A DNA stretch of 64,000 bases from a virus, in the IMG/VR virus record IMGVR_UViG_3300046454_000714, positions 23,528-87,527 of that record. The stretch is one strand, 5' to 3'. The position numbers were made by a program, and so were the translations under genes. Below are positions 1 to 64,000 of this stretch, piece after piece. Numbering within the stretch: the stretch's first letter is position 1; each line of letters starts with the position of its first letter. Below the pieces are notes generated by a model. The model worked only from the letters and a program-made list of their open reading frames with translations, searched no databases and was not told where the DNA came from.

Positions 1-311
1 ACGGTAACGGCCGCGACGCGCAGACGCGGATCGTCGGCCGTCGGGTCCGAGTAGAGCTGCGCATACACCTCGAACGCCGAGTACAAGTCGTCGGTCATCG
101 TCGGCACCTGCACGCAGTCCGGGGTGCCGCGGTGACTGATGTCCTCGACCGCGGCGACACGCTCAGCGACGTGATCAAGGACGCAGAAGTTCGGGTCCGA
201 GATCTGGACCGTCTGGACGCGGCCCGGCCGGCCGATCGACGCCGGGACGAAACGCGGCGGGGGAGTGGCGGACGTCGCGGGGGCAGGGATGGCGCAGCTT
301 GCTACAGTCAT
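1..311 (-). CDS. Hypothetical phage protein, partial (DUF6907-like), runs off the left edge
   Basis: My translation: MTVASCAIPAP...NFCVLDHVAERVAAVEDISH...; GAGAGG RBS upstream; not in the ORF track because it is truncated. Confidence 0.65.
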   Translation of the reverse strand, partial: MTVASCAIPAPATSATPPPRFVPASIGRPGRVQTVQISDPNFCVLDHVAERVAAVEDISHRGTPDCVQVPTMTDDLYSAFEVYAQLYSDPTADDPRLRVAAVT

Positions 312-405
312 GTCAGACCTCTCAGGCGTGAGTGGGTTGCTGATCAGCGGCTGGTACCGCTGGTTGAACTGGCCGGGCGTTGGTAGCGCCCGGCCGTTCG
401 CGTTC

Positions 406-984
406 CTACTGCGGAAGCGATCGGGGCTTCGGTGTCTCGACCGCCTTGTTCGCGGCCCGGACGAGGGCGCCGAAGGCCTGATGGCTCATCTCCTCTCGAA
501 GGATCTGCACGATCACAGAGGGCTGGTCCAGCGGCACGAGGGCGGCCCTGGGGTCGGGGCTGAACAGCGCCTTGTTGTACTTCCGCCACCGACGTAGCTC
601 CTCGTGGAGCTGCTCGCGGTCGACGAGGATGTCGACCAGAGGATCCCGCTGATTTCGCATGAACCATGCACGGTGGAAGTAGCCCCTGAACCAGCCGCCA
701 GGACCGCTACCAAACGGCGGGTGGATGTCAGGGTTTTCCAGCTGCCCAAGAGCGGTGTTGCACCAGCGGCAGATCAGACCGCGCACGGCAGCATTGCCGT
801 AGTGGTGGTCATGGTCGATGACGAGTCCCCGACGTGCGCCCTCTTGCGGCGGTTGGCCGCACGCTTCGCAGTTCCCACCGCTCCGCTCCCAGAGGGCCTC
901 GAAGTCCTCGCACGTGAGCGCGTAAGTCTTGTGCGTATGGCAGTCGATGCCACTCTCGTGCTTCGACTTCCGTCGCAAATGCAT
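406..984 (-). CDS. Endonuclease VII-domain (His-Me finger) protein
   Basis: CEACG...LVIDHDH...VRGLICRWCNTALG; start placed at the ATG at 984 after GGAGG. Confidence 0.85.
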   Translation of the reverse strand: MHLRRKSKHESGIDCHTHKTYALTCEDFEALWERSGGNCEACGQPPQEGARRGLVIDHDHHYGNAAVRGLICRWCNTALGQLENPDIHPPFGSGPGGWFRGYFHRAWFMRNQRDPLVDILVDREQLHEELRRWRKYNKALFSPDPRAALVPLDQPSVIVQILREEMSHQAFGALVRAANKAVETPKPRSLPQ

Positions 985-1005
985 GCATCCTCCATGATCA
1001 CCCTC

Positions 1006-1021
1006 ACTTGGATATCCAAGT
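1006..1021. promoter_or_regulatory. Palindromic operator ACTTGGATATCCAAGT (left)
   Basis: Perfect 16-bp palindrome between divergent genes; identical copy at 2472-2487. Confidence 0.8.
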
Positions 1022-1098
1022 TGGCGCTCCGAAAGTAGCGCGGCTGTCGCGGAGCGTGCAAGTAGTGCGACGAACTGGATGGTGGGTACCGTCACGGC

Positions 1099-1518
1099 AT
1101 GGGGTTGACGGATCAGGAGTTGCGCTCACGGTTCGCGCAGGCCAAGGTGCTTCGCCTCGGGACCGTCGACGCGGCCGGCAAGCCACACCTTGTGCCCGCC
1201 ACCTTCGCCCTCGTCGGCGACGTCGTGGCCATTGCGGTCGACCACAAGCCGAAGCGGCACACCAACCTGAAGCGTCTTCGTAACGTCGAGGAGAACCCCG
1301 CCGTGACGCTCCTCGTTGACCACTTCGAAGAGGACTGGGACCGGCTCTGGTGGGTGCGCGCGGATGGCGATGCTCGTGTGATCCAAAATGAACTTGCATA
1401 CGAACTTGTAGATGCATTGGTAGACAAGTACGAGCAGTATCGCGAGCGTCGCCCCTCCGGACCGGTGATTGAAATTCACGTAAACCGCTGGTCAGGGTGG
1501 GTGGCCAAGCAGGAGTAG
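1099..1518 (+). CDS. PPOX-class, probably F420-dependent oxidoreductase (Rv0121/TIGR03668-like)
   Basis: RLGTVDAAGKPHLVP...AVDHKPK...LKRLRNVEENPAVTLLVDHFEEDWDRLWWVRADG. Confidence 0.88.
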   Translation: MGLTDQELRSRFAQAKVLRLGTVDAAGKPHLVPATFALVGDVVAIAVDHKPKRHTNLKRLRNVEENPAVTLLVDHFEEDWDRLWWVRADGDARVIQNELAYELVDALVDKYEQYRERRPSGPVIEIHVNRWSGWVAKQE

Positions 1519-1572
1519 ACGCATCGCGGTGACATCCGGTTACGCTCACTTGCGTAACCATCCGACAGGAGA

Positions 1573-2352
1573 GTGATGACACCGAACCCGGCACGAGAGC
1601 ACCCCTACGAGAGGGTCGCCAACGAATTGCGCGCGGAGATCCTCAGGGGAGACCTCGCGCCCGGCGCGAAGCTGCCGTCCGAAAATGACCTCAAGGACCG
1701 CTTCGGCGTCACGCGGGCCACGGCGCGGAAGGGCATCGCCCTTCTCCGCATGGAAGGCCTCGTCACCTCGTTCCAGGGGAAAGGCGCGTTCGTCCGCGAG
1801 CGCCCGCACGTGAGCATGCGTCAGACCGGCAGCATCTACCGTGCGCGCCGATCGACTGGCGAGGCGAACTACAACGCCGAGGCGAAGGCGCAGGGGCAGA
1901 GGCCCAAGCAGGTGATTCGCGAGGTCGTCGAGACGGACGCGCCGGAGAAGGTCGCGGACCGTTTCGGCGTCGAGCCCGGCGCTCCGGTGGTAGTCCGCCG
2001 CCTGCTGTTTACGGTCGACGACCAGCCCATGCAGCTCTGCGATAGCTACTACGAGCGCTCCCTTGCGGCTGGCACGCCGCTTGCCGAGGCCAGGCTCATC
2101 AAGGGTGGCGCCAACTCGTTCATCGAAAACCCGGACGGGCCGATCGGTCGACGCATCGTCCAGTTCATCGAAGACCTCGACATCCGGATGCCGTACCCGC
2201 ACGAGATCGAGCTACTCGACATCCCGGCTGGCGTGCCCGTGGCGAAGGTGATGCGCACCGCTTACGACTCGGCGGGCGACGTCCTGGAAGTGCTCGACTC
2301 GATTGTTCCGTGCGATCGGCACACCTTCCGATACGTGATCGATGTGCCGTAG
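1573..2352 (+). CDS. GntR (HutC/UTRA) transcriptional repressor, Kor-like
   Basis: N-terminal wHTH (PYERVANELR...LPSENDL...FGVTRATARK...GKGAFV) plus UTRA C-domain. Confidence 0.93.
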   Translation: MMTPNPAREHPYERVANELRAEILRGDLAPGAKLPSENDLKDRFGVTRATARKGIALLRMEGLVTSFQGKGAFVRERPHVSMRQTGSIYRARRSTGEANYNAEAKAQGQRPKQVIREVVETDAPEKVADRFGVEPGAPVVVRRLLFTVDDQPMQLCDSYYERSLAAGTPLAEARLIKGGANSFIENPDGPIGRRIVQFIEDLDIRMPYPHEIELLDIPAGVPVAKVMRTAYDSAGDVLEVLDSIVPCDRHTFRYVIDVP

Positions 2353-2372
2353 TTCCTGCTCACGCTGCTGAT

Positions 2373-2404
2373 GCCCTCAACCGCCTTGCGGTTGGGGGCT
2401 TTTT
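2373..2404 (+). terminator. Intrinsic terminator after gntR
   Basis: GCCCTCAACCGC-CTT-GCGGTTGGGGGC followed by TTTTT. Confidence 0.8.
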
Positions 2405-2428
2405 CGTTGCGCCCGGGCTTGTCGCAGC

Positions 2429-2500
2429 ACTTGCATACCCAAGCTGCACTGGCTACGGTTGCACCAGTCGAACTTGGATATCCAAGTTCGGAAACCAAGT
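2429..2500. promoter_or_regulatory. Operator cluster (right)
   Basis: ACTTGCATACCCAAGC at 2429, CGAACTTGGATATCCAAGTTCG at 2469-2490, AGTTCGGAAACCAAGT at 2485-2500. Confidence 0.8.
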
Positions 2501-2530
2501 CCTGACCTGCCCAAATGACCGGAGGCCTCT

Positions 2531-2788
2531 GTGCCCACGCCCAACGACGAACTCGCTGAAGAGCTCGCCCTGTTGCAGGGCGCGCTCAAGCCGGCAGAGG
2601 TCGCCAAGCTCCTGAAGGTCCACTCCGCGACCGTCTACCGCCTGATCGCCAGCGGTGAGTTGCCCTCCATCCGGATCGGCAGCGGCACCAAGCGCCGCAC
2701 CGGCCTGAAGGTCCCGCAGTCCGCCGTCATCAAGTACCTGCGCAGCTCCCGTACCGCCCCGGCCCTGCCCGCCACGGAGGTGGCCTGA
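2531..2788 (+). CDS. Excisionase-like HTH_17 DNA-binding protein
   Basis: LKPAEVAKLLKVHSATVYRLIASGELPSIRIG. Confidence 0.88.
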   Translation: MPTPNDELAEELALLQGALKPAEVAKLLKVHSATVYRLIASGELPSIRIGSGTKRRTGLKVPQSAVIKYLRSSRTAPALPATEVA

Positions 2789-2789
2789 C

Positions 2790-3107
2790 ATGCCGATCAC
2801 CACCGCAACCCCGCCCCGCACCCCGCAGTTCCACTACGCGTCGATGCGCAACGCCGAGCAGTCGGCCCGCAGCATCTCGACGCAGTTGTCGGTGCGCGGC
2901 TTCCTCACCGGTCTCGCCGATGAGACATCGGCCGCCGAGTTCGCCAAGCTGAAGGCGACCCGCACCAGCTACTACTTGCTCGCCCTGGCGCACCGGAACG
3001 CGGCCCGCCGCCTGGAGCGCGGCCAGCGCATCCGGTCCCGTGTCGAGCGGATCGTGCGGCCGGTTGTCCGTGGCGCGCTGCGAGTCGGCCGGGCGGTGAC
3101 GGCATGA
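2790..3107 (+). CDS. Hypothetical protein
   Basis: Coupled ORF with GGAGG RBS. Confidence 0.7.
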   Translation: MPITTATPPRTPQFHYASMRNAEQSARSISTQLSVRGFLTGLADETSAAEFAKLKATRTSYYLLALAHRNAARRLERGQRIRSRVERIVRPVVRGALRVGRAVTA

Positions 3108-3319
3108 GCACCGCAACCGCCGCCCCGGCCCTGACCCTCGCCGTGAACGTGTACCGGACTGCGTCGGCTCGTACCGCGGAACTGTCGGCGGTCACGGATT
3201 CCCGCGACCTGACGCCGGGCGAGTCCGACTACCTGGCCCACGCGCAGGACATGCTGGCCGCCGCCAAGGCGACCCTCGTCCGCGCCGGCCGCCTCGACCT
3301 CATCGGGGTGGTGGCATGA
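3104..3319 (+). CDS. Hypothetical protein
   Basis: ATGA overlap with the previous gene. Confidence 0.7.
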   Translation: MSTATAAPALTLAVNVYRTASARTAELSAVTDSRDLTPGESDYLAHAQDMLAAAKATLVRAGRLDLIGVVA

Positions 3320-3552
3320 GCCCCGCCGACGTTGCCGCGCACATCGCGGCCCAGGGCCCGGTTCGCACCCGCCCCGTCGCAACTCCGCAGCGCACGGTCC
3401 TGGAGCGTTTCCCGGCTGGCGCCCCGCGGGGCCAGTGGCCGGCGGAGTCCTTCGCCGCGGACCGTCGCCGCGAGGGTGTTCCGGCCCGCGTGGTCATGGA
3501 CCTCAACTCGGACGCGTTCCTCGTGATCGTCGAGGCCGGTGATCCCCGATGA
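3316..3552 (+). CDS. Hypothetical protein
   Basis: ATGA overlap; VLERFPAGAPRGQWPAE motif. Confidence 0.75.
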   Translation: MSPADVAAHIAAQGPVRTRPVATPQRTVLERFPAGAPRGQWPAESFAADRRREGVPARVVMDLNSDAFLVIVEAGDPR

Positions 3553-3725
3553 GCTTCCCGATCCCGGACCCGTCGCCGGAGGAGGAGTTGGCGGCCAGCG
3601 TGGACGACATCTTCCTCGGCTGGTGGCCCGACGACTTGATGGCCATCGTCCGCGCCCCGTACACGGGTGGCGCCCTCGCCGCCTATGCGCACATCGACGG
3701 CGGCAAGTACCTGCCGCCGGAGTAG
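3549..3725 (+). CDS. Hypothetical 58-aa protein
   Basis: My translation MSFPIPDPSPEEELAASVDDIFLGWW...; ATGA overlap. Confidence 0.6.
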   Translation: MSFPIPDPSPEEELAASVDDIFLGWWPDDLMAIVRAPYTGGALAAYAHIDGGKYLPPE

Positions 3726-3829
3726 CGCCCCCAAGACCGCCGCGGGTGGGTCGACAACCCCCCGTCCCCGCCCGCGGTGCCCAACCCCGCCCCACCCCAT
3801 CCGCTCCTGCTGACCAGAGAGGCTCCGTC

Positions 3830-4069
3830 ATGTCTTCCACCGCCCACCCCACCGCCCAGTCGGCCCCGGCGACGGCCACCGTCGAGCTCTTCTGGGTGAT
3901 GACCGTACAGACGGCCGACGGTCGCGTGAACACCCGGACCGCCGTGCTCACGGTCCCGGTCGGGTTCACCCGCGCCGAGGCGTTCGGGTACGTCTTCGCG
4001 CAGTTCAAGGAGGCCTACGGCAGCCCACTCACGGTCCTTTTCTTCGACCTCGCCGAGAACAAGATCTAG
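3830..4069 (+). CDS. Hypothetical protein
   Basis: AGAGAGG RBS; MSSTAHPT...FWVMTVQT. Confidence 0.7.
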   Translation: MSSTAHPTAQSAPATATVELFWVMTVQTADGRVNTRTAVLTVPVGFTRAEAFGYVFAQFKEAYGSPLTVLFFDLAENKI

Positions 4070-4114
4070 CTCCGCCCCACCCCCACTGCTCCTGCTGATC
4101 CGAAAGGGATCCCC

Positions 4115-4348
4115 ATGTCTCCGTTCGTCCTGTCCGACGCCGATCTGGCCGTCACGACCCAGCTGGCCGCGCGCCGTCGGGAGCGCACCACGGTCGCGGA
4201 TGCGTTCACCGAGTTGTTCGGCGACGACTTCACCCGCGCCCTGTACCGGGAGACCACGTATGCGGTGCCGGATTCGGAGCGGCAGACGTGCCCGGTGCAC
4301 CAGGACTGGCGGATGGACTGCCAGCACCTGCACCTGAAGGCCGCCTGA
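4115..4348 (+). CDS. Hypothetical protein with C-terminal CPVH...C..H motif
   Basis: GAAAGGGA RBS. Confidence 0.7.
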   Translation: MSPFVLSDADLAVTTQLAARRRERTTVADAFTELFGDDFTRALYRETTYAVPDSERQTCPVHQDWRMDCQHLHLKAA

Positions 4349-4500
4349 TGTCCGGCCGGAAGCGCGACGACGCGCCGCCGAAGCCCCCGCCGACGCCCGA
4401 CCCCGCCGCAGTCGCCCGCGCCAAGCGTGAAGCGGACGCCCTGCGCACGACAGCCCGGGAGCTGCCGGAGATCGACCCCGCCGACGCCAAGTACTGGTAG
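4348..4500 (+). CDS. Hypothetical 50-aa protein
   Basis: TGATG coupling. Confidence 0.55.
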   Translation: MSGRKRDDAPPKPPPTPDPAAVARAKREADALRTTARELPEIDPADAKYW

Positions 4501-4526
4501 CCAACCCCGCCCCGAGAGAGGACGCC

Positions 4527-4724
4527 ATGTCTCGCTTCACAGTCACCCGCCGCGGCGCATCCGGCCCCGGCGAGGGCGGCCAGTACACGTACAGCACCCG
4601 CGCCGACAGCCCCGCCGAGGCGGTCGCCAAGACCGCCGCCAAGGCGGAGCGGCTGCATCACCGCATCAACCGGGGCGGCACCGTCCTCGACCCGGAACCC
4701 ACCGACATCACCCGCATCGACTAG
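4527..4724 (+). CDS. Hypothetical protein
   Basis: GAGAGAGGA RBS. Confidence 0.65.
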   Translation: MSRFTVTRRGASGPGEGGQYTYSTRADSPAEAVAKTAAKAERLHHRINRGGTVLDPEPTDITRID

Positions 4725-4734
4725 GGAGCCCGCC

Positions 4735-5001
4735 ATGTCCAAGCCTTCCTGGCTACCGAGCCAGCTCGCCGACCGCGCCAGCGCCGCCGACGCCCTTGGT
4801 GCCGCAGCCGACCAGTCCAACCTGTGCCGCAGCATCGCCGACGGCCTGCACGCCCAAGGTCGCGACCACTACGGCGACCCGACCCACACGGCGGCCGTCG
4901 TCGAAAGCCACCGGCTCGGCGAGATCGCGGAGGCGCACGGCTTCAACGGCCAGGACGTCATGGACGAAGCCGCCCGGCGCCGCGGCCTGACCACCACCTA
5001 G
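4735..5001 (+). CDS. Hypothetical protein
   Basis: GGGAG RBS, GC3-rich codons. Confidence 0.65.
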   Translation: MSKPSWLPSQLADRASAADALGAAADQSNLCRSIADGLHAQGRDHYGDPTHTAAVVESHRLGEIAEAHGFNGQDVMDEAARRRGLTTT

Positions 5002-5116
5002 ACGCCGTGGTGCGGGTCACCATCCCCCGGCCCGCGCCACGGCCTGCACGCCCATCCACCCCACCCGCGGGTGGGGGCGCGCACCGCACCAACCCTTCAA
5101 TCCGAGGAGATACCGC

Positions 5117-5284
5117 ATGACAAGCACTGAGTGGGACGCGATGGAACTCGGCGGACAAAACCGGTCCGCGTCGGGCGTGACCGAAGGCCCCGACGGCGAC
5201 TTCACGGCCGTCGCCGACTCGGCCGAAGCCGAGCTGAGCGCCCAGTTCGGCGGGCGCTGGGCGGTGCTGGGCGACGAGCGCTGA
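5117..5284 (+). CDS. Hypothetical 55-aa protein
   Basis: GAGGAG RBS; MTSTEWDAMELGGQ... Confidence 0.55.
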   Translation: MTSTEWDAMELGGQNRSASGVTEGPDGDFTAVADSAEAELSAQFGGRWAVLGDER

Positions 5285-5468
5285 ACCCCTGATCGCCGGG
5301 CGCGGGTCTCCCCCGTCTCGTGTCCGGCTCGCCGCGCTGGCGGGCGTCAACGGCTCCCCGCCGTTCCGCCAGCGCGGCCCAAGCCCCGGCCTGGCCGAAC
5401 GCGGGCCACGCATCAACCGCAGACCGGGGCGCGCACCACCACCGACCGCCAAACCGAGAGGACCCCGC

Positions 5469-5621
5469 ATGACACGCAAGAACGAGGACGTCGACTTGAC
5501 CACCCCGGAGAACGTCGCCAAGGGCCAGAAAGTCTACGACCGCATCGTCGCAGGCGAAATCCCCGCCGGGAAGGTCGGCCCGACGCTCGACGCCACCTAC
5601 GGCCGCAAGCGCAAGGCCTGA
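5469..5621 (+). CDS. Hypothetical 50-aa protein
   Basis: GAGAGGA RBS; MTRKNEDVDLTTPENVAKG... Confidence 0.6.
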   Translation: MTRKNEDVDLTTPENVAKGQKVYDRIVAGEIPAGKVGPTLDATYGRKRKA

Positions 5622-5625
5622 GCCG

Positions 5626-5772
5626 ATGGCCCGCAAGGAGTGCGCGCAGTGCGTGGAGCACGCCCGCCTGCACTCCGGCAACTGGCTCGGCATCGGGCGT
5701 GACAACGATCCGTGCCCGCCCTGTGAAGACCACGCCCGCAATGGGTGCGGCCTGGACCGCAAGGAGAAGTAG
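5626..5772 (+). CDS. Small Cys/His protein (CxxCxxH...CxxCxxH), resembling Streptomyces plasmid small proteins
   Basis: MARKECAQCVEHARLH...PCPPCEDHARNG. Confidence 0.6.
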   Translation: MARKECAQCVEHARLHSGNWLGIGRDNDPCPPCEDHARNGCGLDRKEK

Positions 5773-6398
5773 TGCCAGGCAAGGCGAAGGACATTACAGG
5801 CGTGAAGTTCGGGCGCTTCCTGGTCGTCAAGCGAGACGGAAGCAACAGGGACGGTTCTGCGCGCTGGGAATGCGTCTGTGACTGCGGCACCCGCAAGACG
5901 GTCGGCGGCCGGGAGCTTTGGCGAGGAAGGACCATCTCTTGCGGATGCCTCAACGCGGAGATACTCGCCAACCGCGCCAGGACGCACGGAATGAGCGGCC
6001 ATCCGGCGTACCAGTCGTGGGTGGAGATGCGCACCCGGTGCCACAACTCCAGCAGAGACAGCTACCAGGACTACGGCGGTCGCGGCATTCGAGTCTGTGA
6101 CCGCTGGCGCGATTCGTTCGAGAGCTTCTGGGCCGACATGGGGTCCACCTATGAGCCCGGCCTGACGATCGACCGGATCGACGTGAACAAGGGCTACGAG
6201 CCCGGCAACTGTCAGTGGGCGACCCGTAAGCAGCAGAACCGAAACACCCGCCGCAACATGATGATCCAGTTTCGCGGTGAAACGCGCTGTCTTGGCGAGT
6301 GGTGCGAGCTGCTTGACCTTCCCTACCACTCGATCTACACGCGCCTCAGTCGCGGCTGGCCAGTCGAACGAGCCCTGACCGAACCGATCCACCGCTGA
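5772..6398 (+). CDS. Phage HNH-like homing endonuclease
   Basis: DITGVKFGRF...WECVCDCG...SCGC...YGGRGIRVCDRW...TIDRIDVNKGYEPGNCQWAT. Confidence 0.88.
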   Translation: MPGKAKDITGVKFGRFLVVKRDGSNRDGSARWECVCDCGTRKTVGGRELWRGRTISCGCLNAEILANRARTHGMSGHPAYQSWVEMRTRCHNSSRDSYQDYGGRGIRVCDRWRDSFESFWADMGSTYEPGLTIDRIDVNKGYEPGNCQWATRKQQNRNTRRNMMIQFRGETRCLGEWCELLDLPYHSIYTRLSRGWPVERALTEPIHR

Positions 6399-6480
6399 CC
6401 AGCTGCCCGATCCGCCCGTCTCGCACGGGCGGTGAGGGGAACCGCGCCAGCGCTTCCCACCCCAACCCGAGAGGAATCCC

Positions 6481-6651
6481 ATGGCATTCGGACGCAAGGC
6501 CGCCGAGAAGCTCGACTCCGCCGCCGCCGCACTCCACAAGGTCGGCGGGAAGGCCGGAGACGCCGTCGCCAACACCATCCTTGCCCCCGCCCGCTCCCGC
6601 ATCAACGAGTCCTGCACCAACTGCGACAAGGGCAAGTGCAAGACCCACTGA
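6481..6651 (+). CDS. Hypothetical 56-aa protein
   Basis: GAGAGGA RBS; C-terminal CxxCxxxxCxxH. Confidence 0.6.
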   Translation: MAFGRKAAEKLDSAAAALHKVGGKAGDAVANTILAPARSRINESCTNCDKGKCKTH

Positions 6652-6680
6652 CCGAACCAACCCCCGAGAGGAGCCCCCCC

Positions 6681-7193
6681 ATGCAGGTCAACACCTACGC
6701 CATCGGCCCGGCCCGACGCCCCGTCCTGGACCGGGTGTGCGCCATCGCCGACCAGGCCGCCGCGCTCGTCGAGAACGAGATGGGCGTGCGCCTGCACGGG
6801 GTGGAACTCCTCGTCACCGACACCTACTTCACCCGCCGCCTCGCCGGTGACGACGACGGCCTGTACGGCTGCACCTTGTACGGCCTCGACCGGGTCCTCG
6901 CCGTCGTCAACGCCCAAGCCCACCTCACCGATCCGGCCGAGGTCGACAAGACCGTCATTCACGAACTCGTGCACGCCGCGCAAATGCTGCGACCGGGCGT
7001 GCGGCGGGTCGAAAAGTTCCGCACCGACGAAGCCCTGTCCCGGCTCCCGGCCCCAGCCCTGGAGCAGTACGACGCGTGGTGGGACGACAGCGAAGCCCAG
7101 GCCTGCGAGCTGGAGCGCCTCGCCGCCCACCTCGACCCCACCGCTGGGCCCGTTCGTATGGCCCGGCGCACACCCATCCACACCATCGCCTGA
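6681..7193 (+). CDS. Putative zinc metallopeptidase-like protein (HExxH)
   Basis: TVIHELVHAAQ and a downstream EAQA. Confidence 0.7.
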   Translation: MQVNTYAIGPARRPVLDRVCAIADQAAALVENEMGVRLHGVELLVTDTYFTRRLAGDDDGLYGCTLYGLDRVLAVVNAQAHLTDPAEVDKTVIHELVHAAQMLRPGVRRVEKFRTDEALSRLPAPALEQYDAWWDDSEAQACELERLAAHLDPTAGPVRMARRTPIHTIA

Positions 7194-7210
7194 CCCGAGA
7201 GGAGCCCGTC

Positions 7211-7507
7211 ATGCACGCCTATCTGATCACCGCGAAGCCCGGCCGGCTGCACCTCGCTGCCCGGTTCGCGGGCCGGTGGGCGCTGCGGGCCCTCGCCCTG
7301 ACCGTCATGTGCGCGCTGGGGGCGGTCGTGTTCGCGGTCCGCTTCGCACGCCCGGTCATCAACTACGCGGCCACCCGCATGGCGTGGCTGGAGCTGTGGG
7401 CCGCCTCGGTGACCGGGATCGGGCCGCTCGGGGCCGCTTTCGGCGCTGGGTTCACCGACGAACTCATCAAGGAATTCCACCGCGCCCGCACCGGCGCGCC
7501 CGCCTGA
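7211..7507 (+). CDS. Hypothetical membrane protein
   Basis: GAGAGGAG RBS; hydrophobic segments. Confidence 0.65.
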   Translation: MHAYLITAKPGRLHLAARFAGRWALRALALTVMCALGAVVFAVRFARPVINYAATRMAWLELWAASVTGIGPLGAAFGAGFTDELIKEFHRARTGAPA

Positions 7508-7519
7508 GAGGAGCACCGC

Positions 7520-7975
7520 ATGAAGAAGTACAGCGTGACCTGGCCGGTACGCCCGTCCGGCACCTACAGCGTCTATGCCCACGCCATCGACCCTACCGAC
7601 GCGGTCCGTGCCGCCGCCGAACGGGACATGCCGACCGCGCCCGGCTACACCCTCGCCTTCGACTATGAGCCGGAGGTGTGGCGCCTCAAGTGGCCGTACC
7701 GGATGCGCTCGCAGCACGTTGCAGGCCCCGAGTTCCAGGACGAGGTGGACGGCGAGGTCGGCTTCACGCCGGAGCCGCTCGATCTGAACGCGATCGCCGC
7801 CGACGTCGTGTCCGTGATCCGCGTCTGCGACGCCCACGACCACTGCAAGGACGTGACCCGAACTGCAGTCGGCCAGATCGTCGGCAACCTGATCCCGGCC
7901 GAGGCTGAGCGAGTCCTGGCCATCGTCGCCGCCGAGACCAGCGAGATCAACGCGTACACGGGCGGGTGGGCCTGA
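7520..7975 (+). CDS. Hypothetical protein
   Basis: GAGAGGAG RBS. Confidence 0.7.
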   Translation: MKKYSVTWPVRPSGTYSVYAHAIDPTDAVRAAAERDMPTAPGYTLAFDYEPEVWRLKWPYRMRSQHVAGPEFQDEVDGEVGFTPEPLDLNAIAADVVSVIRVCDAHDHCKDVTRTAVGQIVGNLIPAEAERVLAIVAAETSEINAYTGGWA

Positions 7976-8181
7976 TGCCGATCACGTTCCGTAAGAGCTT
8001 CCGGATCCTGCCCGGCGTCCGCGTCAACGTCAGCCGGAACAGCCGGTCGATCACGTTCGGCGGCAAGAACACGCCGCACTACACGCGCAGCAGCACCGGC
8101 CGCCGCACCACGTCGTGGAACCTCCCCGGCGGATTCGGCTGGCGCAAGACCACGACCCGACGCAGCCGAGGAGGCCGCTGA
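7975..8181 (+). CDS. DUF4236-like protein
   Basis: MPITFRKSFRILPGVRVNVSRNSRSITFG. Confidence 0.8.
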   Translation: MPITFRKSFRILPGVRVNVSRNSRSITFGGKNTPHYTRSSTGRRTTSWNLPGGFGWRKTTTRRSRGGR

Positions 8182-8182
8182 C

Positions 8183-8392
8183 ATGCGTTTTCTCGCCGCC
8201 CTGAACGGCCGGTACACGCTCCGCCAGTCGGCTCTGATCCTGCTGCCGACCATCGCCATGCTGCTCGTCGCGCAGTCCATCGCGATGGCGGCCGGTGCCG
8301 GTCACTTGCCCGCAGAGGTGATCGCCCTGACTGCCACCTTCGGCACCTTCTTCGCGATGACGACCGTCATCAACCGCCGCACCCGCACCTGA
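8183..8392 (+). CDS. Small two-TM membrane protein
   Basis: Two hydrophobic helices; GAGGAGG RBS. Confidence 0.7.
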   Translation: MRFLAALNGRYTLRQSALILLPTIAMLLVAQSIAMAAGAGHLPAEVIALTATFGTFFAMTTVINRRTRT

Positions 8393-8414
8393 ACCGAGAG
8401 GACACCGAACCGTC

Positions 8415-9764
8415 ATGACCGTCAGCCCGCCCCAGACGAACGGCCACAAGCGGCCGGCCCTGCCCGTAATCGGGGACTGGCGGCCGGTCACACCCCAGCC
8501 CGAGCCCGTCGAGGAACAGCGCAGCCCGGAGCCGGCCCCCGTTGAGACGCCGGAACTGGTCGCCAAGGCGCAGGCCGAGGCAATCCGCGCCCAAGCGTGG
8601 GCCGACGCCGAAGCCAGGCGGATCGCCGCCGAGGCTGAAGCGGACGCGGTGCGCGTCAAGGCGGAGGAGGAGGCGCGCAAGCTGCGGCTCGTCAACGACC
8701 GCGCCGAGCGCCGGGCTCGCGAGGAAGAAGCTGCGTCCGAGGAGCGCATCGCCGAGTCCAACCGGCGCCGCGACGAGGCCGAGCGGGCCCGCATCGCCGC
8801 CGCCCACCAGGCCCGGATCGACGAGCAGGTTGAGGCCCAGAAGGCGAAGGTCGTCGCCAAGGCGGACAAGAAGTGGCGCGGCTGGGCCATCGCCTTCTAC
8901 ACCCTGTGCGCCGCCGTCGCCCTACCGGTCCAGATCTCCGCGTTCTGGGACGAGCGCAAGCCGTGGATGGCCGGCGCCCCTGTCCTTCTGGAGATCGCCG
9001 CTCTCGTTGTCGCGTTCGGTACCGCCGCCGCGGTGGCGAACAAGCGCCCGCACTGGCACTTCCGTCTGATCACCTGGGTGCTCGCGTTCATCGCGGCCAG
9101 CGTCAACCTGTGGCACGGCATGCAGGAGTTCGACCCGGCAACCGCCGTCGGTACCGCGCTCGCCTCCGTGTTCGGGCCCGGCGTGTGGGACCTGCATGAG
9201 CACGGGCGGATCCGTAAGCGCGACGGCGTGCCGACCCGGCGGGAGCGGAAGGCGCAGGAGAGGGCGGCGAAGGACGAGGTCAAGCGGGCAGCTGCCGAAG
9301 AGGCACAGCGCGCCGCCGAGAAGGAGGCTGCAGCCAAGGCCGCCGAGGAGGCTGCGAGGAAGCTCGCCGATCGTCGCGCGAAGCTCTTCTCGAAGGTGTG
9401 GGAGCACGCCGAGAAGCTCGCCACGGATCTTGGCGAGACAGCCGTGACCGAGGCCATCTGGGAGCGCGCCAAGCTCGACGTCGAGGGCGCGCGGCCGGGC
9501 GAGTCGGCGGAGGTTTTCCGCATGCGTAACGCCGCCGAAGCGAGGGTCTCGGCGGCCCGCGAGAAGCGCTCCGTGAGCGGATCAACACAGCAGGTCGCTT
9601 CGCAAGTGCTCGGCTCCAAGATGCCTCGCGTCTACAACCCGCCCGCACGCCCCGGACGGCGCACCAAGGGCGACGTGAAATACGCGCCTGGCGCCAGCCG
9701 TCAGGCATCCATCGCGGCCCGTGAAGCCGTCGCCAAGAAGACCGCCCAGAAGGACCCGTCATGA
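8415..9764 (+). CDS. Coiled-coil, four-TM membrane protein (SpdB2/DUF2637-like spreading protein)
   Basis: Coiled coil, four hydrophobic helices, coiled coil; translationally coupled to the traB-like gene. Confidence 0.7.
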   Translation: MTVSPPQTNGHKRPALPVIGDWRPVTPQPEPVEEQRSPEPAPVETPELVAKAQAEAIRAQAWADAEARRIAAEAEADAVRVKAEEEARKLRLVNDRAERRAREEEAASEERIAESNRRRDEAERARIAAAHQARIDEQVEAQKAKVVAKADKKWRGWAIAFYTLCAAVALPVQISAFWDERKPWMAGAPVLLEIAALVVAFGTAAAVANKRPHWHFRLITWVLAFIAASVNLWHGMQEFDPATAVGTALASVFGPGVWDLHEHGRIRKRDGVPTRRERKAQERAAKDEVKRAAAEEAQRAAEKEAAAKAAEEAARKLADRRAKLFSKVWEHAEKLATDLGETAVTEAIWERAKLDVEGARPGESAEVFRMRNAAEARVSAAREKRSVSGSTQQVASQVLGSKMPRVYNPPARPGRRTKGDVKYAPGASRQASIAAREAVAKKTAQKDPS

Positions 9765-11860
9765 GCCTCGACATGAACCCGGAACTCCCGCCCGGCTGGG
9801 ACCTGACGAAGGTCATTCCCGGTGAGCTCGAAGTCCCCGACGACCTGTCCGGGGAACTCGACGACGACATCGCGCCCGGCATGCTCCTGCCCTACGAGCC
9901 GCGGCTGCCCGTCCTGCGGAAGACCGGGTCGGCGGCCATGGTCGTCGCCGCCACGACCGGGCGCGCGGTCGGACTGTCGGCGCGCGGCGGCTGGACGGCG
10001 ACCCGCTGGTTCGTCGCCGGCGCCCGCGCCGTCTCCTACCTCGGTTGGCGCTATGTCCGCACGCACGACTACCAGGAGGAGATCGGCGGCGTCACCTCGT
10101 CGGCCGACCACCGGCGCAACGTCGACCTCCGACACCGGCGGTGGAAATTCCTCGGGTGGGCGGCCGGCGCGACGGCGGCGCTCAATCTGGCCGGCTGGTG
10201 GGCGCTCGTTGCCCAGGCCGGGATGGCCGCTTCGGACTCGTGGTGGATCACGCCGGGCGTGCTCGCCCTGTCCGTGGCCGCCGCCGTCAGCTGGTACGGG
10301 CGCTACCGGCTCGGCAACCCAGGCCTCGCGCCCGAGCAGGCGATGGCGGACCAGGACGACCCGGAGTCGGATGAGCCGTTCCCGCTCGGCGTATGCCAGT
10401 CGCCGAGCCAAGTCGAAGAGTGCGTGTCCCGCGCACTCGCCTGGGAAGGCATCGGCACCCGCGCGGTTCGCGTGCTCGGCTACCGCGGCTGGGGCTGGGA
10501 GATCGACGTCATCCTCAAGGGCGCGGCGCCGGAGCAGGTCAACGCCGTGATGAGCAAGCTGGACTCCCACTTCGGCATCGGCAAGGGGCAGACCCTCTGC
10601 GAGCCGGACCCGGAGGACAACTCGCACCTCACGCTGCGTCTCGTGCAGTCGGATCCGTTCGCCGACATGCCCCGCCCGGCCGTGCACTCGCCGAACAGTC
10701 TGTCCGTGAAGGATGCGGTGGTGTACGGCCGCTGCATGGACGGCACTCTCTTCGAGGCGCGCCTGCGCGGAATGTTCATGATGATCATCGGTTCGTCCGG
10801 GTCGGCGAAGACCAAGGGCGCACTGCGCTGCCTCGCCGAGGTCATCACCGCATGCCGGGACGCCATCGCCATCGAGATGGACCCGGTCAAGGACGGAATC
10901 CGCGAGTTCTCCGAGGTCATGGCGCTGCCGCCGATCCGCGGGCCGAAGGAGTGCACGGAGAAGCTGCGCTGGCTGCGCGATATCGCGTCGGCCCGCAACC
11001 AGGTGAAGTCGGCCAAGGAGATGGGGGACCTGTGGGAGCCCACCCCCGAAGAGCCCGCCATCTTCGGCATCGTTGACGAGTTCATCTTCCTGCCGCGCGA
11101 GGCGAAGGAGCTCGCCATTGAGATCCTCCGCATCGGGCGCGAGACCGGCGTCTACCTCCTCTTCGCCGCCCAGGAAGCCACGCAGGACTCCCTCGGCGAC
11201 GCCATCGCCAGCGCCGTCACCTACCGGGTGATGCTCGCCGCGCGCAGCGAGGACATCCCCCTCGTCCTGGGCAAGGGGGCTTCCGCGATGGGCTACCGCC
11301 CGGACCGGTTGCGCCCGGCCGTCGATGACGAGCGGGTGTACGACGCCGGCAAGTTCTACGTCGCCGGCCCCGGCTTCGACCGGCCGGTGTTGTGGCGGTG
11401 GAACCGGTTCGAGCGCGACCAGATCCGGCAGGCGGTCAAGGACCGCAAGGACGCCGGCCGCCCTTGGTTCGACCATGCCAGCCTTGCCGCCGCCAACCTG
11501 CTGCACGTGATCCGTCGGGACGGGGTGGCGGGTGGGGCCTCTCTGGCTGACCGCCTCGTTGCCCTCGATGAGCAGGGCGGCGTGGAGGACGCGGCGGTGG
11601 TCGCCGTCCTGCTTCGGGCCTTCGGCGGCAAGACGTTCCTGCCGACGACCGAGGAACTGCTTCCCGCGCTTGCCGACGCAGGCGTCCAGATGGATGCGAA
11701 TGGTCTTGCCCAGCTCTTCCGGAAGCATGCCCCGTCGGTGACTGCGAGCCGTCAGGAGTGGGATGGCCGGCCGCAGGTCCGCGGCTGGTCCCGGGAGTCC
11801 GTCGAGCAGGCCGCAGCAGGGCTGTTGGACCCGGCTATGGCCCGTCTACGGGCCGCCTAA
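9761..11860 (+). CDS. traB: TraB-like FtsK/SpoIIIE DNA translocase (Streptomyces plasmid/AICE transfer protein)
   Basis: N-terminal TM helices; Walker A GSSGSAKT; EMDPVK; Walker B IFGIVDEF; RIGRETGV..L.AAQ; C-terminal wHTH-like region ending VRGW. Confidence 0.85.
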   Translation: MSLDMNPELPPGWDLTKVIPGELEVPDDLSGELDDDIAPGMLLPYEPRLPVLRKTGSAAMVVAATTGRAVGLSARGGWTATRWFVAGARAVSYLGWRYVRTHDYQEEIGGVTSSADHRRNVDLRHRRWKFLGWAAGATAALNLAGWWALVAQAGMAASDSWWITPGVLALSVAAAVSWYGRYRLGNPGLAPEQAMADQDDPESDEPFPLGVCQSPSQVEECVSRALAWEGIGTRAVRVLGYRGWGWEIDVILKGAAPEQVNAVMSKLDSHFGIGKGQTLCEPDPEDNSHLTLRLVQSDPFADMPRPAVHSPNSLSVKDAVVYGRCMDGTLFEARLRGMFMMIIGSSGSAKTKGALRCLAEVITACRDAIAIEMDPVKDGIREFSEVMALPPIRGPKECTEKLRWLRDIASARNQVKSAKEMGDLWEPTPEEPAIFGIVDEFIFLPREAKELAIEILRIGRETGVYLLFAAQEATQDSLGDAIASAVTYRVMLAARSEDIPLVLGKGASAMGYRPDRLRPAVDDERVYDAGKFYVAGPGFDRPVLWRWNRFERDQIRQAVKDRKDAGRPWFDHASLAAANLLHVIRRDGVAGGASLADRLVALDEQGGVEDAAVVAVLLRAFGGKTFLPTTEELLPALADAGVQMDANGLAQLFRKHAPSVTASRQEWDGRPQVRGWSRESVEQAAAGLLDPAMARLRAA

Positions 11861-11966
11861 CCCCCGTCTTTGCCCCGTCTATGGCCCGACTAGGCGATCA
11901 AGAGAAGCCGCAGGTAGCCGGGCCATAGACGGGTCTTAGTCGGGCCAAAGACGGCCCATAGACACC
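11830..11966. repeat. clt-like locus: two opposed arrays of 8-bp repeats, 11-bp period
   Basis: CCCGTCTA-like units at 11830, 11841, 11852, 11863, 11874, 11885; reverse-complement TAGACGGG-like units at 11915, 11926, 11937, 11948, 11959. Confidence 0.88.
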
Positions 11967-12010
11967 CTATTGATCCACATATGCGAAGTTCTTGAGAGGG
12001 AGTCCCGATC

Positions 12011-12646
12011 ATGGCAGCGAAGCGTCCCGCAAGGCGGCAGCCGGCCCGCCGCAAAGCCCCGGCGCGCCGCCGCACCACCGCGACCGCCACCCGACGGAAA
12101 CACCCCGCCCGACGCGTCAAAATCCCCCGCAAAGGACCGCTCACCGCCCGCCTCGGCAACTGGCTCGTCCTGCGAGTCATCGCCCCCATGGTCGACACCC
12201 GGCGGGATGAGATCCGCTCCCGCAAGGACGCCGCGATCCTCCGCGCCACCCACGAGGGCTGCAAGGTCTGCCACGGCAACGGACAGATCTTCACCAAGGG
12301 CAAGGACGGCTCCTTCACCGGATCGAAGCCCTGCACGGCCAAGCCGACCAAGGAGAAGGTCTCCCGCTGGGAGGTCAACAAGGCCGCCCGCATGGGGGGC
12401 GACCGGCGGACCGGACTCATTGGCTACTCGTGCCCCTGCGGCAAGAAGGAGAAGCCCCGCTACCGCGACGCCAAGGAAGCCACCAAGGCCCTGCGCGGCC
12501 ACGAGAAGCAGAAGCACGGCGGCAAGAGCGTCGGCGGCACCTGGTACGCACAGCAGACCGCGGCGGCAGCCCTCGCCCCCTCGCAGCCCGCACCCGCACC
12601 CAAGACCAGCATGCGTAAGGCGCCGGCGAAGGCAGGCACCCCGTGA
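12011..12646 (+). CDS. Basic Zn-finger protein (CxxCxGxG, CPCG)
   Basis: K/R-rich N-terminus; CKVCHGNG. Confidence 0.75.
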   Translation: MAAKRPARRQPARRKAPARRRTTATATRRKHPARRVKIPRKGPLTARLGNWLVLRVIAPMVDTRRDEIRSRKDAAILRATHEGCKVCHGNGQIFTKGKDGSFTGSKPCTAKPTKEKVSRWEVNKAARMGGDRRTGLIGYSCPCGKKEKPRYRDAKEATKALRGHEKQKHGGKSVGGTWYAQQTAAAALAPSQPAPAPKTSMRKAPAKAGTP

Positions 12647-12846
12647 CCCCGACTCTTCTGTGCCCGCGCGGCTGCGGAACCGGCTTCGCCTCGATCACCA
12701 ACGAGTTCGAGCCGCTCCAAGGCCGCGGCAACAACGGCATGGCGATCATGACCGTCACCGGCGAATGCAACGGCTGCGGACTCCTCTGCGACAACGAGAT
12801 CGAAGGCCGACTCGAAGAACTCACCATCGTCACCCGAAACGGATAG
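12643..12846 (+). CDS. Small Zn-ribbon protein
   Basis: CPRGCG...CNGCG; GTGA overlap. Confidence 0.6.
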   Translation: MTPTLLCPRGCGTGFASITNEFEPLQGRGNNGMAIMTVTGECNGCGLLCDNEIEGRLEELTIVTRNG

Positions 12847-12869
12847 CCCACCCGAAGGAGACCCGCACC

Positions 12870-13358
12870 ATGCTCGACCTGCCCGAGCCGAAGCCCACCG
12901 CCACCGCGACCGGGCAGGACCGCAACGCCATCATCGACCAGCGCGCCGACCAGTTCCTCGCCGCCATCAACGACGCCGCAGCCACCTACTACCGCGACGA
13001 CAGCCCGACCCCCACCGTCGGCACCACCCCACCCGTACCCCAGCCCGGCCGGCCGCCGATGAGCCAGAGAGCCACCGACGCCAGCGCGTTGATGCTGTCC
13101 GGCGGCATCGCCTCCGTGTTCGTCAGCGGCGGCATCAGCCTCATCCTCTGGTCGTCCGGGCACGCCGATTCGACCGTCATCGCCTGGATGAGTGCTGGCC
13201 CGCCCATGGCCTTCCTGTCGCTGAAAGCCCTCATCAAGGGCGTCAAGCGCGCGACCGTACCCGACATCCACGTGCACAACTACAGCGGGCCCGTCACCCA
13301 GCACCACCGCACCTCGAACAACCGCAGCATCTGGAACAAGAACATCAACAGCCAGTGA
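12870..13358 (+). CDS. Membrane protein, Spd-like
   Basis: PVPQPGRPPMSQRATDAS followed by two TM helices and a H/T-rich tail. Confidence 0.7.
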   Translation: MLDLPEPKPTATATGQDRNAIIDQRADQFLAAINDAAATYYRDDSPTPTVGTTPPVPQPGRPPMSQRATDASALMLSGGIASVFVSGGISLILWSSGHADSTVIAWMSAGPPMAFLSLKALIKGVKRATVPDIHVHNYSGPVTQHHRTSNNRSIWNKNINSQ

Positions 13359-13370
13359 AGGAGCCCCGCC

Positions 13371-13616
13371 ATGTTCCATCCCGAGCTCGGCCCGATCGCC
13401 CGCCTGTTCATCGCCGTCGCCGTGTTCGCCCCGTCGCTGTCCGCCGGATACGCCGTGACCGTCGCCCTGATGGCGGTCGGCGTGCCGGAGATTGTCGCCG
13501 CGGTTCCGGCGGCGCTCACCGCCCTCGCCGGGATTCTCGCCCTCACCTACGGCGCCGAGTCCCTCGCCAACTGGCGGGCCGACGCGGTCGCCACGAAGGG
13601 AGCAGCGGGCGCCTGA
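13371..13616 (+). CDS. Small membrane protein
   Basis: AAGGAG RBS; hydrophobic. Confidence 0.7.
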   Translation: MFHPELGPIARLFIAVAVFAPSLSAGYAVTVALMAVGVPEIVAAVPAALTALAGILALTYGAESLANWRADAVATKGAAGA

Positions 13617-13808
13617 TCAGCCAGCGACAGAGCCCCAGCCTTCCTCGGCCGGGGCTTTCGTCGTATCGGGTACGGCGCGCGCCATCCACCGTCCGTCGGT
13701 GAGGCATTTCGGCGGCATGTGGGGTGCGAGGCCCAGCGACAGCAGCAGCTGGTAGCCCTCGGCGGTCTCCGCCTCGTCGTCGCCCTGCACGGTGAAACGT
13801 AAGGCCAT
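13617..13808 (-). CDS. Hypothetical protein
   Basis: MALRFTVQGDDEAE...RWMARAV. Confidence 0.55.
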   Translation of the reverse strand: MALRFTVQGDDEAETAEGYQLLLSLGLAPHMPPKCLTDGRWMARAVPDTTKAPAEEGWGSVAG

Positions 13809-13861
13809 GACGGCAGTGTGGCGCGGGCGGTGGGGGAGCGGGGCGGGAATCGGGAAGCGGG

Positions 13862-14137
13862 CTACTCGGCTGGCGGGTCGGCCCGTTTGCCCGTGGTGCG
13901 CCCCTTGGCGATCTGGTGGGCGCGGACGCGGTGGACTCCCAGCTCCTTGCCGATCTGGTCGTAGCTGAGCCCGGTCTCGTGCATCTCCTGAACGGCGCCC
14001 TGCCGGATCTCCTGGAGCCAGTGCTGTAGCTCAGGGATCGCTTGGAGCGCAGCCCCGACGCTCTTGGCGCGCTCGGTCGGATCTCCCTGCTCGGCAAGGT
14101 GCTTGAGGTTCTCGAAGGGGCTCGGCGGCGTCGTCAT
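13862..14137 (-). CDS. Small HTH DNA-binding protein
   Basis: GLSYDQIGKELGVHRVRAHQIAKG. Confidence 0.8.
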   Translation of the reverse strand: MTTPPSPFENLKHLAEQGDPTERAKSVGAALQAIPELQHWLQEIRQGAVQEMHETGLSYDQIGKELGVHRVRAHQIAKGRTTGKRADPPAE

Positions 14138-14141
14138 GGAT

Positions 14142-14190
14142 CGATTGTAAGGGGTGGCTTGACGATTGCAAGGGGACCCCTTACGATTGA
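14142..14190 (+). promoter_or_regulatory. Housekeeping-sigma promoter with overlapping operator repeats
   Basis: TTGACG (14159)-17 bp-TACGAT (14182); CGATTG(T/C)AAGGGG repeated; GTAAGGGG...CCCCTTAC inverted. Confidence 0.7.
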
Positions 14191-14223
14191 GGCATCGCCA
14201 AGGGAACCAGCAGGGGAGACGGC

Positions 14224-14544
14224 ATGAAGACCAAGGCCCGCATCGACTGGACGAATGTCGTCAACTTCGACAACTACGGCAGCTTCTGGGGATACGACAC
14301 CGTCGAAGACGCCGAGATCGGCATCGAGCAGGCCCAGATCATCGGTCAAGACATCGACGAGTGGCATGCCACCGACCGCAGCGGACTCCTCATGCGGATC
14401 GTCCGGATCGCCGACCCCGAGTTCCTCGACACCATCGCCATCTTCCCCGCCGAGTGCACCGACTGCGGCGCCCCCGTCACGTCGGTCAAGTGGGTCACCG
14501 ACGAGCACCACGCCAAGTGCCCCCGGCGGGACCCGAACTTCTGA
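14224..14544 (+). CDS. Hypothetical protein with C-terminal Zn ribbon
   Basis: GGGGAG RBS; CTDCG. Confidence 0.7.
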   Translation: MKTKARIDWTNVVNFDNYGSFWGYDTVEDAEIGIEQAQIIGQDIDEWHATDRSGLLMRIVRIADPEFLDTIAIFPAECTDCGAPVTSVKWVTDEHHAKCPRRDPNF

Positions 14545-14608
14545 CCCGCCCCGCCCGGCCTTTCGAGGCCGGGCCCCACCACCGAACCGCCGCGCTCAAG
14601 GAGTTCCG

Positions 14609-15019
14609 TTGACTGTCGCCGACCTGAAGTCGTTTCCCGAGTCCAGCGTCCCCGCCGCCTTCGATCGCGGTCACCTGCACAGCCCGGACATGGGCTACAT
14701 GCAGTACGCCCTGAAAGGGCGCTACGACTACCGGCCCGGCAACGATTTCGAGCCCATGGCGGAGGCCCCGCGCGGCGACGCTAAGGCGTGGGCCTGGTGG
14801 TGGCGCAACACCGCGCGGATCGACGTACCCGACTACCTCGGGCTGCACGTCGGCGACGAGATCACCATCCGCCACGTGATTTCCACGGGCCCTGGTGTCG
14901 TGATCGAGACCCACCGATGCGGCGCCGTAGTCCGCTACCCGATGCCCAAGGGCGCCAACAAGCCGCACGACGAGATGTACGTCCGCCGCCGCAACTGCTC
15001 CGGCCACTGGTACCCGTAG
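14609..15019 (+). CDS. Hypothetical protein
   Basis: AAGGAG RBS plus TTG start. Confidence 0.65.
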   Translation: MTVADLKSFPESSVPAAFDRGHLHSPDMGYMQYALKGRYDYRPGNDFEPMAEAPRGDAKAWAWWWRNTARIDVPDYLGLHVGDEITIRHVISTGPGVVIETHRCGAVVRYPMPKGANKPHDEMYVRRRNCSGHWYP

Positions 15020-15028
15020 GAGGTTGCC

Positions 15029-15304
15029 GTGATCGCCCGCCCGCCGTACACCATCCCGGTCCCGGATGCGGTCGCCGACCTCGCCGCCCGGCAACTCCCC
15101 GGCCGGGTGCTCGAAGCCGTCGACGAGGCCGGACTGTGCGGGCGACTGCTCACCGGACGGACGCTGGCCGCCTGCCCGGCTGTGGTCCGCGCCGAACCCG
15201 CGATACGGCTGCACGCCCGACTCGCGTGGGCCAACAAACGACTCGCCGCCCACAACCCGGGGCTCGTACACGGCTGGGGCGACCTGCCCGGCCTCAACCG
15301 ATAG
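15029..15304 (+). CDS. Hypothetical protein
   Basis: AGGAGG RBS. Confidence 0.65.
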   Translation: MIARPPYTIPVPDAVADLAARQLPGRVLEAVDEAGLCGRLLTGRTLAACPAVVRAEPAIRLHARLAWANKRLAAHNPGLVHGWGDLPGLNR

Positions 15305-15313
15305 GAACGCCTG

Positions 15314-15856
15314 ATGGCCGACGAGAAGACGCCCAAGCAGCTCAAAGCAGAACAACTCCAGCAGCAAGCCGACCGACTCTCAGCCGAAGCGCAACAGCGG
15401 AGTGAGCGCGCGCACGGCATGTACGGCCGGTTCGCTGGTGGCCAGCCGCTCCTCTCTGGCCATCACTCGTACCGCAGCGCCCGCCGCGCCAAGGATCGCG
15501 CTGACGCCGCCTCCGACCGTGCCATCGACGCTTACAAGGCGGCCGAGAGCGCCCAAGCGAAGGCGAAGTGGGCGAAGGCGGACGCCGACGCGCGAGCCGA
15601 GATAACCGACACCGTCGCCACCCGGTCCCGGCCTTGGGAGCCCACCGACTTCCAGGTCGGCGACATCGTCACCGTCCGCGTCTTCGAGACGAGCACCAGC
15701 ACCTACCGCGTCAAGCGGGTCAACAAGAAGACGCTCACCCTCGATGGCGGCGGAGGCGGATGGGACGACCCCAAGCGCGAATACGACCGCGTACTCTCCC
15801 GCACCCGCGACGGTGCCACCATCACCAACCCTGCCGAAACGGAGGACGTTCAGTGA
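15314..15856 (+). CDS. DUF3560-like protein
   Basis: GQPLLSGHHSYRSARR...VKRVNKKT. Confidence 0.75.
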   Translation: MADEKTPKQLKAEQLQQQADRLSAEAQQRSERAHGMYGRFAGGQPLLSGHHSYRSARRAKDRADAASDRAIDAYKAAESAQAKAKWAKADADARAEITDTVATRSRPWEPTDFQVGDIVTVRVFETSTSTYRVKRVNKKTLTLDGGGGGWDDPKREYDRVLSRTRDGATITNPAETEDVQ

Positions 15857-16269
15857 TCCGCGAAGACCGATTCCTGATCAGCCGCAAGCCGTTCGCTATC
15901 GACCTGTCCACCGTCACCGGCAGCCAGCACCCACGCGGTGATCTCTACGCCTTCAGCGGCACCGCGAACGCCGTCTGGTTCCGGCGGCAGGGCGGCGTCA
16001 CAAAGGCCTGCCTCGGCTTGCTGAAGTTGTGGAGCCACTACCTGCCGGCCCCGCTCAACCTCGACGACCCGCACGCGGTCCTGTCCGCCGACCTCGACGG
16101 CCGCTACGGCGGTGACTGCCACGGCCGGTGGGACGGCGAACGGTACTGGGGCGCGCAAGAACCCTTCGTGCAGTCGCTCCACCTGACCCTGCTCGAACCG
16201 ATGCTCGCCAACTATCCGGCAATCCCCGACGGCCACGACGGCTGGTGGACGTTCCAGGAACCCCGGTGA
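15853..16269 (+). CDS. Hypothetical protein
   Basis: GTGA overlap, GGAGG RBS. Confidence 0.7.
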   Translation: MIREDRFLISRKPFAIDLSTVTGSQHPRGDLYAFSGTANAVWFRRQGGVTKACLGLLKLWSHYLPAPLNLDDPHAVLSADLDGRYGGDCHGRWDGERYWGAQEPFVQSLHLTLLEPMLANYPAIPDGHDGWWTFQEPR

Positions 16270-16670
16270 CCGCCCCGACCGAGCCTGCCCCGGCGCCCAT
16301 ACCGGAGCCGCCCGCTTCGACCGCTGGTGGGGCGACCGCGACATCAACCGAGACGAGAACTGACGTGCAGACCATCCGCGACATCCAGGCCGCAGCCTGG
16401 GAAAACAAGCTCGCGAAAGGCTTCAACATCAGCGACGTGGCCTTGGAGTTCGGCCTCCTAACCGCCGAAATCGGCGAAGCCTTCACCGCCTGGCGCAAAG
16501 ACCTCCCCGACTACGGGGAAGAACTCGCCGACATCTTCCTCTACCTCGTCGCCGTAGCGGAAATGACCGGCATCGACCTCGCCGACGCCGTCACGCACAA
16601 GATGGCGATCAACGCCGCCCGCACCTACCGGGCCAACCACAACGGTGTACCCATCCGAGACGAGGACTGA
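16266..16670 (+). CDS. MazG-like nucleotide pyrophosphohydrolase (alternative start 16365)
   Basis: LLTAEIGEAFTAWRK...EELADIFLYL...KMAINAAR. Confidence 0.85.
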   Translation: MTAPTEPAPAPIPEPPASTAGGATATSTETRTDVQTIRDIQAAAWENKLAKGFNISDVALEFGLLTAEIGEAFTAWRKDLPDYGEELADIFLYLVAVAEMTGIDLADAVTHKMAINAARTYRANHNGVPIRDED

Positions 16671-16672
16671 GC

Positions 16673-16885
16673 ATGCCGATCCCCGAACACGATCTCTACG
16701 CCCCGTGTCCCCACGAGAAGCCGCGCACCGAGTGCAGGGAGCAGAGCTGCCGCGACTACCTGCGCGCCGTCGAGGCCGAGGAATACGTGCGCGCCGACAA
16801 CTCGGCCGAGGCGTGGGAAGAGGACTGGGACAGCTCGCCGCAACTCGGCGGCATGGGCGAAGAACTGCGACAGGGGGACCAATGA
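16673..16885 (+). CDS. Hypothetical protein
   Basis: Coupled small ORF. Confidence 0.6.
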   Translation: MPIPEHDLYAPCPHEKPRTECREQSCRDYLRAVEAEEYVRADNSAEAWEEDWDSSPQLGGMGEELRQGDQ

Positions 16886-17124
16886 CCGCCGACCCGTTCA
16901 ACATCCCGACGGGCCCGATCAACTTCGAGCCCCTCGACTACCGGCCGTCCGCCGAGCAAGAGGCCATCCTCCGCAGCATCCTCGCCGCTGCCGAAGTCGA
17001 GCTGGGCGCCTACGACGAACGGATCCTGCGATGGCTCGCGCAGTTCGCGGACTGGGGGACGTTCGCCGTCATCGCATCGTGGATCGCGCGGGCGGCAGAC
17101 CCGACCACGAAGGAGACCTCATGA
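16882..17124 (+). CDS. Hypothetical protein
   Basis: VELGAYDERILRWLA, a common actinophage motif. Confidence 0.7.
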   Translation: MTADPFNIPTGPINFEPLDYRPSAEQEAILRSILAAAEVELGAYDERILRWLAQFADWGTFAVIASWIARAADPTTKETS

Positions 17125-17615
17125 CCGCCGCCTGGCCGTTCGGCGACGACGCCGACGAACACGACCCGCTGACCAAGCTCCGCATCCCCGTCACCGGCGC
17201 CCACCCGATGTGGCGGTACATCGCCACCTTCGACCGCGACTCGGAGGCGCGGCCCACCGACCTCGAAGCGCAGCAACTCGCCTCCTACATCGAGCAGTAC
17301 AAGGTCTACTTCTTCGGTGCCGACGGCTGGTACAAGCGCAAGCTGGAAGAGAAGCCGTTGGACGTCGACGCGGTCACGAGGATCTTCCACAAGTGGGGCG
17401 ACGGCGACTGGTCCTACCGGATCGACACCTGGCAGTACGGGGCGTTCTGGATTCCGGTCGCGCCACGTCTGCGGCTCGGCCAGCACGACGACGCCAAGGT
17501 CGGACCGCTCACCCTCGTCCAGGTCATGGACCGCGACAAGCGCATGCACACCGAATACCCCAGCAAGGACTGGGCGGAATGGAAGGCCGCACACCCGGAG
17601 GTGTTCCCGACATGA
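17121..17615 (+). CDS. Hypothetical protein
   Basis: AAGGAG RBS, ATGA overlap. Confidence 0.7.
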   Translation: MTAAWPFGDDADEHDPLTKLRIPVTGAHPMWRYIATFDRDSEARPTDLEAQQLASYIEQYKVYFFGADGWYKRKLEEKPLDVDAVTRIFHKWGDGDWSYRIDTWQYGAFWIPVAPRLRLGQHDDAKVGPLTLVQVMDRDKRMHTEYPSKDWAEWKAAHPEVFPT

Positions 17616-17842
17616 GCAAGATGCTGCCGATCGGCGCGAGGGTCCGCGTCACCCCGATCACCATCACCCACCTCGACGGAACCTCCAGCACCGACGAGCC
17701 GTACAACGCCGTCATCGTCGGCTACGACATGGGCCGCACCAAGTACCGCCTCGACAGGGAAATCTGGGACGGCCTCTACGCCACCGGCGGCCACACCTGG
17801 GCATTCCGAAAGGAAGTCGCTGCAGCGGGAGACGCCCCGTGA
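17612..17842 (+). CDS. Hypothetical protein
   Basis: ATGA overlap. Confidence 0.65.
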   Translation: MSKMLPIGARVRVTPITITHLDGTSSTDEPYNAVIVGYDMGRTKYRLDREIWDGLYATGGHTWAFRKEVAAAGDAP

Positions 17843-17918
17843 ACCGCCCCCCGTCCGCGAAAGCCGCCGTTGCCGGGCTGCTCGCCTGGGAACAGCGGGC
17901 GACGAGGAAGCCGCGCAC

Positions 17919-18110
17919 ATGACCCTGATCCACACCCACGCCGACGACCTGCGCCTTGGCGATGTCATCGTCCACGCTGACGGCGAAACCACCGTCCGCG
18001 AACTCGACCGCAGCGCCCCACCCGCCATCGTCGTCAACCCCGGCAGCAGCGACCAGATGAGCGGCTACCTGTGGGAACGCGTGCAAGTCCGGCGCGAGGA
18101 GCAGCCGTGA
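17919..18110 (+). CDS. Hypothetical protein
   Basis: ADDLRLGDVI. Confidence 0.6.
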   Translation: MTLIHTHADDLRLGDVIVHADGETTVRELDRSAPPAIVVNPGSSDQMSGYLWERVQVRREEQP

Positions 18111-18328
18111 CTGCCCCCGCCCCGACGCTCGCCGACGAATACCCGATCCCGGGCGTCCGGTTCGAGAACGGCCGCACCGAACACCACGTCCGCCGGCCCG
18201 AGGAGCAGCGGTGGTGGGACCTGCTGCACGCCGCCTGCGGGAAGAGCGGATACCGGGCGACCGGGTACGTCGTCGGGGCGGTCCGGGACTGCCGGGGATG
18301 CGCGCTGGCTGTGGAGTGCGGCACCTGA
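18107..18328 (+). CDS. Hypothetical Zn-binding protein
   Basis: HAACG...CRGC. Confidence 0.6.
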   Translation: MTAPAPTLADEYPIPGVRFENGRTEHHVRRPEEQRWWDLLHAACGKSGYRATGYVVGAVRDCRGCALAVECGT

Positions 18329-18419
18329 CTGCGCCAATGGCCCACCGTGTCAACGGCGTGCAGCATCATTGGCTCAGTAGTGCCCCCGTTCCCCGCACCA
18401 CCGCCGGAGGAGCTGCACC

Positions 18420-19127
18420 ATGCACGACCACACCCCCGACGACGACGGCTACATCTGGCCGACATGCGTCACCCCTCGCTGCGGCCGACAGTTGTGGGCC
18501 GACGAGCTTGACCGGTGGGCGTGCCGGCCCTGCGGCGACATCACCTTGACCCGCATCGCTGAACTCCCCGCCCTGTTCCGGCAGCTCGACACGACGGCCG
18601 CCCTGATGCGCGGCGCCCGACGCCCGGGCGGTGGCGGCTCGGGCTCGAAGACGCCGCCGATCCCGCCCCGGCTCGAAGTCCTCTCCCTGGTCGGCCCTGG
18701 CGGTGTGGCGGCCCGCCTGTCGGCGATCGAGGACGCCTGGCGGAAGGTGCTCGACTGGACGGTCTCACCGTGGCGCGGCTCCCCGGCGCAGGCCGTGCCG
18801 CAGCTCGCCAAGTTCGTGGGCGACAACCTGTTGTGGGCGTGCGGTAGTTACGAGGAGGTCGGGCAGGACATCGACGACCTGCGCAGGCTGCACGGCGAGA
18901 TGAAGGCCATCGTCGACGACGAGCGGCGGCCCGGGCGGGTGCAGATCGGCAACTGCCCTGTGCGCCTCGACGACGGGCCGTGCTGGACGCCGCTCACCGC
19001 CCGCGCCGACAGTCACCGCGTCCACTGCCCGGGCTGCAAGACGAAGTGGGAGACGATCGGGGAGTGGCGGGAACTGCGGGCCGCGCAAGAAGCCGTGCTC
19101 GCCGAAGCGGCAGGAGTCGCGGCGTGA
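18420..19127 (+). CDS. Cys-rich phage regulatory protein (possible late activator)
   Basis: N- and C-terminal CxxC pairs; SGSKTPPIPPRLEVL; located at the end of the early region. Confidence 0.65.
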   Translation: MHDHTPDDDGYIWPTCVTPRCGRQLWADELDRWACRPCGDITLTRIAELPALFRQLDTTAALMRGARRPGGGGSGSKTPPIPPRLEVLSLVGPGGVAARLSAIEDAWRKVLDWTVSPWRGSPAQAVPQLAKFVGDNLLWACGSYEEVGQDIDDLRRLHGEMKAIVDDERRPGRVQIGNCPVRLDDGPCWTPLTARADSHRVHCPGCKTKWETIGEWRELRAAQEAVLAEAAGVAA

Positions 19128-19357
19128 CGGATCGCAATGAGGCTCGGCAGCGACTGATCGAGACTCTCAACGAAGAGCACAACCCCTCCTACTTCGGCGA
19201 CGATTCACGCGATGCCGAGCGGCTCGTCAACGACTTCGCCCACGAACTCGCCGAGCAGATCCGCAACGCACCCGAGCCCTCCCAGGCATGGGACGACCAC
19301 TACTTCAAGGGCGAGGAAAACGCAGCGAATCTGATCGACCCAGAGGTGCAGCCATGA
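19124..19357 (+). CDS. Hypothetical protein
   Basis: FAHELAEQIR...AANLIDPE. Confidence 0.7.
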   Translation: MTDRNEARQRLIETLNEEHNPSYFGDDSRDAERLVNDFAHELAEQIRNAPEPSQAWDDHYFKGEENAANLIDPEVQP

Positions 19358-19551
19358 GTGAGCGATCCGAGAACTTCATCTGGACCAGCGGCATCCTGGC
19401 CCTCGGCCTCGCTGGCTTGGGCACCGGGGCGTGGGTGACTACAGTCGGAGGCAGGTACATCGCCCCGGGCGCACTGGCCGTACTCTGTGGAATCTTCCTG
19501 GTCTTCATGGCCTTCGCGGGGCGGCGACACGAAGACGGTGTTGGATCGTGA
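19354..19551 (+). CDS. Small membrane protein
   Basis: Two hydrophobic helices. Confidence 0.6.
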   Translation: MSERSENFIWTSGILALGLAGLGTGAWVTTVGGRYIAPGALAVLCGIFLVFMAFAGRRHEDGVGS

Positions 19552-19775
19552 GCGACGACTTCGTAGCCCGCTACTACCAGTACCACCGGCTCCACGAAAT
19601 GCCCTGCGAGGACATCGAGGACGCGATCGGCTTCCTCGCCGCAGGAGTCGACAATGGGAAATGCGTTCCGGAGGACGTCACCCAGCCAGACGGGACCGTG
19701 GTCCTGGACCATGCGCAGACCCTCAGGCGCATCGAGGCGATGCTCGAAGAGTGGCATCAGGAGTCGACCGCATGA
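19548..19775 (+). CDS. Hypothetical protein
   Basis: GTGA overlap. Confidence 0.6.
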   Translation: MSDDFVARYYQYHRLHEMPCEDIEDAIGFLAAGVDNGKCVPEDVTQPDGTVVLDHAQTLRRIEAMLEEWHQESTA

Positions 19776-20155
19776 GCCAGATAGCCGATTTCCTCCGCGC
19801 CCGCTACGCCGAGGATGCGACTGCGGTCCGGGCGAACTGGAACGGCAAGGGCATCACCTCCGAGCGATACCACGGCACACCCATCGACCCGGTACGCCTC
19901 CTCGACGACATCGAGGCCAAGGTCGCGCTCGTCGACGACCTGCTTGCCGAGCGGCATGAAGTCGTGGACGGCGACTGCTGGTACACATGCGCCGCCGCAA
20001 CCGAGGAACGGGACGGCGGGACAACCTGCGACGACGATCGGCTCGGCAAGCCCTGCGACTGCGGACGCGACGACCGCGTCAACCGACGACTCGCCATCTT
20101 GGCCCGGCAGTTCGCCGGGCACCCGGATCACAAGGGGGAGGAGTGGGCGCCGTGA
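19772..20155 (+). CDS. DUF6221-like protein
   Basis: IADFLRARYAED...DPVRLLDDIEAK...LARQFAGHPDHKGEEWAP. Confidence 0.75.
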   Translation: MSQIADFLRARYAEDATAVRANWNGKGITSERYHGTPIDPVRLLDDIEAKVALVDDLLAERHEVVDGDCWYTCAAATEERDGGTTCDDDRLGKPCDCGRDDRVNRRLAILARQFAGHPDHKGEEWAP

Positions 20156-20427
20156 CAGCCCCGCCGTGGGGTCATAAGCCGCCGCCCGTCGACGACGTCA
20201 CCACCTACTGGAACAGCGCGCCGCCCAGCATGTCACCACGCTGCGGCTACTGGCTCACACGCCACCACGACGGCACCTGGCGGGCCAACCGGTGGATCCG
20301 GTGCGAGGGATATCACGCGGCAGCCGAACGGCTCGGGGTGTGGATCTGGGAGTACCTGCATGTGCTCCGGCCGCTCTTCGGCGAGGGCGATGCGGCGTCA
20401 CTGACCTGCGCAAAGGCCCGCGAATAG
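20152..20427 (+). CDS. Hypothetical protein
   Basis: GTGA overlap. Confidence 0.55.
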   Translation: MTAPPWGHKPPPVDDVTTYWNSAPPSMSPRCGYWLTRHHDGTWRANRWIRCEGYHAAAERLGVWIWEYLHVLRPLFGEGDAASLTCAKARE

Positions 20428-20516
20428 ATCCAAAAGCCGGTAGAATTGGGGCAGTTGAGACCCCGGCGACCGTGCGACCGGTCCCGGGGCGTGGCCGACC
20501 TTCAGAGGAGATCGAC

Positions 20517-21338
20517 ATGGGTCAGGGTAACGCCTTCACCCCGCAATCAATCAAAGATCAACACGCAGGGATTCGCCGCAGCGTCGCCCCGCTGCTAGCG
20601 ATGATCGACACAGAAGACCCAGCCTTCAAGCACATCGCTGCGGCGCTGGAATCCATGAAGACGGCAGGTGTCGAACTCGACGAGGCGGCCATCTCGATCG
20701 CCGTGAAGCTCGGCAAGCAGAAGTACACCGAGGCGCAGCCGGAGGCGTGGAAGAAGCGGCACAACGAGCCGGAGCGCAAGTCCATCGTCTACTACATCCG
20801 GCGAGGCGACCTCATAAAGATCGGCACAACAGTCGACCCGTTCCGCCGCTTCAGCGGTCTGCGCCCCGACGAAATCCTCGCCTTCGAGCCAGGAGGGCCA
20901 GAGCTGGAAGCATCGCGGCATCGCCAGTTCAGCGCATGCCGAGTCACCAAGAGGGGCGAGTACTTCCGCCCGAGCGCTGCCCTGAAAGGCCACATCGAGA
21001 GCCTGCGCGAACAGCACGGACCGCCGGACCCTGCGTGGCCCACCGTCGCAACCCTCGGCTCGGGAAGCATTCGCAAGAAGCAGCCAGTTGAGCTTCCGGA
21101 ACCCACGACAGGCGAGATGGCCACCGCCCCCCAAGCGGCCAAGCTGCTCAACATGAGCGTCAGCACCATCCACGGCTGGGCACATCGAGGCGTCATCAAG
21201 GCCGCCGGTAAGGACGTTCACGGCCGCCCCAAGTACTTCGTCGAGCAGATGAGGTTCCTGATCGACAAGAACCGATCCTGGATGAACCACCGACCCCGCC
21301 GGGCGGCCGGTGACCAGGAAGTTCAGTCAGTGGCTTGA
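20517..21338 (+). CDS. GIY-YIG (T5orf172/MUG113-like) domain fused to a C-terminal HTH
   Basis: VYYIRRGDLIKIGTT...LAFEPGG..LEASRHRQF...GEYF; AAKLLNMSVSTIHGWAHRG. Confidence 0.8.
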   Translation: MGQGNAFTPQSIKDQHAGIRRSVAPLLAMIDTEDPAFKHIAAALESMKTAGVELDEAAISIAVKLGKQKYTEAQPEAWKKRHNEPERKSIVYYIRRGDLIKIGTTVDPFRRFSGLRPDEILAFEPGGPELEASRHRQFSACRVTKRGEYFRPSAALKGHIESLREQHGPPDPAWPTVATLGSGSIRKKQPVELPEPTTGEMATAPQAAKLLNMSVSTIHGWAHRGVIKAAGKDVHGRPKYFVEQMRFLIDKNRSWMNHRPRRAAGDQEVQSVA

Positions 21339-21396
21339 CAAGCCGGACTGTAAGTCCAATTCTTGATCGTGGAACACGAGTCACATCACGCTTCTG

Positions 21397-21427
21397 GAGC
21401 CCCCGCCGAATCAATGGCGGGGGCTCT
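21397..21427 (+). terminator. Stem-loop, probable terminator or attenuator
   Basis: GAGCCCCCGCC...GGCGGGGGCTC. Confidence 0.6.
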
Positions 21428-21448
21428 CGCGTTGCCTGGGGAGGTGAC

Positions 21449-21730
21449 GTGGTCGCCTACCCGAACCCTGACCGGCTTGAGATTCACTTCGCTCAGCTCA
21501 CAGGCAGCCGCGAACTCGGAGACCTCTGGGAAGCGGCCCGCGTCGCCGAGGTGAAGCCGGGAACGATTCGCGTCTGGGTCACGCGCGGAAAGATCGCGCC
21601 AGTCCTCGACGGTGAGGCAGGACAGTACTTCCACCTCCCCACCGTGCGACAGGCAGCAGAAGGCGGAGCCAAGCACCGGCCCGCCGACCCCGCAGCCAAC
21701 AGTCGCGGCCCCCACGCCCACGCCGCCTGA
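21449..21730 (+). CDS. MerR-type HTH protein
   Basis: EAARVAEVKPGTIRVWVTRGKI; GGAGGTGA RBS. Confidence 0.75.
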   Translation: MVAYPNPDRLEIHFAQLTGSRELGDLWEAARVAEVKPGTIRVWVTRGKIAPVLDGEAGQYFHLPTVRQAAEGGAKHRPADPAANSRGPHAHAA

Positions 21731-21950
21731 CGGCCCCCAACTCCTGCGCGGCGGTGCGCAGGCCGGGCCTTGAAGCGCTCAGCGCTCGGCCCACACGTCC
21801 GCCCCGGCCCTCAGCGGGAAGCCGGGGCGGACGAAGACCACAGACCGGGGCTGGCCGCTCACTCCGAGCCCCGAACGTCCCGCCGTCCACCCCTACGCCG
21901 GGCGGCGGGACTTGACCACCACCACCAACACCACAACTGCAGGAGTCGGA

Positions 21951-22172
21951 ATGACCATCCAGACCAACACATACGAAGCCCGCATCGACGAGCCCGGTAA
22001 TGGCGTCAAGACCAAGAAGGTCGACGCCGCGTACTTCGCCCTCGAAGACCGGCTCATCGAGTTCAAGGACACCGACCACAAGACCGTGTACGCCGTCCGC
22101 TGGGACCTCTTGCTCTCCGTCGAACGTGTAGAACTCACAGGCGGCCCGGTTCTGGCCGACTCCACGAACTAG
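21951..22172 (+). CDS. Hypothetical protein
   Basis: AGGAG RBS. Confidence 0.65.
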   Translation: MTIQTNTYEARIDEPGNGVKTKKVDAAYFALEDRLIEFKDTDHKTVYAVRWDLLLSVERVELTGGPVLADSTN

Positions 22173-22375
22173 GCGCGGGGCGCCCGTCGCTCGGAACCCA
22201 TGCTCCGGGCGACGGGCCCCACCAGCCCTGAGGGACGCCATGCGCCGGACTGTCATCACCGCCCTGTTCGTCCTCGCCTGGATGGTCGGCCCCGTCGTCC
22301 ACATCGCCGACGGGCCCGTCGCGCCCCGGCCGGTACTCGACGCGCCACACGGCGCCCGCCCGTAAGGAGACCGCC

Positions 22376-22495
22376 GTGGCCGACGAACACGTCCTCACCG
22401 TCACCGTCGAAGCATCCGGCGAAGTCACCCCCGCACCCCAGAAGCCCGACGCCGTCGAGCCCACCACGGAAGACGAGGAACTGACCGATGGCTGA
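22376..22495 (+). CDS. 39-aa acidic peptide
   Basis: TAAGGAG RBS; VADEHVLTVTVEASGEVTPA...; overlaps the next start. Confidence 0.55.
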   Translation: MADEHVLTVTVEASGEVTPAPQKPDAVEPTTEDEELTDG

Positions 22496-22886
22496 AGGAC
22501 TCTCCACCACCCTGGTCTCCAACTGGCTCAACACCCTGCGCGCCGCAGGTGCGGCCTTCGGCCCGGTCGCCGCCGAGTACGCACAGCTCCACACCGCCAA
22601 CCCGGGGGCGGCCGGCACGACGGCGATCAGCGCTGGCTCCGCGACCCGCGTCATCTTCACGCACGCCGCGTCGTCCGCCGGCTCCGCGCTCGCGCTCACC
22701 GGCACCAACCCGGCGTGGACCAACGGCGGGACGAGCGAGACCCTCACGGACATCTCCGTGTGGACCGCGGTGACCGGCGGAACGTTCCTGTACTCGGTGG
22801 CGCTCACCGCGAGTAAAGCTTGGGCGTCTGCGGACACCTTCACTTTGCAATCTTTGGGCGTCAGCCTCGCCGCTCAAGCTTCATGA
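22488..22886 (+). CDS. Small virion fibre or structural subunit
   Basis: YAQLHTANPGAAGT...ISVWTAVTGGTFL, a beta-rich phage structural family. Confidence 0.7.
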   Translation: MAEGLSTTLVSNWLNTLRAAGAAFGPVAAEYAQLHTANPGAAGTTAISAGSATRVIFTHAASSAGSALALTGTNPAWTNGGTSETLTDISVWTAVTGGTFLYSVALTASKAWASADTFTLQSLGVSLAAQAS

Positions 22887-22924
22887 TCCTTAAGGTGGCA
22901 TAGCGGCGGATCGGAGACGTCGCC

Positions 22925-24424
22925 ATGACGACCTTCACCGACGACTTCAACAGGGCCGACGGAAGCCCAGGCGCCAACTGGACTGCCGTGTCCGGCACCT
23001 GGTCGATCGTCTCCAACCAGCTCTCCTCGGGGTCCGCAGGCGGCACCATCGTCATCCGCGCGACCGGCGCAATGGCCACCAACGACAACAGCACACAGAT
23101 CACGATCGCTGCGACCGCAGCGCTCAGTCACGGCGTGTTCTGCCGCGGTAACACGGGCTTCACGCAGGGCTATCTGTGGCGCAACGACGGCACGAGCTGG
23201 AACCTCTTCTCGAACGTGGGCGGCAGCTTCACCTCCATCGGCTCCTTCGCCGGAGCAGCCGTCGCAGGCGACATCGCCAAGGTCCAGGCGATCGGATCGA
23301 CGATCACCGGCTACGTCAACGGCGTCGCCCGCGTCACCGTCACCAACACGGCCGTCACCACCGGTACGACCGTCGGCATTCGCGCCGAGTCGAGCAACTC
23401 GCTGAGGTTCGACAACTTCACCGGCGCTGACGCCACCTCCGGAGTCTCCGGCGATGCGGCACTGGCTGCCACCGCCACGCTCTCCGCAACCGGCACCCGC
23501 TCCACCAGTGGTGACGCGGCCCTGGCCTCCACCGCAGCCTTCACCGCGGCGGGCGTGCGGTCCACCACTGCCGACGCAGCCCTCAACACGACGGCCACCC
23601 TGGCCGCTTCGGGAATCCGTACCACAGCAGGCGATGCGGCACTCACGGCCACAGCCAGCCTCACCGCATCCGGGGTGCGCACCACCAGTGGCGACAGCGG
23701 ACTGACCGCCACGGCCAGCCTCACCGCCAGCGGAACCCGCTCGACATCCACCGGCGCGGCCCTCGCCGCAACGGCAGCCCTGACTGCGAGCGGAGCCGTA
23801 ACCACCAACGGCGACGCCGCCCTTGCAGCGACGGCAACCCTGACCGCCGCCGGGCAGCGGACGACGGCCGGCGATACCGCCCTCACCGCCACCGCATCGT
23901 TCACGGCGGACGGGCAGCGCACCACTACCGCCGACGCGGGCCTCGCAGCCACCGCCTCCCTATCCGCGAGTGGCACCCGCAGCGCCGCGGCCGACGCCAG
24001 CCTCGCCGCAACGGCAGACCTGACCGCGCAGGGACAGGTCACCCACAATGCTGCCGCCGCCCTCGCAGCCACAGCCACCTTCACGGCCGACGGAAGCATC
24101 GGCGCGGCGCCAGTCGCCGGGGACGCCGCCCTGAACGCGGCGGCCACCTTCACTGCGGCCGGTATCCGGACGGCATCTGCGGCAGCCAGCCTCACCGTGA
24201 CCGCGGCACTCACCGCAGCAGGCACCACGACGCTCGCAGGCACGGCAGGCATTGCCGTCACGGCCACGCTCACAGCGAGCGGGACAGTGCAGTCCGCCCA
24301 CGACGACATCGACGTCACCGTTGGCGCTCCCTACAGCCCGTGGTCCGTCGGTGCTCCGCAGCGTGAGGCGTGGCCCGTGGCCGAACCGCAGCACGCACCC
24401 TGGCTCGTCGGCCAACCCCAGTGA
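22925..24424 (+). CDS. Fibre-like protein: N-terminal lectin-like beta domain plus 14 x 20-aa Ala/Thr repeats
   Basis: FTDDFNRADG...LRFDNFTG followed by GDAALAATATLTAxG repeats. Confidence 0.75.
   Translation: MTTFTDDFNRADGSPGANWTAVSGTWSIVSNQLSSGSAGGTIVIRATGAMATNDNSTQITIAATAALSHGVFCRGNTGFTQGYLWRNDGTSWNLFSNVGGSFTSIGSFAGAAVAGDIAKVQAIGSTITGYVNGVARVTVTNTAVTTGTTVGIRAESSNSLRFDNFTGADATSGVSGDAALAATATLSATGTRSTSGDAALASTAAFTAAGVRSTTADAALNTTATLAASGIRTTAGDAALTATASLTASGVRTTSGDSGLTATASLTASGTRSTSTGAALAATAALTASGAVTTNGDAALAATATLTAAGQRTTAGDTALTATASFTADGQRTTTADAGLAATASLSASGTRSAAADASLAATADLTAQGQVTHNAAAALAATATFTADGSIGAAPVAGDAALNAAATFTAAGIRTASAAASLTVTAALTAAGTTTLAGTAGIAVTATLTASGTVQSAHDDIDVTVGAPYSPWSVGAPQREAWPVAEPQHAPWLVGQPQ
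23447..24295 (+). repeat. Degenerate 60-bp tandem coding repeat, about 14 units
   Basis: SGDAALAATATLSATGTRST / SGDAALASTAAFTAAGVRST / ... Confidence 0.85.
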
Positions 24425-24435
24425 AGGCGGTGGAC

Positions 24436-24735
24436 ATGCAACTCCCCGCCACCACCACCGAGTTCATCCACGTCCCCGTCACCCCACCGGTCGGAGTCGA
24501 CGTCACCGGCACCCCGCCCAAGCTGGCAATCCTGCCCGTGTCCAATCGGGCCAACCCGGCGGCCGGCGACTGGATGACCGGGACGTGGGGCGCCGGACCG
24601 GAAGCGTTGCTCCTCGTCGGACCCGACGGTGGGGCGGTCGCGCTCACCGTCGGCGACTACCGGGTCTACGTGTCCTTCGATCCGCCCGGCAGCGAAAACA
24701 TCGTCCGCCAGTCCGGCTACCTCAGCATCACCTGA
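24436..24735 (+). CDS. Small Ig/BppU-like virion protein
   Basis: LLLVGPDGG..LTVGDYRVYVSF. Confidence 0.65.
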   Translation: MQLPATTTEFIHVPVTPPVGVDVTGTPPKLAILPVSNRANPAAGDWMTGTWGAGPEALLLVGPDGGAVALTVGDYRVYVSFDPPGSENIVRQSGYLSIT

Positions 24736-24827
24736 ACGCCCACCCCATCACGCCTGCGGCCAGCTACCGCAGGAAGGAAACCCCGGCGTTCCTGGCGCCG
24801 GGGTTTCCGCACACCCAGGAGACGAAC

Positions 24828-25430
24828 ATGGCCCGCATGCAGATCCTCCAACTCCCCGCAGGTGCCGGAGACGACCGGCCGCCCTTCGTGCTCGTCGTCG
24901 ACGAGTACCAGCCCCGGCGCTACGTTCTCGGCACCGGCCAGACCGAGCAGATCGTCGGCGAGTTCGACGGCATTGCCGAACGCATCGGCGCCCGCGCTGT
25001 GCTCACCTTCGTCGAAACCGTCGACATCCCTGCCAGCGAGAACGCCGTACAGGCCGAACCCCTGTCGCACGTCGACGACTTCACGGACCTCAGCGAAGCC
25101 AAGCAGCTGATCGTTGCGTGCGACGAGGCCCGCATGTGGGCGCGTCACGGCTACGAGATCGGCCAACGCCACTGCGGCTGGTCAGACCACGGCGTCGCAC
25201 CCGACTGGCTCACCGAAGGCTGGCCGTACAGCTTCGACTCCTGCGAACACCTCAAGCAGGCTGCGGAGTTGGATGAAGCCGTCACCCGCGTGCGTGCCGT
25301 GTCGACCGAGCCGGAGGCCATGAACGCCCATCAGGAGCGGGCCGACGTCTGGAGGAACGGCTACGAACTCGGTGTCCTCGCGGCGAAGTCCGCCCTTCGA
25401 CCGCGCAACGAGCCGACGGCGAAGCCGTGA
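24828..25430 (+). CDS. Hypothetical protein
   Basis: MARMQILQLP...PPFVLVVDE; AGGAG RBS. Confidence 0.7.
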   Translation: MARMQILQLPAGAGDDRPPFVLVVDEYQPRRYVLGTGQTEQIVGEFDGIAERIGARAVLTFVETVDIPASENAVQAEPLSHVDDFTDLSEAKQLIVACDEARMWARHGYEIGQRHCGWSDHGVAPDWLTEGWPYSFDSCEHLKQAAELDEAVTRVRAVSTEPEAMNAHQERADVWRNGYELGVLAAKSALRPRNEPTAKP

Positions 25431-25438
25431 GAAACGGC

Positions 25439-25876
25439 ATGATGCCGTCCACCGCAGCACTCGCAGCCACCTTCTGGGCGCTCGTCGGCTGGGCGCTCGT
25501 CGCCCTAGCGGTCGCCTCGCAGTTCAGCGGGAACCCAATCGCCGTCAGCGACACCGTCGGCGCAGGCGCAGGGGCGCTGGTCTTCAACTGTTTCGCATGG
25601 ATCGCATGGACCAGTCGAACGAGGCCTACTCCCGCGCTGCCGCCGCGCCCGAACTACACGACGATCGCCGTCCTCGAACACGACCTGCTCGGCATCCCGC
25701 CCGAGCCCGGAACGGTGGCAGCCGCCGTCATCGGGTTGCGCAAGGCGGTCGCGAACTGCACGGCACACCAGCCCGTCGACCTCACCACGCTCGGCCAGGT
25801 CGGACGGCGAGGCGTGTGCACGCGCTGCGGATGCGACATGGTGCAGAACGGCGACGGCGAATGGGCCAAGACGTGA
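25439..25876 (+). CDS. Membrane protein with C-terminal Zn ribbon
   Basis: Two TM helices; CTRCG. Confidence 0.6.
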   Translation: MMPSTAALAATFWALVGWALVALAVASQFSGNPIAVSDTVGAGAGALVFNCFAWIAWTSRTRPTPALPPRPNYTTIAVLEHDLLGIPPEPGTVAAAVIGLRKAVANCTAHQPVDLTTLGQVGRRGVCTRCGCDMVQNGDGEWAKT

Positions 25877-26124
25877 AGAAGCGCAAGGCGCCCAACCGGC
25901 AGCTCCGCGGACCGCGCGCCACACTGCCCCGCACCGAGACGCCCGAGCCACCGCCATGCGGACCCAACCCGTACCCCGAAGTCAGCAGCGACCCATGGTG
26001 GGCGCACAACAGCCACGCCTGCACCTGCTGGCACCAGCACGACGAATGCCCATGCAGCCTCGCAGCCCACGAAGCGAGCCACCTCGCAGCCGACTGCCCC
26101 TGCAAGTTCTACGGAGAACGATGA
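25873..26124 (+). CDS. Cys/His-rich hypothetical protein
   Basis: GTGA overlap. Confidence 0.5.
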   Translation: MKKRKAPNRQLRGPRATLPRTETPEPPPCGPNPYPEVSSDPWWAHNSHACTCWHQHDECPCSLAAHEASHLAADCPCKFYGER

Positions 26125-26426
26125 CCGCCAACCCGGCAGGCCTCACCTACACCCTCCACGTCGCCACGACAGACGGACGCCTCGCCATGGTCGACATCAC
26201 CGACGCCGTCACCCGCGCCCACTTCGTAGTCACCCAGCCCGACGGCACACTCGGCATCACCGGCATCCACGACGCACTACCCGGAGACGCCGACGCCAGC
26301 GCCGCCCACCGCATCATGCTCGTCACCTGCCAGAACCCGGCAGGCAACGGCCAAGTCCCCATCGCCGTCGACCCCGAAGCCGCGCGAGTGCTCGACGTCA
26401 TCGAGGCGCAGCGGGCCAACGCCTGA
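26121..26426 (+). CDS. Hypothetical protein
   Basis: ATGA overlap. Confidence 0.6.
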   Translation: MTANPAGLTYTLHVATTDGRLAMVDITDAVTRAHFVVTQPDGTLGITGIHDALPGDADASAAHRIMLVTCQNPAGNGQVPIAVDPEAARVLDVIEAQRANA

Positions 26427-26502
26427 CGCTGACCTGATCAGTCACCTCACGTCGGCCAACCACTAACCCCCAAGCCGGACAGACTGCGGACGGGGGAGCG
26501 CG

Positions 26503-26685
26503 ATGGATACCGAGACGCGAGTGTGCACGTTCCTCGCTGCCGCCTCCTGGCTTGTGGCCGTAGTCGCTCTCATCGATTGGGCTCTGGGCAACTCGACCGC
26601 TCCCGCAGGGATCGTCACCTTCGCTCTCGTGGGCGCAGTCCTGACCCTTGTAGCGGTGACGCTGCGGAAGCAGGACGGGCGCTGA
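26503..26685 (+). CDS. Small two-TM membrane protein
   Basis: GGGGAG RBS; hydrophobic. Confidence 0.55.
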   Translation: MDTETRVCTFLAAASWLVAVVALIDWALGNSTAPAGIVTFALVGAVLTLVAVTLRKQDGR

Positions 26686-27074
26686 TGCCCAGACGAACCG
26701 GATGGCGCGTCTGCTCAACACCCGACTGCCCCGAGTTCAGTGACAAGGGCGGACGCTGCGACGACCACCGTCGCGAAGCTGAACAACGGCGAGGCACCGC
26801 ACGACAGCGCGGCTACACCGGCGAACACGAGACCAGGTTCCGGCCCGCAGTCCTAGCCCGCGACCCCATCTGCGTCTGCCCCGGCTGCAACCAGTGCACC
26901 ATCCCCGGCGAATGCTGCGACCGCGCCAGCATCCACGCAGACCACTGGCCCATCGACCGACGCGACCTCGTCGCACAAGGCCTCGACGCCAACGACCCCA
27001 AGCACGGCCGCGGCCTCTGCCCCCACTGCCACGGCAGCGCCACCGCCCAACACCAAGGGCCCTGGTTCACCTAG
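26685..27074 (+). CDS. Packaging-associated HNH endonuclease
   Basis: CSTPDCPE...RGTARQRGY...VLARDPIC...HADHWP...RGLCPHCH. Confidence 0.85.
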   Translation: MPRRTGWRVCSTPDCPEFSDKGGRCDDHRREAEQRRGTARQRGYTGEHETRFRPAVLARDPICVCPGCNQCTIPGECCDRASIHADHWPIDRRDLVAQGLDANDPKHGRGLCPHCHGSATAQHQGPWFT

Positions 27075-27150
27075 CACCCTGCGGCCAGCTACCGCAGACA
27101 GGACGCCCCGAGCCTCCCGGCCCGGGGCGTCCGCCATTCCGGGAGACGGC

Positions 27151-27675
27151 ATGACCAGCACAACGCGTGCGCGCATCACCACCTGTACCAAGCCCGGATG
27201 CGGCCGACCTCATCGGGCCCGAGGCCTGTGCTCCACCTGCTACAACCGCACGTACCAACCCAACCGGCACGCTGCCGTGCCCACCACGTGCACCGCATGC
27301 GGCGCCTCGATGCGGCGGCCACGCAAGGCCGACCGCCGGCCCACCTGCTCCATAGCCTGCCGCCGCATCGTGCAGTTCGGACCAGCAGCCGCACGGACAG
27401 GCAGCTACGACTGGAGCACTGATGCGGCGAAGCGGGCAGAGCTTGCCGGCGCCGCGGTCATCGACCGGTTCGACCGACTCCAGGTCTTCGAGCGCGACGG
27501 CTGGGTCTGCTACCGGTGCGAGCGGTCGACCGACCCGGACGCCTCCCCGTTCGACGTGACGAGCCCGACCGTCGACCATGTCGTGCCGCTATCGAAGGGC
27601 GGCGAGCACACCCTGGCCAACGTCCGCTGCTGCTGCCTGGGCTGCAACAGCTCCAAGCAGGACCACGCAGCGTAG
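27151..27675 (+). CDS. HNH endonuclease with N-terminal Zn fingers
   Basis: VFERDGWVCYRC...TVDHVVPLSKGGEHTLANVRCCCLGCNSSK. Confidence 0.9.
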   Translation: MTSTTRARITTCTKPGCGRPHRARGLCSTCYNRTYQPNRHAAVPTTCTACGASMRRPRKADRRPTCSIACRRIVQFGPAAARTGSYDWSTDAAKRAELAGAAVIDRFDRLQVFERDGWVCYRCERSTDPDASPFDVTSPTVDHVVPLSKGGEHTLANVRCCCLGCNSSKQDHAA

Positions 27676-27876
27676 CCAAAGCCGTGGCTGAGGGTGGGGG
27701 GTTGGGGTATCGATCCGGACAAATCCGGACCTTCGGGGAGGGACCTCGGAATCCATACGGGTCGCCAAATTCAAACGATCTTCGACGTGATCTTCAAGTG
27801 TGACCCTCTGTGACATTCGCCGTGCCGCAACGGCAGGCGTGAGTGCGTGCCGCAACGGCACTGAGGAGTGATCGAT

Positions 27877-28332
27877 ATGCCCGCCAATGGACCACTGCCG
27901 AAGGACCCCGGTCAGCGACGCCGGCGCAACGCCGACTTCGTAGCACCGACGACCCTTCCGGCCGACGGGCCTGACGGACCGACCCCTGAACTGCCAGGCG
28001 GCCACGACTACGACAGTCGCACGCTCGCCTGGTACGAGACGTGGCGGAACAGCCCGCAGGCTGCAACGTTCCTGATGACGGACTGGCAGCGGCTGCACAT
28101 GCTGGCCGAGCTGGTTCAGCAGTACTGGGAGGAACCCAGGAAGGATCTGCTCTCGGAGATCCGGCTGAATGAGGCTTCCCTCGGAGGCACGGCCGCAGAC
28201 CGCATTCGGCTTCGCTGGACCGTTGCCGAGCCGGACATCGAGCCCGCTGTACGCCGTTCTGCCGGCGCCCGCGGTGGGGCTTCTCGCCGTGACCGGGTTC
28301 TGAAGGTCGTCGATGGCCAGGCGGATAGCTGA
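27877..28332 (+). CDS. Terminase small subunit
   Basis: GPLPKDPGQRRRRN...WYETWRNSPQA...TDWQRL...EIRLNEASLGGTAADRIRLRW. Confidence 0.88.
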   Translation: MPANGPLPKDPGQRRRRNADFVAPTTLPADGPDGPTPELPGGHDYDSRTLAWYETWRNSPQAATFLMTDWQRLHMLAELVQQYWEEPRKDLLSEIRLNEASLGGTAADRIRLRWTVAEPDIEPAVRRSAGARGGASRRDRVLKVVDGQADS

Positions 28333-29932
28333 CCCGGACCGCTTCACCTCGCTCGGCTTCGAGGCCATCGACTGGATCGAGCACTACCTCTGCCACGGGC
28401 CCGGCGACGTACAGGGCGAGCCGTTGCTCATCGACGACGAGATGGCCGCCTTCATCGCCAAGGCTTACCAGCTCGACCCGGTGACGGGCCGCCGCAAGGT
28501 CAACCGTGCGTTCCTGTCCCGACCGAAGGGCCGGGCCAAGAGCGAACTCGCCGGCGCGCTGGTGTGTTTTGAGGCCCTGGGGCCGTGCCGCTTCGACGGC
28601 TGGGATGCCGAGAGCGACCCGGTAGGCCGCGCACAGGTGTACCCGTTCATCCGCTGCCTCGCGACGGAAGAGAACCAGGCGGGCAACACCTACGACAACG
28701 TCACCGCGATGCTGGAGCACCTCGTCGAGAACTTCGGCGACGAGTTCCCAGGCATCGACTTGGGTCGTTCGGCGCAGACATCGAGCCGCATCTTCATCGA
28801 GGGCGGCGGCGAGATCGTGCCGTCGACATCGTCGGGCGCGGCCAAGGATGGTGGCAAGGAGACGTTCGCCGTCTTCGATGAGATCCACCTCTACGTCCAT
28901 CCCGAGTTGCGGGCGATGCACAAGACGGTGCGCCGCAACCTGGTGAAGCGGCGCAGGGCCGAGCCGTGGTCGCTGGAGACATCGACGATGTATGCGGTCG
29001 GCGAGAACTCGGTAGCTGAGGCGACGCACGAGTACCACAAGGCGGTCGTCTCGGGCCGGGTGCGCGACGGCGGCCTGCTCTTCGACCACCGCGAGGCCCC
29101 GCACGTCGAGGATCTGCACGACGACGACCAGCTCATGCCCGCGCTGGAGTTCGTGTACGGCGACGCGGCGAAGTGGATGGACCTGGAGCGGATCGCCAGC
29201 GACATGCGCGAGCCCGACACCGATCCGGCAGACGCCCGGCGCTACTTCCTCAACCAGCCCGGCACTGCCTCGGCGAAGGCCTTCGACCCGGGCCGCTGGC
29301 GGGAGTTGGCGGACTCGCGCTTCATCGTTCCGGCGAAGGAAGCGATCTCGATCGGCTTCGACGGCTCGAAGTGGAGCGACTCAACGGGCTTTGTGGCAAC
29401 CCAGCTGGATACGGGCCACCAATGGGTGCTCGGCGTCTGGGAGTCGCCGGCGAACAAGCAGGAAGCCGAGTCGTGGGAAGTCCCTGAGGTCGAGGTCAAC
29501 GCCGTCCTGGATGACGCGATGAACACGTGGCGGGTCGTGCGCCTGTACGCGGACCCGGCGTACTACGAGGAGACGATCGCGGGCTGGGCCGGCAAGTACG
29601 GCCCGAAGGTGGTCACCGAGTGGTGGACGCACCGGCGCCGGCAGATGGCGTTCGCCCTGCGCGCGTACAAGACGGCGATGACGGGCGGCGAGCTGTCGCA
29701 CGACGGCAGTGACGCCTTCGCACGGCACATCGCCCAGGCGGTGAAGCGGAACGCGGGTGTGAAGGACGACGAGGGCAAGCCGATGTGGGTGATCCAGAAG
29801 GATCGCCACGATTCGCCCCGAAAGATCGACCTCGCGATGGCGGGCTGCCTGTCCTGGGAGGCCAGGCGGGACGCGATCAAGGCGGGCGGCAACGAGCCGC
29901 CGCGCTCCCGGAAAACAACTGTGATGCGCTGA
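28313..29932 (+). CDS. Terminase large subunit
   Basis: SRPKGRAKSE Walker A; FAVFDEIH Walker B; IGFDGS nuclease motif; RKIDLAMA. Confidence 0.95.
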   Translation: MARRIADPDRFTSLGFEAIDWIEHYLCHGPGDVQGEPLLIDDEMAAFIAKAYQLDPVTGRRKVNRAFLSRPKGRAKSELAGALVCFEALGPCRFDGWDAESDPVGRAQVYPFIRCLATEENQAGNTYDNVTAMLEHLVENFGDEFPGIDLGRSAQTSSRIFIEGGGEIVPSTSSGAAKDGGKETFAVFDEIHLYVHPELRAMHKTVRRNLVKRRRAEPWSLETSTMYAVGENSVAEATHEYHKAVVSGRVRDGGLLFDHREAPHVEDLHDDDQLMPALEFVYGDAAKWMDLERIASDMREPDTDPADARRYFLNQPGTASAKAFDPGRWRELADSRFIVPAKEAISIGFDGSKWSDSTGFVATQLDTGHQWVLGVWESPANKQEAESWEVPEVEVNAVLDDAMNTWRVVRLYADPAYYEETIAGWAGKYGPKVVTEWWTHRRRQMAFALRAYKTAMTGGELSHDGSDAFARHIAQAVKRNAGVKDDEGKPMWVIQKDRHDSPRKIDLAMAGCLSWEARRDAIKAGGNEPPRSRKTTVMR

Positions 29933-29947
29933 CGACGGGGGTGACCT

Positions 29948-31333
29948 ATGGCCCTCGATCTGGAACCGGATGCCTGGTTGAAGCGGCTGATCCACTGCCA
30001 TGACGGTGACCTGCCGCAGTTGAGGCTGATGGACAGCTACTACGAGGGCACGCAGCCTCTGTCGTATTTGGCTCCGGAGATTCAGTCGGAACTCTCGGAC
30101 CGGATGCGCCAACTGGTCATCAACTGGCCGCAGTTGGTCGTGGATGCCTTGGATGAGCGTCTGGACGTCGAGGGCTTCCGGTACGCGGACTCCGAGACGA
30201 CCGCGGCGGATCTGTGGGACGTGTGGCAGGCCTCCGACATGGACGAGGGTTCGCAGCAGGCCCACGTGGATGCTCTGGCCCTGAAACGCTCCTACGTGAT
30301 CATCGGCGCGAATGAGGACGACGAGGCGAACCCGATCGTGACCGCGGAGTCGGCGCTGGAGGTGTTCGCGGAGAGGGATCCGCGGACTCGCCAGGTGGTG
30401 GCGGCGGTGAAGCGTTGGGATGAGCCGTCGGCGGCCGGGTCGGCGCCGGTGAAGTGGGCGACGCTGTATCTGCCGAATGCGCGGATGACGTTCGAGCAGC
30501 AGAAGGGCGCTTGGGTCGAGGTCGACCGGGATGAGCACAACCTCGGCGAGGTGCTGGTTGTTCCGTTGGCGAACCGGCCGCGACTGCGGCACCTGGATGG
30601 CACGTCCGAACTCCGCTCGGTCATCCCGATCTCGGACGCGGCCTGCAAGATCGCCTCGGACATGATGGTCAGCGCGGAGTATCACGCGATGCCGCGCCGG
30701 TGGGCGACGGGCATGTCGCGTGACGACTTCGCCGACGAGAACGGGCAACCGCTGGGCGCGATGTCGGCGCTGGCAGGCCGCATGTGGACGAACGAGAGCA
30801 ACGAGGTGAAGTTCGGGCAGTTCCAGGAGGCCCAGCTCTCCAACTTCCACGAAACGATCAACGTTCTCGCCCGCCTGGTGGCCGCGATCACGGGCCTGCC
30901 TCCCGCATTCCTCGGCCTGGCGACGGATCAGCCTCCGTCTGCGGATGCGATCCGCGCGTCGGAGGCCCGCCTGGTGAAGCGCGCGGAGCGCCGTCAGCGT
31001 GCGTTCGGCGAAGCCTGGGAGCGGGTCATGCGCCTCGTTCTCCTGGTGCGGGACGGCGAGTTGGACCCGCGGACCCGCAAGCTCGAAACCGTGTGGCGGG
31101 ATCCGTCGACGCCGACGTTCGCGCAGAAGGCCGACGCGGTCGTCAAGCTGCACGCCTCCGGCATTCTGCCGACGGAGCAGGCGTGGGAGGACTTGGGCTA
31201 CAGCGCAGTGCAGCGGGCCCGGATGCGGGGCATGCAGGACGATGCCCTGACCCGGATGACGGCCATGGACCTGCACCAGATGTCGACAGCCCAGGATCCG
31301 GCGCCCGTTGAGGCGCCTCCCGTCGGCGGCTGA
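29948..31333 (+). CDS. Portal protein (SPP1 gp6-like)
   Basis: YYEGTQPL...NWPQLVVDALDERL...SADAIRASEARLVKRAERRQRAFGEAWE. Confidence 0.95.
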   Translation: MALDLEPDAWLKRLIHCHDGDLPQLRLMDSYYEGTQPLSYLAPEIQSELSDRMRQLVINWPQLVVDALDERLDVEGFRYADSETTAADLWDVWQASDMDEGSQQAHVDALALKRSYVIIGANEDDEANPIVTAESALEVFAERDPRTRQVVAAVKRWDEPSAAGSAPVKWATLYLPNARMTFEQQKGAWVEVDRDEHNLGEVLVVPLANRPRLRHLDGTSELRSVIPISDAACKIASDMMVSAEYHAMPRRWATGMSRDDFADENGQPLGAMSALAGRMWTNESNEVKFGQFQEAQLSNFHETINVLARLVAAITGLPPAFLGLATDQPPSADAIRASEARLVKRAERRQRAFGEAWERVMRLVLLVRDGELDPRTRKLETVWRDPSTPTFAQKADAVVKLHASGILPTEQAWEDLGYSAVQRARMRGMQDDALTRMTAMDLHQMSTAQDPAPVEAPPVGG

Positions 31334-31335
31334 TC

Positions 31336-33327
31336 GTGGCCGTCGAGACGCAGGCGCACCAGGACATCATCGACGCCTATGGCCGGTCTCAGCAGCGGGC
31401 TGTCATCCAGACGACGGTGACGCTGCAGCGGCTGTGGAAGGAGCTTGCGGCCACGGATCTCTCACGGTCGTGGCTCGGGGGTCTGGGTGCGGCGATGGTG
31501 CGGGCCGTGTCGGCCGGCCAGTTGGTGGCGGCGTCGACGGGCCAGAAGTACATCGAGGCGATGGTCCGCGGGGATGGGCTGGGCAACAACTACATGGAGC
31601 AGGCGTCGCATGTCGACGCCCGCTCGTTCTCGGGTGCCGCGTCGGACGGCCGGGCGCTGGACAGCCTGCTGTATCTGCCGGTGATTCGCACGAAGACGCT
31701 GATCGGTAACGGGCTGACGTTGCAGGAGGCGATGCTCGGCGGCAGGGCCCAGCTCTTGCAGGTGGCCGCTTCGGAGGTCGCGGATGCGGGCCGTGGTGCG
31801 GCCAGTGTGTCGATGATCGCGAACCGGTCGGTGACGGGCTACGTGCGGACTGTCCGCTCGGGGGCCTGTGCGCGGTGCGCGATTCTCGCTGGCCGCTGGT
31901 ACCGGTGGAATGCCGACTTCGAACGGCACAAGAGGTGCTTCCCCGCCGGTGTCGTCGTGTCAGGCCCGCGCACGCTGGCGGCCACGCGGCGGCGGTATGA
32001 GGGGGAACTCGTCATCCTCACGACGGCGAGTGGCCAGGAGCTCCCCGCCACCGGCAATCACCCGATACTGACGCGACGCGGCTGGGTCGCTGCCAATCTC
32101 ATCCAGGAAGGCGACGAGGTAGTCCGCAGCCTCCGGCCGGAGGGCGCTGCGCCCCTCGTAGTCCCAGATCATCAGCAGATGCCATCCCGCATCGAGGATG
32201 TATGGGCTACGGAGAGCGTGGCGGGCGTGCTTCGCGGCGTGCCAACCACCGCCGAGGATTTCCACGGCGACGGAGGCCACGGCGAAGTCGACGTTGTAGG
32301 GCCCAACCGCTTTCTGTGGGGTGAAGTCGAGGCAGCGCTCGCGCAGCATCTGGGCGAAGAGGTCCTCACCGTCGGAGCGTTGGGCTCGATCGGCATTCCG
32401 CTCTCGGCTCAGCGCGGCCACTTTGAGCGTGTCACCGGAGATCGGTTTGCCGCGGACGGCGTCATGGGCGGCCTGCGTGATCCTGGCCCGCTCCTCGGGG
32501 CTGGCCTTGGACATGCGCAGGGCATTGGCTTCAGCGCGGTCGCGGAGATGCGTCCCGGCCTGCTTGAGGTGGCGCCGCACGACGCCTCGCATGACGCCAT
32601 AGCGGATGGATATGGACTGTTCGCTCTCTCCGCTCTCGTAGGCGGCAACGAGTTCAGCGGTGGGGAGATCTATGGCGCAGGGCCGCGGTGGGATGCCGCG
32701 GGCCTGGCGGGCTCGATGGAAGACGCTGAGCGAGATGCCCGAGTTGGCCGCGAGCTCCTTGAGCGGCTCGCCGGACAGGTAGAGCTCGATCGCGTGGTCG
32801 AGGCGCGCAGGGTCAGTTGGTCCGGGCATGTGTATGACCTCAATTCGACAGAGGGCTGGTTCAACGCGAACGGCCTAATCGTATCTAACTGTCAGTGCTA
32901 CGGGGTGCCAGCTACAGAGGCTCGCCCGGGCCGTCACACGAACCCGATGTCGTTCTTTCAGGGTCTGTCGCGCGCGGAGCAGGATCGCCGGTTCACGATC
33001 GGCGGCGCGGAGGCGATCCGGAACGGCGCCGACATCTACTCGGTGGTGAACGCGGGCCGTTCGACGATCACGCTGGACGCCTACGGCAAGAAGGTCGTGG
33101 CGACGCTCGAAGGCACGACGAAGCGCGGCGCGTTCTACCAGCAGATGCTGCGTGAGGCCGAGCAGCGCACCGGGCAGAGGTTCGCCCGGAACGGCTACGA
33201 CCTGGAGCGTGGCCTGCCCCGCTTTCACCTGCGGACGCCACGGCTCACGCCCGGCGAGATCCTGCGTCTCTCGGATGACCGTAACGAGCTGATCCGCCTG
33301 CTACGGCGTTTCGGCTACCTGTCGTAG
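31336..33327 (+). CDS. MuF-like minor capsid / head morphogenesis protein containing an intein
   Basis: GACARCAILAG...FERHKR|intein|CQCYGVP; located after the portal gene. Confidence 0.88.
   Translation: MAVETQAHQDIIDAYGRSQQRAVIQTTVTLQRLWKELAATDLSRSWLGGLGAAMVRAVSAGQLVAASTGQKYIEAMVRGDGLGNNYMEQASHVDARSFSGAASDGRALDSLLYLPVIRTKTLIGNGLTLQEAMLGGRAQLLQVAASEVADAGRGAASVSMIANRSVTGYVRTVRSGACARCAILAGRWYRWNADFERHKRCFPAGVVVSGPRTLAATRRRYEGELVILTTASGQELPATGNHPILTRRGWVAANLIQEGDEVVRSLRPEGAAPLVVPDHQQMPSRIEDVWATESVAGVLRGVPTTAEDFHGDGGHGEVDVVGPNRFLWGEVEAALAQHLGEEVLTVGALGSIGIPLSAQRGHFERVTGDRFAADGVMGGLRDPGPLLGAGLGHAQGIGFSAVAEMRPGLLEVAPHDASHDAIADGYGLFALSALVGGNEFSGGEIYGAGPRWDAAGLAGSMEDAERDARVGRELLERLAGQVELDRVVEARRVSWSGHVYDLNSTEGWFNANGLIVSNCQCYGVPATEARPGRHTNPMSFFQGLSRAEQDRRFTIGGAEAIRNGADIYSVVNAGRSTITLDAYGKKVVATLEGTTKRGAFYQQMLREAEQRTGQRFARNGYDLERGLPRFHLRTPRLTPGEILRLSDDRNELIRLLRRFGYLS
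31936..32889 (+). mobile_element. Intein (318 aa, C201 to N518; +1 residue Cys)
   Basis: Block A CFPAG; block B ATGNHPILT; block F VYDL; block G NGLIVSN/C. Confidence 0.9.
31960..32829 (-). CDS. Antisense HTH plus DUF559/Vsr-like PD-(D/E)xK endonuclease nested inside the intein
   Basis: AIELYLSGEPLKELAA, AYESGESEQSISIRYGV (HTH); SDGEDLFAQMLRER...FTPQKAVGPYNVDFAV..VAVEILGGGWH...AGWHLLMIW. Confidence 0.85.
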   Translation of the reverse strand: MPGPTDPARLDHAIELYLSGEPLKELAANSGISLSVFHRARQARGIPPRPCAIDLPTAELVAAYESGESEQSISIRYGVMRGVVRRHLKQAGTHLRDRAEANALRMSKASPEERARITQAAHDAVRGKPISGDTLKVAALSRERNADRAQRSDGEDLFAQMLRERCLDFTPQKAVGPYNVDFAVASVAVEILGGGWHAAKHARHALRSPYILDAGWHLLMIWDYEGRSALRPEAADYLVAFLDEIGSDPAASRQYRVIAGGGELLATRRREDDEFPLIPPPRGRQRARA

Positions 33328-33406
33328 CCCGCAGGCCGCCGCATCACGACCCAAGTTTGGCCGCGCGCAAGGCGCGGTCTCTGATCCCGCAATGGGAGTT
33401 CCATCC

Positions 33407-34147
33407 ATGAGTGCGACTCGTACCCGCTGGCTGCCCGCTGCTCAGAGCGTGGGCTGGTTCCGGCTCAACCGTCACGAAGACCCCGACCCCGCCGACCCGG
33501 AGCCTGCTCCGGACCCGGCAGCCGATCCGGCAGATCCGGATCCCGAGCCTGACCCGGCAGGCGACCCGGCGGACCCCGAGCCTGATCCGGAGCCTGAAGG
33601 CGCGGACAAACTCGGCGATGAGGGCAAGAAGGCTCTCGACCGGATGAAGGCCGAGCGTGCCGCGGCCAAGAAGACTGCCGCTGCCGAGAAGAAGCGCGCC
33701 GACGACCTTGCACGCAAGGTGCAGGAGTTCGAGGACGCGCAGAAGTCTGAGGCGGAAAAGCTCGCGGCGAAGGTCGAACGGTCTGCCCAGCGGGAGGCCA
33801 AGGCGACCGCGCGTGCCGTGGCGGCCGAAGTGCGGGCCGCGGCCGGCGAGTTCGCCGACCCGGGCGACGCCGTGGATGTGCTGATGCGCGACCCCAGCCA
33901 GTACGTCGACGCGGACGGCGAGATCGACATGGACGCCATCGAGACGGCCCTGACGGATCTGCTGGGCCGGAAGCCGCACTGGAAGAAGCCTGAGCCGGCC
34001 GCCCCGGTGGTTGAGCCGAAGCAGAAGCTGAAGCCGGATCCGGGCCAGGGCTCGCGTGGCGCTCCGGCTCCCGTGGACTACCGCACCGCCTCGAAGGAAG
34101 AGGTCGCTGCGGAGCTCGGCAAATTCGGCTACCGGCAGCGCGTGTGA
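33407..34147 (+). CDS. Head scaffolding protein
   Basis: D/P/E-rich N-terminus; LGDEGKKALDRMKAER coiled coil; PDPGQGSRG. Confidence 0.9.
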   Translation: MSATRTRWLPAAQSVGWFRLNRHEDPDPADPEPAPDPAADPADPDPEPDPAGDPADPEPDPEPEGADKLGDEGKKALDRMKAERAAAKKTAAAEKKRADDLARKVQEFEDAQKSEAEKLAAKVERSAQREAKATARAVAAEVRAAAGEFADPGDAVDVLMRDPSQYVDADGEIDMDAIETALTDLLGRKPHWKKPEPAAPVVEPKQKLKPDPGQGSRGAPAPVDYRTASKEEVAAELGKFGYRQRV

Positions 34148-34335
34148 TCACGGTCCGGGCCCGGTTGGGCGGCGGACGCACCTCGATTGAGGTGTCCGGT
34201 CACGACGAGCCTGCTGCTGGGGGTCGCGTCTGCGCCGCCGTGACGGCCATCACCCAAACCGCGCTGCTGGGCCTGGATCAGTACGCCCAGCAGTACCCGG
34301 ACCAAGTGTCCATAGAGATCATCACTGAGGAGTGA
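34144..34335 (+). CDS. Prp-family (DUF464-like) cysteine protease, minimal 63 aa
   Basis: IEVSGH...VCAAVTAITQT...QYP: His20/Cys30 dyad. Confidence 0.82.
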   Translation: MITVRARLGGGRTSIEVSGHDEPAAGGRVCAAVTAITQTALLGLDQYAQQYPDQVSIEIITEE

Positions 34336-34337
34336 GA

Positions 34338-35669
34338 ATGACCCCCACCATGTCCGCGGTTCGCCCGCGGCTCCACCGCGCCCCGCGGCCGTGGTTCAAG
34401 CTGGACCGGCACGCCGGTGTCCGGCCGTCCCTGCCCGCCGGCATCCAGGCGATGCTGCAGAACGGCATCCTCGACCGTGTCTTCCGCGACGCGCTGGTGC
34501 CGAACTTCCTGTTCCCTCAGATCGCAGACGCTGAGCCGTGGATGGGCGGGCTGGGCGACACGAAGACGTTCACCCGCAAGGGTCTGCTCGCCCCGGTGAC
34601 GACTCCGGTGACGGGTTCGGACCCGTCGGCGGCGACGTACAGCATCGAGCAGTGGTCCGTGACGATGGACCAGTACGCGAACTCGATGGACACCAACATG
34701 CTCGGCTCGGCGATGGCGCTGGCCAGCAAGTTCCTGGCGGACGTCGAGAACCTGGGCATCAACGCCGGGCAGACCATCAACCAGGTGGCCCGCAACAAGC
34801 TGTACAAGGCGTATGCGGGCGGCCGGACCTGGGTGACCACGGCCGGCTCCTCGGACACGTCGATGATCGTCAACTCGACGGACGGCTTCACCACCGTCAT
34901 GGTCAACGGCGTCCCGACCGCCGTGTCCGCGTCGAACCCGCTGACCGTGTCGGTCGCGGGTGTCGCGAACACGGTGACCGGCGTCAACACCGGCACCAGC
35001 ACGCTGACCCTGGGCACCGCCCGGGTGGATGTCGCCGGTGACTACGTGACCGCGGCGAACGCCCCGGTCTCGGTCCGGGCGACCGGTAACTCGCCCTACG
35101 ACCTGTCGTCGTCGAACGTCGTGACGTTCGCGAACTTCCGGGCCGCGGTGGCGCGTCTGCGGAAGATGGCGGTTCCGACGGTGGGCGGCTACTACGTCGC
35201 CCACATCGACCCGGACACGGAGGCGCAGCTTTTCGCGGACGCCGACTTCAAGCAGGCCCTTCAGGGCCGCGTGGACTCGCCGATCTACACGGAGCTGTCC
35301 ATTGGCCGGTTCGCGGGCATCGACTGGGTGCGCAACCTGGAGGCGCCGACCATCACCAACGGCGGCTCTGCGGGCACCCTGACGGTGCACCGGCCGATCG
35401 TGCTGGGTGCGAACGCGCTGATGTCGGCGCCGTTCGAGGGCACCAACACCCTTCTCGCCGGTACCGGCGTCGAGGACGTGCCGGAGATCCGCACCATCAA
35501 CGCCGCCCCCGGTGTGGACGTCACCCTGCTGGTGCGCCCGGCGCAGGACCGGCTGCAGCAGGTCATCGCCTCGACCTGGTCGTGGGTCGGCGACTACGGC
35601 GTTCCGTCGGACGCGGGCACGGGCGACGCGGCGCTGTACAAGCGCGGCGTCGTCATCGAGCACGCCTGA
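34338..35669 (+). CDS. Major capsid protein
   Basis: Position after the scaffold gene, size, LGINAGQTINQVARNKLY...YVAHIDP...YKRGVVIEHA. Confidence 0.9.
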   Translation: MTPTMSAVRPRLHRAPRPWFKLDRHAGVRPSLPAGIQAMLQNGILDRVFRDALVPNFLFPQIADAEPWMGGLGDTKTFTRKGLLAPVTTPVTGSDPSAATYSIEQWSVTMDQYANSMDTNMLGSAMALASKFLADVENLGINAGQTINQVARNKLYKAYAGGRTWVTTAGSSDTSMIVNSTDGFTTVMVNGVPTAVSASNPLTVSVAGVANTVTGVNTGTSTLTLGTARVDVAGDYVTAANAPVSVRATGNSPYDLSSSNVVTFANFRAAVARLRKMAVPTVGGYYVAHIDPDTEAQLFADADFKQALQGRVDSPIYTELSIGRFAGIDWVRNLEAPTITNGGSAGTLTVHRPIVLGANALMSAPFEGTNTLLAGTGVEDVPEIRTINAAPGVDVTLLVRPAQDRLQQVIASTWSWVGDYGVPSDAGTGDAALYKRGVVIEHA

Positions 35670-35741
35670 CCCCGTCTCCCTCCGGCGTGGACAACCCTGT
35701 CCGTCCGCGCCGGAGGGCCTTCAGGAAGGAAGGAGAGCAGC

Positions 35742-36110
35742 ATGCGCGTGCGCGTACTGCAGCCGACGCGGTCGTATTGGAACTACGAGGTCCGCGAGTT
35801 CGGCGAGGGCGACGAGCTGGAGGGCGACCTCGCCCGCCATCTCGCCGCGAATGCCCCGGAGGGGGCTGTGAAGGTTACCGAGGCAGATCCGGAGCCCGAG
35901 CCGGAGCCGGAGGCGCCCGCCGAACCGCCCGAGGTGTCGGACCCGGGCGGCGATGAGCCGCCGGTGGACGGCACCATCGACGACCTCATGGCCTGGGTGA
36001 ACGACGACCGTGAGCGTGCCGTGCAGGCGCTGGCGGCGGAGCAGGCGAAGGACAAGCCGCGCAGCACCGTGGTGAAGCGGTTGACGGCGATGGCCGGCAC
36101 CGAGGAGTAG
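35742..36110 (+). CDS. Head-associated hypothetical protein
   Basis: GTIDDLMAWV..D.ERA..AL.AE...KPRST. Confidence 0.75.
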   Translation: MRVRVLQPTRSYWNYEVREFGEGDELEGDLARHLAANAPEGAVKVTEADPEPEPEPEAPAEPPEVSDPGGDEPPVDGTIDDLMAWVNDDRERAVQALAAEQAKDKPRSTVVKRLTAMAGTEE

Positions 36111-36122
36111 AGGGGGCCCGTC

Positions 36123-36752
36123 ATGTCCCCGACTCCTCTCGCCACGCAGACGGACCTTGAGGCCGCACTGCAGCGGACGTTGGACCCGGCGCAGGCGGCG
36201 ATGGCTCTGCGTCGGGCGTCGGCGCGGGTGCGGAAGTACTGCCGCCAGGACTTCACGCTCGTCGAGAACCAGACCATCACCCTGCCGGGTGGCGGGCGGG
36301 TGCTGCGGATTCCCCAACGGCCTCTGGTCGTTGATGACACGCATCCGCTGACGGTGGTCGAGCTGTTCGGGATCTCCAATCAGGAGTACACGGCGCTGGA
36401 GGGCCGGGACTTCACGCGCATCGGCAGCGAGCTGACCCGCGGCGAAGCCTGGTGGGCGCCAACCAGACTGATGGGCTGGCCATTCATGCGACCCATGGGG
36501 ATCTGGGCGCAACGCGTCCGGGTCACCCACAGCCACGGCGACGGCGAGGTCCCGGACGACGTCCTCGATGTCGTGCTCGATCTGGCGCAGATGAACATGA
36601 CCAACCCGCAGGGCCTGCGCTCGGAGTCGATCGACGACTACCAGCGCACGTTCGCCTCCGAGACCATCGGCGGCGCACTGCTGACCGCGGACCACAAAGA
36701 GGCGCTGCGGCAGTACCGCGGCGGCTCGTTCTCCGTGGCGCCGGTGACCTGA
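36123..36752 (+). CDS. Head-to-tail adaptor
   Basis: LATQTDLEAAL...ASARVRKYC...NPQGLRSESIDDY. Confidence 0.85.
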   Translation: MSPTPLATQTDLEAALQRTLDPAQAAMALRRASARVRKYCRQDFTLVENQTITLPGGGRVLRIPQRPLVVDDTHPLTVVELFGISNQEYTALEGRDFTRIGSELTRGEAWWAPTRLMGWPFMRPMGIWAQRVRVTHSHGDGEVPDDVLDVVLDLAQMNMTNPQGLRSESIDDYQRTFASETIGGALLTADHKEALRQYRGGSFSVAPVT

Positions 36753-37159
36753 TGACGGCCATCGACATCCAGCCTCTGCTCGCTGCGGGCCGCAACGCCC
36801 ACAATCAGCTGCTGGTGGATACCTGCACCATCAGCCGGCCGGGGGCGCCGACGCTCAACCGCACCACAAGCGTTCTCACTCCGGGTTCGCCGACGGTCCT
36901 GTATTCGGGTGCCTGCCGGCTGAAGCCCCAGCGCGTCCCGAGGAACGAGGAGGCGGGGGAGCGGCTGACGGTGGTGGCCCGCTACGAGGTGGCTCTGCCG
37001 TTCGCGTCACTGGCCACCGACTCACTGCAGACCGGCGACACGGTGACGATCACGGCGTCCGGGGACACCAGGCTTGTCGGCGAGGTGTTCGCGGTGATGG
37101 CTGTCGACTTCAGCAGCACCGCGACGGCCTGGCGGATCACTGTCGAAGCGGCCACGTGA
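36752..37159 (+). CDS. Head-to-tail stopper (DUF6093-like)
   Basis: DTCTISRPG...LYSGACRL. Confidence 0.85.
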   Translation: MTAIDIQPLLAAGRNAHNQLLVDTCTISRPGAPTLNRTTSVLTPGSPTVLYSGACRLKPQRVPRNEEAGERLTVVARYEVALPFASLATDSLQTGDTVTITASGDTRLVGEVFAVMAVDFSSTATAWRITVEAAT

Positions 37160-37172
37160 CAGGGGGCGGCCG

Positions 37173-37583
37173 ATGACGACTCCTGCCGTCCTGCCGCACG
37201 TCGACGCGGTCACGGCCGCGCTCGAAACGGCTGGCCTGGTGGTCTACGTCGGCGGGGCACCCCCCGGCGTCTCCCCGACCGCCACCACCCCGTATGTCGT
37301 CCTCTACCCCGAGCCGGGCCGCGCGATGACTGCGTCGCTCGGCGACAACCGGACCGATTTCTCTGCTGTCGTCCAGCTGACGTGTGTGGGTCTGACGGCG
37401 GCGCAGGCCATGTCGGTGTCCGACCGGGCCATCGCCGCGCTGTCTGTCGTCCTGGCGGTCGCCGGGCGCGCGTCCTGGAAGCCGGAGTCCCTCGACGGGC
37501 AGCCGGTGCAGCGGGATGACGACGTAGTCCCGCCCAACTACTACGCACCCAGCCGGTACCGGCTGCGCTCAATCCCCCTGTAG
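37173..37583 (+). CDS. Tail terminator-like protein
   Basis: PYVVLYP...QLTCVG. Confidence 0.8.
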   Translation: MTTPAVLPHVDAVTAALETAGLVVYVGGAPPGVSPTATTPYVVLYPEPGRAMTASLGDNRTDFSAVVQLTCVGLTAAQAMSVSDRAIAALSVVLAVAGRASWKPESLDGQPVQRDDDVVPPNYYAPSRYRLRSIPL

Positions 37584-37595
37584 AGGAGTTCCTCC

Positions 37596-37925
37596 ATGGC
37601 AACCCTGACCACTCAGGTCATCAGCCTCGCGGGCCTCGGCGTGACTTACGGTGCCGCCGCCGCCTCGACGAAGGTCATCTGTGACGAGCGGACGTTCTTG
37701 CACGTCAAGAACGCCGCCGGTTCCAGCATGACCGTCACCCTGTCGTCGACCGCGAAGGTCCGCAGCCAGGCGGCGGCGGATGTCGTCGTCACCGTCCCGG
37801 CCACCACCGGCGACATGATGATCGGCCCCATCACGAAGGATCTGTTCGCCGGCGTCTCGGACGGCCTGGCCGCGGTCGCCTACTCGTCGACGACGTCGGT
37901 CACTGTCGCTGCCGTGCGCATCTGA
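37596..37925 (+). CDS. Small beta-rich virion protein
   Basis: FLHVKNAAGSSMTVT...VTVAAVRI. Confidence 0.7.
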   Translation: MATLTTQVISLAGLGVTYGAAAASTKVICDERTFLHVKNAAGSSMTVTLSSTAKVRSQAAADVVVTVPATTGDMMIGPITKDLFAGVSDGLAAVAYSSTTSVTVAAVRI

Positions 37926-37946
37926 CCCTCACCCGCCCCGTCTCGC

Positions 37947-37972
37947 CCGCCCCGCTGCCCGGGGCTTTTTTC
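37947..37972 (+). terminator. Intrinsic terminator
   Basis: GCCCCG...CGGGGC followed by TTTTTT. Confidence 0.65.
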
Positions 37973-37990
37973 ATGCCCTGAGGAGGGTTC

Positions 37991-38470
37991 ATGTCTGACC
38001 TGATCAGCGATGGCAACACGAAGGTTTCGTGGGTGGGGTCCATCGCGAACATCAACGCGCCCACGACCACGGAGTTGAACGGCGGCTCCGACTGGACGCT
38101 GCGGATCACCCCGGACGGCCTGAAGGCCGACCCGGCGACCGCGGACGTCGACACCAGCTCACTCGGCTCGACGTTCACGACCAACCAGCCCGGCCGCCGC
38201 TCCTACACGGTGGAGGTCACGTTCAAGCGCGGCTCGACCACGATCGAAGACCAGCCGTACACGACGCTGACGTACAACACCTCCGGCTACCTGGTGGTCC
38301 GCCGCGGTTCCGCGTTCGCGACCGCCTACGCTTCCGCGGACAAGGTCGAGGTGTACCCGGTGACCGCGGGTGAGGCGCAGAACATCGCCCCGGCCGCCAA
38401 CGAGGTCTCGAAGTTCATGAGTCCGCTCAAGGTCACCTCGGACCCGGCGACGAGGGCCATCGTCGCCTGA
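37991..38470 (+). CDS. Major tail protein
   Basis: DGNTKVSWV..IANINAPTTTELNGG...GYLVVRRG...KVEVYPV. Confidence 0.9.
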   Translation: MSDLISDGNTKVSWVGSIANINAPTTTELNGGSDWTLRITPDGLKADPATADVDTSSLGSTFTTNQPGRRSYTVEVTFKRGSTTIEDQPYTTLTYNTSGYLVVRRGSAFATAYASADKVEVYPVTAGEAQNIAPAANEVSKFMSPLKVTSDPATRAIVA

Positions 38471-38946
38471 TGCCTGACATCTCGGAGCTCTTGGCAGGGG
38501 CGTCGCCGCGCGAGGTCACCGTGCAGGTGTGTCTTGCGGGCGACGTGGGCGCCGAACTTCAGGCGCTGGAAGCAGAGTTGGGCGAGTTGGGGGAGTGGCA
38601 TTCGACGTCGCTGGGTGAAGTAAACCCGGCCTACGAGCTGCAGGAGCGCCTCACGGTGGCGCGCGAGCGGGCGCGGGAGGCTGCGGTCGAGTTCCGGTTC
38701 CGGGCGCTCGGGCATCGCGCCTACAGCAACCTACTGGCCGCCCATCCGGCGCCGGAGGGCTCGAAGGAGCCGTATGACGCGGGGACGTTTCTGCCCGCAG
38801 TCCTGGCAGTCTGCTGTGTGGAGCCGTCGCTGACTCCGGCGCAGGTGGACCGGTTGCTGGACGTCGTCAACGACGGCACCGCGCGGACCCTGTTCGCCGC
38901 GGCGCTCGCGGTGAACGAGGAGCCGAGCCCTGTCCCTTTCTCGTAG
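38470..38946 (+). CDS. Tail assembly chaperone (G-like)
   Basis: FRFRALGHRAYSNLLAAHP; follows the major tail gene. Confidence 0.85.
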   Translation: MPDISELLAGASPREVTVQVCLAGDVGAELQALEAELGELGEWHSTSLGEVNPAYELQERLTVARERAREAAVEFRFRALGHRAYSNLLAAHPAPEGSKEPYDAGTFLPAVLAVCCVEPSLTPAQVDRLLDVVNDGTARTLFAAALAVNEEPSPVPFS

Positions 38947-39299
38947 CCCGCCTGCGGGATCACCGGTTCCCGTACCGGCGGGAAGTCGAGGCGGCCCGGG
39001 CGTGGAGTATCCCGCGCAGCATCCTCCTCGGCCGCCCGCAGCCGAGTCCCGGTGAGCCGTTGTGGCTGCCGGAAGACCGCTGGTGGGCGATGGCTCTGAT
39101 GGAGGCCGAGTCGGGGCTGTGCGGGGACTGCGGGCATTCGCTCGCGGAGTCGACGCATGCCGACAACGAGTACGCCTACGACGCGTCGATCACGAAATGC
39201 CATGCCTGTCTGGCCGGTGCACGCCGGGTGGCGGCGCATCAGGAAGACGGCGGCAAGACCGAGGGCCTGAAGGTCTCCGTATTTCGAAGGGAGTCGTGA
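38934..39299 (+). CDS. -1 frameshift extension of the tail assembly chaperone (GT-like)
   Basis: Slippery C CCT TTC at 38934-38940; the -1 frame stays open to 39299. Confidence 0.8.
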   Translation, partial: PFLVARLRDHRFPYRREVEAARAWSIPRSILLGRPQPSPGEPLWLPEDRWWAMALMEAESGLCGDCGHSLAESTHADNEYAYDASITKCHACLAGARRVAAHQEDGGKTEGLKVSVFRRES

Positions 39300-39676
39300 T
39301 GGCGGGTATCGACGTGATCGGCCTCACCGTGGTCGTGGACGACCTGGGGACCTTCGCGGAGCGACTGAGGGTGAACGTGGGGAAGGCCGTCACGGTCACC
39401 AGCCGGAAGGTGCGGGATGACGCGCGCAGCCGGATCCGGGGCCGCAAGTACTTGCCCGCCTACCCGTATTCGATCACCTACGACGTCAAGGTCACGCCTG
39501 TGGGTGTCGAGGGCGAGATCGGCCCGGACAAGGGCCGGTCACAGGGCCCTCTCGGCAACATCATCGAGTACGGCACCAGCAAGAACGCACCCATTCCACA
39601 CCTCGGCCCCGCACTGGATGCGAACGCCGAAGACCTGGTCACCGGCATCGAAATCGCCGTGCACCAGGCCATGTAA
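39299..39676 (+). CDS. HK97 gp10-like tail completion protein
   Basis: GPDKGRSQGPLGNIIEYGTSKNAP.PHLGPAL. Confidence 0.85.
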   Translation: MAGIDVIGLTVVVDDLGTFAERLRVNVGKAVTVTSRKVRDDARSRIRGRKYLPAYPYSITYDVKVTPVGVEGEIGPDKGRSQGPLGNIIEYGTSKNAPIPHLGPALDANAEDLVTGIEIAVHQAM

Positions 39677-39700
39677 CAGCACGTGAAGGACAGGGAACCC

Positions 39701-40303
39701 ATGACCACTTCGAGCAGGAAGCCGCCCGCGCGTCGGGCTGCGAAGCCCGCGCTGACGTTTGCCGACGTCCGCGCCAAGATTCAGCGGCCCCGGCGGGTCG
39801 TCGAACTCATCATGGACTCGACGGCCTCCGCAGAGCTCGACGCGTTCGATGCTCTGCTGGAGCGGGCGCAGCGCCACGACGAGACTCACGGCACGGAGAC
39901 GGTGCGCGACGTCGCGAAGCAGTTGCAGGAGGTGGAGGCGCGGGCCGAGGAGTCCCGGGTGCGCTTCACCCTCGAAGCGATCACGCACCGGGCATATCAG
40001 GCCCTGCGGGCGGAGCATCCGCCGACGAAGGAGCAGATCGAAAGGGCTGCTGCGGCTGGCGGTGGCGAGGAACCGGCATTCGATGGGGACACCTTCGCCC
40101 CGGCGCTCGTCGAAGCTCAACTGGTCGAGCCCAAGCCTGCCGACCAGGCGGAGTTCGCCGAGTTCTGGGACCACCTGTCTGACGGCCAGCTCCTGCGGCT
40201 GTGGAACGCGGCGTTGCAACTCCAGTTCCAGTCCGGTGAGCTCGGGCCGCCGTCGCAGGCCGCCGCCGACATCCTGCGCTCCTTCGGGATGGCCACCGGC
40301 TGA
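39701..40303 (+). CDS. Second tail-assembly-chaperone paralogue
   Basis: FTLEAITHRAYQALRAEHPP...FDGDTFAPALV. Confidence 0.75.
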   Translation: MTTSSRKPPARRAAKPALTFADVRAKIQRPRRVVELIMDSTASAELDAFDALLERAQRHDETHGTETVRDVAKQLQEVEARAEESRVRFTLEAITHRAYQALRAEHPPTKEQIERAAAAGGGEEPAFDGDTFAPALVEAQLVEPKPADQAEFAEFWDHLSDGQLLRLWNAALQLQFQSGELGPPSQAAADILRSFGMATG

Positions 40304-40333
40304 CAGGACCATGTTCGGCCGGGGTGGGTGTCG

Positions 40334-40774
40334 TTACGGGCGCCACTCCTCGTGGTATCCCGGCCGGTCGGCGTAGGGCATGGCGAGTAGGCGCACCGTT
40401 GCGCAGGGGTACTGCGCTGGGAAGTGGTTGCAGATGTGGCAGTCCATGACGGTGCCGCCGCCGCTACCGGTTGATCGCTGCTGCACAGGTCGGTGAAGGG
40501 CAAGAATCTGCCGCTTCGCCTCGATCTCCCGCAGTGCCCGAGCCGGGTCATGCACGGTTGCATGGCGCACGACCGCCTCACTCCCGTTGAGGATCTCCGA
40601 GTTCGAGTGCGAAATGCGCGCCTCGGTTGAGGCGCCCACGTAGTGCCGAGGCTTCCGGCGACCGCTTTGCAAGGACTGCGCCGACCAGTGGCCGCCAAGC
40701 ACCGCCGCCGCTTCCTGGGCGTGCCCTGTATCGATGTCGAGCTGCTCGCCGAGCCACTGCACCAGATCGTCCAT
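40334..40774 (-). CDS. DUF6221-like protein, opposite strand
   Basis: MDDLVQWLGEQLD...HDPARALREIEAKR...LLAMPYADRPGYHEEWRP. Confidence 0.85.
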   Translation of the reverse strand: MDDLVQWLGEQLDIDTGHAQEAAAVLGGHWSAQSLQSGRRKPRHYVGASTEARISHSNSEILNGSEAVVRHATVHDPARALREIEAKRQILALHRPVQQRSTGSGGGTVMDCHICNHFPAQYPCATVRLLAMPYADRPGYHEEWRP

Positions 40775-40839
40775 GCCGTCATCCTCCCGCACCACGCTCA
40801 GCGCGTGCACGCCTCCACAACTGAAGATCGGGGGCTGCC

Positions 40840-43800
40840 GTGGCCGACCGTACCGTGCGGGTTCGTGTCATCGCCGAGATGCCCGGTTTCGGAACCATCG
40901 TTCGCACCGGAACCGGCGAACTCCTCGCCCTCGGCGAAGCCTCCCTGGTCGCCGGGCGTGGCATCCGGGCCCTCGGCGCGGACGGCGCGGCGGCCCGTAC
41001 CGGTCTGATGGCGATGGGCGCAGGCGCACGCGGCGGCGCGGCAGGCGTCCGGGAGGGCGAGGCCGCAGCACTGGCTGCCAGCCGCGGCACGCGAGCGATG
41101 CGAGACGAGACCGCGCTCGCGCCCGCAGCCTTCGGACGGATGGGCTCGGCGGCCCGCAACGGCATGGGATCGGTGCGCTCCGGCGTCGAATCTGTTCTCG
41201 GCCCCGTCAAGCATCTCGGCGCCCTCCTGGCGGGCGGGGCGATCCTGTTCGGACTGCACGACATCGTCCACGCGGGCAACGAATACACCGACGCGATGAA
41301 CAAGTTCCTTGAGGTCACCCGGGCCTCAGGGGCACAGATGTCGTCAGCAGGCCGTGAAGCGCAGGCCCTCGGTGCCGACATGAAACTCCCCAGCGCGAAC
41401 GCGGCCGAGGCCGCCGACGCGATGGTCGAGTTGGCGAAGGCTGGCCTGTCGGCGCAGGATGCCATCCGCGCCGCCCGGGGCACCATCCAGCTCTCTGCCG
41501 CCGCTCGAACTGACGTCGCAACCGCGGCGAAGATCGAGGGCGACATCATGGACCAATTCGCCCTCAAGTCCACCGAGGCGACCCACGTAGCGGATGTCCT
41601 CGCCAACACGTCGAACTCGGCGTCCGGCGAACTCATGGACATCTACTACGCGATGAAGTACGTGGGCCCGATCGCCCACACCATGGGCATCTCCATCAAG
41701 GACACGGCGACCGCGGTCGGCCTCCTCGGCAAGTCCGGCATCATCGGCGAAACCGCCGGTACGGCCCTGCGGTCGGCGCTGGTCAACATGGCGAAACCCA
41801 CCAAGCTGGCTTCGAAGGGCCTGCACGAACTCGGCATCGAAGCGTTCGACAGCCAGGGCAACTTCAAGGGCCTCCAGTACGTCATCACGAAGCTGGGCGA
41901 CGCCTCCCACCACCTGACCACCCAGCAGTTCACGGCTGCGGCAGCGATGGCGTTCGGCAAGCCTGCCCTGGCCGGCATGGTGGCGCTCGCCCACCAGGGC
42001 GGGACCGCGTTCCAGCAATTCGGCGTCCAGGTCGGCCGCGTCGGCGGTGCCGCAGCCCTGGCGGCAGCAGAGTCGAAGGGCCTGGGCGGCGCCATGCGCG
42101 GCCTCGGCAAGCAGCTCCAAAGCGCCTTCCTCCAGGTGTACTTGGGCGTCGCTCCCGGCCTGGAGAAAATCACCCGGTCGATGTCGAAGGGCGTCTCGGA
42201 CGCCATCCCGTACATCAAGTCCGGGATCCGTATCGCCGGGGACCTGTGGGACATCTACGGGCCATCGGTCGAAGCCAAGCTGCACTCCGCGTCGAGCGGT
42301 ATCGGCCGGGCCGCGGCGAGCCTGGCGAACCCGGTGAAGGCGGCGCTCAGCGGGGCGCTCGTCGCCGCGGTACCGCTGGCCATCACCTCCGTACAGTCGC
42401 TGGAGAAGGTACTCAGCAACGCCGGCGCGGCAGCCGCCCCGCTCGTCGGCGGCATGCACGACCTGCTCACATCCGTCTCCTCGGGGGCGGGCGCCCTCGG
42501 CGTGGCCACAGGACGACTGCAAGTCGGCGTCGGCCTGATCGGCGACATGTCCGGCATCCTGCGGCCCATCGGTGCGCTGGTGGGCGGCATCGCTCACGCC
42601 TTCGCCGGGCTGCCCGGCCCGATGCAGTTGGCCGTGCTGTCGATGCTCGCAATGCGTCCGTTCCGCAGTCAGATCCAAGGTATGCAGCAGGCCGTCGTCG
42701 GCTACGGCCGTTCCGCAGTCGGCTCCTTCAACGGCGTGCGCGGCGCCATGCAGACACAGACGATTCTCGCCGCCCGGGCCGGGGTGTCGCTGGGGCACTG
42801 GGGTGCCGGGCTCGCCTCGCTGGAAGCACGCTCCCCGACGATCGCCGCAATGGGCAACAGCTTCCGCAGCGCCTCCACCGGTATCCAGGAAGCCGGTGGG
42901 CGCCTCGTAGGCTTCCGGTCCGCCGCGGGCGGCGCAATGGCCGCCATCGGTACGGGTGTCGGGCGCGGGCTCATGGGCGGCATGCGCGGACTGTACGGAT
43001 TCCTCGGCGGCCCGTGGGGTATCGCCATCGCAGGCGCCATGATCGGCTTGGACATGCTGGCCCGCAAGCAGCAGGAGGCCGCTGCCGCCGCCGCCGCTCA
43101 CCAGCAGCGGATCTCCAGCCTCACCCAGGCGTTGGCAGCGTCCGCCGGCCTGGCGGACGGCTCGGTTCGTGCTGCCGCCGTACAGACGCTGGCTGACGCG
43201 AAGCTGAAGGACGGCAAAACCCAGCTCCTCAACGTGATGCATGAGGCAGGCGTGGGCACCAGCCAGCTCACAGACGCATATCTGGGGCAGGGCACGAGCA
43301 TCGACACGCTTCAGAAGAAGCTCCTTGCCGCAGCCAACGCGAACCGGGAGTGGGTTGCGTCCGGCAAGAGCGGCCGCAAGGTGGCGTTCACCGAGCAGGG
43401 GCAGGCCTACAAGGACGCGGCGGATGCTCTCGGGAGTCTGTCCGGCGAGTTCGGCACGGCCAAGAAGAAGCAGGCCGACCTGGCTGCCGCAGTGAAGGGC
43501 TCGGGCGCCGCAGCGCTGGACGCCACGGACCCCACCGGCCGCCTGCAGACCGCCATCAAGACCCTCGGTGACTCCGCATCGGATGCGGACACGAAGGCGC
43601 GGGCCCTGCACACCGCCCTCGACCTGCTCTCGGGCGGCGAACTCGACGTGCAGGCCGCAGTCGCCAACATGAACCAGACGATCCTCGACCTGAACGGCAG
43701 CTACAAGGACGGCGTCGACAAGTCCCACGGCTACGGGAAGGCCCTGCTGCAGGTCGACGGGTCACTCAACACGACGTCGGAGAACGGCCAGAGCCTGTGG

Positions 43801-46128
43801 ACCAAGCTCCAGGCCCTGAATGAGCAGACGGCTGGAGCGGCCCAGTCGACCTACGACTTCGCGCGCGCCAACAGTGCAGGTGTGGTCCCGGCCTTGAAGC
43901 AGGCCGAGGCGCACATGGAGACGTCCTGGAAGGCCGCGGTCACGGCCGGCGAGAAGTTCGGGCTCACCGCGGACCAGGCCAAGGTGCTGGCGGCACAGAT
44001 GGGGTTCATCCCGTCGTCGCTGGCCATCACCATGTCTACCCCGGGTTTGTCGGCCACACAGAAGCAACTGCTGTACGTCCAGGGGCTGGCCGGTCACATG
44101 CCGAAGGGGTCCACGATCCGGGTGTCGGCGCTCACCGCCGAGGCGAAGAAGGACATCGAGGACGTCGGCTTCAAGGTGAAGACCTTGCCCGGTGGCCGTC
44201 AGATGGAGATCACTGCCCCGACGGGGAAGGCCGCTGCCGCTCTGGATGCTCTGATCGCCAAGAAGCTGCCTTCCAAGGCGGTGGGCGTCGACGCCAAAAC
44301 CGCGAGCGCCATGGCGGCTTTGGAGGCCGTCAGGCAGAAGGTGGCAGGGACCAAGGGGAAGTCGATCACCATTGGTGCGCTGACCGGCGCGGCTCAGGGA
44401 GCCCTGACGAGTCTGGGCTTCAAGGTGCAGAGGCTCCCGAACCGCCAGATCAGGGTGACCCTGCCAACCGGTGGCCCGGCAGCGGCAGCCGCCGCAATCC
44501 AGCGCTACATCAACAACCTGCACGGCAAAACGGTCACCAACTACGTCAACTCGATCGTGACGACGACGAAGAAGTCCGTCCACGAGGTCGTCGGCAAAGC
44601 GGACGGCGGCATCGTCAGCTTCTACGCCGACGGCGGCATGCGCGAGAACCATGTCGCACAGATCGCCCGCAAGGGCACCTACCGGGTATGGGCGGAGGAT
44701 GAGGCGGGGGACGAGGCCTACATTCCCCTCAACCCGGCGAAGCGTGGCCGCTCCCGGCAGATCGCCGCACAGACCGTCAGCCGTCTCGGCGGGGCTGTCG
44801 CCTGGTACGCCAACGGCGGTCTGAGCGGCTTCACCTACACCCCGAGCGGCCAGCCGGTGCTCGGTGGCCCCTCGGATGCGAAGTCGCGCTACGACCAGGA
44901 CGTCCAGCGCCTGAAGGACGCCTGGGGTGTCCTCAACACGGCCCTGAAAGAGCAGAAGAAGGCCGCCGACAGCCTCACCGCAGCCGAGAAGAACCTGGCG
45001 AGGGTGCGGCGCGAGCACCACACGGCCGCACAACTGCGGGCTGCCGAGGATCGCGTCGACAAGGCGCGGTCGGCGAAGAAGGCCAGAGACAAGACGGTCA
45101 GCGCAGACCGGCAGAAGGTGTACGCCGCGGATTCGGCCCTCGGCGTGAAGAGGGGCGCGAAGGCCCCGACCGGCTTCGACCTGAAGGCCTACGAGAAGCA
45201 GCTCAACGCGTCCGTCGCCGCGACGGACAAGTGGCGCACGAACCTGTCGAAGATCTCCAAGCGGGGTGGCGCCGAGGTCGAATCCCTCCTGGAGAACATG
45301 GGCCAGGACGGCTACGCCCTCGTCAACTCGCTGGCCGGGGCATCGACGAAGCAGTTCAACGACATCGTCAAAAAACTGCAGAAGACCGGCGACGTCGCGA
45401 AAGCGACCCTCGCCGACTTCGAGAAGCAGCTCGGCGGCGCCACCCAGCAGAACCAGCAGTTCGCTGCCGACCTGCAGAAGCTGGCTGCCGAGGGCTTCGG
45501 GGATCTCGCCCAGGCCCTCGCCGCGCAGGGCGACTCCAATGCGCAGGCACTCGCGCATGAGGCGGCAGGCAACAGCAAGTCGGCCTCGGCTGCCAACAAG
45601 AGCGTGGACAAGGCGCAGGCAACGCTCAGCGGCGACGACCTGACGAACTCGCTGATCCTGCTGTCCACACTGAGGGGCGGTACGGGCCGCGGCTACGCCG
45701 ACCTCATCGCGGCAGGCCTCGGGACCGACGTCATCAAAGCCCTCGTACCGAAGATGACCAAACAGATCGGGGCACTGCCCGACGCCAACAAGGCGACCTT
45801 CGTCCGCCAGTGGGTAGCCCAGGGCGGCACGGCGATGGCGGCCGGCGGAATCCTCACCAAGGCCACCCCGGTTCTTGCCGGTGAGGCTGGCATCCCGGAG
45901 GCGTTCATCCCGCTCGCTCAGACCGCCCGCAGCCGGGCCCTGCTCGCAGCCTCTGCGGCAGCGCTCGGATACCACCTGGTACCCGCCAGCAGGTGGGCGG
46001 CGGGATCGTCCGCCGCAGCCATGGCGCGGGAGGTCACGAAGAACATCGAGATCAACCTGTACGGCGCCAAGCAGACGTCGGCGGAGCAGGCGCAGGACAT
46101 CGCCCGCCACATGGCATTCGTCGGCTGA
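40840..46128 (+). CDS. Tape measure protein
   Basis: 1762 aa, Ala/Gly-rich; TP901-type core (ELAKAGLS...AGTALRSAL). Confidence 0.95.
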   Translation: MADRTVRVRVIAEMPGFGTIVRTGTGELLALGEASLVAGRGIRALGADGAAARTGLMAMGAGARGGAAGVREGEAAALAASRGTRAMRDETALAPAAFGRMGSAARNGMGSVRSGVESVLGPVKHLGALLAGGAILFGLHDIVHAGNEYTDAMNKFLEVTRASGAQMSSAGREAQALGADMKLPSANAAEAADAMVELAKAGLSAQDAIRAARGTIQLSAAARTDVATAAKIEGDIMDQFALKSTEATHVADVLANTSNSASGELMDIYYAMKYVGPIAHTMGISIKDTATAVGLLGKSGIIGETAGTALRSALVNMAKPTKLASKGLHELGIEAFDSQGNFKGLQYVITKLGDASHHLTTQQFTAAAAMAFGKPALAGMVALAHQGGTAFQQFGVQVGRVGGAAALAAAESKGLGGAMRGLGKQLQSAFLQVYLGVAPGLEKITRSMSKGVSDAIPYIKSGIRIAGDLWDIYGPSVEAKLHSASSGIGRAAASLANPVKAALSGALVAAVPLAITSVQSLEKVLSNAGAAAAPLVGGMHDLLTSVSSGAGALGVATGRLQVGVGLIGDMSGILRPIGALVGGIAHAFAGLPGPMQLAVLSMLAMRPFRSQIQGMQQAVVGYGRSAVGSFNGVRGAMQTQTILAARAGVSLGHWGAGLASLEARSPTIAAMGNSFRSASTGIQEAGGRLVGFRSAAGGAMAAIGTGVGRGLMGGMRGLYGFLGGPWGIAIAGAMIGLDMLARKQQEAAAAAAAHQQRISSLTQALAASAGLADGSVRAAAVQTLADAKLKDGKTQLLNVMHEAGVGTSQLTDAYLGQGTSIDTLQKKLLAAANANREWVASGKSGRKVAFTEQGQAYKDAADALGSLSGEFGTAKKKQADLAAAVKGSGAAALDATDPTGRLQTAIKTLGDSASDADTKARALHTALDLLSGGELDVQAAVANMNQTILDLNGSYKDGVDKSHGYGKALLQVDGSLNTTSENGQSLWTKLQALNEQTAGAAQSTYDFARANSAGVVPALKQAEAHMETSWKAAVTAGEKFGLTADQAKVLAAQMGFIPSSLAITMSTPGLSATQKQLLYVQGLAGHMPKGSTIRVSALTAEAKKDIEDVGFKVKTLPGGRQMEITAPTGKAAAALDALIAKKLPSKAVGVDAKTASAMAALEAVRQKVAGTKGKSITIGALTGAAQGALTSLGFKVQRLPNRQIRVTLPTGGPAAAAAAIQRYINNLHGKTVTNYVNSIVTTTKKSVHEVVGKADGGIVSFYADGGMRENHVAQIARKGTYRVWAEDEAGDEAYIPLNPAKRGRSRQIAAQTVSRLGGAVAWYANGGLSGFTYTPSGQPVLGGPSDAKSRYDQDVQRLKDAWGVLNTALKEQKKAADSLTAAEKNLARVRREHHTAAQLRAAEDRVDKARSAKKARDKTVSADRQKVYAADSALGVKRGAKAPTGFDLKAYEKQLNASVAATDKWRTNLSKISKRGGAEVESLLENMGQDGYALVNSLAGASTKQFNDIVKKLQKTGDVAKATLADFEKQLGGATQQNQQFAADLQKLAAEGFGDLAQALAAQGDSNAQALAHEAAGNSKSASAANKSVDKAQATLSGDDLTNSLILLSTLRGGTGRGYADLIAAGLGTDVIKALVPKMTKQIGALPDANKATFVRQWVAQGGTAMAAGGILTKATPVLAGEAGIPEAFIPLAQTARSRALLAASAAALGYHLVPASRWAAGSSAAAMAREVTKNIEINLYGAKQTSAEQAQDIARHMAFVG

Positions 46129-46143
46129 CAGGGAGGGGGAGGG

Positions 46144-47016
46144 GTGCCGTTCACCGCAGGACAAGACCTCGGCGGCGTCTGGGCAGACCTCGGGACCATC
46201 CCGCTCGGGCGGGTCGATTCCAACGGGGTCGCCTGGGCGTTGCAGTCCATGGACGGCTGGGACGGCTCCGAGGTCCGGGCCGAATACACCGACCGGGAAT
46301 CCGATCACGGATCGTGGTCAAGCCCCGTCTACCTCGGTTCGCGACCCGTCACCCTGGCCGGCACGGTCACCGCACCGGACCGCACCAGCCTGGAGGGCGC
46401 GCTGGAGCAGCTGCGGTCCGCAGCTGCCCTGACCGACACCACACTGGTCGTGTACGAGCTGACATCGCCGAAACAGGCAGTGGTGCGCCGCTCCGGGAAG
46501 CCGCTGTTCGCCTACGTCACCGACCGGATCGCCACCTACAGCGTGCTCGTCACGGCGGGGGACCCGCGCCGCTACAGCACCACCCTGCAGTCCGGTACGA
46601 CAGGCCTGCCCAGCACGACGGGCGGCCTCACCTTCCCGATCACCTTCCCGATCACGTTCTCGGCGACGACCGTGTCCGGGCAGATCAACGCCGTCAACTC
46701 CGGCTCCATGGACACCCGGCCAGTACTGACCATCGCCGGACCCGTGGTCGCGCCCACCATCTCCGCCCTCTACCCAGACGGCACCGTGCGCCAGCTCATC
46801 TACTCCCTGACACTGGCCAGCGGCGACGTCCTCACCATCGACACCGACGCACACACCGTGATCCTCAACGGCTCGGTCTCCCGGCGCCGGTTCGTGACCG
46901 TGTCGGCCGGCTGGCCCACCATTCCGGCGAGCTCATCGGTCAACTACCAGTTCCAGTCCGGCACTTACAACTCAAGCGCGCTGCTGACCGCCACCTGGCG
47001 CTCGGCCTGGATGTGA
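46144..47016 (+). CDS. Distal tail protein
   Basis: GWDGSEVR...AGDPRRY...TWRSAWM. Confidence 0.85.
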   Translation: MPFTAGQDLGGVWADLGTIPLGRVDSNGVAWALQSMDGWDGSEVRAEYTDRESDHGSWSSPVYLGSRPVTLAGTVTAPDRTSLEGALEQLRSAAALTDTTLVVYELTSPKQAVVRRSGKPLFAYVTDRIATYSVLVTAGDPRRYSTTLQSGTTGLPSTTGGLTFPITFPITFSATTVSGQINAVNSGSMDTRPVLTIAGPVVAPTISALYPDGTVRQLIYSLTLASGDVLTIDTDAHTVILNGSVSRRRFVTVSAGWPTIPASSSVNYQFQSGTYNSSALLTATWRSAWM

Positions 47017-47026
47017 GGAGGCCCCC

Positions 47027-48058
47027 GTGCCCGTAGACGTGTGGGCCATCGACACACTGGCGTTCTCCGGCCTGGAAGTCCGCAACGCGGACTCCATGTT
47101 CGTCATGGCCAACGGCAGCGCCCTGGGCTCGACATCGGGTGTACGCCCCGGCGACCCGGGCCTCACCGTCACTCTGGCCGGCACCACCATCAACTGTTCG
47201 GCGGGCGTCGCCACGGTCGCCTATGCCGGCCAGGGCGTATACCGGGCAGCATTCCCGTCGTCCGTATCACCCGGCACCTATACGGCCGCGCACGCCACCC
47301 TCAACAGGATCGACCTCGTCTACCTGCGGGTGTGGGACAACAGCGTGGACGCCTCCGGCCTGAACAAGGCCGACATCGTCTACCTGGCCGGCACTCCGTC
47401 CGCCTCCCCGGTCGCCCCGACACCGGCGGGCACGCAGATCTACCTGCCGCTCGCCAACATCACCGTGCTGTCGGTGTCCAACGGCGGGACCGCCTCCGTG
47501 AGTACGGCGGTCCGGCCGTACACGGTGGCGCCGGGCGGCATCCTCCCGTCGGCGACCGCGCCGGCGAGCCCCTACACGGGCCAGTTCTACGACAACGGCA
47601 CCGACCTGCTCCGCTGGAACGGCTCCTCCTGGGACACCTACTTCAAGGTGTCGGGCGCCTGGACGTCATACACGCCGACATGGACAGCGGCGACGACGAA
47701 CCCGGCACTCGGCAACGGCACCCTGGTTGGCCGCTACAACAAAATCGGACGCCAGGTCACCTTCCACATCAACCTGATCCCCGGCAGCACGACAACGTTC
47801 GGCGCGGGCGGCTACTCCTTCGCCCTTCCCGCGACGGCGGCAAACGTCGGATGCAGCATGATCGGCGCCGTCCAGTTCCTCGGCACCGACCGGTGGCAGG
47901 GCGAAACAGTCATCTCACCGACCGCCACCACCACCTCGCCGTTCCTGAACATCTCCACCACGAACGTGCGCATCACCCAGATGAGCCCGACCGTGCCCGA
48001 AACGTTCGCCAACGGCTCCCAGCTGCGGATCACCGGCACCTACGAGTCGGCCACCTGA
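47027..48058 (+). CDS. Minor tail / fibre protein
   Basis: RIDLVYLRVWD; WTSYTPTW...GNGTLVGRY.KIG. Confidence 0.85.
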   Translation: MPVDVWAIDTLAFSGLEVRNADSMFVMANGSALGSTSGVRPGDPGLTVTLAGTTINCSAGVATVAYAGQGVYRAAFPSSVSPGTYTAAHATLNRIDLVYLRVWDNSVDASGLNKADIVYLAGTPSASPVAPTPAGTQIYLPLANITVLSVSNGGTASVSTAVRPYTVAPGGILPSATAPASPYTGQFYDNGTDLLRWNGSSWDTYFKVSGAWTSYTPTWTAATTNPALGNGTLVGRYNKIGRQVTFHINLIPGSTTTFGAGGYSFALPATAANVGCSMIGAVQFLGTDRWQGETVISPTATTTSPFLNISTTNVRITQMSPTVPETFANGSQLRITGTYESAT

Positions 48059-49140
48059 TGCCGCAGGCCTACGAACTCGCCTGGTACGGCTGCGACCTGG
48101 CCTCCGGCGGCATCGTTGAGGATCTCCGCTCGCTCAAGCCGGCAGGGGCGCTCACGCGGAAGCTCGGCGACTCGACCACGTTGCAGTTCGAACTCAACAT
48201 CCCCGGCGCCCCGGCCGGCTGGGATACGGCCACGACACCCGGCCAGTCCATGCTGGTGGCCGTCGACACGGCCACCGACACCCCGATCTGGGCGGGTGCG
48301 GTACTGCCTCGCGAAGGCGGCAGCTCGCAGACTGCATCACTCGGGGCCGCCACCCTGGAGAGCTACCTCGACTCCCGGTTTCCCGGCGACCAGTCTCTCA
48401 TCGGCGCCGACCAGGCCACTGTCGTCGCCGCGCTCGTCACGCCCGCACTCACGAACGGGCCGCCGTTCGTCATCGACGCGCCGAACACGGGCGTCACCAT
48501 GACCTACCTGACGCAGGACGGCGACGACAAAACGATCCTGGCCTGCCTCAAAGAGATCATGGCATTGGACGGCGGCCCCGAGTGGACGATCGACGTCATA
48601 TGGAATTCAGGGCACACAGGGTTCCAGTTCCCGCTGCGCGTCCGCGCGGCCGTCGGCACCCAGGCCAACCCACCAGAAGCCACCTTCGACTTCCCCGGCT
48701 GCGTCTCGTCCTACGCACTGTCGGAGTCCTACGAGCAGGGCAAAGGCGCCACCGCCGTCATCGCCCGCGGCGAGGGTGAGGGATCATCCCGGCTCACCTC
48801 CAGCCCGCACGTGGCGACCGCACTCATTGCCGCGGGATGGCCCCGCTGGGAATACCGCTACACCCCCGCAACGGGCATCGACGACCCCGACCAACTGGAC
48901 GCCCACGCCACGCAGTCCTTGGCGCTCATGCAACAAGGCGCCCGGGTGTGGTCCATCGAGGCCGTGGCATCCCGCGCCCCACGCCTGGGCCGGGACTGGT
49001 TCCTCGGCGACACCGTCCGCATGGCCGTCGAACGCTCACCGCGGCACCCGCAGGGCACAAACCTGGTCGCCCGCTGCTGGTCCTGGGAGCTCGACCCGAG
49101 CGCCGACAAGATCCGGCCCATCCTGGTAGAGGAGAGCTGA
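48058..49140 (+). CDS. Minor tail (baseplate hub-like) protein
   Basis: GGPEWTID...APRLGRDWFLGD; TGATG coupling. Confidence 0.85.
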   Translation: MPQAYELAWYGCDLASGGIVEDLRSLKPAGALTRKLGDSTTLQFELNIPGAPAGWDTATTPGQSMLVAVDTATDTPIWAGAVLPREGGSSQTASLGAATLESYLDSRFPGDQSLIGADQATVVAALVTPALTNGPPFVIDAPNTGVTMTYLTQDGDDKTILACLKEIMALDGGPEWTIDVIWNSGHTGFQFPLRVRAAVGTQANPPEATFDFPGCVSSYALSESYEQGKGATAVIARGEGEGSSRLTSSPHVATALIAAGWPRWEYRYTPATGIDDPDQLDAHATQSLALMQQGARVWSIEAVASRAPRLGRDWFLGDTVRMAVERSPRHPQGTNLVARCWSWELDPSADKIRPILVEES

Positions 49141-49902
49141 ATGCCCCGCCAGATCGACCAGCTCCCGCCCGACACCACCTCCCTGGCCCGGCGGATCCAG
49201 GCCCTGGAAGGGCAAGTACGCGAGATGCGGGCGGCCCGGCGCATGACGGCCGCATCCGTCGGCACCCTCCGCGTATACGCGGACGACGGCACGACCCTTC
49301 TCGCAGAACTGGGCCCGGAGACCGGCGGCGACGGCGGAGGCGGCCTGTGGACCCGCGGCCTTCAGGATCCGATCAACATGTCCGCCTACCTGTCCTCTGG
49401 GCAGCTGCAGTTCCGGCCGGTCGAGGACGGGCAGGTCGCCGTCCCGGCGGGCATCACCTATGACTCGGACGCCTTCCAGTACACCGACCTCATCCTGACC
49501 TCCGGAAATGTTGCCGCCACCGCCCACCGGGCCGTGCTCACGCTGGAGTCCACGTTCGAGGGCGGCAACCCCTACGTCTATGTGCAGGGCGAAAACAGCA
49601 CCCAGTGCAACATGGACATCCTCGGGGTCCTCACCGCGAGCAGCCTGGCCTGGGGCAGCGTGGCCATCACGCCGAGCGCCGCCAACACCCCGACCTCCGC
49701 CACCGTCACCGGGCTCAGTCTCAAGGGCAGCACGTTCATCGGATTCTCCGGCGCCCAGACCGCCGCGCCCGGCTCAACGGCCGGCACGAACGGCGTCACC
49801 GGCACGAGCGCCACCTCCGCCACCTCAACCGGCCTCACCGTGTGGCTGACCCGGCAAAACACGAGCGCGACAACAGTGAACTGGCTGGTGATCGGGATAT
49901 GA
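49141..49902 (+). CDS. Minor tail protein
   Basis: LARRIQALEGQVRE coiled coil followed by a beta-rich C-terminus. Confidence 0.8.
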   Translation: MPRQIDQLPPDTTSLARRIQALEGQVREMRAARRMTAASVGTLRVYADDGTTLLAELGPETGGDGGGGLWTRGLQDPINMSAYLSSGQLQFRPVEDGQVAVPAGITYDSDAFQYTDLILTSGNVAATAHRAVLTLESTFEGGNPYVYVQGENSTQCNMDILGVLTASSLAWGSVAITPSAANTPTSATVTGLSLKGSTFIGFSGAQTAAPGSTAGTNGVTGTSATSATSTGLTVWLTRQNTSATTVNWLVIGI

Positions 49903-50105
49903 GCGTCACGTTCCAACCCGGGCTGTACTACGAGGTCACAGCCCGCGACAACAACGAGGCCTGCACGAACTACGAGCAGACCTTCGACATCCCGCAGTTC
50001 TACTCCAATGCGGGCACCAACTGCTTCGTGCAGTGCGGACTCTGCGGACAACACATGGAGATCCTCACCGCGACCCTGCTCGACCCGCAGCCCGAAGTCA
50101 CCTGA
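49899..50105 (+). CDS. Small Cys-containing tail-associated protein
   Basis: ACTN...QCGLCG; ATGA overlap. Confidence 0.7.
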   Translation: MSVTFQPGLYYEVTARDNNEACTNYEQTFDIPQFYSNAGTNCFVQCGLCGQHMEILTATLLDPQPEVT

Positions 50106-50124
50106 CCCACCGCATCACCGGCCC

Positions 50125-50154
50125 GCGCCCCGCCCCCACCAGGGCGCATTTTTC
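50125..50154 (+). terminator. Intrinsic terminator
   Basis: GCGCCC...GGGCGC followed by ATTTTT. Confidence 0.55.
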
Positions 50155-50172
50155 ATGCCCTGGAGGGGCTCC

Positions 50173-51108
50173 TTGAGCACATCGATCCGCCAGTACGGCC
50201 GCCGCGCGCCGAAGCGCGCACGGGCCATCTCGCTCTCCCGCATCCTCTCCGGCACGCTGCCCGCGCACCCGACGGCGGCCGACTACCTGGCCACGCTCGG
50301 TGGCGGCTGGCAGATGCGCGGGAATGATGTCGCCGGGGACTGCGTGGCCGTCACCTGGGCCAACATCCGCCGTCTCCTCACGGCCATCGCCGGCGCCGAG
50401 TACTACCCGACGCAGGACGAGGTCTGGGCGGTCTACGAGACCCAGAACCCGGGCTTCGATCCGAACGGCACCGCGGCGACGAACGGGCCTGGCTCGTCGC
50501 ACGACAACGGTATGGACATCCAGACCCTGCTGGAGTATCTGGCCAAGCGCGGCGACATCCTCGCCTTCGCCAAGGTCAACCCGTCCAGCCCGGACGAGGT
50601 CAAGGCCGCCATCGCCATCTTCGGTTTCGTGTGGGCGGGTATCGACGTCCAGCAGGCCAACGAAACCGAGTTCGACCAGGGCAAGCCGTGGAACTACCAC
50701 CGCTCCAGCCCGGATGCGGGCGGCCACTCCGTCATCACCGGCGGCTACGGCAACCCCGGTACGGGCCCGCTGGGTGGGGATGAACGATTCATCACCTGGG
50801 CCGAGGAGACGTCGTTCACGGACTCCTACTGGAGCCACAAGGTTGAGGAAGCCTGGGCGGTCATCTTCCCCGAGCACCTCAAGCACCCCAACTTCCTGGC
50901 GGGCATCGACCTGACGGCGTTCGAGGCGGCCTGGACGGAGATCACTACCAAGCCGTTCCCGGTGGTCATGCCGCCGACCCCGGTGCCGACCCCTCCTCCC
51001 GCGCCCACTCCTGCTCCGAATCCTCGACTGGCTGAGGCGGCTGTTGCTGCCCAGGAGTTGGCGGATCTGATGCGGCCGTGGGCGCCTGGCAAGACGACGG
51101 GAGCCTGA
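50173..51108 (+). CDS. Papain-like (C1A-like) cysteine peptidase
   Basis: GNDVAGDCVAV...DNGMD...GGHSVITGGY...FITW; GGAGG plus TTG start. Confidence 0.75.
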   Translation: MSTSIRQYGRRAPKRARAISLSRILSGTLPAHPTAADYLATLGGGWQMRGNDVAGDCVAVTWANIRRLLTAIAGAEYYPTQDEVWAVYETQNPGFDPNGTAATNGPGSSHDNGMDIQTLLEYLAKRGDILAFAKVNPSSPDEVKAAIAIFGFVWAGIDVQQANETEFDQGKPWNYHRSSPDAGGHSVITGGYGNPGTGPLGGDERFITWAEETSFTDSYWSHKVEEAWAVIFPEHLKHPNFLAGIDLTAFEAAWTEITTKPFPVVMPPTPVPTPPPAPTPAPNPRLAEAAVAAQELADLMRPWAPGKTTGA

Positions 51109-51110
51109 CC

Positions 51111-52301
51111 ATGGCCACCTTCCATGCCGCGATCGTCCACCCCGACCAGACGGTCACCTACTGCGGCGAGGTCGACCAGGACCACGTCGACACGGTCCGC
51201 GCGGTCGCCGCCATCGAGGACGTGCCGCGGTTCGTCAAGGAAAACCCGCGAACCCCGGGTGCATTCTTCGTGCTGCGCCCGGACGATGAGGGCGGCGACC
51301 TCGACTGGTACGTGCCGACAGACGCCGCTGCGTACACGGTCCGCGCGCCCGACCCCGACCCTGCGGGCGCCGTCGCGACGCTCACGGCAACGGCCACGAC
51401 GGGCCCCGCCTACATCGACGGCGCCGAGCGGCTCGGCGGGCAGGTCATCGGCGGCGCCATGGACCATCCGGAGTCGGGGCCCCGGTTCACCTGGCACGTC
51501 ACGGTGTCGCCGCAGGGGTATTTCACCTCGATGGCTTCCTACCTGATCGCCGCCGGGTTCGAACCGCAGGTGCTGTACGACCCCAAGACGGACAGGCTCG
51601 GCCAGTTCGGGCCGCTCACCCAGTCGGCGCGGGCGCTGCAGAACGACGGCGCGAGGCGCACCAACCGCGAGGGCAAGGTCAACATTCAGGTCGAGGTCGT
51701 CGCGATGCCGTCCCCGCCCTGGACGAATGGTTTCGACCCGGCGGCCAAGCCCAACTTCCGCAAGCTGCTGGCCGCTGGCCGTGCGCACGGCATCCCCGGC
51801 GTCTGGCCTGCCGGACCGCCGGTCTCATCGTCGAGCCAGGCGATGCCGCGCACCCGCAGCATCTGGCAGTCGAAGGCTGGGCACTACGGGCACTGCCACG
51901 TGCCGGCAAACAGCCATTGGGACCCGGGCGGCATCGACGTCAGCAAGGTCCCCGGCAAGGCCGTCACCCCGAAGCCGGCGCCCACCCCGAAGCCCGCGGC
52001 CAAGCCGAAGGTCAGCGTCGCGCACGTCGCCACCGCGGCCAAGCACGACCCCTCTGCCGCGCAGGGCCACGCCACCTACCGGGCGGAGACCCTCCTCGTC
52101 GAGAAGGCCTTGCACGCCGAAGGCCTCCTCGACCAGCAGTACGTCGACGGCAGCTTCGGCAGCCTCACCGTCACCGCCTACGCCAAGTGGCAGCGCTCCA
52201 AGGCCGGCGGCTCGTACAGCGGCACCGCGGCCGACGGAATCCCCGGCCAGACCTCCCTCAGCAAGCTCGCCGCGAGACACGGCTTCACCGTCGTCGCCTG
52301 A
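51111..52301 (+). CDS. Endolysin: amidase_2-type domain plus peptidoglycan-binding domain
   Basis: WHVT...NREGKVNIQVEV...GHCHVPANSHWDPG; VDGSFG...ADGIPG..SL..L. Confidence 0.9.
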   Translation: MATFHAAIVHPDQTVTYCGEVDQDHVDTVRAVAAIEDVPRFVKENPRTPGAFFVLRPDDEGGDLDWYVPTDAAAYTVRAPDPDPAGAVATLTATATTGPAYIDGAERLGGQVIGGAMDHPESGPRFTWHVTVSPQGYFTSMASYLIAAGFEPQVLYDPKTDRLGQFGPLTQSARALQNDGARRTNREGKVNIQVEVVAMPSPPWTNGFDPAAKPNFRKLLAAGRAHGIPGVWPAGPPVSSSSQAMPRTRSIWQSKAGHYGHCHVPANSHWDPGGIDVSKVPGKAVTPKPAPTPKPAAKPKVSVAHVATAAKHDPSAAQGHATYRAETLLVEKALHAEGLLDQQYVDGSFGSLTVTAYAKWQRSKAGGSYSGTAADGIPGQTSLSKLAARHGFTVVA

Positions 52302-52322
52302 CTTGGAAGAAACGAGAACCTC

Positions 52323-52694
52323 ATGAAGATCAATCGTGAACCGGCGGCGCTGCTCGCGTTCGTCGCGGTCGGCATCAAGCTGCTGGCCGCGTTCGGCGTG
52401 GGCCTGAGCAGCGACCAGCAGGCCGTCCTCAACGCGGTCGCCGCAGCCGTCGTCGGCCTCGTCGTGGCCGTCCTCGCGCATGACGCGCTCGCCGCACCCC
52501 TGTACGGCTTCAGTCAGGCCGCACTCGCGCTCGCCGTCGGCTTCGGCCTGCACTGGTCCGCCGACCAGCAAGCCATCGTGCTGTCGTTCGTACAGGTCGC
52601 CATCGCCATGTTCCTACGCACCCAGATCACCGCGAAGACGCCGGGACCGGCCGCAGCGAAGCACGTGGCGTCTGCTTCCACGCAGGCCCTCTGA
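52323..52694 (+). CDS. Holin
   Basis: REPAALL; several TM helices; internal SSDQQA/SADQQA repeat. Confidence 0.85.
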   Translation: MKINREPAALLAFVAVGIKLLAAFGVGLSSDQQAVLNAVAAAVVGLVVAVLAHDALAAPLYGFSQAALALAVGFGLHWSADQQAIVLSFVQVAIAMFLRTQITAKTPGPAAAKHVASASTQAL

Positions 52695-52706
52695 TCGGAG
52701 CCCCAC

Positions 52707-52997
52707 GTGGCTGAGCCGACGGCTGGCGAAGTCAACCGAAGGCTTGACGACGTCCGGCAAGACCTGAAGGACGACGTGCGCGACCTCAGCGCCCGACTCG
52801 GGGAGAAGGTCAACCAGGAGGGCTACGACGTCCGGCACGCCGCACTCCTCGCCCGCGTCGTCGCCCTCGAAGCGCAGCGGGAGAAGGATGCCGAGAAGGT
52901 TGCGGCGATGCGCCGCTGGTGGGTCGCCACGATCATCGTGCCGATCGTCATCGTCCTTCTCCAGGCGTACCTCAGTTCCAAGGGGGCGGGCTCTTGA
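52707..52997 (+). CDS. Coiled-coil membrane protein of the lysis cassette
   Basis: EPTAGEVNRRL; C-terminal TM helix. Confidence 0.75.
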   Translation: MAEPTAGEVNRRLDDVRQDLKDDVRDLSARLGEKVNQEGYDVRHAALLARVVALEAQREKDAEKVAAMRRWWVATIIVPIVIVLLQAYLSSKGAGS

Positions 52998-53737
52998 GCG
53001 CGCGGCGTATCCCGGCGGCCACCAAGGAGCGGCGCCGGGACGGGGTCTTCGTGGTCGCCTTGGTGGCCGGGGTGTCGGTGCTGGCCTGGGTTGTCATCAC
53101 CATGCAGGGCCTCTCCCACGACCTGCGGGTCTCCAACCAGGCCCGAGATGCCTTGGCCCGCCAGGTGCAGTCCCTCGGACATAAGCCGGTCGCCGGACCG
53201 CCCGGGTCACGCGGCGAGGCAGGCGCATCAGTCGTCGGCCCGCGCGGACCCAAGGGCGACACGGGGGCGTCGGGTAAGCCGGCGCCCACCATCACGCCGA
53301 AGCCGGGCACATCTGGCGCGTCCGGGTCCCCGGGAAAGCCGGGCGCCGACTCGACAGTGGCTGGCCCGACCGGTCCGCCGGGGGCAGACTCGACGGTTGC
53401 CGGACCCCAAGGCGAGGCAGGCGTGGCCGGGCCCGTCGGCCCCCAAGGCGACCGCGGCGAGAAGGGCGACACCGGGGACACGGGCGCGACCGGCCCGGCA
53501 CCGTCCGGCTGGACGTACACGGACGGCGCGGGCGTCACCTACACGTGCACGCCCGACTCGGACGGCTCCACCCACTACACGTGCACAGCCGCCCCGGTGA
53601 GTCCCACACCCAGCCCGTCGAATCCCGAGTCCGCGGTGCTGGTGCTCAGTGCCGCGCTCGCCCGCAGGAGGATCGATGCCCCGAGCAGTACCCGCGGCCG
53701 TCACCGGGCGGTCCGCCACCGCGGTGCCCACCGCTGA
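52994..53737 (+). CDS. Membrane-anchored collagen-like protein
   Basis: TM helix, coiled coil, G-X-Y repeats, YTCTPD..YTC. Confidence 0.8.
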   Translation: MSARRIPAATKERRRDGVFVVALVAGVSVLAWVVITMQGLSHDLRVSNQARDALARQVQSLGHKPVAGPPGSRGEAGASVVGPRGPKGDTGASGKPAPTITPKPGTSGASGSPGKPGADSTVAGPTGPPGADSTVAGPQGEAGVAGPVGPQGDRGEKGDTGDTGATGPAPSGWTYTDGAGVTYTCTPDSDGSTHYTCTAAPVSPTPSPSNPESAVLVLSAALARRRIDAPSSTRGRHRAVRHRGAHR

Positions 53738-53888
53738 ACCGGCCCCGCGCCAGCCCCGCCGCGATACCGCCGCGGCCGACGCCGGTTCGCTGGAACACGC
53801 GGGCCGCCTCGACCCGCAGCCGGTCCCGGCGCCCAGCATCAGCCCGTTCCTGCCGCCCGACCTGCCGCCGTATGAGGAGGACGACTGA
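53676..53888 (+). CDS. Hypothetical protein
   Basis: AGGAGG RBS before the ATG at 53676. Confidence 0.55.
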   Translation: MPRAVPAAVTGRSATAVPTAEPAPRQPRRDTAAADAGSLEHAGRLDPQPVPAPSISPFLPPDLPPYEEDD

Positions 53889-54016
53889 CGGGCCCTCACG
53901 CCACCGGCTGCCCCTCCATGCCGGTTGCCCCGTCCGCCCCGGCTGGAAGGGGGTGACCCTGTGCTGCATCTGTTCCTGCACCTCGTCGTACTCGTCTGCC
54001 TCTGACCAGCACGACA

Positions 54017-54123
54017 ACGCCCCCGCCCTTCTCGCTGCCATCTGGCGGCGCGGAGGGCGGGGGCGTTTCGCTGTGCGGCTATCGTTCGGGAAGGTCCCCG
54101 CCTGTTAGAGGCAGGCGGGGACC
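54017..54123. terminator. Paired hairpins between convergent operons
   Basis: AACGCCCCCGCCCT...AGGGCGGGGGCGTT and GGTCCCCGCCTG...CAGGCGGGGACC. Confidence 0.7.
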
Positions 54124-54133
54124 GCTTGCCGAC

Positions 54134-54673
54134 TCATGCGACCTTCCGTGTCTCCGTCTTGTTGCACTTCGAGCAGCGGCGGATCTGGACCGGGCCTTTC
54201 CAGGTGCCGAGCTTCGGGAGCAGCGGGGAGTCGTAGGTGGCCTCCGCGTCCTGCCACGCTCCCCACTTGTGGATGTGAAGGCCGGGTGCCGCAGGCTCGC
54301 TGGTCCGCGTCACGTTCGGCGGCTCATCCGGGACATCCTCGACGCGCTCGTCGGGGACGGTCGCGGCGACGCTGGCCACGATCTCCGCATGCCCGGTACG
54401 GGCTTCGGCCTCGGTATGCCACCGCCACTGACTCTGGTCCTGCTCCTCGCCGCCACCGAACACCATGGTCTCGAACAGGATCGGCTGGCCTCCACCCCAG
54501 TTGTGGTCGACGCCGAGCCACACCGTGGAGACTCGGAAGCTGACCTCCGGGTCGCTGGTCGACGTGATCTCGGTGAGGGCCACGCGCTTGTACGCCATGT
54601 CGCCGAGCAGGGCGTTGGCCTGCTCAGAGTTGATGGGCTGACCTTGGCGGTCGTACCAGAGCTGCTGATTCAT
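54134..54673 (-). CDS. Hypothetical phage protein
   Basis: VSTVWLGVDHNW...PILFETMVFGG. Confidence 0.75.
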   Translation of the reverse strand: MNQQLWYDRQGQPINSEQANALLGDMAYKRVALTEITSTSDPEVSFRVSTVWLGVDHNWGGGQPILFETMVFGGGEEQDQSQWRWHTEAEARTGHAEIVASVAATVPDERVEDVPDEPPNVTRTSEPAAPGLHIHKWGAWQDAEATYDSPLLPKLGTWKGPVQIRRCSKCNKTETRKVA

Positions 54674-54675
54674 GG

Positions 54676-55116
54676 TCACGCTCCCTGCTTCTCGGCGCGC
54701 TGGGTGTCGTAGCTGATGAACCCGATGCGCGCGGCTTCGACGGCCAGCGTCTCCCGCCATCCGTCCGGCGCCGGGTAGTCCTCGCTCTCGCCGTCGCCCC
54801 GGTAGAAGAGGAACGGTGCGTCGGTGCCAGAGGTGGTGATGAACTCGATGCCGAGCCGTTTGGCGTCGGCGACGAGCGCGTCCACGGCGATGCTCAGTCC
54901 GCTGCGGGTCTTGGCGTCGCGCACCGGATACCGCGTGTGCAGGTGGCCCTCGGTGGAGACGAGCCCGGCGTCCGGGTCGTCGTCGTTGAACCCGTCGTCG
55001 CAGTAGTCGAGCGACGCAGCCCACCCCGGGTACGGGATGCCGTCGATGCGGGTAGCGAACTCCGAGTAGGTGACGGTGATGCCGGTGGACCAGTAACGGC
55101 CCGACTTGCTGATCAT
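54676..55116 (-). CDS. Hypothetical protein
   Basis: AAGGAG RBS. Confidence 0.7.
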   Translation of the reverse strand: MISKSGRYWSTGITVTYSEFATRIDGIPYPGWAASLDYCDDGFNDDDPDAGLVSTEGHLHTRYPVRDAKTRSGLSIAVDALVADAKRLGIEFITTSGTDAPFLFYRGDGESEDYPAPDGWRETLAVEAARIGFISYDTQRAEKQGA

Positions 55117-55514
55117 GCGGTCTCCTTCTTCGCGTCGATGATTTCGCGGATCCTGTCGAGCTTCTCCTCGGCGCTGAGCGCTCCGAGGTTGCCGTCGGCG
55201 AGGCCGTCGAGGATGCGGCGGACGTTGACGCGTTCGGGGTAGAGGACGGCGTCGAGGATGGCGGCGCGGGTGCTGCCGTCGCGGAGGTAGACCCAGACCT
55301 CGTTGTGCTGGCGCGGCTCGACGTTGCAGCGGGCGTCGAGGATCTCGCGCGGGAAGTAGCCGAGGTCGGAGCCTTCGAGTTCTTCGCCGATCTCGGTGAG
55401 GATGTACTTGCCGAGCTTGCGGTAGCCGAGTTCGGTGCGGAGGTCTCCGAGGTTGACTCTGGTGAGGCCGCCCTCTTCGACGCAGCGGGCATGGATCGCT
55501 TGCAGGTTGGACAT
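55113..55514 (-). CDS. Hypothetical protein
   Basis: LGDLRTELGYRKLGKYIL; GGAAGG RBS. Confidence 0.7.
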   Translation of the reverse strand: MSNLQAIHARCVEEGGLTRVNLGDLRTELGYRKLGKYILTEIGEELEGSDLGYFPREILDARCNVEPRQHNEVWVYLRDGSTRAAILDAVLYPERVNVRRILDGLADGNLGALSAEEKLDRIREIIDAKKETA

Positions 55515-55551
55515 GTGGTCGCCTTCCATGTTCTATCTCTAGCGTTGCCAC

Positions 55552-55580
55552 ACTATATTTGCGGCATGCGGATAAAACAA
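55552..55580 (-). promoter_or_regulatory. Promoter for the leftward accessory operon
   Basis: TTGTTT-17 bp-TATAGT on the minus strand. Confidence 0.55.
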
Positions 55581-55669
55581 GGGGCGACTCGAAACGTGAA
55601 CCGAGGGGAGTGGCGTCGAGGCGCAACGCCCCACGCGGCGCAGCGAGTTGGGGTGCCACGATGCGTGAC

Positions 55670-55805
55670 TGTCCAACTAACGATCGATAGTTGGTTAGTT
55701 GGACACGTGAGGGTCGAAACGGACATACCTGTACTCGCGGTTGTCCAAAAAGGCTGTACAGAAAGTCTCAATGTCCATGTACTAGGCATGACCCTTTGTT
55801 AGACA
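55670..55805. other. res-like recombination site
   Basis: TGTCCAACTAAC...GTTAGTTGGACA inverted repeat plus further TGTCCA/TGTACA/TAGACA half-sites directly upstream of the resolvase. Confidence 0.7.
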
Positions 55806-55812
55806 ATGAAGC

Positions 55813-56466
55813 ATGGAACTCAACTCCCCAGACCTCCTCGCGCCAGTCGGCGGGGGAGGGGCCCTCGTCGGCTACGCCCGCGTCAGCACCAAGGGCCAAC
55901 TCCTCGACCGACAGATCGCAGCCCTCGAAGCCGCCGGATGCCAACGGATCTTCAGCGACAAGAAGTCCGGCAAGAACACCGAGCGCGAGGAGCTCTGGAA
56001 GGCCCTCGACTACTCGCGCGGAGGCGACACCATCGTCGTTCCATCGCTCGACCGCCTCGGTCGCTCCATCCAAGACCTCATCACCATCGTCGCCAGCCTC
56101 CGCGAGCGCGCCATCGGCTTCCGCTCCCTGCACGAGTCCCTCGACACCACCACCCCCGGCGGCCGGCTCGTCTTCCATGTCTTCGCCGCCCTCGCCGAGT
56201 TCATCCGCGAACTCATCGTGCAGGGCACCCATGAGGGCCTCGCAGCTGCGCGCGCCCGCGGGCAGCGACTCGGTCGGCCGCCGGCGATGGCTGAGGAGCA
56301 GATCCGCCACGCGTACACGATGCTCACCGACCCCGAGGCGTCCATCACCTCGATCGCCAAGCTCCTCGGCGTCAGCCGCACCACGATCTACAAGTACGTG
56401 CCCGAACTCGCGGCCGGGCGAGCCTCCCTCGTGTCCGCCACCGGCCGCAAGGAAGTCACGTCATGA
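55813..56466 (+). CDS. Serine resolvase/invertase
   Basis: VGYARVST...SLDRLGRS...C-terminal HTH. Confidence 0.95.
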   Translation: MELNSPDLLAPVGGGGALVGYARVSTKGQLLDRQIAALEAAGCQRIFSDKKSGKNTEREELWKALDYSRGGDTIVVPSLDRLGRSIQDLITIVASLRERAIGFRSLHESLDTTTPGGRLVFHVFAALAEFIRELIVQGTHEGLAAARARGQRLGRPPAMAEEQIRHAYTMLTDPEASITSIAKLLGVSRTTIYKYVPELAAGRASLVSATGRKEVTS

Positions 56467-56942
56467 CGCCCGCACCTGTGTGTTGGGGCTGGCCCACTGA
56501 ACTGCCGACCACAGAGGGCGTCCGGCAGAAGTTCCTCGCGGACGCCGAACGCAAGGGGTGCACGCCGGGGCAAGCCGGAGTTCTGTGGGACCTTGAGCTT
56601 GCCGCAGACGCACTCATCGGTGGCGATGACGGCGTCCTGGCTCGCTGGCAGGACGGCCGGTGCGCGATCTGCGGGCGGGTGCGCGACCTCGTCCTCGATC
56701 ATGACCACGCGACGGGTCTCGTGCGCGGCTGGCTCTGCAACTCCTGCAACACCACAGAGGGAACGAACCAGGAGCCGGACACCATCTTCTCCCTATACCG
56801 AGAGCGCCACCCGGCGGTGATCCTCGGCCTCACGATCCGCTACCTCAACCCCATCACCGGCGAGTACGCCACGCCGCAGCTCGCGACTGAGGTCGACTGG
56901 GATGAGAAGTGGACCGACGCGGCCTCGGAGGGCATCCTGTGA
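56463..56942 (+). CDS. Endonuclease VII-domain protein
   Basis: WQDGRCAICG...LDHDHATGLVRGWLCNSCNTTEG. Confidence 0.88.
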   Translation: MTPAPVCWGWPTELPTTEGVRQKFLADAERKGCTPGQAGVLWDLELAADALIGGDDGVLARWQDGRCAICGRVRDLVLDHDHATGLVRGWLCNSCNTTEGTNQEPDTIFSLYRERHPAVILGLTIRYLNPITGEYATPQLATEVDWDEKWTDAASEGIL

Positions 56943-57202
56943 CCCGCAACGACACCTGGAACGGTGAACCCCTGGACCGCGTCAGCGAAGTCCATGACCA
57001 TGCCGCGATCCACTACCGCATCCATGACGTCGACGGCGGCAGGCTGCTGGCGTTCGGCACGGCACGGCCGGGGCCGCGCGGTTGGTTGGACATCGCCGCG
57101 CACTATCGTCAGGTACAGGCAGCGCATCCTGGTCTTTTTCTTGTGCTTCGTGAGTACGACGCCGAGGCGGGAGGCGACTTCGGTCGAGAGGTCGGACCGT
57201 AG
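56939..57202 (+). CDS. Hypothetical protein
   Basis: GTGA overlap. Confidence 0.55.
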   Translation: MTRNDTWNGEPLDRVSEVHDHAAIHYRIHDVDGGRLLAFGTARPGPRGWLDIAAHYRQVQAAHPGLFLVLREYDAEAGGDFGREVGP

Positions 57203-57268
57203 ACACGCCTCGTGCCACACTGAGCCTGCCCCTGCCGCGCATCCCCCGTCGCGACAGGGGCTCAGTCG

Positions 57269-57466
57269 TCACCGCCCCCACGGCCGCCGCTCATCGCCCT
57301 GCACCTGCCGCCCGGCGCCGACCCGCCGCCAGCACCCCACAGCCCCCACCCCGAGCGCGATGACAATGACCAGCTCAACCGGATCCCCGTGCGCGACGAC
57401 GCTCATGACGCCGCCGATGGTAAGCGCGGTCAGGAACAGGGCGAGCAGCAGCCAGACGAACTTCAC
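57269..57466 (-). CDS. Small two-TM membrane protein
   Basis: VKFVWLLLALFLTALTIGG... Confidence 0.6.
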   Translation of the reverse strand: MKFVWLLLALFLTALTIGGVMSVVAHGDPVELVIVIALGVGAVGCWRRVGAGRQVQGDERRPWGR

Positions 57467-57877
57467 GGGACCCCCAAGATGGTGAGGGTGGGAATCTAGC
57501 GGACAGGGCATGAGTTTTCCCGCCCGCGTTCTGCCAGACTGGGGGTGCGATCGTCGTCTGCTCGTGGGAAACCCGGGCGCCCGGTGTCCCTGGGTCTTAG
57601 CCGACGGCGCAGTCTGGTCGGCACGCCGGTAAGGGCCAGGTACAGGAGCGTGAGCACAATCCTGGCCACCAGCACTCATCTGCCGGGATCAGGTCGGAAC
57701 CAGGCAACTGGATCCCTCCCGCCTTGAGCGGGTTGTGGCCCCCGGAGACTGCGAGAGCCCGGCCGAGTTCCTACCGGCCGGGCTCTCGCGCGTTCAGGTT
57801 TAGTTGAAGTCGCCGGCCCGAAGTTCAAGGTTGCGGCCGTTTCCTTGAACTTGCGCCGCTCCCGCTTGCCCCACAAT

Positions 57878-57893
57878 TCGAACACATGCTCTA
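57878..57893. promoter_or_regulatory. Actinobacterial SOS (LexA) box
   Basis: TCGAACACATGCTCTA versus consensus TCGAAC-N4-GTTCGA. Confidence 0.7.
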
Positions 57894-57901
57894 GTCGTGT
57901 C

Positions 57902-58126
57902 ATGGCGAGACACCAGGCCGATGACCTCACGGAGCGGCAGGAGGATATCCTCCACTGCATCCGCGAAACCCTCGCAGCCTGCGGCGAAGCACCCACCGTC
58001 CGCGAGATCAGCCGCTACGTGGGCCTGCGCAGTATCAGCGCCGTCCACTACCAGCTGAGCCAGTTGGAGCGGAAGGGCGCCATCAAGCGGGACGTCTGCC
58101 TGCCGCGGCGGATCCGGCTCCTGTGA
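57902..58126 (+). CDS. Stand-alone LexA N-terminal DNA-binding domain
   Basis: LTERQEDILHCIRE...PTVREI...GLRSISAVHYQL..LERKG. Confidence 0.88.
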   Translation: MARHQADDLTERQEDILHCIRETLAACGEAPTVREISRYVGLRSISAVHYQLSQLERKGAIKRDVCLPRRIRLL

Positions 58127-58317
58127 CCGGCCGCTTCCACCTCACCCTGACCGTCGACGGCCGCCCAGCCATGCAGGGCTGGTGGTCGGTGAGGGCGACA
58201 GCCGACCGTAAGTATCGGGAGTGGATCGGGGAGCAGGGCTCCAAGCCGGGCGCGCGGATCGTGCTCGTCGACGAGGAGACGGGCGACGTGCTGGCGGAGT
58301 GGCCGGACGAGGACTGA
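58123..58317 (+). CDS. Hypothetical protein
   Basis: GRPAMQGWW...ADRKYREWIGE. Confidence 0.75.
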   Translation: MTGRFHLTLTVDGRPAMQGWWSVRATADRKYREWIGEQGSKPGARIVLVDEETGDVLAEWPDED

Positions 58318-58439
58318 GCCCGTGTTGTCAGTGCGGGATCGTAGAGTGGCCGTACTCATCCGCGCTCGCTGCTGCGCGGTGCTTGCCCCGCCCCTGATGG
58401 ACAGCGCCACGGGGGCGGGGCGCTCGACTTGGAGGGCCT

Positions 58440-58823
58440 GTGGGAATCACGCTCCGGTTCGTGGGCGGCCCCGCCGACGGCCGCTCCTTCTCGATCCCCA
58501 GCGACAGTCCTCCTCCACTCTTCCTGATCCCGACACCGCAGCCGCTCCCCATGCTGCTGGCCGCGCCTGAGCCTTCCCTCACGCAGGCGGCCGAGTACGA
58601 ACCGCTGCGCGAGGATGGTTGGGCGCGCCGGGCGGATGACGGCGCCTACCTGTACAGGCATCGCCCCGCGCCTGTCTCGCCGGAGGAGCGGCGCGCCCTG
58701 GAACAGGCCCGCGAGGAAGCACGGCTCGCGGAAGAGCGGCGGTCGGCGGAGCTGAGGGAGGCCTGGGAGGAGATCCGCAAGGAACGTCCCGGCTACCCGG
58801 GGGACTGGCGCGACCTCTTCTAG
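58440..58823 (+). CDS. Hypothetical protein
   Basis: RFVGGPADG motif. Confidence 0.7.
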   Translation: MGITLRFVGGPADGRSFSIPSDSPPPLFLIPTPQPLPMLLAAPEPSLTQAAEYEPLREDGWARRADDGAYLYRHRPAPVSPEERRALEQAREEARLAEERRSAELREAWEEIRKERPGYPGDWRDLF

Positions 58824-59038
58824 CCCTCGGCCTCCCCGTGCCGCACGACCTGCTTCAACCCCATCTCAACGTCGATCCGCGCCACCTCGCGGCCCGCCTC
58901 TTTCGCCTGCTGCACGAACTCGTCGATGCCCGCGTGTACGGCGTGCGCGGTGTCGACGGTGAGGGCGCCGGCCTGGATCTCCTCCCAGGCGCGGGCTTCG
59001 AGGGCGAGCAGGTCGGGAGGGAAGTCGATGGTGGCCAC
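58820..59038 (-). CDS. Hypothetical protein
   Basis: IDFPPDLLALE...EMGLKQVVRH. Confidence 0.7.
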   Translation of the reverse strand: MATIDFPPDLLALEARAWEEIQAGALTVDTAHAVHAGIDEFVQQAKEAGREVARIDVEMGLKQVVRHGEAEG

Positions 59039-59117
59039 CGGGGGATCCTATGCCGGACGATCTCGCCGGTATGACGTCAGAGGAAGTGAGGGCGTCACCG
59101 ATCAGGGAGGCAGCGCG

Positions 59118-59330
59118 ATGGCCAGCGACTACATGAGGTGCCTCAACGGCATGCTCGTCATGGACGGCGTCTACGGGGTCACCTACAACGTGGACACCGT
59201 CGAGTCGATCGACGGAAACCTCGACAGCATGCGGTCGCGGCCGGACCACCCTGACATCGACCGCCTCCTGGATGCGCGGCGCCATGTCAGCGTCCTCAAC
59301 TTCATCTGGCCGCCCGTCGAGGAGAGCTGA
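59118..59330 (+). CDS. Hypothetical protein
   Basis: GGGAGG RBS. Confidence 0.55.
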   Translation: MASDYMRCLNGMLVMDGVYGVTYNVDTVESIDGNLDSMRSRPDHPDIDRLLDARRHVSVLNFIWPPVEES

Positions 59331-59494
59331 GCCGCTTCCGTGACGTGCGCGCGCATAGCCCCCAGTACCCTCACCACAGGGGCGTCCCGTGTGCGACTGG
59401 CCGGGGGCTGGGGTTCGGCGGCGGCCGGACTTGAACGGGAGAGCTGTACTGCGCCCATCCCGTGTGGCCGTCCGACGGCGGGACCCGGACGGCA

Positions 59495-59683
59495 CTACGC
59501 CGCCTCAACCAGCCCGTCCCGTTCTGCCGCCACGGCCACCGTCCACTCGTCCCGCAGCACCTCATACCGCTGCCGCGTCTCCCCGTACAGCCAGCAGCCC
59601 GCCGCAGCGACGAGGGCGCGGATCTCCTCGTTCACCACAGCGGCAGGGCGTAGAGAGCCCGGGGTGGGGGGAGTGGTGGGCAT
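59495..59683 (-). CDS. Hypothetical protein
   Basis: RPAAVVNEEIRAL...RYEVLRDEW. Confidence 0.7.
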   Translation of the reverse strand: MPTTPPTPGSLRPAAVVNEEIRALVAAAGCWLYGETRQRYEVLRDEWTVAVAAERDGLVEAA

Positions 59684-59751
59684 GGTCAAAGTCTATCGGC
59701 GGGCACCGTCAGAGCGTTTACCGGTACGTGTCCGGATCCGGTCTAGCCACC

Positions 59752-59769
59752 TTGCAGGACGTCCTGCAA
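59752..59769. promoter_or_regulatory. Perfect 18-bp palindrome, probable operator
   Basis: TTGCAGGACGTCCTGCAA, 9 bp upstream of an HTH gene start. Confidence 0.7.
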
Positions 59770-59778
59770 ACTAGTCGT

Positions 59779-60021
59779 GTGGCAGATGAAAGACAGCCCG
59801 ACCTGTGGACCATCGACGACGTCGCACGCGAACTCGGCATCAAACCGACGAGCGCGAGCGGCGCCCTCTCACGCATGGGCATCCGAGCCCACAGCTTCCG
59901 CCCCCACCCCGCCAGCAACCGGGCGCAAGCCCTGTACGACCCCGAGCAGGTCAAGGCGGCGCACGCCGTCCGGCCCGGCCGGGGCACCCGGACCGACCTC
60001 AACGACAAGGATCAGGAATGA
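59779..60021 (+). CDS. HTH DNA-binding protein
   Basis: WTIDDVARELGIKP...RPGRGTRTDL. Confidence 0.8.
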   Translation: MADERQPDLWTIDDVARELGIKPTSASGALSRMGIRAHSFRPHPASNRAQALYDPEQVKAAHAVRPGRGTRTDLNDKDQE

Positions 60022-60329
60022 CCGCAACGACCGACTGGCCCGTGGGCGTCATCGCCCGCTACCTCACCGCGGGCGGCGCCACCGTCGACCTCACACCGGG
60101 GGAGTACTCCTACGACGCGGGCGATGGAATCGTCGGCAGCCGCAACCTGACGCGCGCAGCCTGCGCCGGATGCCTTGCTCTCGAAGAGTTCAAGCACTGG
60201 CGGCCCGTCCAGCGCCTGACCTTCGTGGACGATGTGCGCGACCCAGAGGCGGCCAAGCGCGAGGCCCGTGAGTGGGCGCAGGAGCACGCCGCGAAGTGCC
60301 GCGCCATGCCGAAGCCAGCGGGAGACTGA
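60018..60329 (+). CDS. Hypothetical protein
   Basis: WPVGVIARYLTAGGATVDL...WAQEHAAKCRAMP. Confidence 0.75.
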   Translation: MTATTDWPVGVIARYLTAGGATVDLTPGEYSYDAGDGIVGSRNLTRAACAGCLALEEFKHWRPVQRLTFVDDVRDPEAAKREAREWAQEHAAKCRAMPKPAGD

Positions 60330-60577
60330 TGGCCGCCTACGAAGTCGCCGCCTATCGTGGCAACCGCAACTGGTACCGGAAGATCGCCGACTATCGGCAG
60401 ACCGTGCGCGACGAGGACGGGAAGCCCCCGGCCCGGGAGCGGGCGGATTCACTCGCCAGAGAGTTGCTGGAACGGTCCCACCGCAACCGTTTCGGCTGGA
60501 CCCGCACCCGCATCGACATCCAGCCCAAAGAGGTACCCGATGAGCGAAGTTACCCGGCGATTGGAGGTCGACCGTGA
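60329..60577 (+). CDS. Hypothetical protein
   Basis: TGATG coupling. Confidence 0.55.
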   Translation: MAAYEVAAYRGNRNWYRKIADYRQTVRDEDGKPPARERADSLARELLERSHRNRFGWTRTRIDIQPKEVPDERSYPAIGGRP

Positions 60578-60920
60578 GGCCGTCCTGCGTGCAGCCGCCG
60601 AGAAAGTGCGAGCGAAGGGGCCAGCTGAAATCCGCGCGTGGTTCAACTACTACGCCCCGGATGGCGCGCAACCCAGCCATTCGGAGCGGATCGCGGGAGC
60701 AGTAGATGCGGTAGCAAGATTGATTGAGCCGGAGCTTTCGGACGGCGACTCTCCCTCCGCGCTGCCGTCGATCCATGGGACCGATATCGAAGGGTTCTGT
60801 CCCGCCTGCGGTCACCCGACGTTGCGCGTCGGCGACGGCGGCCACCTCGTCTGCACGCTGATGGACTGCCCGAAACCTGAAGCCGCCGATGAGCTGCTGA
60901 CCAACCCGGCGAGTGGATAG
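60540..60920 (+). CDS. Hypothetical protein with Zn ribbon
   Basis: CPACG..TL.VGDGGHLVC...DCP. Confidence 0.65.
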   Translation: MSEVTRRLEVDREAVLRAAAEKVRAKGPAEIRAWFNYYAPDGAQPSHSERIAGAVDAVARLIEPELSDGDSPSALPSIHGTDIEGFCPACGHPTLRVGDGGHLVCTLMDCPKPEAADELLTNPASG

Positions 60921-60935
60921 CCTGCCCAATCATCA

Positions 60936-60965
60936 CCGAAGCCCCGCCACCGCGCGGGGCTTCGG
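60936..60965. terminator. Bidirectional hairpin
   Basis: CCGAAGCCCCGC...GCGGGGCTTCGG. Confidence 0.65.
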
Positions 60966-60969
60966 CATG

Positions 60970-61379
60970 TCAGCCCTCGGCGGGCGGCTTGGTGGCGAGG
61001 GGCCGGTGCAGTTGACCGCCCAGCCGGAAGCCGTGAATGCCCACCCGGCCTCGCGCGCCTGCCGCATCACGGCATCCAGGGTCAGCGGTCGACCGGCGGC
61101 ATCGACGAACAAAGGCCCCTCGGTTCGACCTTCGATGAGCATCCGCAGCGCGACAGCAGACGTCGGCGAGAACGGGGCCGCCTTCGGGGCGCCCTGCTTC
61201 GGGAACTCCACAACAACGGTCCGGGCCCTCAGGTCGACGTCCCGCACATCCAGCGACAGCAGGTCGTCCCGCCGCAGGTTGCCCTCCCAGAGCAGCGCCC
61301 ACAGCACCCGGTGTGCGAACGGGATCGACTCGTCGGCGACCAACTGGAGGTAGCGGTCGCGGGTGATGGGTTCGGTCAT
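60970..61379 (-). pseudogene. Frameshifted mini tyrosine-recombinase catalytic domain
   Basis: LWALLWEGNLRRDDLLSLDVRDVD; the IHGFR motif is in another frame after about 61045. Confidence 0.7.
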
Positions 61380-61633
61380 TGGGACAGTGTGCCCGGCGCG
61401 GGCTGCTTCTGGGCGACGAACGATCCGAGCCCCGGCTCCGTGTAGATAAGCCCCTCATCCCGCAGCCCGCCATGCACTTTCTGTGCGGTCGCCTGGGCGA
61501 TGCCGAACTCGGCACTCAACTGGATGACCGAGGGCACGCGCGTGCGGGGCGGGTAGGTGCCATCGGCGATCCGCTGCCGGATCACTGCGGCTACCTGCTT
61601 CCACCTGGGCACATCCGCCTCGAATTCGATCAC
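61376..61633 (-). CDS. Small GntR wHTH regulator
   Basis: RWKQVAAVIRQRIADGTYPP..RVPS...EFGIA..TAQK...GLGSFV. Confidence 0.88.
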   Translation of the reverse strand: MIEFEADVPRWKQVAAVIRQRIADGTYPPRTRVPSVIQLSAEFGIAQATAQKVHGGLRDEGLIYTEPGLGSFVAQKQPAPGTLSQ

Positions 61634-61784
61634 ACCGTCAACGTGACACGCCATCCCATGCCACGCGAGATGTCGCATACGAGGCACGGCATAGCATGCT
61701 ATGTCTAAGCTGCTGAAACGAAGCCCTCGCGACCGCCCGTACAGCAGTCCGGGGGCGTGGACGACACCGACGTGGAGCGCCGCC

Positions 61785-62015
61785 ATGGAAGAGCGTAGAG
61801 ACGGACCACCCGAGCCGGTAACCCGGCCGCCCGTCATAACCTCCGGCGCCGGGACGCTCAGCCCACTCCAGCAGGCCTGGAGCGCCTACGTCACCCATGC
61901 CACCGGCTGCGACGACTGCCGGGACATCGACAGCGCCGCCTGCGAGACCGCGGGGGAGCTGTGGCGGGCCTATCAGGCGACAGGTGATGAGGCGTACCGG
62001 CAGATGCCCCGCTGA
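61785..62015 (+). CDS. Small Cys/His protein
   Basis: YVTHATGCDDC...C...LWRAY. Confidence 0.7.
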   Translation: MEERRDGPPEPVTRPPVITSGAGTLSPLQQAWSAYVTHATGCDDCRDIDSAACETAGELWRAYQATGDEAYRQMPR

Positions 62016-62226
62016 TCGCCCGGCCGCCGCCCAGACCCCGCGGCGGTACGGGTCACACGGGGCGCGAACGGGAACGCTCTGGCCAGAGGGTCGCGGTGGG
62101 CTAGATGTTCACATGGGGCACGCCGATTCCGCACAGGTATATGCAACGGGCACGGTTCCCTTACCGCAGGTTTACCTGTTGACTATTAGTCGATAGCCCG
62201 GCCCAGACCCCGCCGGAGCTGCCTAT

Positions 62227-62472
62227 TCAGCTGCCCCCGAGGAGGTCTGTCACGTGGACTCGCAGCGCGTGCGCGATGAGCAGGAGATCCGCGTACCTCG
62301 GGTCCGTGACCGCATTCTCATACCGCTGCACGGTCCTTCGCTCTACGCCGGCGAGGTTCCCTAACTGCTCCTGGGAGAGTTCCGCGGCGCGGCGGAGGTC
62401 GGCGATGCGCTTACCGAGGGCGATCTGGCGGGCGCGGACCCAGTCGGGTCTCGTGTTGCGGCGGGCTGGCAC
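62227..62472 (-). CDS. XRE-family HTH regulator
   Basis: LSQEQLGNLAGVERRTVQRYEN. Confidence 0.9.
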   Translation of the reverse strand: MPARRNTRPDWVRARQIALGKRIADLRRAAELSQEQLGNLAGVERRTVQRYENAVTDPRYADLLLIAHALRVHVTDLLGGS

Positions 62473-62621
62473 CCGGTAAACCGTTTCGGCCAGTCGATCT
62501 TGTGTCAGTACCTAAACTGTCGCGTTCGGTCTTTTGCATATATGCAGACCAGCGCGCGGCAGGCATGATCAGCCCTGCGAGCCCTGGCATATGCCGTAGG
62601 GCTCGATGTAGTGTCCTAGAT

Positions 62622-62637
62622 TCGAACAGGTGTTCAC
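62622..62637. promoter_or_regulatory. SOS box
   Basis: TCGAACAGGTGTTCAC. Confidence 0.65.
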
Positions 62638-62792
62638 TCGAAGGAGTGAACAACCGCATTGACCTGCAACCGTTAGGCAATACGGAAGGCCAGGCACCCA
62701 AGAACGTGCCGGTGAGCCACGGTGGGGCGCCCTCCGTTGTGGTGGCCGGCGCGAGCGCACCCTCAGTCGAGAGGCTGGGGGTGCGCGCTCGT

Positions 62793-63088
62793 TTTGGGAG
62801 ACGGTTTGGGAGACGGTCACCCAGGTCGGACCCAAGCGGGCACCCAACGAATCCAGCCGAACGCAAGCGGATTCCGATGCTGTACTGGCGAGACACTGAA
62901 TCGCCGCAGGTAAGGAGCACCCAACGAGGGGTCTGGGGCGACGCGGGGGATCGTCTCAGGCGGGCGGTACGGGGGTCTGCGCAAGGTCGCGCGGCCCCCT
63001 TTTCCATGCAGCAGGACACGCGTAGAGCGATGATCCTGAACCCGCCTGCGTGATCTTCATTCTTCGTCCTGGGAGATTTCTGGGAGAT
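62793..63088. other. Probable attP with integrase arm-type repeats
   Basis: TTTGGGAGACGG x2 (62793-62816) and CTGGGAGAT x2 (63069, 63080) flank about 250 bp next to the 3' end of int. Confidence 0.65.
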
Positions 63089-64000
63089 CCACTTTCGGTC
63101 CGCGCTCCGAACGCCGCGGGCGAGGCTCCTCCCACTCCCGGTGGTGGTCCTTCACTCCCGCCGAGGCCTCCCACAGCTTCTGCAGATCCGCCGCGATGTC
63201 CAACTCCATCGGCAGCGTCGTGTGGCTGTAGGTCCCCTCAACTCCAGGGATAACGTGCCGCATCCGCTCCTCGACCGCAACCCTCGGATGCTTCAGCTCA
63301 TCGAGCCACACCTTCATGCTGTGGCGCAGGCCGTGCGGCACCATGTCCTCGATCCCGGCGACCGCCTTCATGTCCGGCAGCCGCGCGGGCCGGCCGAGCT
63401 TGTCCGGCGTGGCCGTGTGGCCATCGACCCAGCGGCGCCAGATGTCCGAGTAGAAGTAGGCAGACGTCGACATCTTCTTGCCGTTGGCCGACGGGAACAC
63501 CCACGGCGACTTGTGCGAGGCCAGCACCTCGCGCAGCAGCTCCGCGAGGAACGGCGGCAGGACGATGCTGCCCGAACTCCCGTACTTCGGATCGACCTGG
63601 GCCGGCTTGCCGTCGACGTACTGGTGCTGCTCCTCCACCAGTAGCCGGAAGCCCTGCCCGTGGTCTTCGAGGACCAGATGTTCCCGGCGCAGGCCGGCCG
63701 CCTCGGATATGCGCAGCCCGCAGTAGGCGATTGTGAGGACGAGGCCGTAGCCGACGACGCCGCGCATCTCCCGGGCGTTGCGGGCCAGCAGCAGGGCCTG
63801 GCGCGGGGTCGCGAGGACAGTGTCGTCCTTCTTCGGCTTGCCCTTGTACTTGCCGCGGCGGCGCGCCTTCAGGGTGGGGACCGGGTTGTCGGCGCGGACC
63901 TTCGAGGCGACGGCGTCGTCGAACATGACCCGCATCACCGACATGACCGACTTGACATAGCGGGGCTTGTACCGCTTACGCAGCTGCTGCTCCCAGATCT
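63057..64000 (-). CDS. int: Tyrosine integrase, 5' part beyond the window
   Basis: AYCGLRISE...PHGLRH...RMRH...EGTYSH catalytic motifs. Confidence 0.93.
   Translation of the reverse strand, partial: IWEQQLRKRYKPRYVKSVMSVMRVMFDDAVASKVRADNPVPTLKARRRGKYKGKPKKDDTVLATPRQALLLARNAREMRGVVGYGLVLTIAYCGLRISEAAGLRREHLVLEDHGQGFRLLVEEQHQYVDGKPAQVDPKYGSSGSIVLPPFLAELLREVLASHKSPWVFPSANGKKMSTSAYFYSDIWRRWVDGHTATPDKLGRPARLPDMKAVAGIEDMVPHGLRHSMKVWLDELKHPRVAVEERMRHVIPGVEGTYSHTTLPMELDIAADLQKLWEASAGVKDHHREWEEPRPRRSERGPKVDLPEISQDEE

Follow-up and report, generated by a model that had tools for sequence, protein, structure and literature searches.

The window, a 64,000 nt stretch of an 87.5 kb virus record, includes a block of genes predicted to encode an SpdB2-like membrane protein, a TraB-like DNA translocase and several small membrane proteins, together with a candidate clt-like repeat array at the 3′-end of the translocase gene (Table 1). 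The host element is a temperate Streptomyces tailed phage. Its head, tail and lysis genes, described as intact in the initial annotation, were all found and include, besides those in Table 1, genes for the scaffold, the major tail protein and a Dit-like protein. The length of the tape measure protein implies a long non-contractile tail. The phage integrase gene lies outside the block, and a resolvase gene (55813-56466) does not bound it either. Contigs from four rhizosphere metagenome runs break at the candidate attP core with alternative flanks on both sides, and in run X1 the core unitigs have a depth of 21-23 compared with 8-9 for the flanks. This pattern suggests an attP core present in both integrated and free junctions, or possibly strain variation. 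None of the sequencing runs listed as containing the element was an RNA run. No ParA/ParB or other partition genes were found in the record, which is an estimated 93% complete.

Table 1. Features of the transfer block and of the surrounding phage genome, in window coordinates.
Feature	Position	Strand	Basis or remark
Operator-like perfect palindrome, left copy	1005..1022		16-18 bp; ACTTGGATATCCAAGT exact at 1006
GntR/UTRA (HutC-type) regulator	1576..2352	+	Pfam GntR E 2.4e-19, UTRA E 1.2e-20
Operator-like perfect palindrome, right copy	2471..2488		ACTTGGATATCCAAGT exact at 2472
g49, 98 aa single-helix membrane protein, conserved cassette member	7211..7507	+	One hydrophobic helix
g51, 69 aa two-helix membrane protein	8183..8392	+	Hydropathy
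SpdB2-like protein (P0002), 449 aa	8415..9764	+	Architecture; stop overlaps traB start (ATGA)
TraB-like FtsK/SpoIIIE-family DNA translocase (P0001), 699 aa	9761..11860	+	Profiles, Walker motifs
clt-like site, candidate	11828..11963		Two opposed arrays of 11-bp-phased repeats, 22-bp spacer
g54, 211 aa, very basic (53 K+R), five Cys (CxxC plus CxC)	12011..12646	+	Conserved cassette member
Cys-rich ORF, 67 aa, two CxxC pairs, coupled to g54	12643..12846	+	ORF list, sequence
g55, 162 aa membrane protein	12870..13358	+	Homologue of pZL12.70c
g56, 81 aa, two or three hydrophobic helices, last gene of block	13371..13616	+	Hydropathy
Terminase large subunit (TerL)	28313..29932	+	tblastn: annotated terminases in 2042 phage records, best 41.6%
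Portal protein	29948..31333	+	phrog_104 E 4.4e-144
Major head protein	34338..35669	+	phrog_1357 E 1.1e-24
Tape measure protein, 1762 aa	40840..46128	+	phrog_10780 E 2.9e-84
Endolysin and holin	51111..52694	+	phrog_17214 E 2.4e-56, phrog_9752 E 2.8e-27
Candidate attP core	62931..62967		~90 bp past integrase stop codon; contig breaks in metagenomes
Tyrosine integrase of phage	63057..63944	-	Pfam Phage_integrase E 2.7e-8; outside transfer block

The full-length TraB-like FtsK translocase of the initial annotation is borne out by an intact reading frame with a Walker A motif (GSSGSAKT at residue 344) and a Walker B motif (DEF). The predicted protein matches phrog_12531, 'FtsK/SpoIIIE-like protein' (E 2.4e-69), and its top NCBIfam match is plasmid_TraB NF041214 (E 3.9e-9). 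The score of 35.6 bits falls far below the NCBIfam TraB cut-off of 800, and Pfam FtsK_SpoIIIE gave no match even at E 10. Identity to a genome-encoded NF041214 TraB is only 23% (E 5e-5), and the family profile reached FtsK motor structures (2IUU) with an E value of 0.0076. Streptomyces plasmid Tra translocases, including that of pFP1, share 34-35% identity over ~390-400 aa (E 6e-60 to 2e-50). Hydrophobic segments at the N-terminus are weak (Kyte-Doolittle 1.07-1.27), and no winged-helix signature was detectable in the C-terminal domain by sequence search.

Directly upstream, and translationally overlapping traB, is the coupled four-helix coiled-coil protein noted at the outset. An N-terminal coiled coil precedes a membrane core of three strong hydrophobic helices and one weak one, flanked on either side by AERK-rich helical stretches, and charged helices form the C-terminus. 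The membrane core shares 32% identity (E 5e-14) with the protein that a Streptomyces plasmid encodes directly upstream of Tra, and the pFP1 counterpart is annotated as DUF2637. UniRef homologues with 63-67% identity are named 'SpdB2 protein', and the Atlas lead was an SpdB2/DUF2637 cluster (score 0.86). There was no direct Pfam match, and no match among 50,697 phage records.

The small membrane proteins predicted downstream of traB are g55 and g56, and two further ones, g49 and g51, lie upstream. No family match was found for g49, g54 or the 67 aa Cys-rich ORF, which may or may not be a real gene, and that of g51 to DUF7534 (E 0.0055) is weak and under the cut-off. Homologues of g49 occur in all 8 related phages and prophages compared, with 39-88% identity (tblastn), and in relatives G406 and G409 with 95% and 83% identity. 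g54, the start of which is backed by GATCATG and by an N-terminus conserved in relatives, is likewise present in 8 of 8 and is 100% identical in G406. g55 is related to pZL12.70c (40-42% identity, E 3e-13 and 1.6e-12) and is 42% identical to the equivalent gene of plasmid NZ_CP109172; it was found in 3 of the 8 relatives and is 97% identical in G406. g51 and g56 are 98% and 94% identical in G406 and were not found in the other 8 relatives.

The clt-like repeats of the initial annotation were recovered as 11-bp-phased opposed arrays clustered at 11828-11946. The core is CCCGTCT/AGACGGG, and the repeats span the traB stop codon, with the left array reaching into the final codons of the gene. TAGNCGGGNC has 10 exact matches in the window, 7 of them within this region. 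With one mismatch allowed there is no window-wide enrichment (72 found, 78 expected), hence the signal is one of clustering, and the densest AGACGG cluster of the whole record is the array at the 3′-end of traB. An array lies at the traB stop, overlapping the coding end, in 10 of 10 elements. Earlier reports describe clt regions as containing 8-bp repeats that their own TraB recognises (PMC4447253) and the pIJ101 clt as an inverted repeat plus direct repeats (PMC3583192).

The strongest result is the co-variation of the repeat motif with the C-terminal domain of TraB. Seven elements pair a CCCGTCT-type motif with a C-terminus of the type seen here. G316 and G406 have a GCTC(A/G)-type motif and an unalignable C-terminus ending NPRGYKLEAL, and G215 has a CCCGGC-type motif and an altered C-terminus. 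G406 is otherwise near-isogenic (TerL 100% identical, flanks 92-98% nucleotide identity). Its traB has 75.6% nucleotide identity, with the C-terminal part and the array unalignable, and identity resumes from window position 11999. G406 is therefore a natural swap of exactly the TraB C-terminal domain and the array. A role for g54 in reading the repeats was ruled out, since g54 is unchanged in G406 while the repeats differ.

It is quite unlikely that, instead of a clt, the array is a replication origin with iterons, a binding site for another protein, or an attenuator or terminator acting between traB and g54, and that the TraB-like protein serves some other purpose, for example host takeover or keeping out incoming DNA. 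Phased iterons are a typical feature of replication origins. The array region can form a long hairpin structure (-77.1 kcal/mol, z -5.3; none of 200 shuffles reached this), making a terminator or processing role possible, but a hairpin has no need of the 11-bp direct phasing within each arm. The PHROGs category of phrog_12531, 'moron, auxiliary metabolic gene and host takeover', would accommodate a takeover function. Against these readings, the motif shifts with the TraB C-terminus while g54 does not, and the overlap with the coding end of traB recurs in all 10 elements, clt having been placed beside tra in PMC3583192 and PMC4447253.

The Kor-like GntR regulator behind which the block was said to lie does exist, but it is 6 kb upstream rather than adjoining. 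This GntR/UTRA protein is 29% identical to the GntR protein pZL12.80, and would be a candidate repressor of the rightward early operon, with a Kor/TraR-like role. Its gene is flanked by the two operator-like palindromes. The right copy follows the terminator of the GntR gene (2373-2399) and precedes the first of the rightward genes (2531). Besides the two exact copies, ACTTGGATATCCAAGT has a 3-mismatch copy at 2429, a total of 3 where 0.02 would be expected and where none of 100 shuffles had as many. No copy of the palindrome was found near the cassette.

The genes for g49, the SpdB2-like protein, the TraB-like protein and g54 are syntenic in all 8 relatives, in which the head and tail modules are mosaic. 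Phage hallmark genes accompany traB, in the same record or within 26 kb, in all 11 elements examined that encode a 46-91% identical TraB. No integrase gene, Rep gene or att-like repeat bounds the cassette. The earlier statement that such features are lacking holds for the edges of the block, but not for the record, given the integrase and resolvase genes elsewhere. A nested AICE is ruled out by this synteny amid mosaic structural modules and by the absence of bounding integrase, Rep and att sequences; the phage context, selection on traB and co-variation of C-terminus and motif agree.

The block might also be passive cargo: an ancestral phage would have picked up the transfer region of a plasmid or AICE, which now persists as a moron or is decaying, without contributing to phage spread. 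Homology of the module to the transfer operons of plasmids fits this reading, and three queries found no translocase in 7 of 17 capsid-sharing viral contigs, including a 97%-complete 91.6 kb genome and all those of 54-67 kb. The function is thus dispensable for such phages. However, passive carriage is very unlikely: the ORFs are intact and coupled, the edges carry no integrase, Rep or att sequences, and the four core genes keep their order. The dN/dS ratio of traB against the closest alleles is 0.17 (G002, G003) and 0.24 (G004), and the gene is under purifying selection. In the tree, the phage family (at least 120 homologues, 665-718 aa long and 52-91% identical) forms its own clade (23 rows, SH-aLRT 89) apart from the plasmid proteins, with pFP1-type plasmid Tra proteins as its sister group and a very long branch separating it from the NF041214 TraB group. 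Other capsid-sharing phages carry different FtsK-like translocases in the same slot, indicating selection for the function.

Homology, gene order, conservation, purifying selection and the co-variation of C-terminus and site make it probable that the block is a phage-owned Streptomyces-type module for transfer and spreading of double-stranded DNA. With a plasmid-style pump and a matching recognition site, phage DNA can probably move between hyphal compartments without virions. The TraB-like ATPase would assemble into a ring associated with the membrane, at septal cross-walls or where hyphae touch, and its C-terminal domain would recognise the phased array that starts inside its own last codons. 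It might then pump the phage genome, presumably an excised or replicating circle, into neighbouring compartments or hyphae, helped by the SpdB2-like protein and by g49, g51, g55 and g56. The cassette lies in the long rightward early operon, and its position downstream of the palindromes flanking the GntR/UTRA gene suggests that it is silent in the lysogen and comes on with the early genes. Movement may be intramycelial only or may extend to different mycelia. If correct, the phage would be able to spread in two ways, as virions and, without them, through the mycelium.

FtsK, SpoIIIE and SffA clear or partition DNA across closing septa. A translocase acting in segregation would do the same for phage or host DNA as septa close in hyphal cross-wall formation or sporulation, using the array as a loading or orientation site, so that every compartment or spore receives replicating or excised phage genomes, but only within one mycelium. 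This overlaps with the intramycelial half of the transfer and spreading reading. The ATPase core is of the FtsK type, and since no partition genes were found, an episomal phage would benefit from some other means of inheritance. BE-cluster Streptomyces phages, presumably lytic and with nothing to gain from conjugation, keep a 30% identical homologue. Segregation as the main role is nonetheless unlikely, as the nearest relatives in cellular elements are plasmid Tra proteins from GntR-Spd-Tra operons rather than chromosomal FtsK, and a spreading apparatus is indicated both by the SpdB2-like partner and by the homology of g55 to a gene of the pZL12 tra locus.

The BE-cluster proteins (e.g. Jay2Jay gp111) are phage-borne members of the same family, phrog_12531, and match with ~30% identity, the alignments covering 69-82% of the protein (E 1e-57 to 1e-60; 40 listed of 89 matching Streptomyces phage records, all with <60% identity among the matches listed). 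Those genomes differ in being 130 kb long, and the gene is surrounded by tRNA genes, no SpdB2-like gene is annotated next to it and its 3′-end has no phased array, suggesting that a phage translocase need not mean transfer.

Similarity to pSVH1 TraB and NF041214 is seen in length (~640-770 aa) and the FtsK-like ATPase core, and PMC4447253 describes in pSVH1 a repeat-bearing cis site beside traB, a four-helix coiled-coil partner and a GntR protein. SpdB2 of pSVH1 is described there as combining a coiled coil at the N-terminus with four membrane helices and a C-terminal domain, and is reported to interact with TraB and to be essential for intramycelial spreading. The present repeats differ in their 11-bp phasing in two opposed arrays, and the translocase in its low NF041214 score. 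Plasmids pFP1 (NC_006912) and NZ_CP108056 share the order GntR, small ORFs, a protein in the DUF2637/SpdB2 position, then Tra. Their Tra proteins are longer (annotated as 863 aa in NZ_CP108056; open frames of 891 and 935 aa for NZ_CP108056 and pFP1), with a C-terminal third that cannot be aligned and, in NZ_CP108056, an N-terminal FtsK-gamma domain, and neither plasmid has phage genes.

The closest parallel, pZL12 (phage ZL12, record GQ919031), was reportedly described by Zhong et al. (2010, J Bacteriol), and pFP4 by Chen et al. (2012). pZL12 is a ~90 kb genome with a complete tailed-phage gene set, in which genes for GntR, a membrane protein and an FtsK-like Tra lie just upstream of the terminase and late genes, with.70c directly downstream of the tra gene. 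Its pump and membrane protein belong to another, distantly related lineage: pZL12.73c is 27% identical to the SpdB2-like protein (E 6e-5) and pZL12.71c 22% identical to the translocase over the Walker A-B region (E 0.004). An extra 766 aa gene (.72c) separates the two genes in pZL12, which also has ParA and ParB, whereas none was found here; the present phage has an integrase and candidate attP, and its relatives sit in chromosomes. PMC4170104 and PMC3583192 state that pZL12 and pFP4 both conjugate and form infective particles, and the latter that pZL12 transfer needs a major tra gene and adjacent genes. Thoma et al. (2015, PMC4447253) proposed that phage homologues of SpdB2 spread phage DNA. 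The idea of dual virion and conjugative movement is therefore not new. What the present sequences would add is such a module in an integrase-bearing phage in which no partition genes were found, apparently widespread and with a TraB-clt specificity that appears to be swappable.

Between approximately 6.7 and 13.6 kb the plus strand is densely filled with genes, including those for P0001, a TraB-like translocase of the FtsK/SpoIIIE family, and P0002, an SpdB2-like protein encoded just upstream. Together with the small genes g49, g51, g54, g55 and g56, and an array of clt-like (cis-acting locus of transfer) repeats, they form a block that, judged from its sequence, is probably a phage-borne TraB/Spd/clt module for the transfer or spreading of double-stranded DNA, with the mechanism proposed in the initial annotation. 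This is the best-supported reading of the block. Coordinates are listed in the Table.

Table. Features discussed in the text, with positions in the window
Feature	Position	Strand	Details
Palindrome, identical copy	1005-1022		
GntR/UTRA gene	1576-2352		6 kb upstream of the block
Terminator-like hairpin	2373-2399		after the GntR/UTRA gene
Palindrome, degenerate copy	2429		
Palindrome, perfect	2471-2488		ahead of the rightward gene row
71-aa ORF	7966-8181		between g50 and g51
P0002 (SpdB2-like)	8415-9764	+	449 aa
P0001 (TraB-like)	9761-11860	+	699 aa
clt-like array	11828-11963		two opposed sets of 11-bp-phased units
HTH gene	13862-14137	leftward	91 aa
Operator-like repeats	14140-14190		between the HTH gene and the following gene
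Gene following the operator-like repeats	14224-14544	rightward	
Terminase large subunit	28313-29932	+	tblastn: annotated terminases in 2042 phage records match, best 41.6%
Portal	right half		phrog_104, E 4.4e-144
Scaffold, major head, major tail, 1762-aa tape measure, Dit-like minor tail protein, endolysin, holin	right half		
Serine resolvase	55813-56466		
Second GntR-like HTH stretch	61412-61627	minus	
Candidate attP core	62931-62967		~90 bp past the integrase stop
Tyrosine integrase	63057-63944	minus	

The proposal that P0001 is a full-length TraB-like FtsK translocase is borne out by the uninterrupted frame, by Walker A (GSSGSAKT, residue 344) and Walker B (IVDEF) motifs, and by a match to phrog_12531 'FtsK/SpoIIIE-like protein' (E 2.4e-69). 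Its placement among the TraB and FtsK profile families stands in part. A 38-sequence profile of the P0001 family matches the FtsK structure 2IUU across the Walker B region (E 0.0076), and the best NCBIfam model is NF041214 plasmid_TraB (E 3.9e-9, residues 257-542), but the score of 35.6 bits lies far below the curated cut-off of 800 for that equivalog model (pSVH1-type TraB), and there is no match to Pfam, PF01580 included, even at E 10. BLASTP of P0001 against a genome-encoded NF041214 member gives 23% identity (E 5e-5). The model scores above cut-off in 18 of 151 sampled genomes, and gives no match at E 1e-20 in genome G001, which has a P0001 homologue of 65% identity. For an N-terminal association with the membrane, as in TraB, the candidates in P0001 are three segments rich in Ala, Gly and Trp (residues 56-74, 133-151 and 160-178), whose Kyte-Doolittle means reach only 1.07-1.27. 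For the C-terminal domain (residues 575-699), the PDB profile search returned only a chance-level PPR match (E 0.2), and the protein atlas a cluster without a name at 0.83. The dN/dS of traB against its closest alleles is 0.17 (G002 and G003, both viral records) and 0.24 (viral record G004), values that are probably overestimated because a GC3 near 90% constrains the synonymous rate; ratios for distant pairs (dS >0.7) are saturated and were set aside.

The P0002 stop codon overlaps the P0001 start (ATGA), and the protein runs from a helical stretch rich in AERK through four hydrophobic helices (three strong, one weak) to further charged helices, in agreement with its earlier description as a coupled, coiled-coil protein with four membrane helices. 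This layout is the SpdB2 architecture (N-terminal coiled coil, four membrane helices and a C-terminal domain, about 410-450 aa) as described by Thoma et al. 2015 [PMC4447253]. P0002 has no Pfam match even at E 10, DUF2637 (PF10935) and SpdB_N included, and matches nothing in the phage collection. Its membrane core is 32% identical over 111 aa (E 5e-14) to the protein encoded upstream of Tra in plasmid NZ_CP108056, which itself scores 19 bits against DUF2637 (E 0.0014), under the 22.8 cut-off. The counterpart in pFP1 carries a DUF2637 annotation, and UniRef homologues at 63-67% identity are named 'SpdB2 protein' or 'DUF2637'; in this sense P0002 is homologous to plasmid proteins filed under DUF2637/SpdB2. 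A SpdB2/DUF2637 cluster also neighbours P0002 in the protein atlas (0.86), which is a lead only.

The small membrane proteins expected in the block are present as g49, g51, g55 and g56. The g54 gene predicts a very basic, Cys-containing protein (53 Lys and Arg in 211 aa), which has no similarity to the plasmid 'RRQRL zinc-binding protein', and the block also contains a small Cys-rich ORF. The 71-aa ORF between g50 and g51 was missed by the gene caller; it is rich in Arg, Ser and Thr and has a GC3 of 0.92.

The array is made up of CCCGTCT cores on the left and AGACGGG cores on the right, separated by a 22-bp spacer, and its left set overlaps the final codons of traB. The 64-kb window has 10 exact copies of TAGNCGGGNC. 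Seven of them are crowded into 120 bp at the stop codon of traB, in agreement with the earlier identification of clt-like repeats in the block. With one mismatch allowed, 72 matches were found against 78 expected, with no enrichment across the window, and the signal is one of clustering; among AGACGG clusters the array is the densest in the whole record. The sequence can also pair into one long hairpin (-77.1 kcal/mol, z -5.3). All 10 of 10 elements have an array at the traB stop codon, always of two opposed 11-bp-phased sets, and between it and g54 a ATTGATCC...GATCATG stretch is conserved. According to Thoma et al. 2015 [PMC4447253], clt regions contain 8-bp repeats, and the cognate TraB recognises these with its C-terminus.

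At least 335 homologues of P0001 were found at E <=0.001 among the 8000 candidates scored, and the best 120 of these have lengths of 665-718 aa and identities of 52-91%. Most were found in genomes of Streptomyces and in soil metagenomes, several being on contigs of 82-95 kb, and close homologues are also found in many soil and rhizosphere viral contigs. In sampled genomes of Streptomyces species, 33 of 401 match P0001 at E <=1e-10. Six have close homologues (46-65% identity), five of which are near full length while that of G316 covers residues 8-608, and some lie inside multi-megabase contigs. The search for accompanying phage genes took in close matches other than two on contig ends or small contigs (G115 and G365), and left aside 27 genomes with matches of 27-34%; alignment A2 omits L009.

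Gene content was compared with four viral records (G002-G005), a viral fragment (L008) and, from four Streptomyces genomes, the 100-kb surroundings of the homologues. The genes g49, P0002, P0001 and g54 occur in the same order in all 8 fully compared elements (tblastn, 115 gene calls), in which the terminase is recognisable in 6 (27-36% identity), the portal in 6 and the capsid in 1. G001-G005, G164, G316 and G215 all have phage hallmark genes, either elsewhere on the record or at a distance of 6-26 kb downstream in the same orientation, and L008, G406 and G419 share the capsid, making 11 of 11 examined elements (TraB 46-91% identical) phages or prophages. Synteny of the core genes together with the adjacent hallmark genes indicates that the block is a stable part of the phage lineage and no insertion peculiar to this genome. 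Megablast of window positions 8000-14000 against phages found nothing, and a search of 8000-20000 against plasmids gave only two short, unrelated matches.

The block could alternatively be an AICE nested in a prophage, as such elements also carry a Tra gene; they are defined by Int, Rep and Tra in a unit of 9-25 kb bounded by att repeats [PMC3218068], and a nested one should be missing from close relatives of its carrier. As previously noted from the sequence, no Int or Rep is located in or beside the 6.6-13.7 kb region, and no att-like repeat bounds the block. Its flanks are common to relatives. An exchange detected in G406, a related phage record described below, runs from approximately 9505, inside the SpdB2-like gene, to 11999, within the operon. 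A nested AICE is rejected on these grounds.

The arrays differ between elements in step with the TraB C-terminus. CCCGTCT-like motifs accompany a P0001-type C-terminus in 7 elements. In G215 the motif is CCCGGC and the C-terminus has an altered wing-like segment, and in G316 it is TGCTCA and the last ~130 TraB residues, ending in NPRGYKLEAL, are unalignable. The record G406, recovered in the search for phages with the same capsid, is 99% complete. Its terminase is 100% identical to that of the window, and identities of 85-100% hold for the majority of its genes. Nucleotide identity is 96.7% over 6455-7213, 92.4% over 7194-7522, 90.3% over 7960-9505 and 75.6% over 9742-11520; 11520-11999 has no alignment, and identity returns to 97.6% over 11999-13600. 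The segment without alignment corresponds precisely to the C-terminal domain of TraB and the array, and its replacement in G406 is of the G316 type, with the NPRGYKLEAL ending and GCTCG repeats.

The C-terminus and the adjacent site have been replaced together in two independent contexts, as would be predicted for a cognate TraB-clt pair. Co-variation in G316, G406 and G215 is indirect support for a C-terminal winged-helix domain, as in Streptomyces TraB, that would read the clt repeats. The basic g54 protein was also considered as the repeat reader; its gene begins 12 bp past the break and is 100% identical in G406 although the repeats there differ, which rules it out. P0002 is also more diverged in G406 (77% aa identity) than its neighbours (95-100%), and the SpdB2-like partner may belong to the exchanged specificity unit.

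The right half of the window contains a complete siphovirus-type late module (Table), and the claim that the TraB/Spd block lies in a siphophage with head, tail and lysis genes is upheld by the terminase, portal, capsid, tape measure, endolysin and holin genes. Genes predicting a PD-(D/E)XK exonuclease, an AAA_24 ATPase, a DNA methylase and a DnaC/IstB-like loader lie to the left of the window in the record. The GC content is 65-72% along the whole window, in which no tRNA gene was found. Elsewhere in the group the terminase has been swapped independently of the head genes, as viral record G003 has a portal of 98% and a capsid of 100% identity and a terminase that is only 30-36% identical.

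The window is the final 64 kb of the 87,527-bp record, which CheckV estimates to be 93% complete with 'linear' ends, and the DNA is present in rhizosphere and root metagenome runs of 2023, with no RNA run among those listed. Metagenome contigs extend 0.9-3.2 kb past the right end of the record (window 64000), beside the integrase gene, and with the CheckV estimate this indicates that the record is truncated or was opened at an arbitrary point, and is not closed. This comparison is silent on closure onto the record's own left end, and uncovered parts in runs X3 and X4 count as no evidence. At the candidate attP core, contigs from four rhizosphere runs break and continue into alternative flanks to the left and to the right. 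The core unitigs of run X1 (32-35 nt) have a depth of 21-23 versus 8-9 alongside. These would be an attP core plus integrated junctions, though strain variants could give the same picture. The segment includes no tRNA gene and has no Rfam match.

A Kor-like GntR regulator had been placed in front of the block. A GntR/UTRA gene accompanied by palindromes is indeed present, but lies 6 kb away, and the window contains no palindrome copies other than those in the Table, including near the block. A consensus scan of the plus strand from 2400 to 13600 found no terminator-like sites, making co-transcription of the block with the first early genes possible. Just downstream of the block lie operator-like repeats (ATTGTAAGGGG, ATTGCAAGGGG and, inverted, CCCCTTACGAT) that overlap a pair of promoter-like sites facing each other, an arrangement that looks like a second genetic switch. 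The second GntR-like HTH stretch is in a region that the gene caller left empty, and shares 35% identity with the N-terminal portion of the GntR protein pZL12.80.

On a broader view, which is tentative and which we hold to be somewhat less probable than its opposite, integrative 'conjugative prophages' would be common in Streptomyces as a class. A whole lineage of temperate siphoviruses of 82-95 kb would rely on a self-addressed TraB-clt system, and not on virions, to move their double-stranded genomes within a mycelium and from one mycelium to another. Phages that are otherwise near-identical would exchange the domain that reads the DNA and its site together, as a single specificity cassette, much as immunity regions are exchanged. 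Such exchange, if real, would imply selection for private transfer addresses that avoid cross-mobilisation or exclusion by co-resident elements. Should the module work as proposed, virions would not be the sole route by which these Streptomyces phages spread, and plaque size, burst, the spread of lysogens and phage-mediated gene flow in mycelial bacteria would need to be read again. The swap of C-terminus and array offers a ready pair of cognate and non-cognate sites for work on TraB-type DNA reading, and the pump with its site of roughly 140 bp would be compact parts with which to carry large DNA from one Streptomyces strain to another.

Over its ATPase core, P0001 has matches of about 28-35% identity on 47 plasmids of Streptomyces or Kitasatospora. 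In NZ_CP108056 and pFP1 [NC_006912] the operon is headed by divergent GntR genes, followed by small ORFs, a 480-aa protein gene and then the Tra gene. The phage proteins group as a single clade (SH-aLRT 89) in a tree of 32 rows, sister to two plasmid proteins and a protein of the BE phages, with long-branch attraction flagged for that of Jay2Jay, and six genome-encoded NF041214 TraB proteins lie across a very long branch. FtsK itself has its gamma DNA-reading domain at the C-terminus. The pFP1-type Tra of NZ_CP108056 (L049:18981-21572) has an FtsK-gamma domain at the N-terminal end (residues 20-73, E 2.2e-18), and the phage P0001-type proteins have none at either end. The 87.8-kb plasmid NZ_CP109172 was rejected as a relative, as its DUF2637 protein and the adjacent 656-aa protein are unlike P0002 and P0001, and its matches are limited to g55, GntR, g4 and part of the tape measure.

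Among phage records, 89 match P0001, all of them Streptomyces phages and all below 60% identity. Forty listed among these are 130-kb phages, which we take to be cluster BE, with about 30% identity and a gene annotated 'FtsK-like DNA translocase'. That gene differs in sitting among tRNA genes without an SpdB2-like neighbour, and its 3' end in Jay2Jay has no phased array.

In phages with the same capsid, different translocases occupy the same slot. Searches with three queries covered 17 of 80 capsid loci, on viral contigs >=53 kb, and detected a P0001-type protein in 3, a pZL12.71c-type protein in 2 and a match to the FtsK-like phrog_1358 in 8. G409, with a terminase of 95% identity, encodes a 702-aa protein (Walker A at residue 354; phrog_1358, E 4.5e-28) downstream of g49 and g50 homologues, and G407 a 759-aa protein (phrog_1358, E 1.5e-7) that is 26% identical to the P0001 core. 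These queries found no translocase in G412 (97% complete), G413, G415 (59.7 kb with direct terminal repeats), G416, G418, or the 55-kb proviruses G421 and G422. As a translocase of some type occurs in 10 of 17 contigs overall and in 6 of the 7 that are >=82 kb, the function looks to be selected for in the larger genomes of the group, yet this type of phage does not depend on it.

Plasmid-phages of Streptomyces that carry a tra locus have been characterised before, and actinophages were already known to have FtsK-like and SpdB2-like genes. The 1999 Nucleic Acids Research genome paper among the references of Thoma et al. is presumably that of phiC31. It and the VWB genome paper are references 34 and 35 of that article [PMC4447253]. 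Neither FtsK nor TraB comes up in the paper on the Samy prophage, and no paper describing integrative phages with TraB, SpdB2 and clt was found in the literature searched, which included few subscription journals. Within that literature, three features appear to be new: a large, distinct TraB-like clade in integrase-bearing temperate siphoviruses; a sharply defined, helically phased, bipartite putative clt overlapping the stop codon of the pump gene; and the joint exchange of the pump C-terminus and site between near-identical phages.

The nearest known arrangement is that of pZL12, recorded as 'Streptomyces phage ZL12' [GQ919031], a circular replicon of 90,435 bp with a syntenic 86-kb relative, pSLE1 [PMC4487206]. 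According to PMC3583192, pZL12 transfer needs a major tra gene and adjacent genes. A GntR gene (.80) is divergent from a row encoding a membrane protein (.73c), a 766-aa protein (.72c), an FtsK-like protein (.71c) and.70c, directly after which lie the packaging and head genes. The g55 product is 40-42% identical to pZL12.70c, whereas the likenesses of P0002 to pZL12.73c (E 6e-5) and P0001 to pZL12.71c (E 0.004) are distant only. pZL12 carries ParA/ParB and an integrase/recombinase. Of the genes for autonomous plasmid maintenance, the search of the record covered ParA and ParB: neither an AAA_31 ParA nor a ParB_N was found, and tblastn with pZL12 ParA/ParB gave nothing, in a record estimated to be 93% complete and with contigs that continue for more than 3 kb beyond its right end. 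Common to the record and pZL12 is the presence of a complete tailed-phage gene set and an FtsK-like tra locus in one replicon, and the proposed function of the block, if correct, would extend the plasmid-phage cases of pZL12 and pFP4 to chromosomally integrating phages.

Follow-up and report, generated by a model that had tools for sequence, protein, structure and literature searches.

The window, i.e. the whole stretch of 64,000 nucleotides analysed here, stems from an uncultivated high-GC phage (an IMG/VR virus; genome GC 68%). Its plus strand carries a MuF-like minor capsid gene at positions 31336-33327, a single ORF of 663 aa that includes an intein of 318 aa (31936-32889). Wholly nested in this intein, the minus strand encodes a second protein, a putative homing endonuclease (31960-32829).

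The interrupted MuF-like gene and its intein

The N-extein (31336-31935, plus strand) comprises 200 aa of a MuF-like minor capsid or head morphogenesis protein, and the C-extein (32890-33327, plus strand) consists of 145 aa and the stop codon. The latter begins with the conserved C-x-C and was delimited by the ORF list and by alignment to gp4 of the Arthrobacter phage Eileen. The MuF-like protein of the window matched PHROG 1522 (E 1e-69), and its N-extein is 37% identical to Eileen gp4, which is annotated as 'MuF-like minor capsid protein'. Hence, the PHROG 1522 match and the MuF-like annotation of homologues define the host protein as a phage minor capsid protein of the MuF type. The Pfam domain Phage_Mu_F gave no match in the 663-aa protein at E<=0.1; it was matched in 7 of the 10 distant carriers tested.

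Between the exteins lies a class-1 intein, for which the initial annotation gave correct ORFs and coordinates (31936-32889, plus strand). The characters of this class are present, i.e. Cys1 in CFPAG, TGNH in block B and a terminal IVSN followed by Cys at +1, a position that is occupied by Cys in 44 of 45 relatives and by Thr in one. Blocks A-B (aa 1-62; 31936-32121, plus strand) are overlapped from 31960 onwards by the stop codon and the C-terminal tail of the endonuclease. Block B itself, PATGNHPILT with its T-x-x-H (32044-32073, plus strand), lies opposite the codons for endonuclease residues 253-262 (RQYRVIAGGG), which bears out the overlap with the block B coding region that had been noticed from the sequence at the outset. 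The middle of the intein (aa 63-298; 32122-32829, plus strand) is a linker that is read through in sense and lies opposite the endonuclease gene, and the C-terminal blocks F-G (aa 299-318; 32830-32889, plus strand), with a local GC content of 50%, end with IVSN.

Ordinary inteins are made as one polypeptide, in which an in-frame endonuclease domain of the LAGLIDADG type lies between blocks B and F. In the sense intein of the window, Intein_splicing was the only Pfam match at E<=0.1 (E 3.2e-7; 30.7 bits, under the cut-off of 35.8 bits); neither LAGLIDADG nor HNH was found at this threshold, in agreement with the first reading of the sequence, and the middle matched no Pfam domain. Among the distant sense ORFs tested, 9 of 10 matched Intein_splicing at E<=0.001, two of them above the cut-off (L033 with 42.7 bits and L043 with 43.9 bits), and in 9 of the 10 this domain directly follows Phage_Mu_F (7) or Phage_min_cap2 (2).

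A penultimate His is usual in class-1 inteins, but not obligatory. The residue in the window is Ser, as had been pointed out; however, it does not represent an anomaly, because Ser is common at this position in related inteins (18 of 45, beside 21 with His, 4 with Gly and one each with Arg and Lys). In silico removal of the intein yields a protein of 345 aa with the junction ...FERHKR-CQCYGVPA, which can be aligned to the contiguous ...FDRHPLCDCVHVPA of Eileen gp4, a homologue that has no intein. Both results agree with the restored FERHKR-CQC and the extein length of 345 aa that had been proposed.

The putative endonuclease gene on the minus strand

The minus-strand gene (31960-32829) starts with ATG and encodes 289 aa followed by a stop codon. 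In Pfam, its product matched HTH_58 (24.5 bits, cut-off 23.8), DUF559 (23.3 bits, cut-off 20.6), MTES_1575 and HTH_23. When a profile of the endonuclease family was compared with PDB, it matched the tandem-HTH protein 2LVS at positions 10-94 (E 5.6e-7) and the DUF559 protein 3HRL at positions 148-238 (E 1.1e-5). These matches place two helix-turn-helix domains at about residues 10-94 (32548-32802, minus strand) and a DUF559/Vsr-like nuclease domain at about residues 148-238 (32116-32388, minus strand), consistent with the domain order that had been read from 32829 to 31960 in the initial annotation. Vsr itself (1CW0) was reached at E 0.29, and the structure of I-Bth0305I (3R3P) was absent from the PDB matches of the family profile even at E<=10 (HMMER). 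The nuclease fold is a prediction from sequence profiles with modest scores.

Within the nuclease domain, residues D181, E190, G193 and R207 are invariant in the family, and at least 90% of the sequences have H197; the window endonuclease is a full-length ORF and retains all four invariant residues. Furthermore, the near-invariant residues Y255, V257, G260 and G262 map onto the mirror of block B. When 45 family members were searched individually at E<=0.001, MTES_1575 was matched by 20, DUF559 by 6 and Vsr by one of them. The database contains 130 homologues at E<=1e-3, some of which were named 'very-short-patch-repair endonuclease' by JGI, and a 90-nt blastn match to Salmonella phages falls within the nuclease domain. 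A search of 31300-33500 for sigma-70-like promoters and terminators gave no site on either strand, with a consensus that excludes actinobacterial and phage-specific promoters.

It had been stressed initially that both strands are open over 870 bp. The two frames are real, but their coexistence is not more than expected by chance, and double openness was rejected as evidence. Only 2 of the 345 extein codons in the window would yield an antisense stop, which corresponds to a probability of about 0.19 that 290 codons stay free of stops. In the same register, no antisense stop occurs in the portal gene (462 codons) or in the capsid gene (446 codons), and shadow ORFs of 631 and 461 aa cover these neighbouring genes. 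Hence, in a genome with 68% GC, in which the antisense frames of portal and capsid are open over even longer distances, openness on both strands does not argue for a gene. For the low-GC loci of the family (36-52% GC), an antisense frame of this kind would stay open by chance with a probability of 1e-5 to 3e-10.

The pattern of substitutions reveals which strand is under selection, a question for which a strand-specific comparison of dN/dS had been suggested. The GC content at sense codon positions 1/2/3 is 0.82/0.49/0.72 in the intein middle (32101-32780) compared to 0.66/0.52/0.87 in the N-extein. Compared with locus L015, which is among the closest relatives, substitutions at these positions number 63/17/37 in the middle and 43/22/119 in the exteins (chi-square p 3.6e-8). 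The middle also differs in amino acid composition, with G, A, E, D and V making up 53% versus 38% in the exteins. According to the Nei-Gojobori method, omega of the intein middle is 0.31 in the antisense frame and 0.84-0.96 in the sense frame. The antisense frame is therefore under purifying selection as a protein, and the middle of the sense frame behaves as its shadow, as had been supposed from the sequence. The constraint on the endonuclease is weaker than that on the exteins, for which sense omega amounts to 0.12-0.23.

In blocks A-B the situation is reversed. Here, the substitutions compared with L015 are 2/1/16 over 62 codons (0/0/4 in the 8 non-overlapped and 2/1/12 in the 54 overlapped codons), sense omega is 0.05-0.07 and the antisense pseudo-omega 1.5-1.8; the sense frame is the constrained one, despite the overlap. 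For blocks F-G, sense omega does not exceed 0.09. The coding signal changes strand inside the intein.

The beginning of the endonuclease gene is written in block F. The codons for GHVYDL (32824-32841) read GAGG-TCATACAC-ATG on the opposite strand, and both the Shine-Dalgarno sequence (32838-32841) and the start codon (32827-32829) of the window endonuclease are mirrored by block F. The block F pattern was found in 45 of 54 nested loci, which are the basis for the counts of start codons, Shine-Dalgarno sequences and penultimate residues (L005, L012, L034, L036, L039, L040, L043, L052 and L053 were left out). In all 45, the endonuclease start (33 ATG, 12 GTG) lies opposite the codon for the block F His, and 33 of the 45 have a strict Shine-Dalgarno sequence. 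The block F Leu codon is CTC, giving GAG on the minus strand, in 11 of 13 low-GC loci versus 11% CTC among the extein Leu codons, a comparison between loci of shared ancestry for which p-values overstate the support. The encoding of start codon and Shine-Dalgarno sequence as a mirror of block F is apparently new.

Distribution and signs of mobility

The arrangement was followed across 55 loci, i.e. 13 inspected phage records (of 115 that match the endonuclease), 7 IMG/VR contigs and 35 genome contigs, whereby the near-duplicates L002 and L003 are both counted. In 54 of them, spanning 36-73% GC, the endonuclease lies antisense inside an ORF with the same intein N-terminal blocks. The register is identical in all 54 nested loci, and in each of them the sense ORF spans the region homologous to the endonuclease. 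The remaining locus belongs to an Acinetobacter phage, in which the same endonuclease gene is free-standing and lies directly at the 3' end of a MuF gene that is not interrupted, approximately 15 codons away from the C-x-C.

Phyla that occur in the titles of the records are Actinomycetota, Chloroflexota, Pseudomonadota, Bacteroidota, Bacillota, Gemmatimonadota, Myxococcota, Planctomycetota, Campylobacterota, Acidobacteriota and candidate phyla. This spread far beyond actinophages is apparently new, and it makes cultivable phages of E. coli, Salmonella and Gordonia available as carriers, among them Snoke of E. coli, Jersey-like phages of Salmonella, and Malisha and Vivi2 of Gordonia. The initial suggestion that the layout may be rare appears doubtful; with 54 of 55 loci, all of which were retrieved because they resemble the element or its endonuclease, the antisense layout looks like the rule for MuF inteins. 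The annotation lacks an antisense gene across the matching region in 10 of the 12 nested phage records that were inspected.

The intein is present or absent as an exact unit among close relatives. A metagenome contig (run X9) joins position 31923 to 32889 with 11 other letters, the net loss of 954 nt corresponding exactly to the intein, and this intein-less allele of a close relative occurs in the same metagenome run. Among the extein homologues, too, the distribution is sporadic. Homologues of the N-extein were found in 93 phage records, 84 of which come from Arthrobacter, Brevibacterium and Streptomyces phages, whereas phages of these three genera do not appear among the 60 rows listed or the 10 named genera (9 smaller genera being unnamed) of the 115 endonuclease-bearing records.

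Moreover, the mean p-distances are smaller for the intein (0.55) and the endonuclease (0.68) than for the two exteins (0.82 and 0.80), and all 42 comparisons beyond the two closest relatives show more similarity in intein and endonuclease than in the exteins. The distances of the endonuclease correlate more closely with those of the intein (Spearman 0.60) than with those of the exteins (0.38); these pairs share ancestry, so that p-values overstate the support, and L048, with the same pattern as L046, was dropped. The linkage to one target, the sporadic distribution among extein homologues and the presence/absence polymorphism of the intein are hallmarks of a homing element.

Interpretation and comparison with known systems

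We consider it probable that the MuF-like minor capsid gene harbours a composite mobile element, which combines a class-1 intein with an antisense homing endonuclease. The plus strand would be translated straight through into one precursor of 663 aa, from which the class-1 intein is predicted to excise itself and to join ...FERHKR to CQC..., thereby restoring the H-x-x-C-x-C of MuF. The stretch between blocks B and F would serve as a stop-free sense linker with its information content on the minus strand, where a homing endonuclease of the free-standing type, predicted to have two HTH domains and a DUF559/Vsr-like nuclease, would be encoded. The ATG of this gene lies opposite the codon for the block F His, the preceding GAGG is the complement of the Asp-Leu codons, and the end of the gene is a tail that merely mirrors block B. 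The endonuclease is probably made from an antisense transcript and may cut intein-less MuF alleles near the C-x-C codons in co-infection. Recombinational repair could then copy intein and endonuclease into the cut allele, while protein splicing would keep the invaded MuF gene functional. Homing may be decoupled from late-gene expression, as had been proposed initially.

With less confidence, we lean towards a wider view, in which MuF intein and antisense DUF559/Vsr-like endonuclease together make up an old composite mobile element of single origin, which moves between phages and prophages from many bacterial phyla. Its register would be invariant and the endonuclease start hard-wired in the intein, such that CAT or CAC, coding for the block F His, always has ATG or GTG opposite and the next Asn/Asp-Leu codons are held as ...CCTC for the Shine-Dalgarno sequence; MuF inteins would in that case normally have the antisense layout.

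Other explanations have to be weighed against these assumptions. The locus might be a decaying relic with a dying endonuclease gene, in which the intein is vertically inherited as a large mini-intein and the ORF stays open through GC. Such openness is expected at the GC content of the window (P about 0.19, with fully open antisense frames over portal and capsid), with an omega of 0.31 the antisense frame is less strictly constrained than the exteins, the sigma-70 consensus scan of 31300-33500 found no promoter, and vertical patterns are described for some inteins with VSR-like HEN (bioRxiv 10.1101/2025.01.02.630785). We nevertheless regard decay as unlikely, given the full-length ORF with its four invariant residues, an antisense omega well below 1 where the same DNA is near 1 in sense, the intein-less allele of a close relative in the same sample, and the greater similarity of intein and endonuclease than of exteins in all 42 comparisons outside the two closest relatives.

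It seems a little more unlikely still that the antisense ORF encodes a real protein other than a homing enzyme, such as a DNA-binding regulator, a repair enzyme or nickase, or a nuclease that acts against competitors and is merely lodged in a safe site. One target, the MuF C-x-C site, is common to all 55 loci, with the endonuclease inside the intein there in 54 cases and free-standing beside it in one, and both the sporadic distribution among extein homologues and the intein polymorphism argue against such a role, even though the relatives of DUF559 and Vsr include repair nickases and uncharacterised proteins, the HTH pair resembles HTH domains of regulators and transposases, and the homing endonuclease I-Bth0305I (3R3P) is not matched by the family profile at E<=10. 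Finally, a pure GC-driven shadow frame on the minus strand, with the sense middle as a functional part of the intein, would be in line with the chance openness of about 0.19 and with the antisense ORFs of 631 and 461 aa over portal and capsid. It is very improbable in view of the substitution pattern and omega, which contradict it, the relationship of the antisense product with an independent family of nucleases, the conservation of the ORF in phages with 36-52% GC (chance openness 1e-5 to 3e-10) and the sense middle without a domain match.

The composite mobile element would illustrate how densely two genes may occupy the same DNA, with one strand serving as a stop-free linker, the other encoding a folded enzyme, and the translation signals of one gene lying in conserved catalytic codons of the other. 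A splicing domain and a homing enzyme that share DNA but not the strand may be seen as a snapshot of the association between inteins and free-standing endonucleases.

The architecture of an intein with antisense endonuclease is already in print for actinophages. An 'anti-sense VSR-like HEN' was described in minor capsid inteins (Gosselin, Arsenault, Gogarten, bioRxiv 10.1101/2025.01.02.630785, version 2025-10-20), which substantiates the actinophage inteins with off-frame endonucleases mentioned in the initial annotation. These authors propose that a free-standing HEN invaded an intein, and they give an HHpred E-value of 4.6e-5 for the VSR-like HEN, calling the nuclease possibly EDxHD. Their inteins resemble that of the window in the minor capsid/MuF host, in being full rather than split, in the Vsr-like antisense ORF between the splicing blocks and in the long helical N-terminal part of the HEN, which we count as a likeness to the window endonuclease. 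They differ in scope and in the nuclease call; the survey covers PhagesDB actinophages only, whereas the window belongs to an uncultivated IMG/VR virus, and HMMER pointed here to DUF559 (3HRL), not 3R3P, versus the possible EDxHD by HHpred. The main text of the preprint does not mention Salmonella, Escherichia, ribosome, Shine-Dalgarno, start codon or promoter. In our literature search, in which subscription journals were thinly covered, the main text of this preprint was the only account of the architecture; neither its occurrence outside actinophages nor the overlap of block F with a start codon was encountered.

Similar associations are known from fractured genes, in which a free-standing Vsr-like endonuclease gene lies between the halves of a split intein (Dassa et al. 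2009, PMC2677866). As described there, a Vsr-related putative homing endonuclease has its own gene at the endonuclease-insertion point of an intein in phage-type DNA, as in the window. However, host gene and intein of these systems are distributed over two trans-splicing ORFs, whereas the window has one continuous ORF with the endonuclease on the opposite strand; that article has no mention of an antisense, reverse or complementary strand. A fractured gene or split intein was ruled out for the present element by the sense ORF, which is continuous in the window and across 54 of 54 nested loci. The prototype of EDxHD homing endonucleases, I-Bth0305I, which is encoded by a recA group I intron (Taylor et al. 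2011, PMC3239194), likewise combines N-terminal DNA-binding of the HTH type with a C-terminal Vsr-like domain in a phage self-splicing element. Unlike the window endonuclease, it is described in sense orientation, and its structure 3R3P remained unmatched at E<=10. Opposite-strand endonucleases also occur as anti-sense LAGLIDADG ORFs in the Synechocystis dnaX and Chloroflexus SpoVR-like inteins (Gorbalenya 1998; Gogarten et al. 2002; both as cited in 10.1101/2025.01.02.630785), in which the nuclease family and the host genes differ from those of the window.

A parallel to the sense frame alone is the MuF (Mu gp30 F) intein in a Mu-like prophage of Methylococcus capsulatus, which was described as endonuclease-less and degenerate-looking (Ward et al. 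2004, PMC517821). This account matches the look of the window intein when only its sense frame is read, and the locus is a candidate for an antisense endonuclease of its own. Antisense endonuclease genes of the kind seen in the window are missed by annotation pipelines, and their intein then looks degenerate. If the antisense layout is normal for MuF inteins, it would explain the descriptions of endonuclease-less MuF inteins since 2004.

The MuF-like gene, its intein and the antisense ORF

The source IMG/VR virus record has a length of 87,527 bp, of which the window is bases 23528-87527, and is estimated to be 93% complete. The stretch is found in DNA runs of metagenomes from rhizosphere, root and soil, and no RNA run is listed as holding it. 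Between the portal and scaffold genes lies an ORF of 663 aa (31336-33327, plus strand), which matches the head and packaging family PHROG 1522 (E 1e-69). Its N-terminal 200 aa show 36-44% identity to proteins of Arthrobacter, Brevibacterium, Streptomyces, Gordonia and Rhodococcus phages, several of which are annotated as MuF-like minor capsid protein. Residues 201-518 of the ORF (31936-32889, plus strand) form an intein that starts with CFPAG, carries TGNH (block B) and GHVYDL (block F), and ends with IVSN before the following Cys. The only Pfam match in the intein region is Intein_splicing (E 3.2e-7, under its curated cut-off), and Pfam revealed no LAGLIDADG or HNH domain in the sense intein.

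Ordinary inteins contain an in-frame endonuclease domain between blocks B and F. Here, the endonuclease domains sitting between these blocks belong to an antisense ORF of 289 aa with an ATG start (32829-31960, minus strand), which is located entirely within the intein and is present once in the source record. The antisense protein matches HTH_58 and DUF559 above their Pfam cut-offs. Moreover, a profile built from 45 homologues matches the tandem-HTH protein 2LVS (5.6e-7, positions 10-94) and the DUF559 structure 3HRL (1.1e-5, positions 148-238), and weakly Vsr 1CW0 (E 0.29). The ORF layout, the intein motifs and the domain and PDB profile matches agree, hence the initial annotation was accurate in describing an intein with a nested antisense gene for two HTH domains and a nuclease. 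The 60 bases encoding the C-terminal blocks of the intein (32830-32889) have 50% GC compared to 68% GC in the genome; on the minus strand, they immediately precede the endonuclease start. A consensus scan of 31300-33500 on both strands found no sigma-70-type promoter; actinobacterial or phage-specific promoters lie outside this consensus.

The same arrangement in other phages and genomes

Searching 50,697 phage records with the endonuclease (tblastn) gave matches in 115 records, including phages of Salmonella (62), Gordonia (15), Klebsiella (8), Escherichia (6), Vibrio (3) and Acinetobacter (3), and further carriers among phages of Aggregatibacter/Haemophilus, Edwardsiella, Idiomarinaceae and others. 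Among the matches listed, the gene under the match is a head morphogenesis, capsid or head protein in 38/60 cases, a 'hypothetical protein' or unannotated in 19/60, and an 'NAD+--asparagine ADP-ribosyltransferase' in 3/60. The latter label is given to the intein-bearing MuF gene in several records of Jersey-like Salmonella phages. We gathered 55 loci through their similarity to the element or to its endonuclease; they comprise 13 of the 115 phage records, 7 IMG/VR contigs and 35 contigs of species-representative genomes. According to their titles, the genome contigs belong to Actinomycetota, Chloroflexota, Bacillota, Bacteroidales, Alpha- and Gammaproteobacteria, Gemmatimonadota, Myxococcales, Pirellulaceae, Terracidiphilus, Omnitrophota, Sumerlaeota, Vampirovibrio and Peregrinibacteria, taxon labels that may be wrong where phage-like contigs were binned into MAGs.

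In 54 of the 55 loci the endonuclease lies opposite a long ORF bearing the N-terminal blocks of this intein. In all 54 nested loci the sense ORF extends across the region homologous to the endonuclease, and both genes keep an identical register in which position 1 of the antisense codon pairs with position 3 of the sense codon, at GC contents of 36-73%. When ten distant sense ORFs were tested, Intein_splicing followed directly after Phage_Mu_F (7) or Phage_min_cap2 (2) in nine, and the remaining one, on the Peregrinibacteria contig, gave no Pfam match. In every nested locus inspected by eye, the intein has the same insertion point, immediately ahead of the C-x-C in the C-terminal MuF motif; the window junction reads AAGAGG/TGTCAG. 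Similarity of the window to the enterobacterial phages at the nucleotide level is confined to a stretch of 90 nt with 75-79% identity, which on the minus strand encodes the active-site motif of the nuclease and mirrors the sense peptide ...EDFHGDG..GEV.... The antisense gene over the endonuclease match is unannotated in 10 of the 12 nested phage records inspected; in E. coli phage Snoke, for example, the intein is annotated and the antisense gene is not. In Salmonella phage vB_StyS-sam, the annotation over the match is an antisense 'hypothetical protein' of 134 aa, and in Klebsiella phage RCIP0061 an annotated 65-aa ORF clips 11 bases of the 5' end of the endonuclease gene.

The exception among the 55 loci is Acinetobacter phage P1068 (L010, OQ689089.1, 1324-2217 and 2211-2987), in which the endonuclease is free-standing and annotated. 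It is convergent with a short uninterrupted MuF gene and overlaps its 3' end by 7 nt; this MuF gene ends ...PMCKCRAKL..., with the C-x-C about 15 codons before the stop. This arrangement may represent a stage of the association before or after the intein.

Some loci differ in other respects. Phage_portal, Phage_Mu_F and the intein follow each other in one stop-free frame on a Vampirovibrio-labelled contig (L043, 2090-4945, minus strand, 952 aa) and a Thermomicrobiales-labelled one (L055, 2366-5299, minus strand, 978 aa), which are apparently portal-MuF fusions with the same element. On the Firmicutes-labelled contig L029 (1991-4165, minus strand), a DUF6883 domain (E 3.9e-22) follows the C-extein at the end of the intein-bearing minor capsid protein. 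The predicted intein start is Ala instead of Cys in Rhodococcus phage REQ3 (L012) and in loci L028, L039 and L040, with the junctions …HPN/AVLEG, …APASA/VAEAV, …LLATS/AVARP and …AHPN/AIMAG, respectively. For REQ3 this fits the assignment of its 225-aa minor capsid intein to class 3 in the preprint (Gosselin, Arsenault and Gogarten, bioRxiv 10.1101/2025.01.02.630785); its antisense endonuclease match is limited to residues 155-264.

The two genes are interlocked at the endonuclease start, where the block F His codon, read on the opposite strand, serves as the start codon. Block F of the window reads GGG CAT GTG TAT GAC CTC in sense direction, and the opposite strand reads GAGG TCATACAC ATG. The block F pattern H-[VIP]-[YHFD]-x-[LVFM] was matched in 45 of the 54 nested loci, and in each of these 45 the endonuclease frame has a start codon opposite the His codon (33 ATG, 12 GTG). 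Both synonymous His codons mirror a start codon; therefore, any change that removes the start also removes the His. A strict Shine-Dalgarno motif (GGAG, GAGG or AGGA at -17 to -5) occurs in 33 of the 45 loci. Furthermore, the block F Leu is encoded by CTC (mirror GAG) in 11 of the 13 loci below 53.5% GC, compared to a mean CTC share of 11% among the extein Leu codons of the same loci (0% in Aaphi23 and the Vibrio phage). The binomial p of this excess is 1e-9, a value that overstates the support because of the shared ancestry of the loci; moreover, the 13 include two near-duplicates.

Antisense coding, selection and mobility

The initial annotation pointed out that both strands are open over 870 bp; this openness does not exceed chance. 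Intein and endonuclease frames are in codon-aligned antisense register, so an antisense stop requires TTA, CTA or TCA on the opposite strand. These make up 2 of the 345 extein codons at 68% GC, hence the probability of 290 free codons is approximately 0.19. The same register is equally free of stops over the portal gene (0 in 462 codons) and the capsid gene (0 in 446 codons), which have antisense shadow ORFs of 631 aa (29381-31276, minus strand) and 461 aa (34278-35663, minus strand). Long antisense ORFs at 68% GC carry no meaning alone, and openness of both strands was dropped as evidence for a gene.

The coding signal itself switches to the other strand. The N-extein has a GC content of 0.66/0.52/0.87 at sense positions 1/2/3, compared to 0.82/0.49/0.72 for the intein middle. 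Substitutions were compared with the two closest relatives, the IMG/VR contigs L014 and L015 (endonuclease approximately 80% identical). Relative to L015, sense position 3 dominates in the exteins (25/12/71 and 18/10/48) and in the N-terminal splicing blocks (2/1/12 across 54 codons under the endonuclease tail), and sense position 1, which is antisense position 3, dominates in the intein middle (63/17/37); the chi-square p for this shift is 3.6e-8 (L015) and 4.8e-5 (L014). Nei-Gojobori omega in the sense frame is 0.12-0.23 for the exteins and 0.05-0.07 for blocks A-B; for the intein middle it is 0.84-0.96 in the sense versus 0.31 in the antisense frame. The antisense protein retains all of the family-invariant residues D181, E190, G193 and R207, and H197 is nearly invariant. 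The 3' end of the endonuclease ORF runs into the N-terminal splicing blocks, where residues 253-262 (RQYRVIAGGG) mirror block B (PATGNHPILT). Because the constrained frame in this overlap is the sense frame, the last ~50 endonuclease residues are probably a run-on tail, and conservation of Y255, V257, G260 and G262 would be a shadow of block B.

Among the 45 loci with a block F match, the chance of no antisense stop in the nested stretch, calculated from each locus's own extein codon usage, is 7e-4 to 3e-10 in the ten loci with GC <0.50 and Snoke (GC 0.52). On these estimates, GC cannot explain the conservation of the antisense layout in lower-GC loci. Taken together, the strand change of the coding signal, the match to DUF559, a nuclease family that exists independently of inteins, and conservation where GC offers no explanation decide for an antisense gene beyond chance.

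Evidence for mobility comes from metagenome run X9. A contig of 233 nt (depth 14.4) spans 31824-31923 and 32889-33010, the two parts being separated by 11 other letters; it differs at 5 and 13 positions in the two flanks and reads ...R-H-R-R/C-Q-C... in frame. It is an intein-less allele of an approximately 92% identical relative with exactly 954 nt missing; intein-carrying contigs in the same run have depths of 3.6-5.3, all contig depths being rough. Just upstream of the junction, 8 of the 12 bases at 31924-31935 differ between the window and this allele, the peptide staying R-H-K/R-R, compared to only 5 differing positions in the next 100 nt. This could reflect target-site divergence or a co-conversion tract.

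An N-extein homologue was found in 93 phage records, 84 of them from phages of Arthrobacter (40), Brevibacterium (32) and Streptomyces (12); in Eileen gp4 the motif is uninterrupted. These three genera are absent from the ten named genera and the 60 matches listed of the 115 endonuclease records, in which nine smaller genera are unnamed. Across 45 elements, mean p-distances are 0.55 for the intein N blocks, 0.68 for the endonuclease core, 0.82 for the N-extein and 0.80 for the C-extein. Endonuclease distances correlate with intein distances at a Spearman coefficient of 0.60 versus 0.38 with extein distances, the pairs being non-independent. In 42/42 comparisons outside L014 and L015, identity of the window endonuclease and intein exceeds extein identity. 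Such a pattern is expected of an element moving as one unit between diverged MuF genes.

The analysis shows how the element is built, that its antisense frame is under selection, that the composite is conserved and that its presence is polymorphic. The feature seen in the initial annotation, an intein with its endonuclease on the antisense strand, is real, and the antisense ORF is quite probably an endonuclease gene that is under selection and makes up one mobile unit together with the intein. The endonuclease would be translated from an antisense transcript via the embedded Shine-Dalgarno motif and ATG, its two HTH domains would recognise intein-less MuF DNA, which would be cut near the C-x-C codons, and repair would copy the element into the cut allele, while the intein would splice out of the precursor. 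As initially suggested, it is plausible that the antisense layout uncouples endonuclease expression from that of the late structural genes.

Relation to known inteins and endonucleases

The preprint describes 63 actinophage inteins with non-canonical endonucleases, including 'anti-sense VSR-like HEN' inteins, reports that minor-capsid inteins have exclusively non-canonical endonucleases, and proposes their origin from a free-standing endonuclease invading an intein (bioRxiv 10.1101/2025.01.02.630785). Hence, the window element adds a case from an uncultivated soil phage to a kind that has already been described. Vsr-like endonucleases also occur in the fractured genes with split inteins (Dassa et al. 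2009, PMC2677866), but their defining split is absent in the window. The EDxHD enzyme I-Bth0305I (3R3P; Taylor et al. 2011, PMC3239194) was not retrieved by the endonuclease family profile at E<=10; for the endonuclease in the preprint, an HHpred match to EDxHD is reported (bioRxiv 10.1101/2025.01.02.630785). A MuF intein of a Methylococcus prophage is described as having no recognisable endonuclease (Ward et al. 2004, PMC517821); it may be a comparable case. Ribosome-binding sites, start codons and promoters are unmentioned in the main text of the preprint (bioRxiv 10.1101/2025.01.02.630785).

Since our literature coverage is incomplete and the supplements of the preprint lie outside it, novelty is claimed as apparent only. 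With this scope, it is apparently unreported that phages of Proteobacteria and many further phyla carry the same composite, that MuF intein and antisense endonuclease keep an invariant register, that the start codon and Shine-Dalgarno motif of the endonuclease are written into block F, and that a free-standing endonuclease copy lies beside an uninterrupted MuF gene. On the broadest reading, the composite would be a pan-bacterial element of single origin with hard-wired translation signals. The window element itself is ordinary in kind since 2025, yet a clean example.
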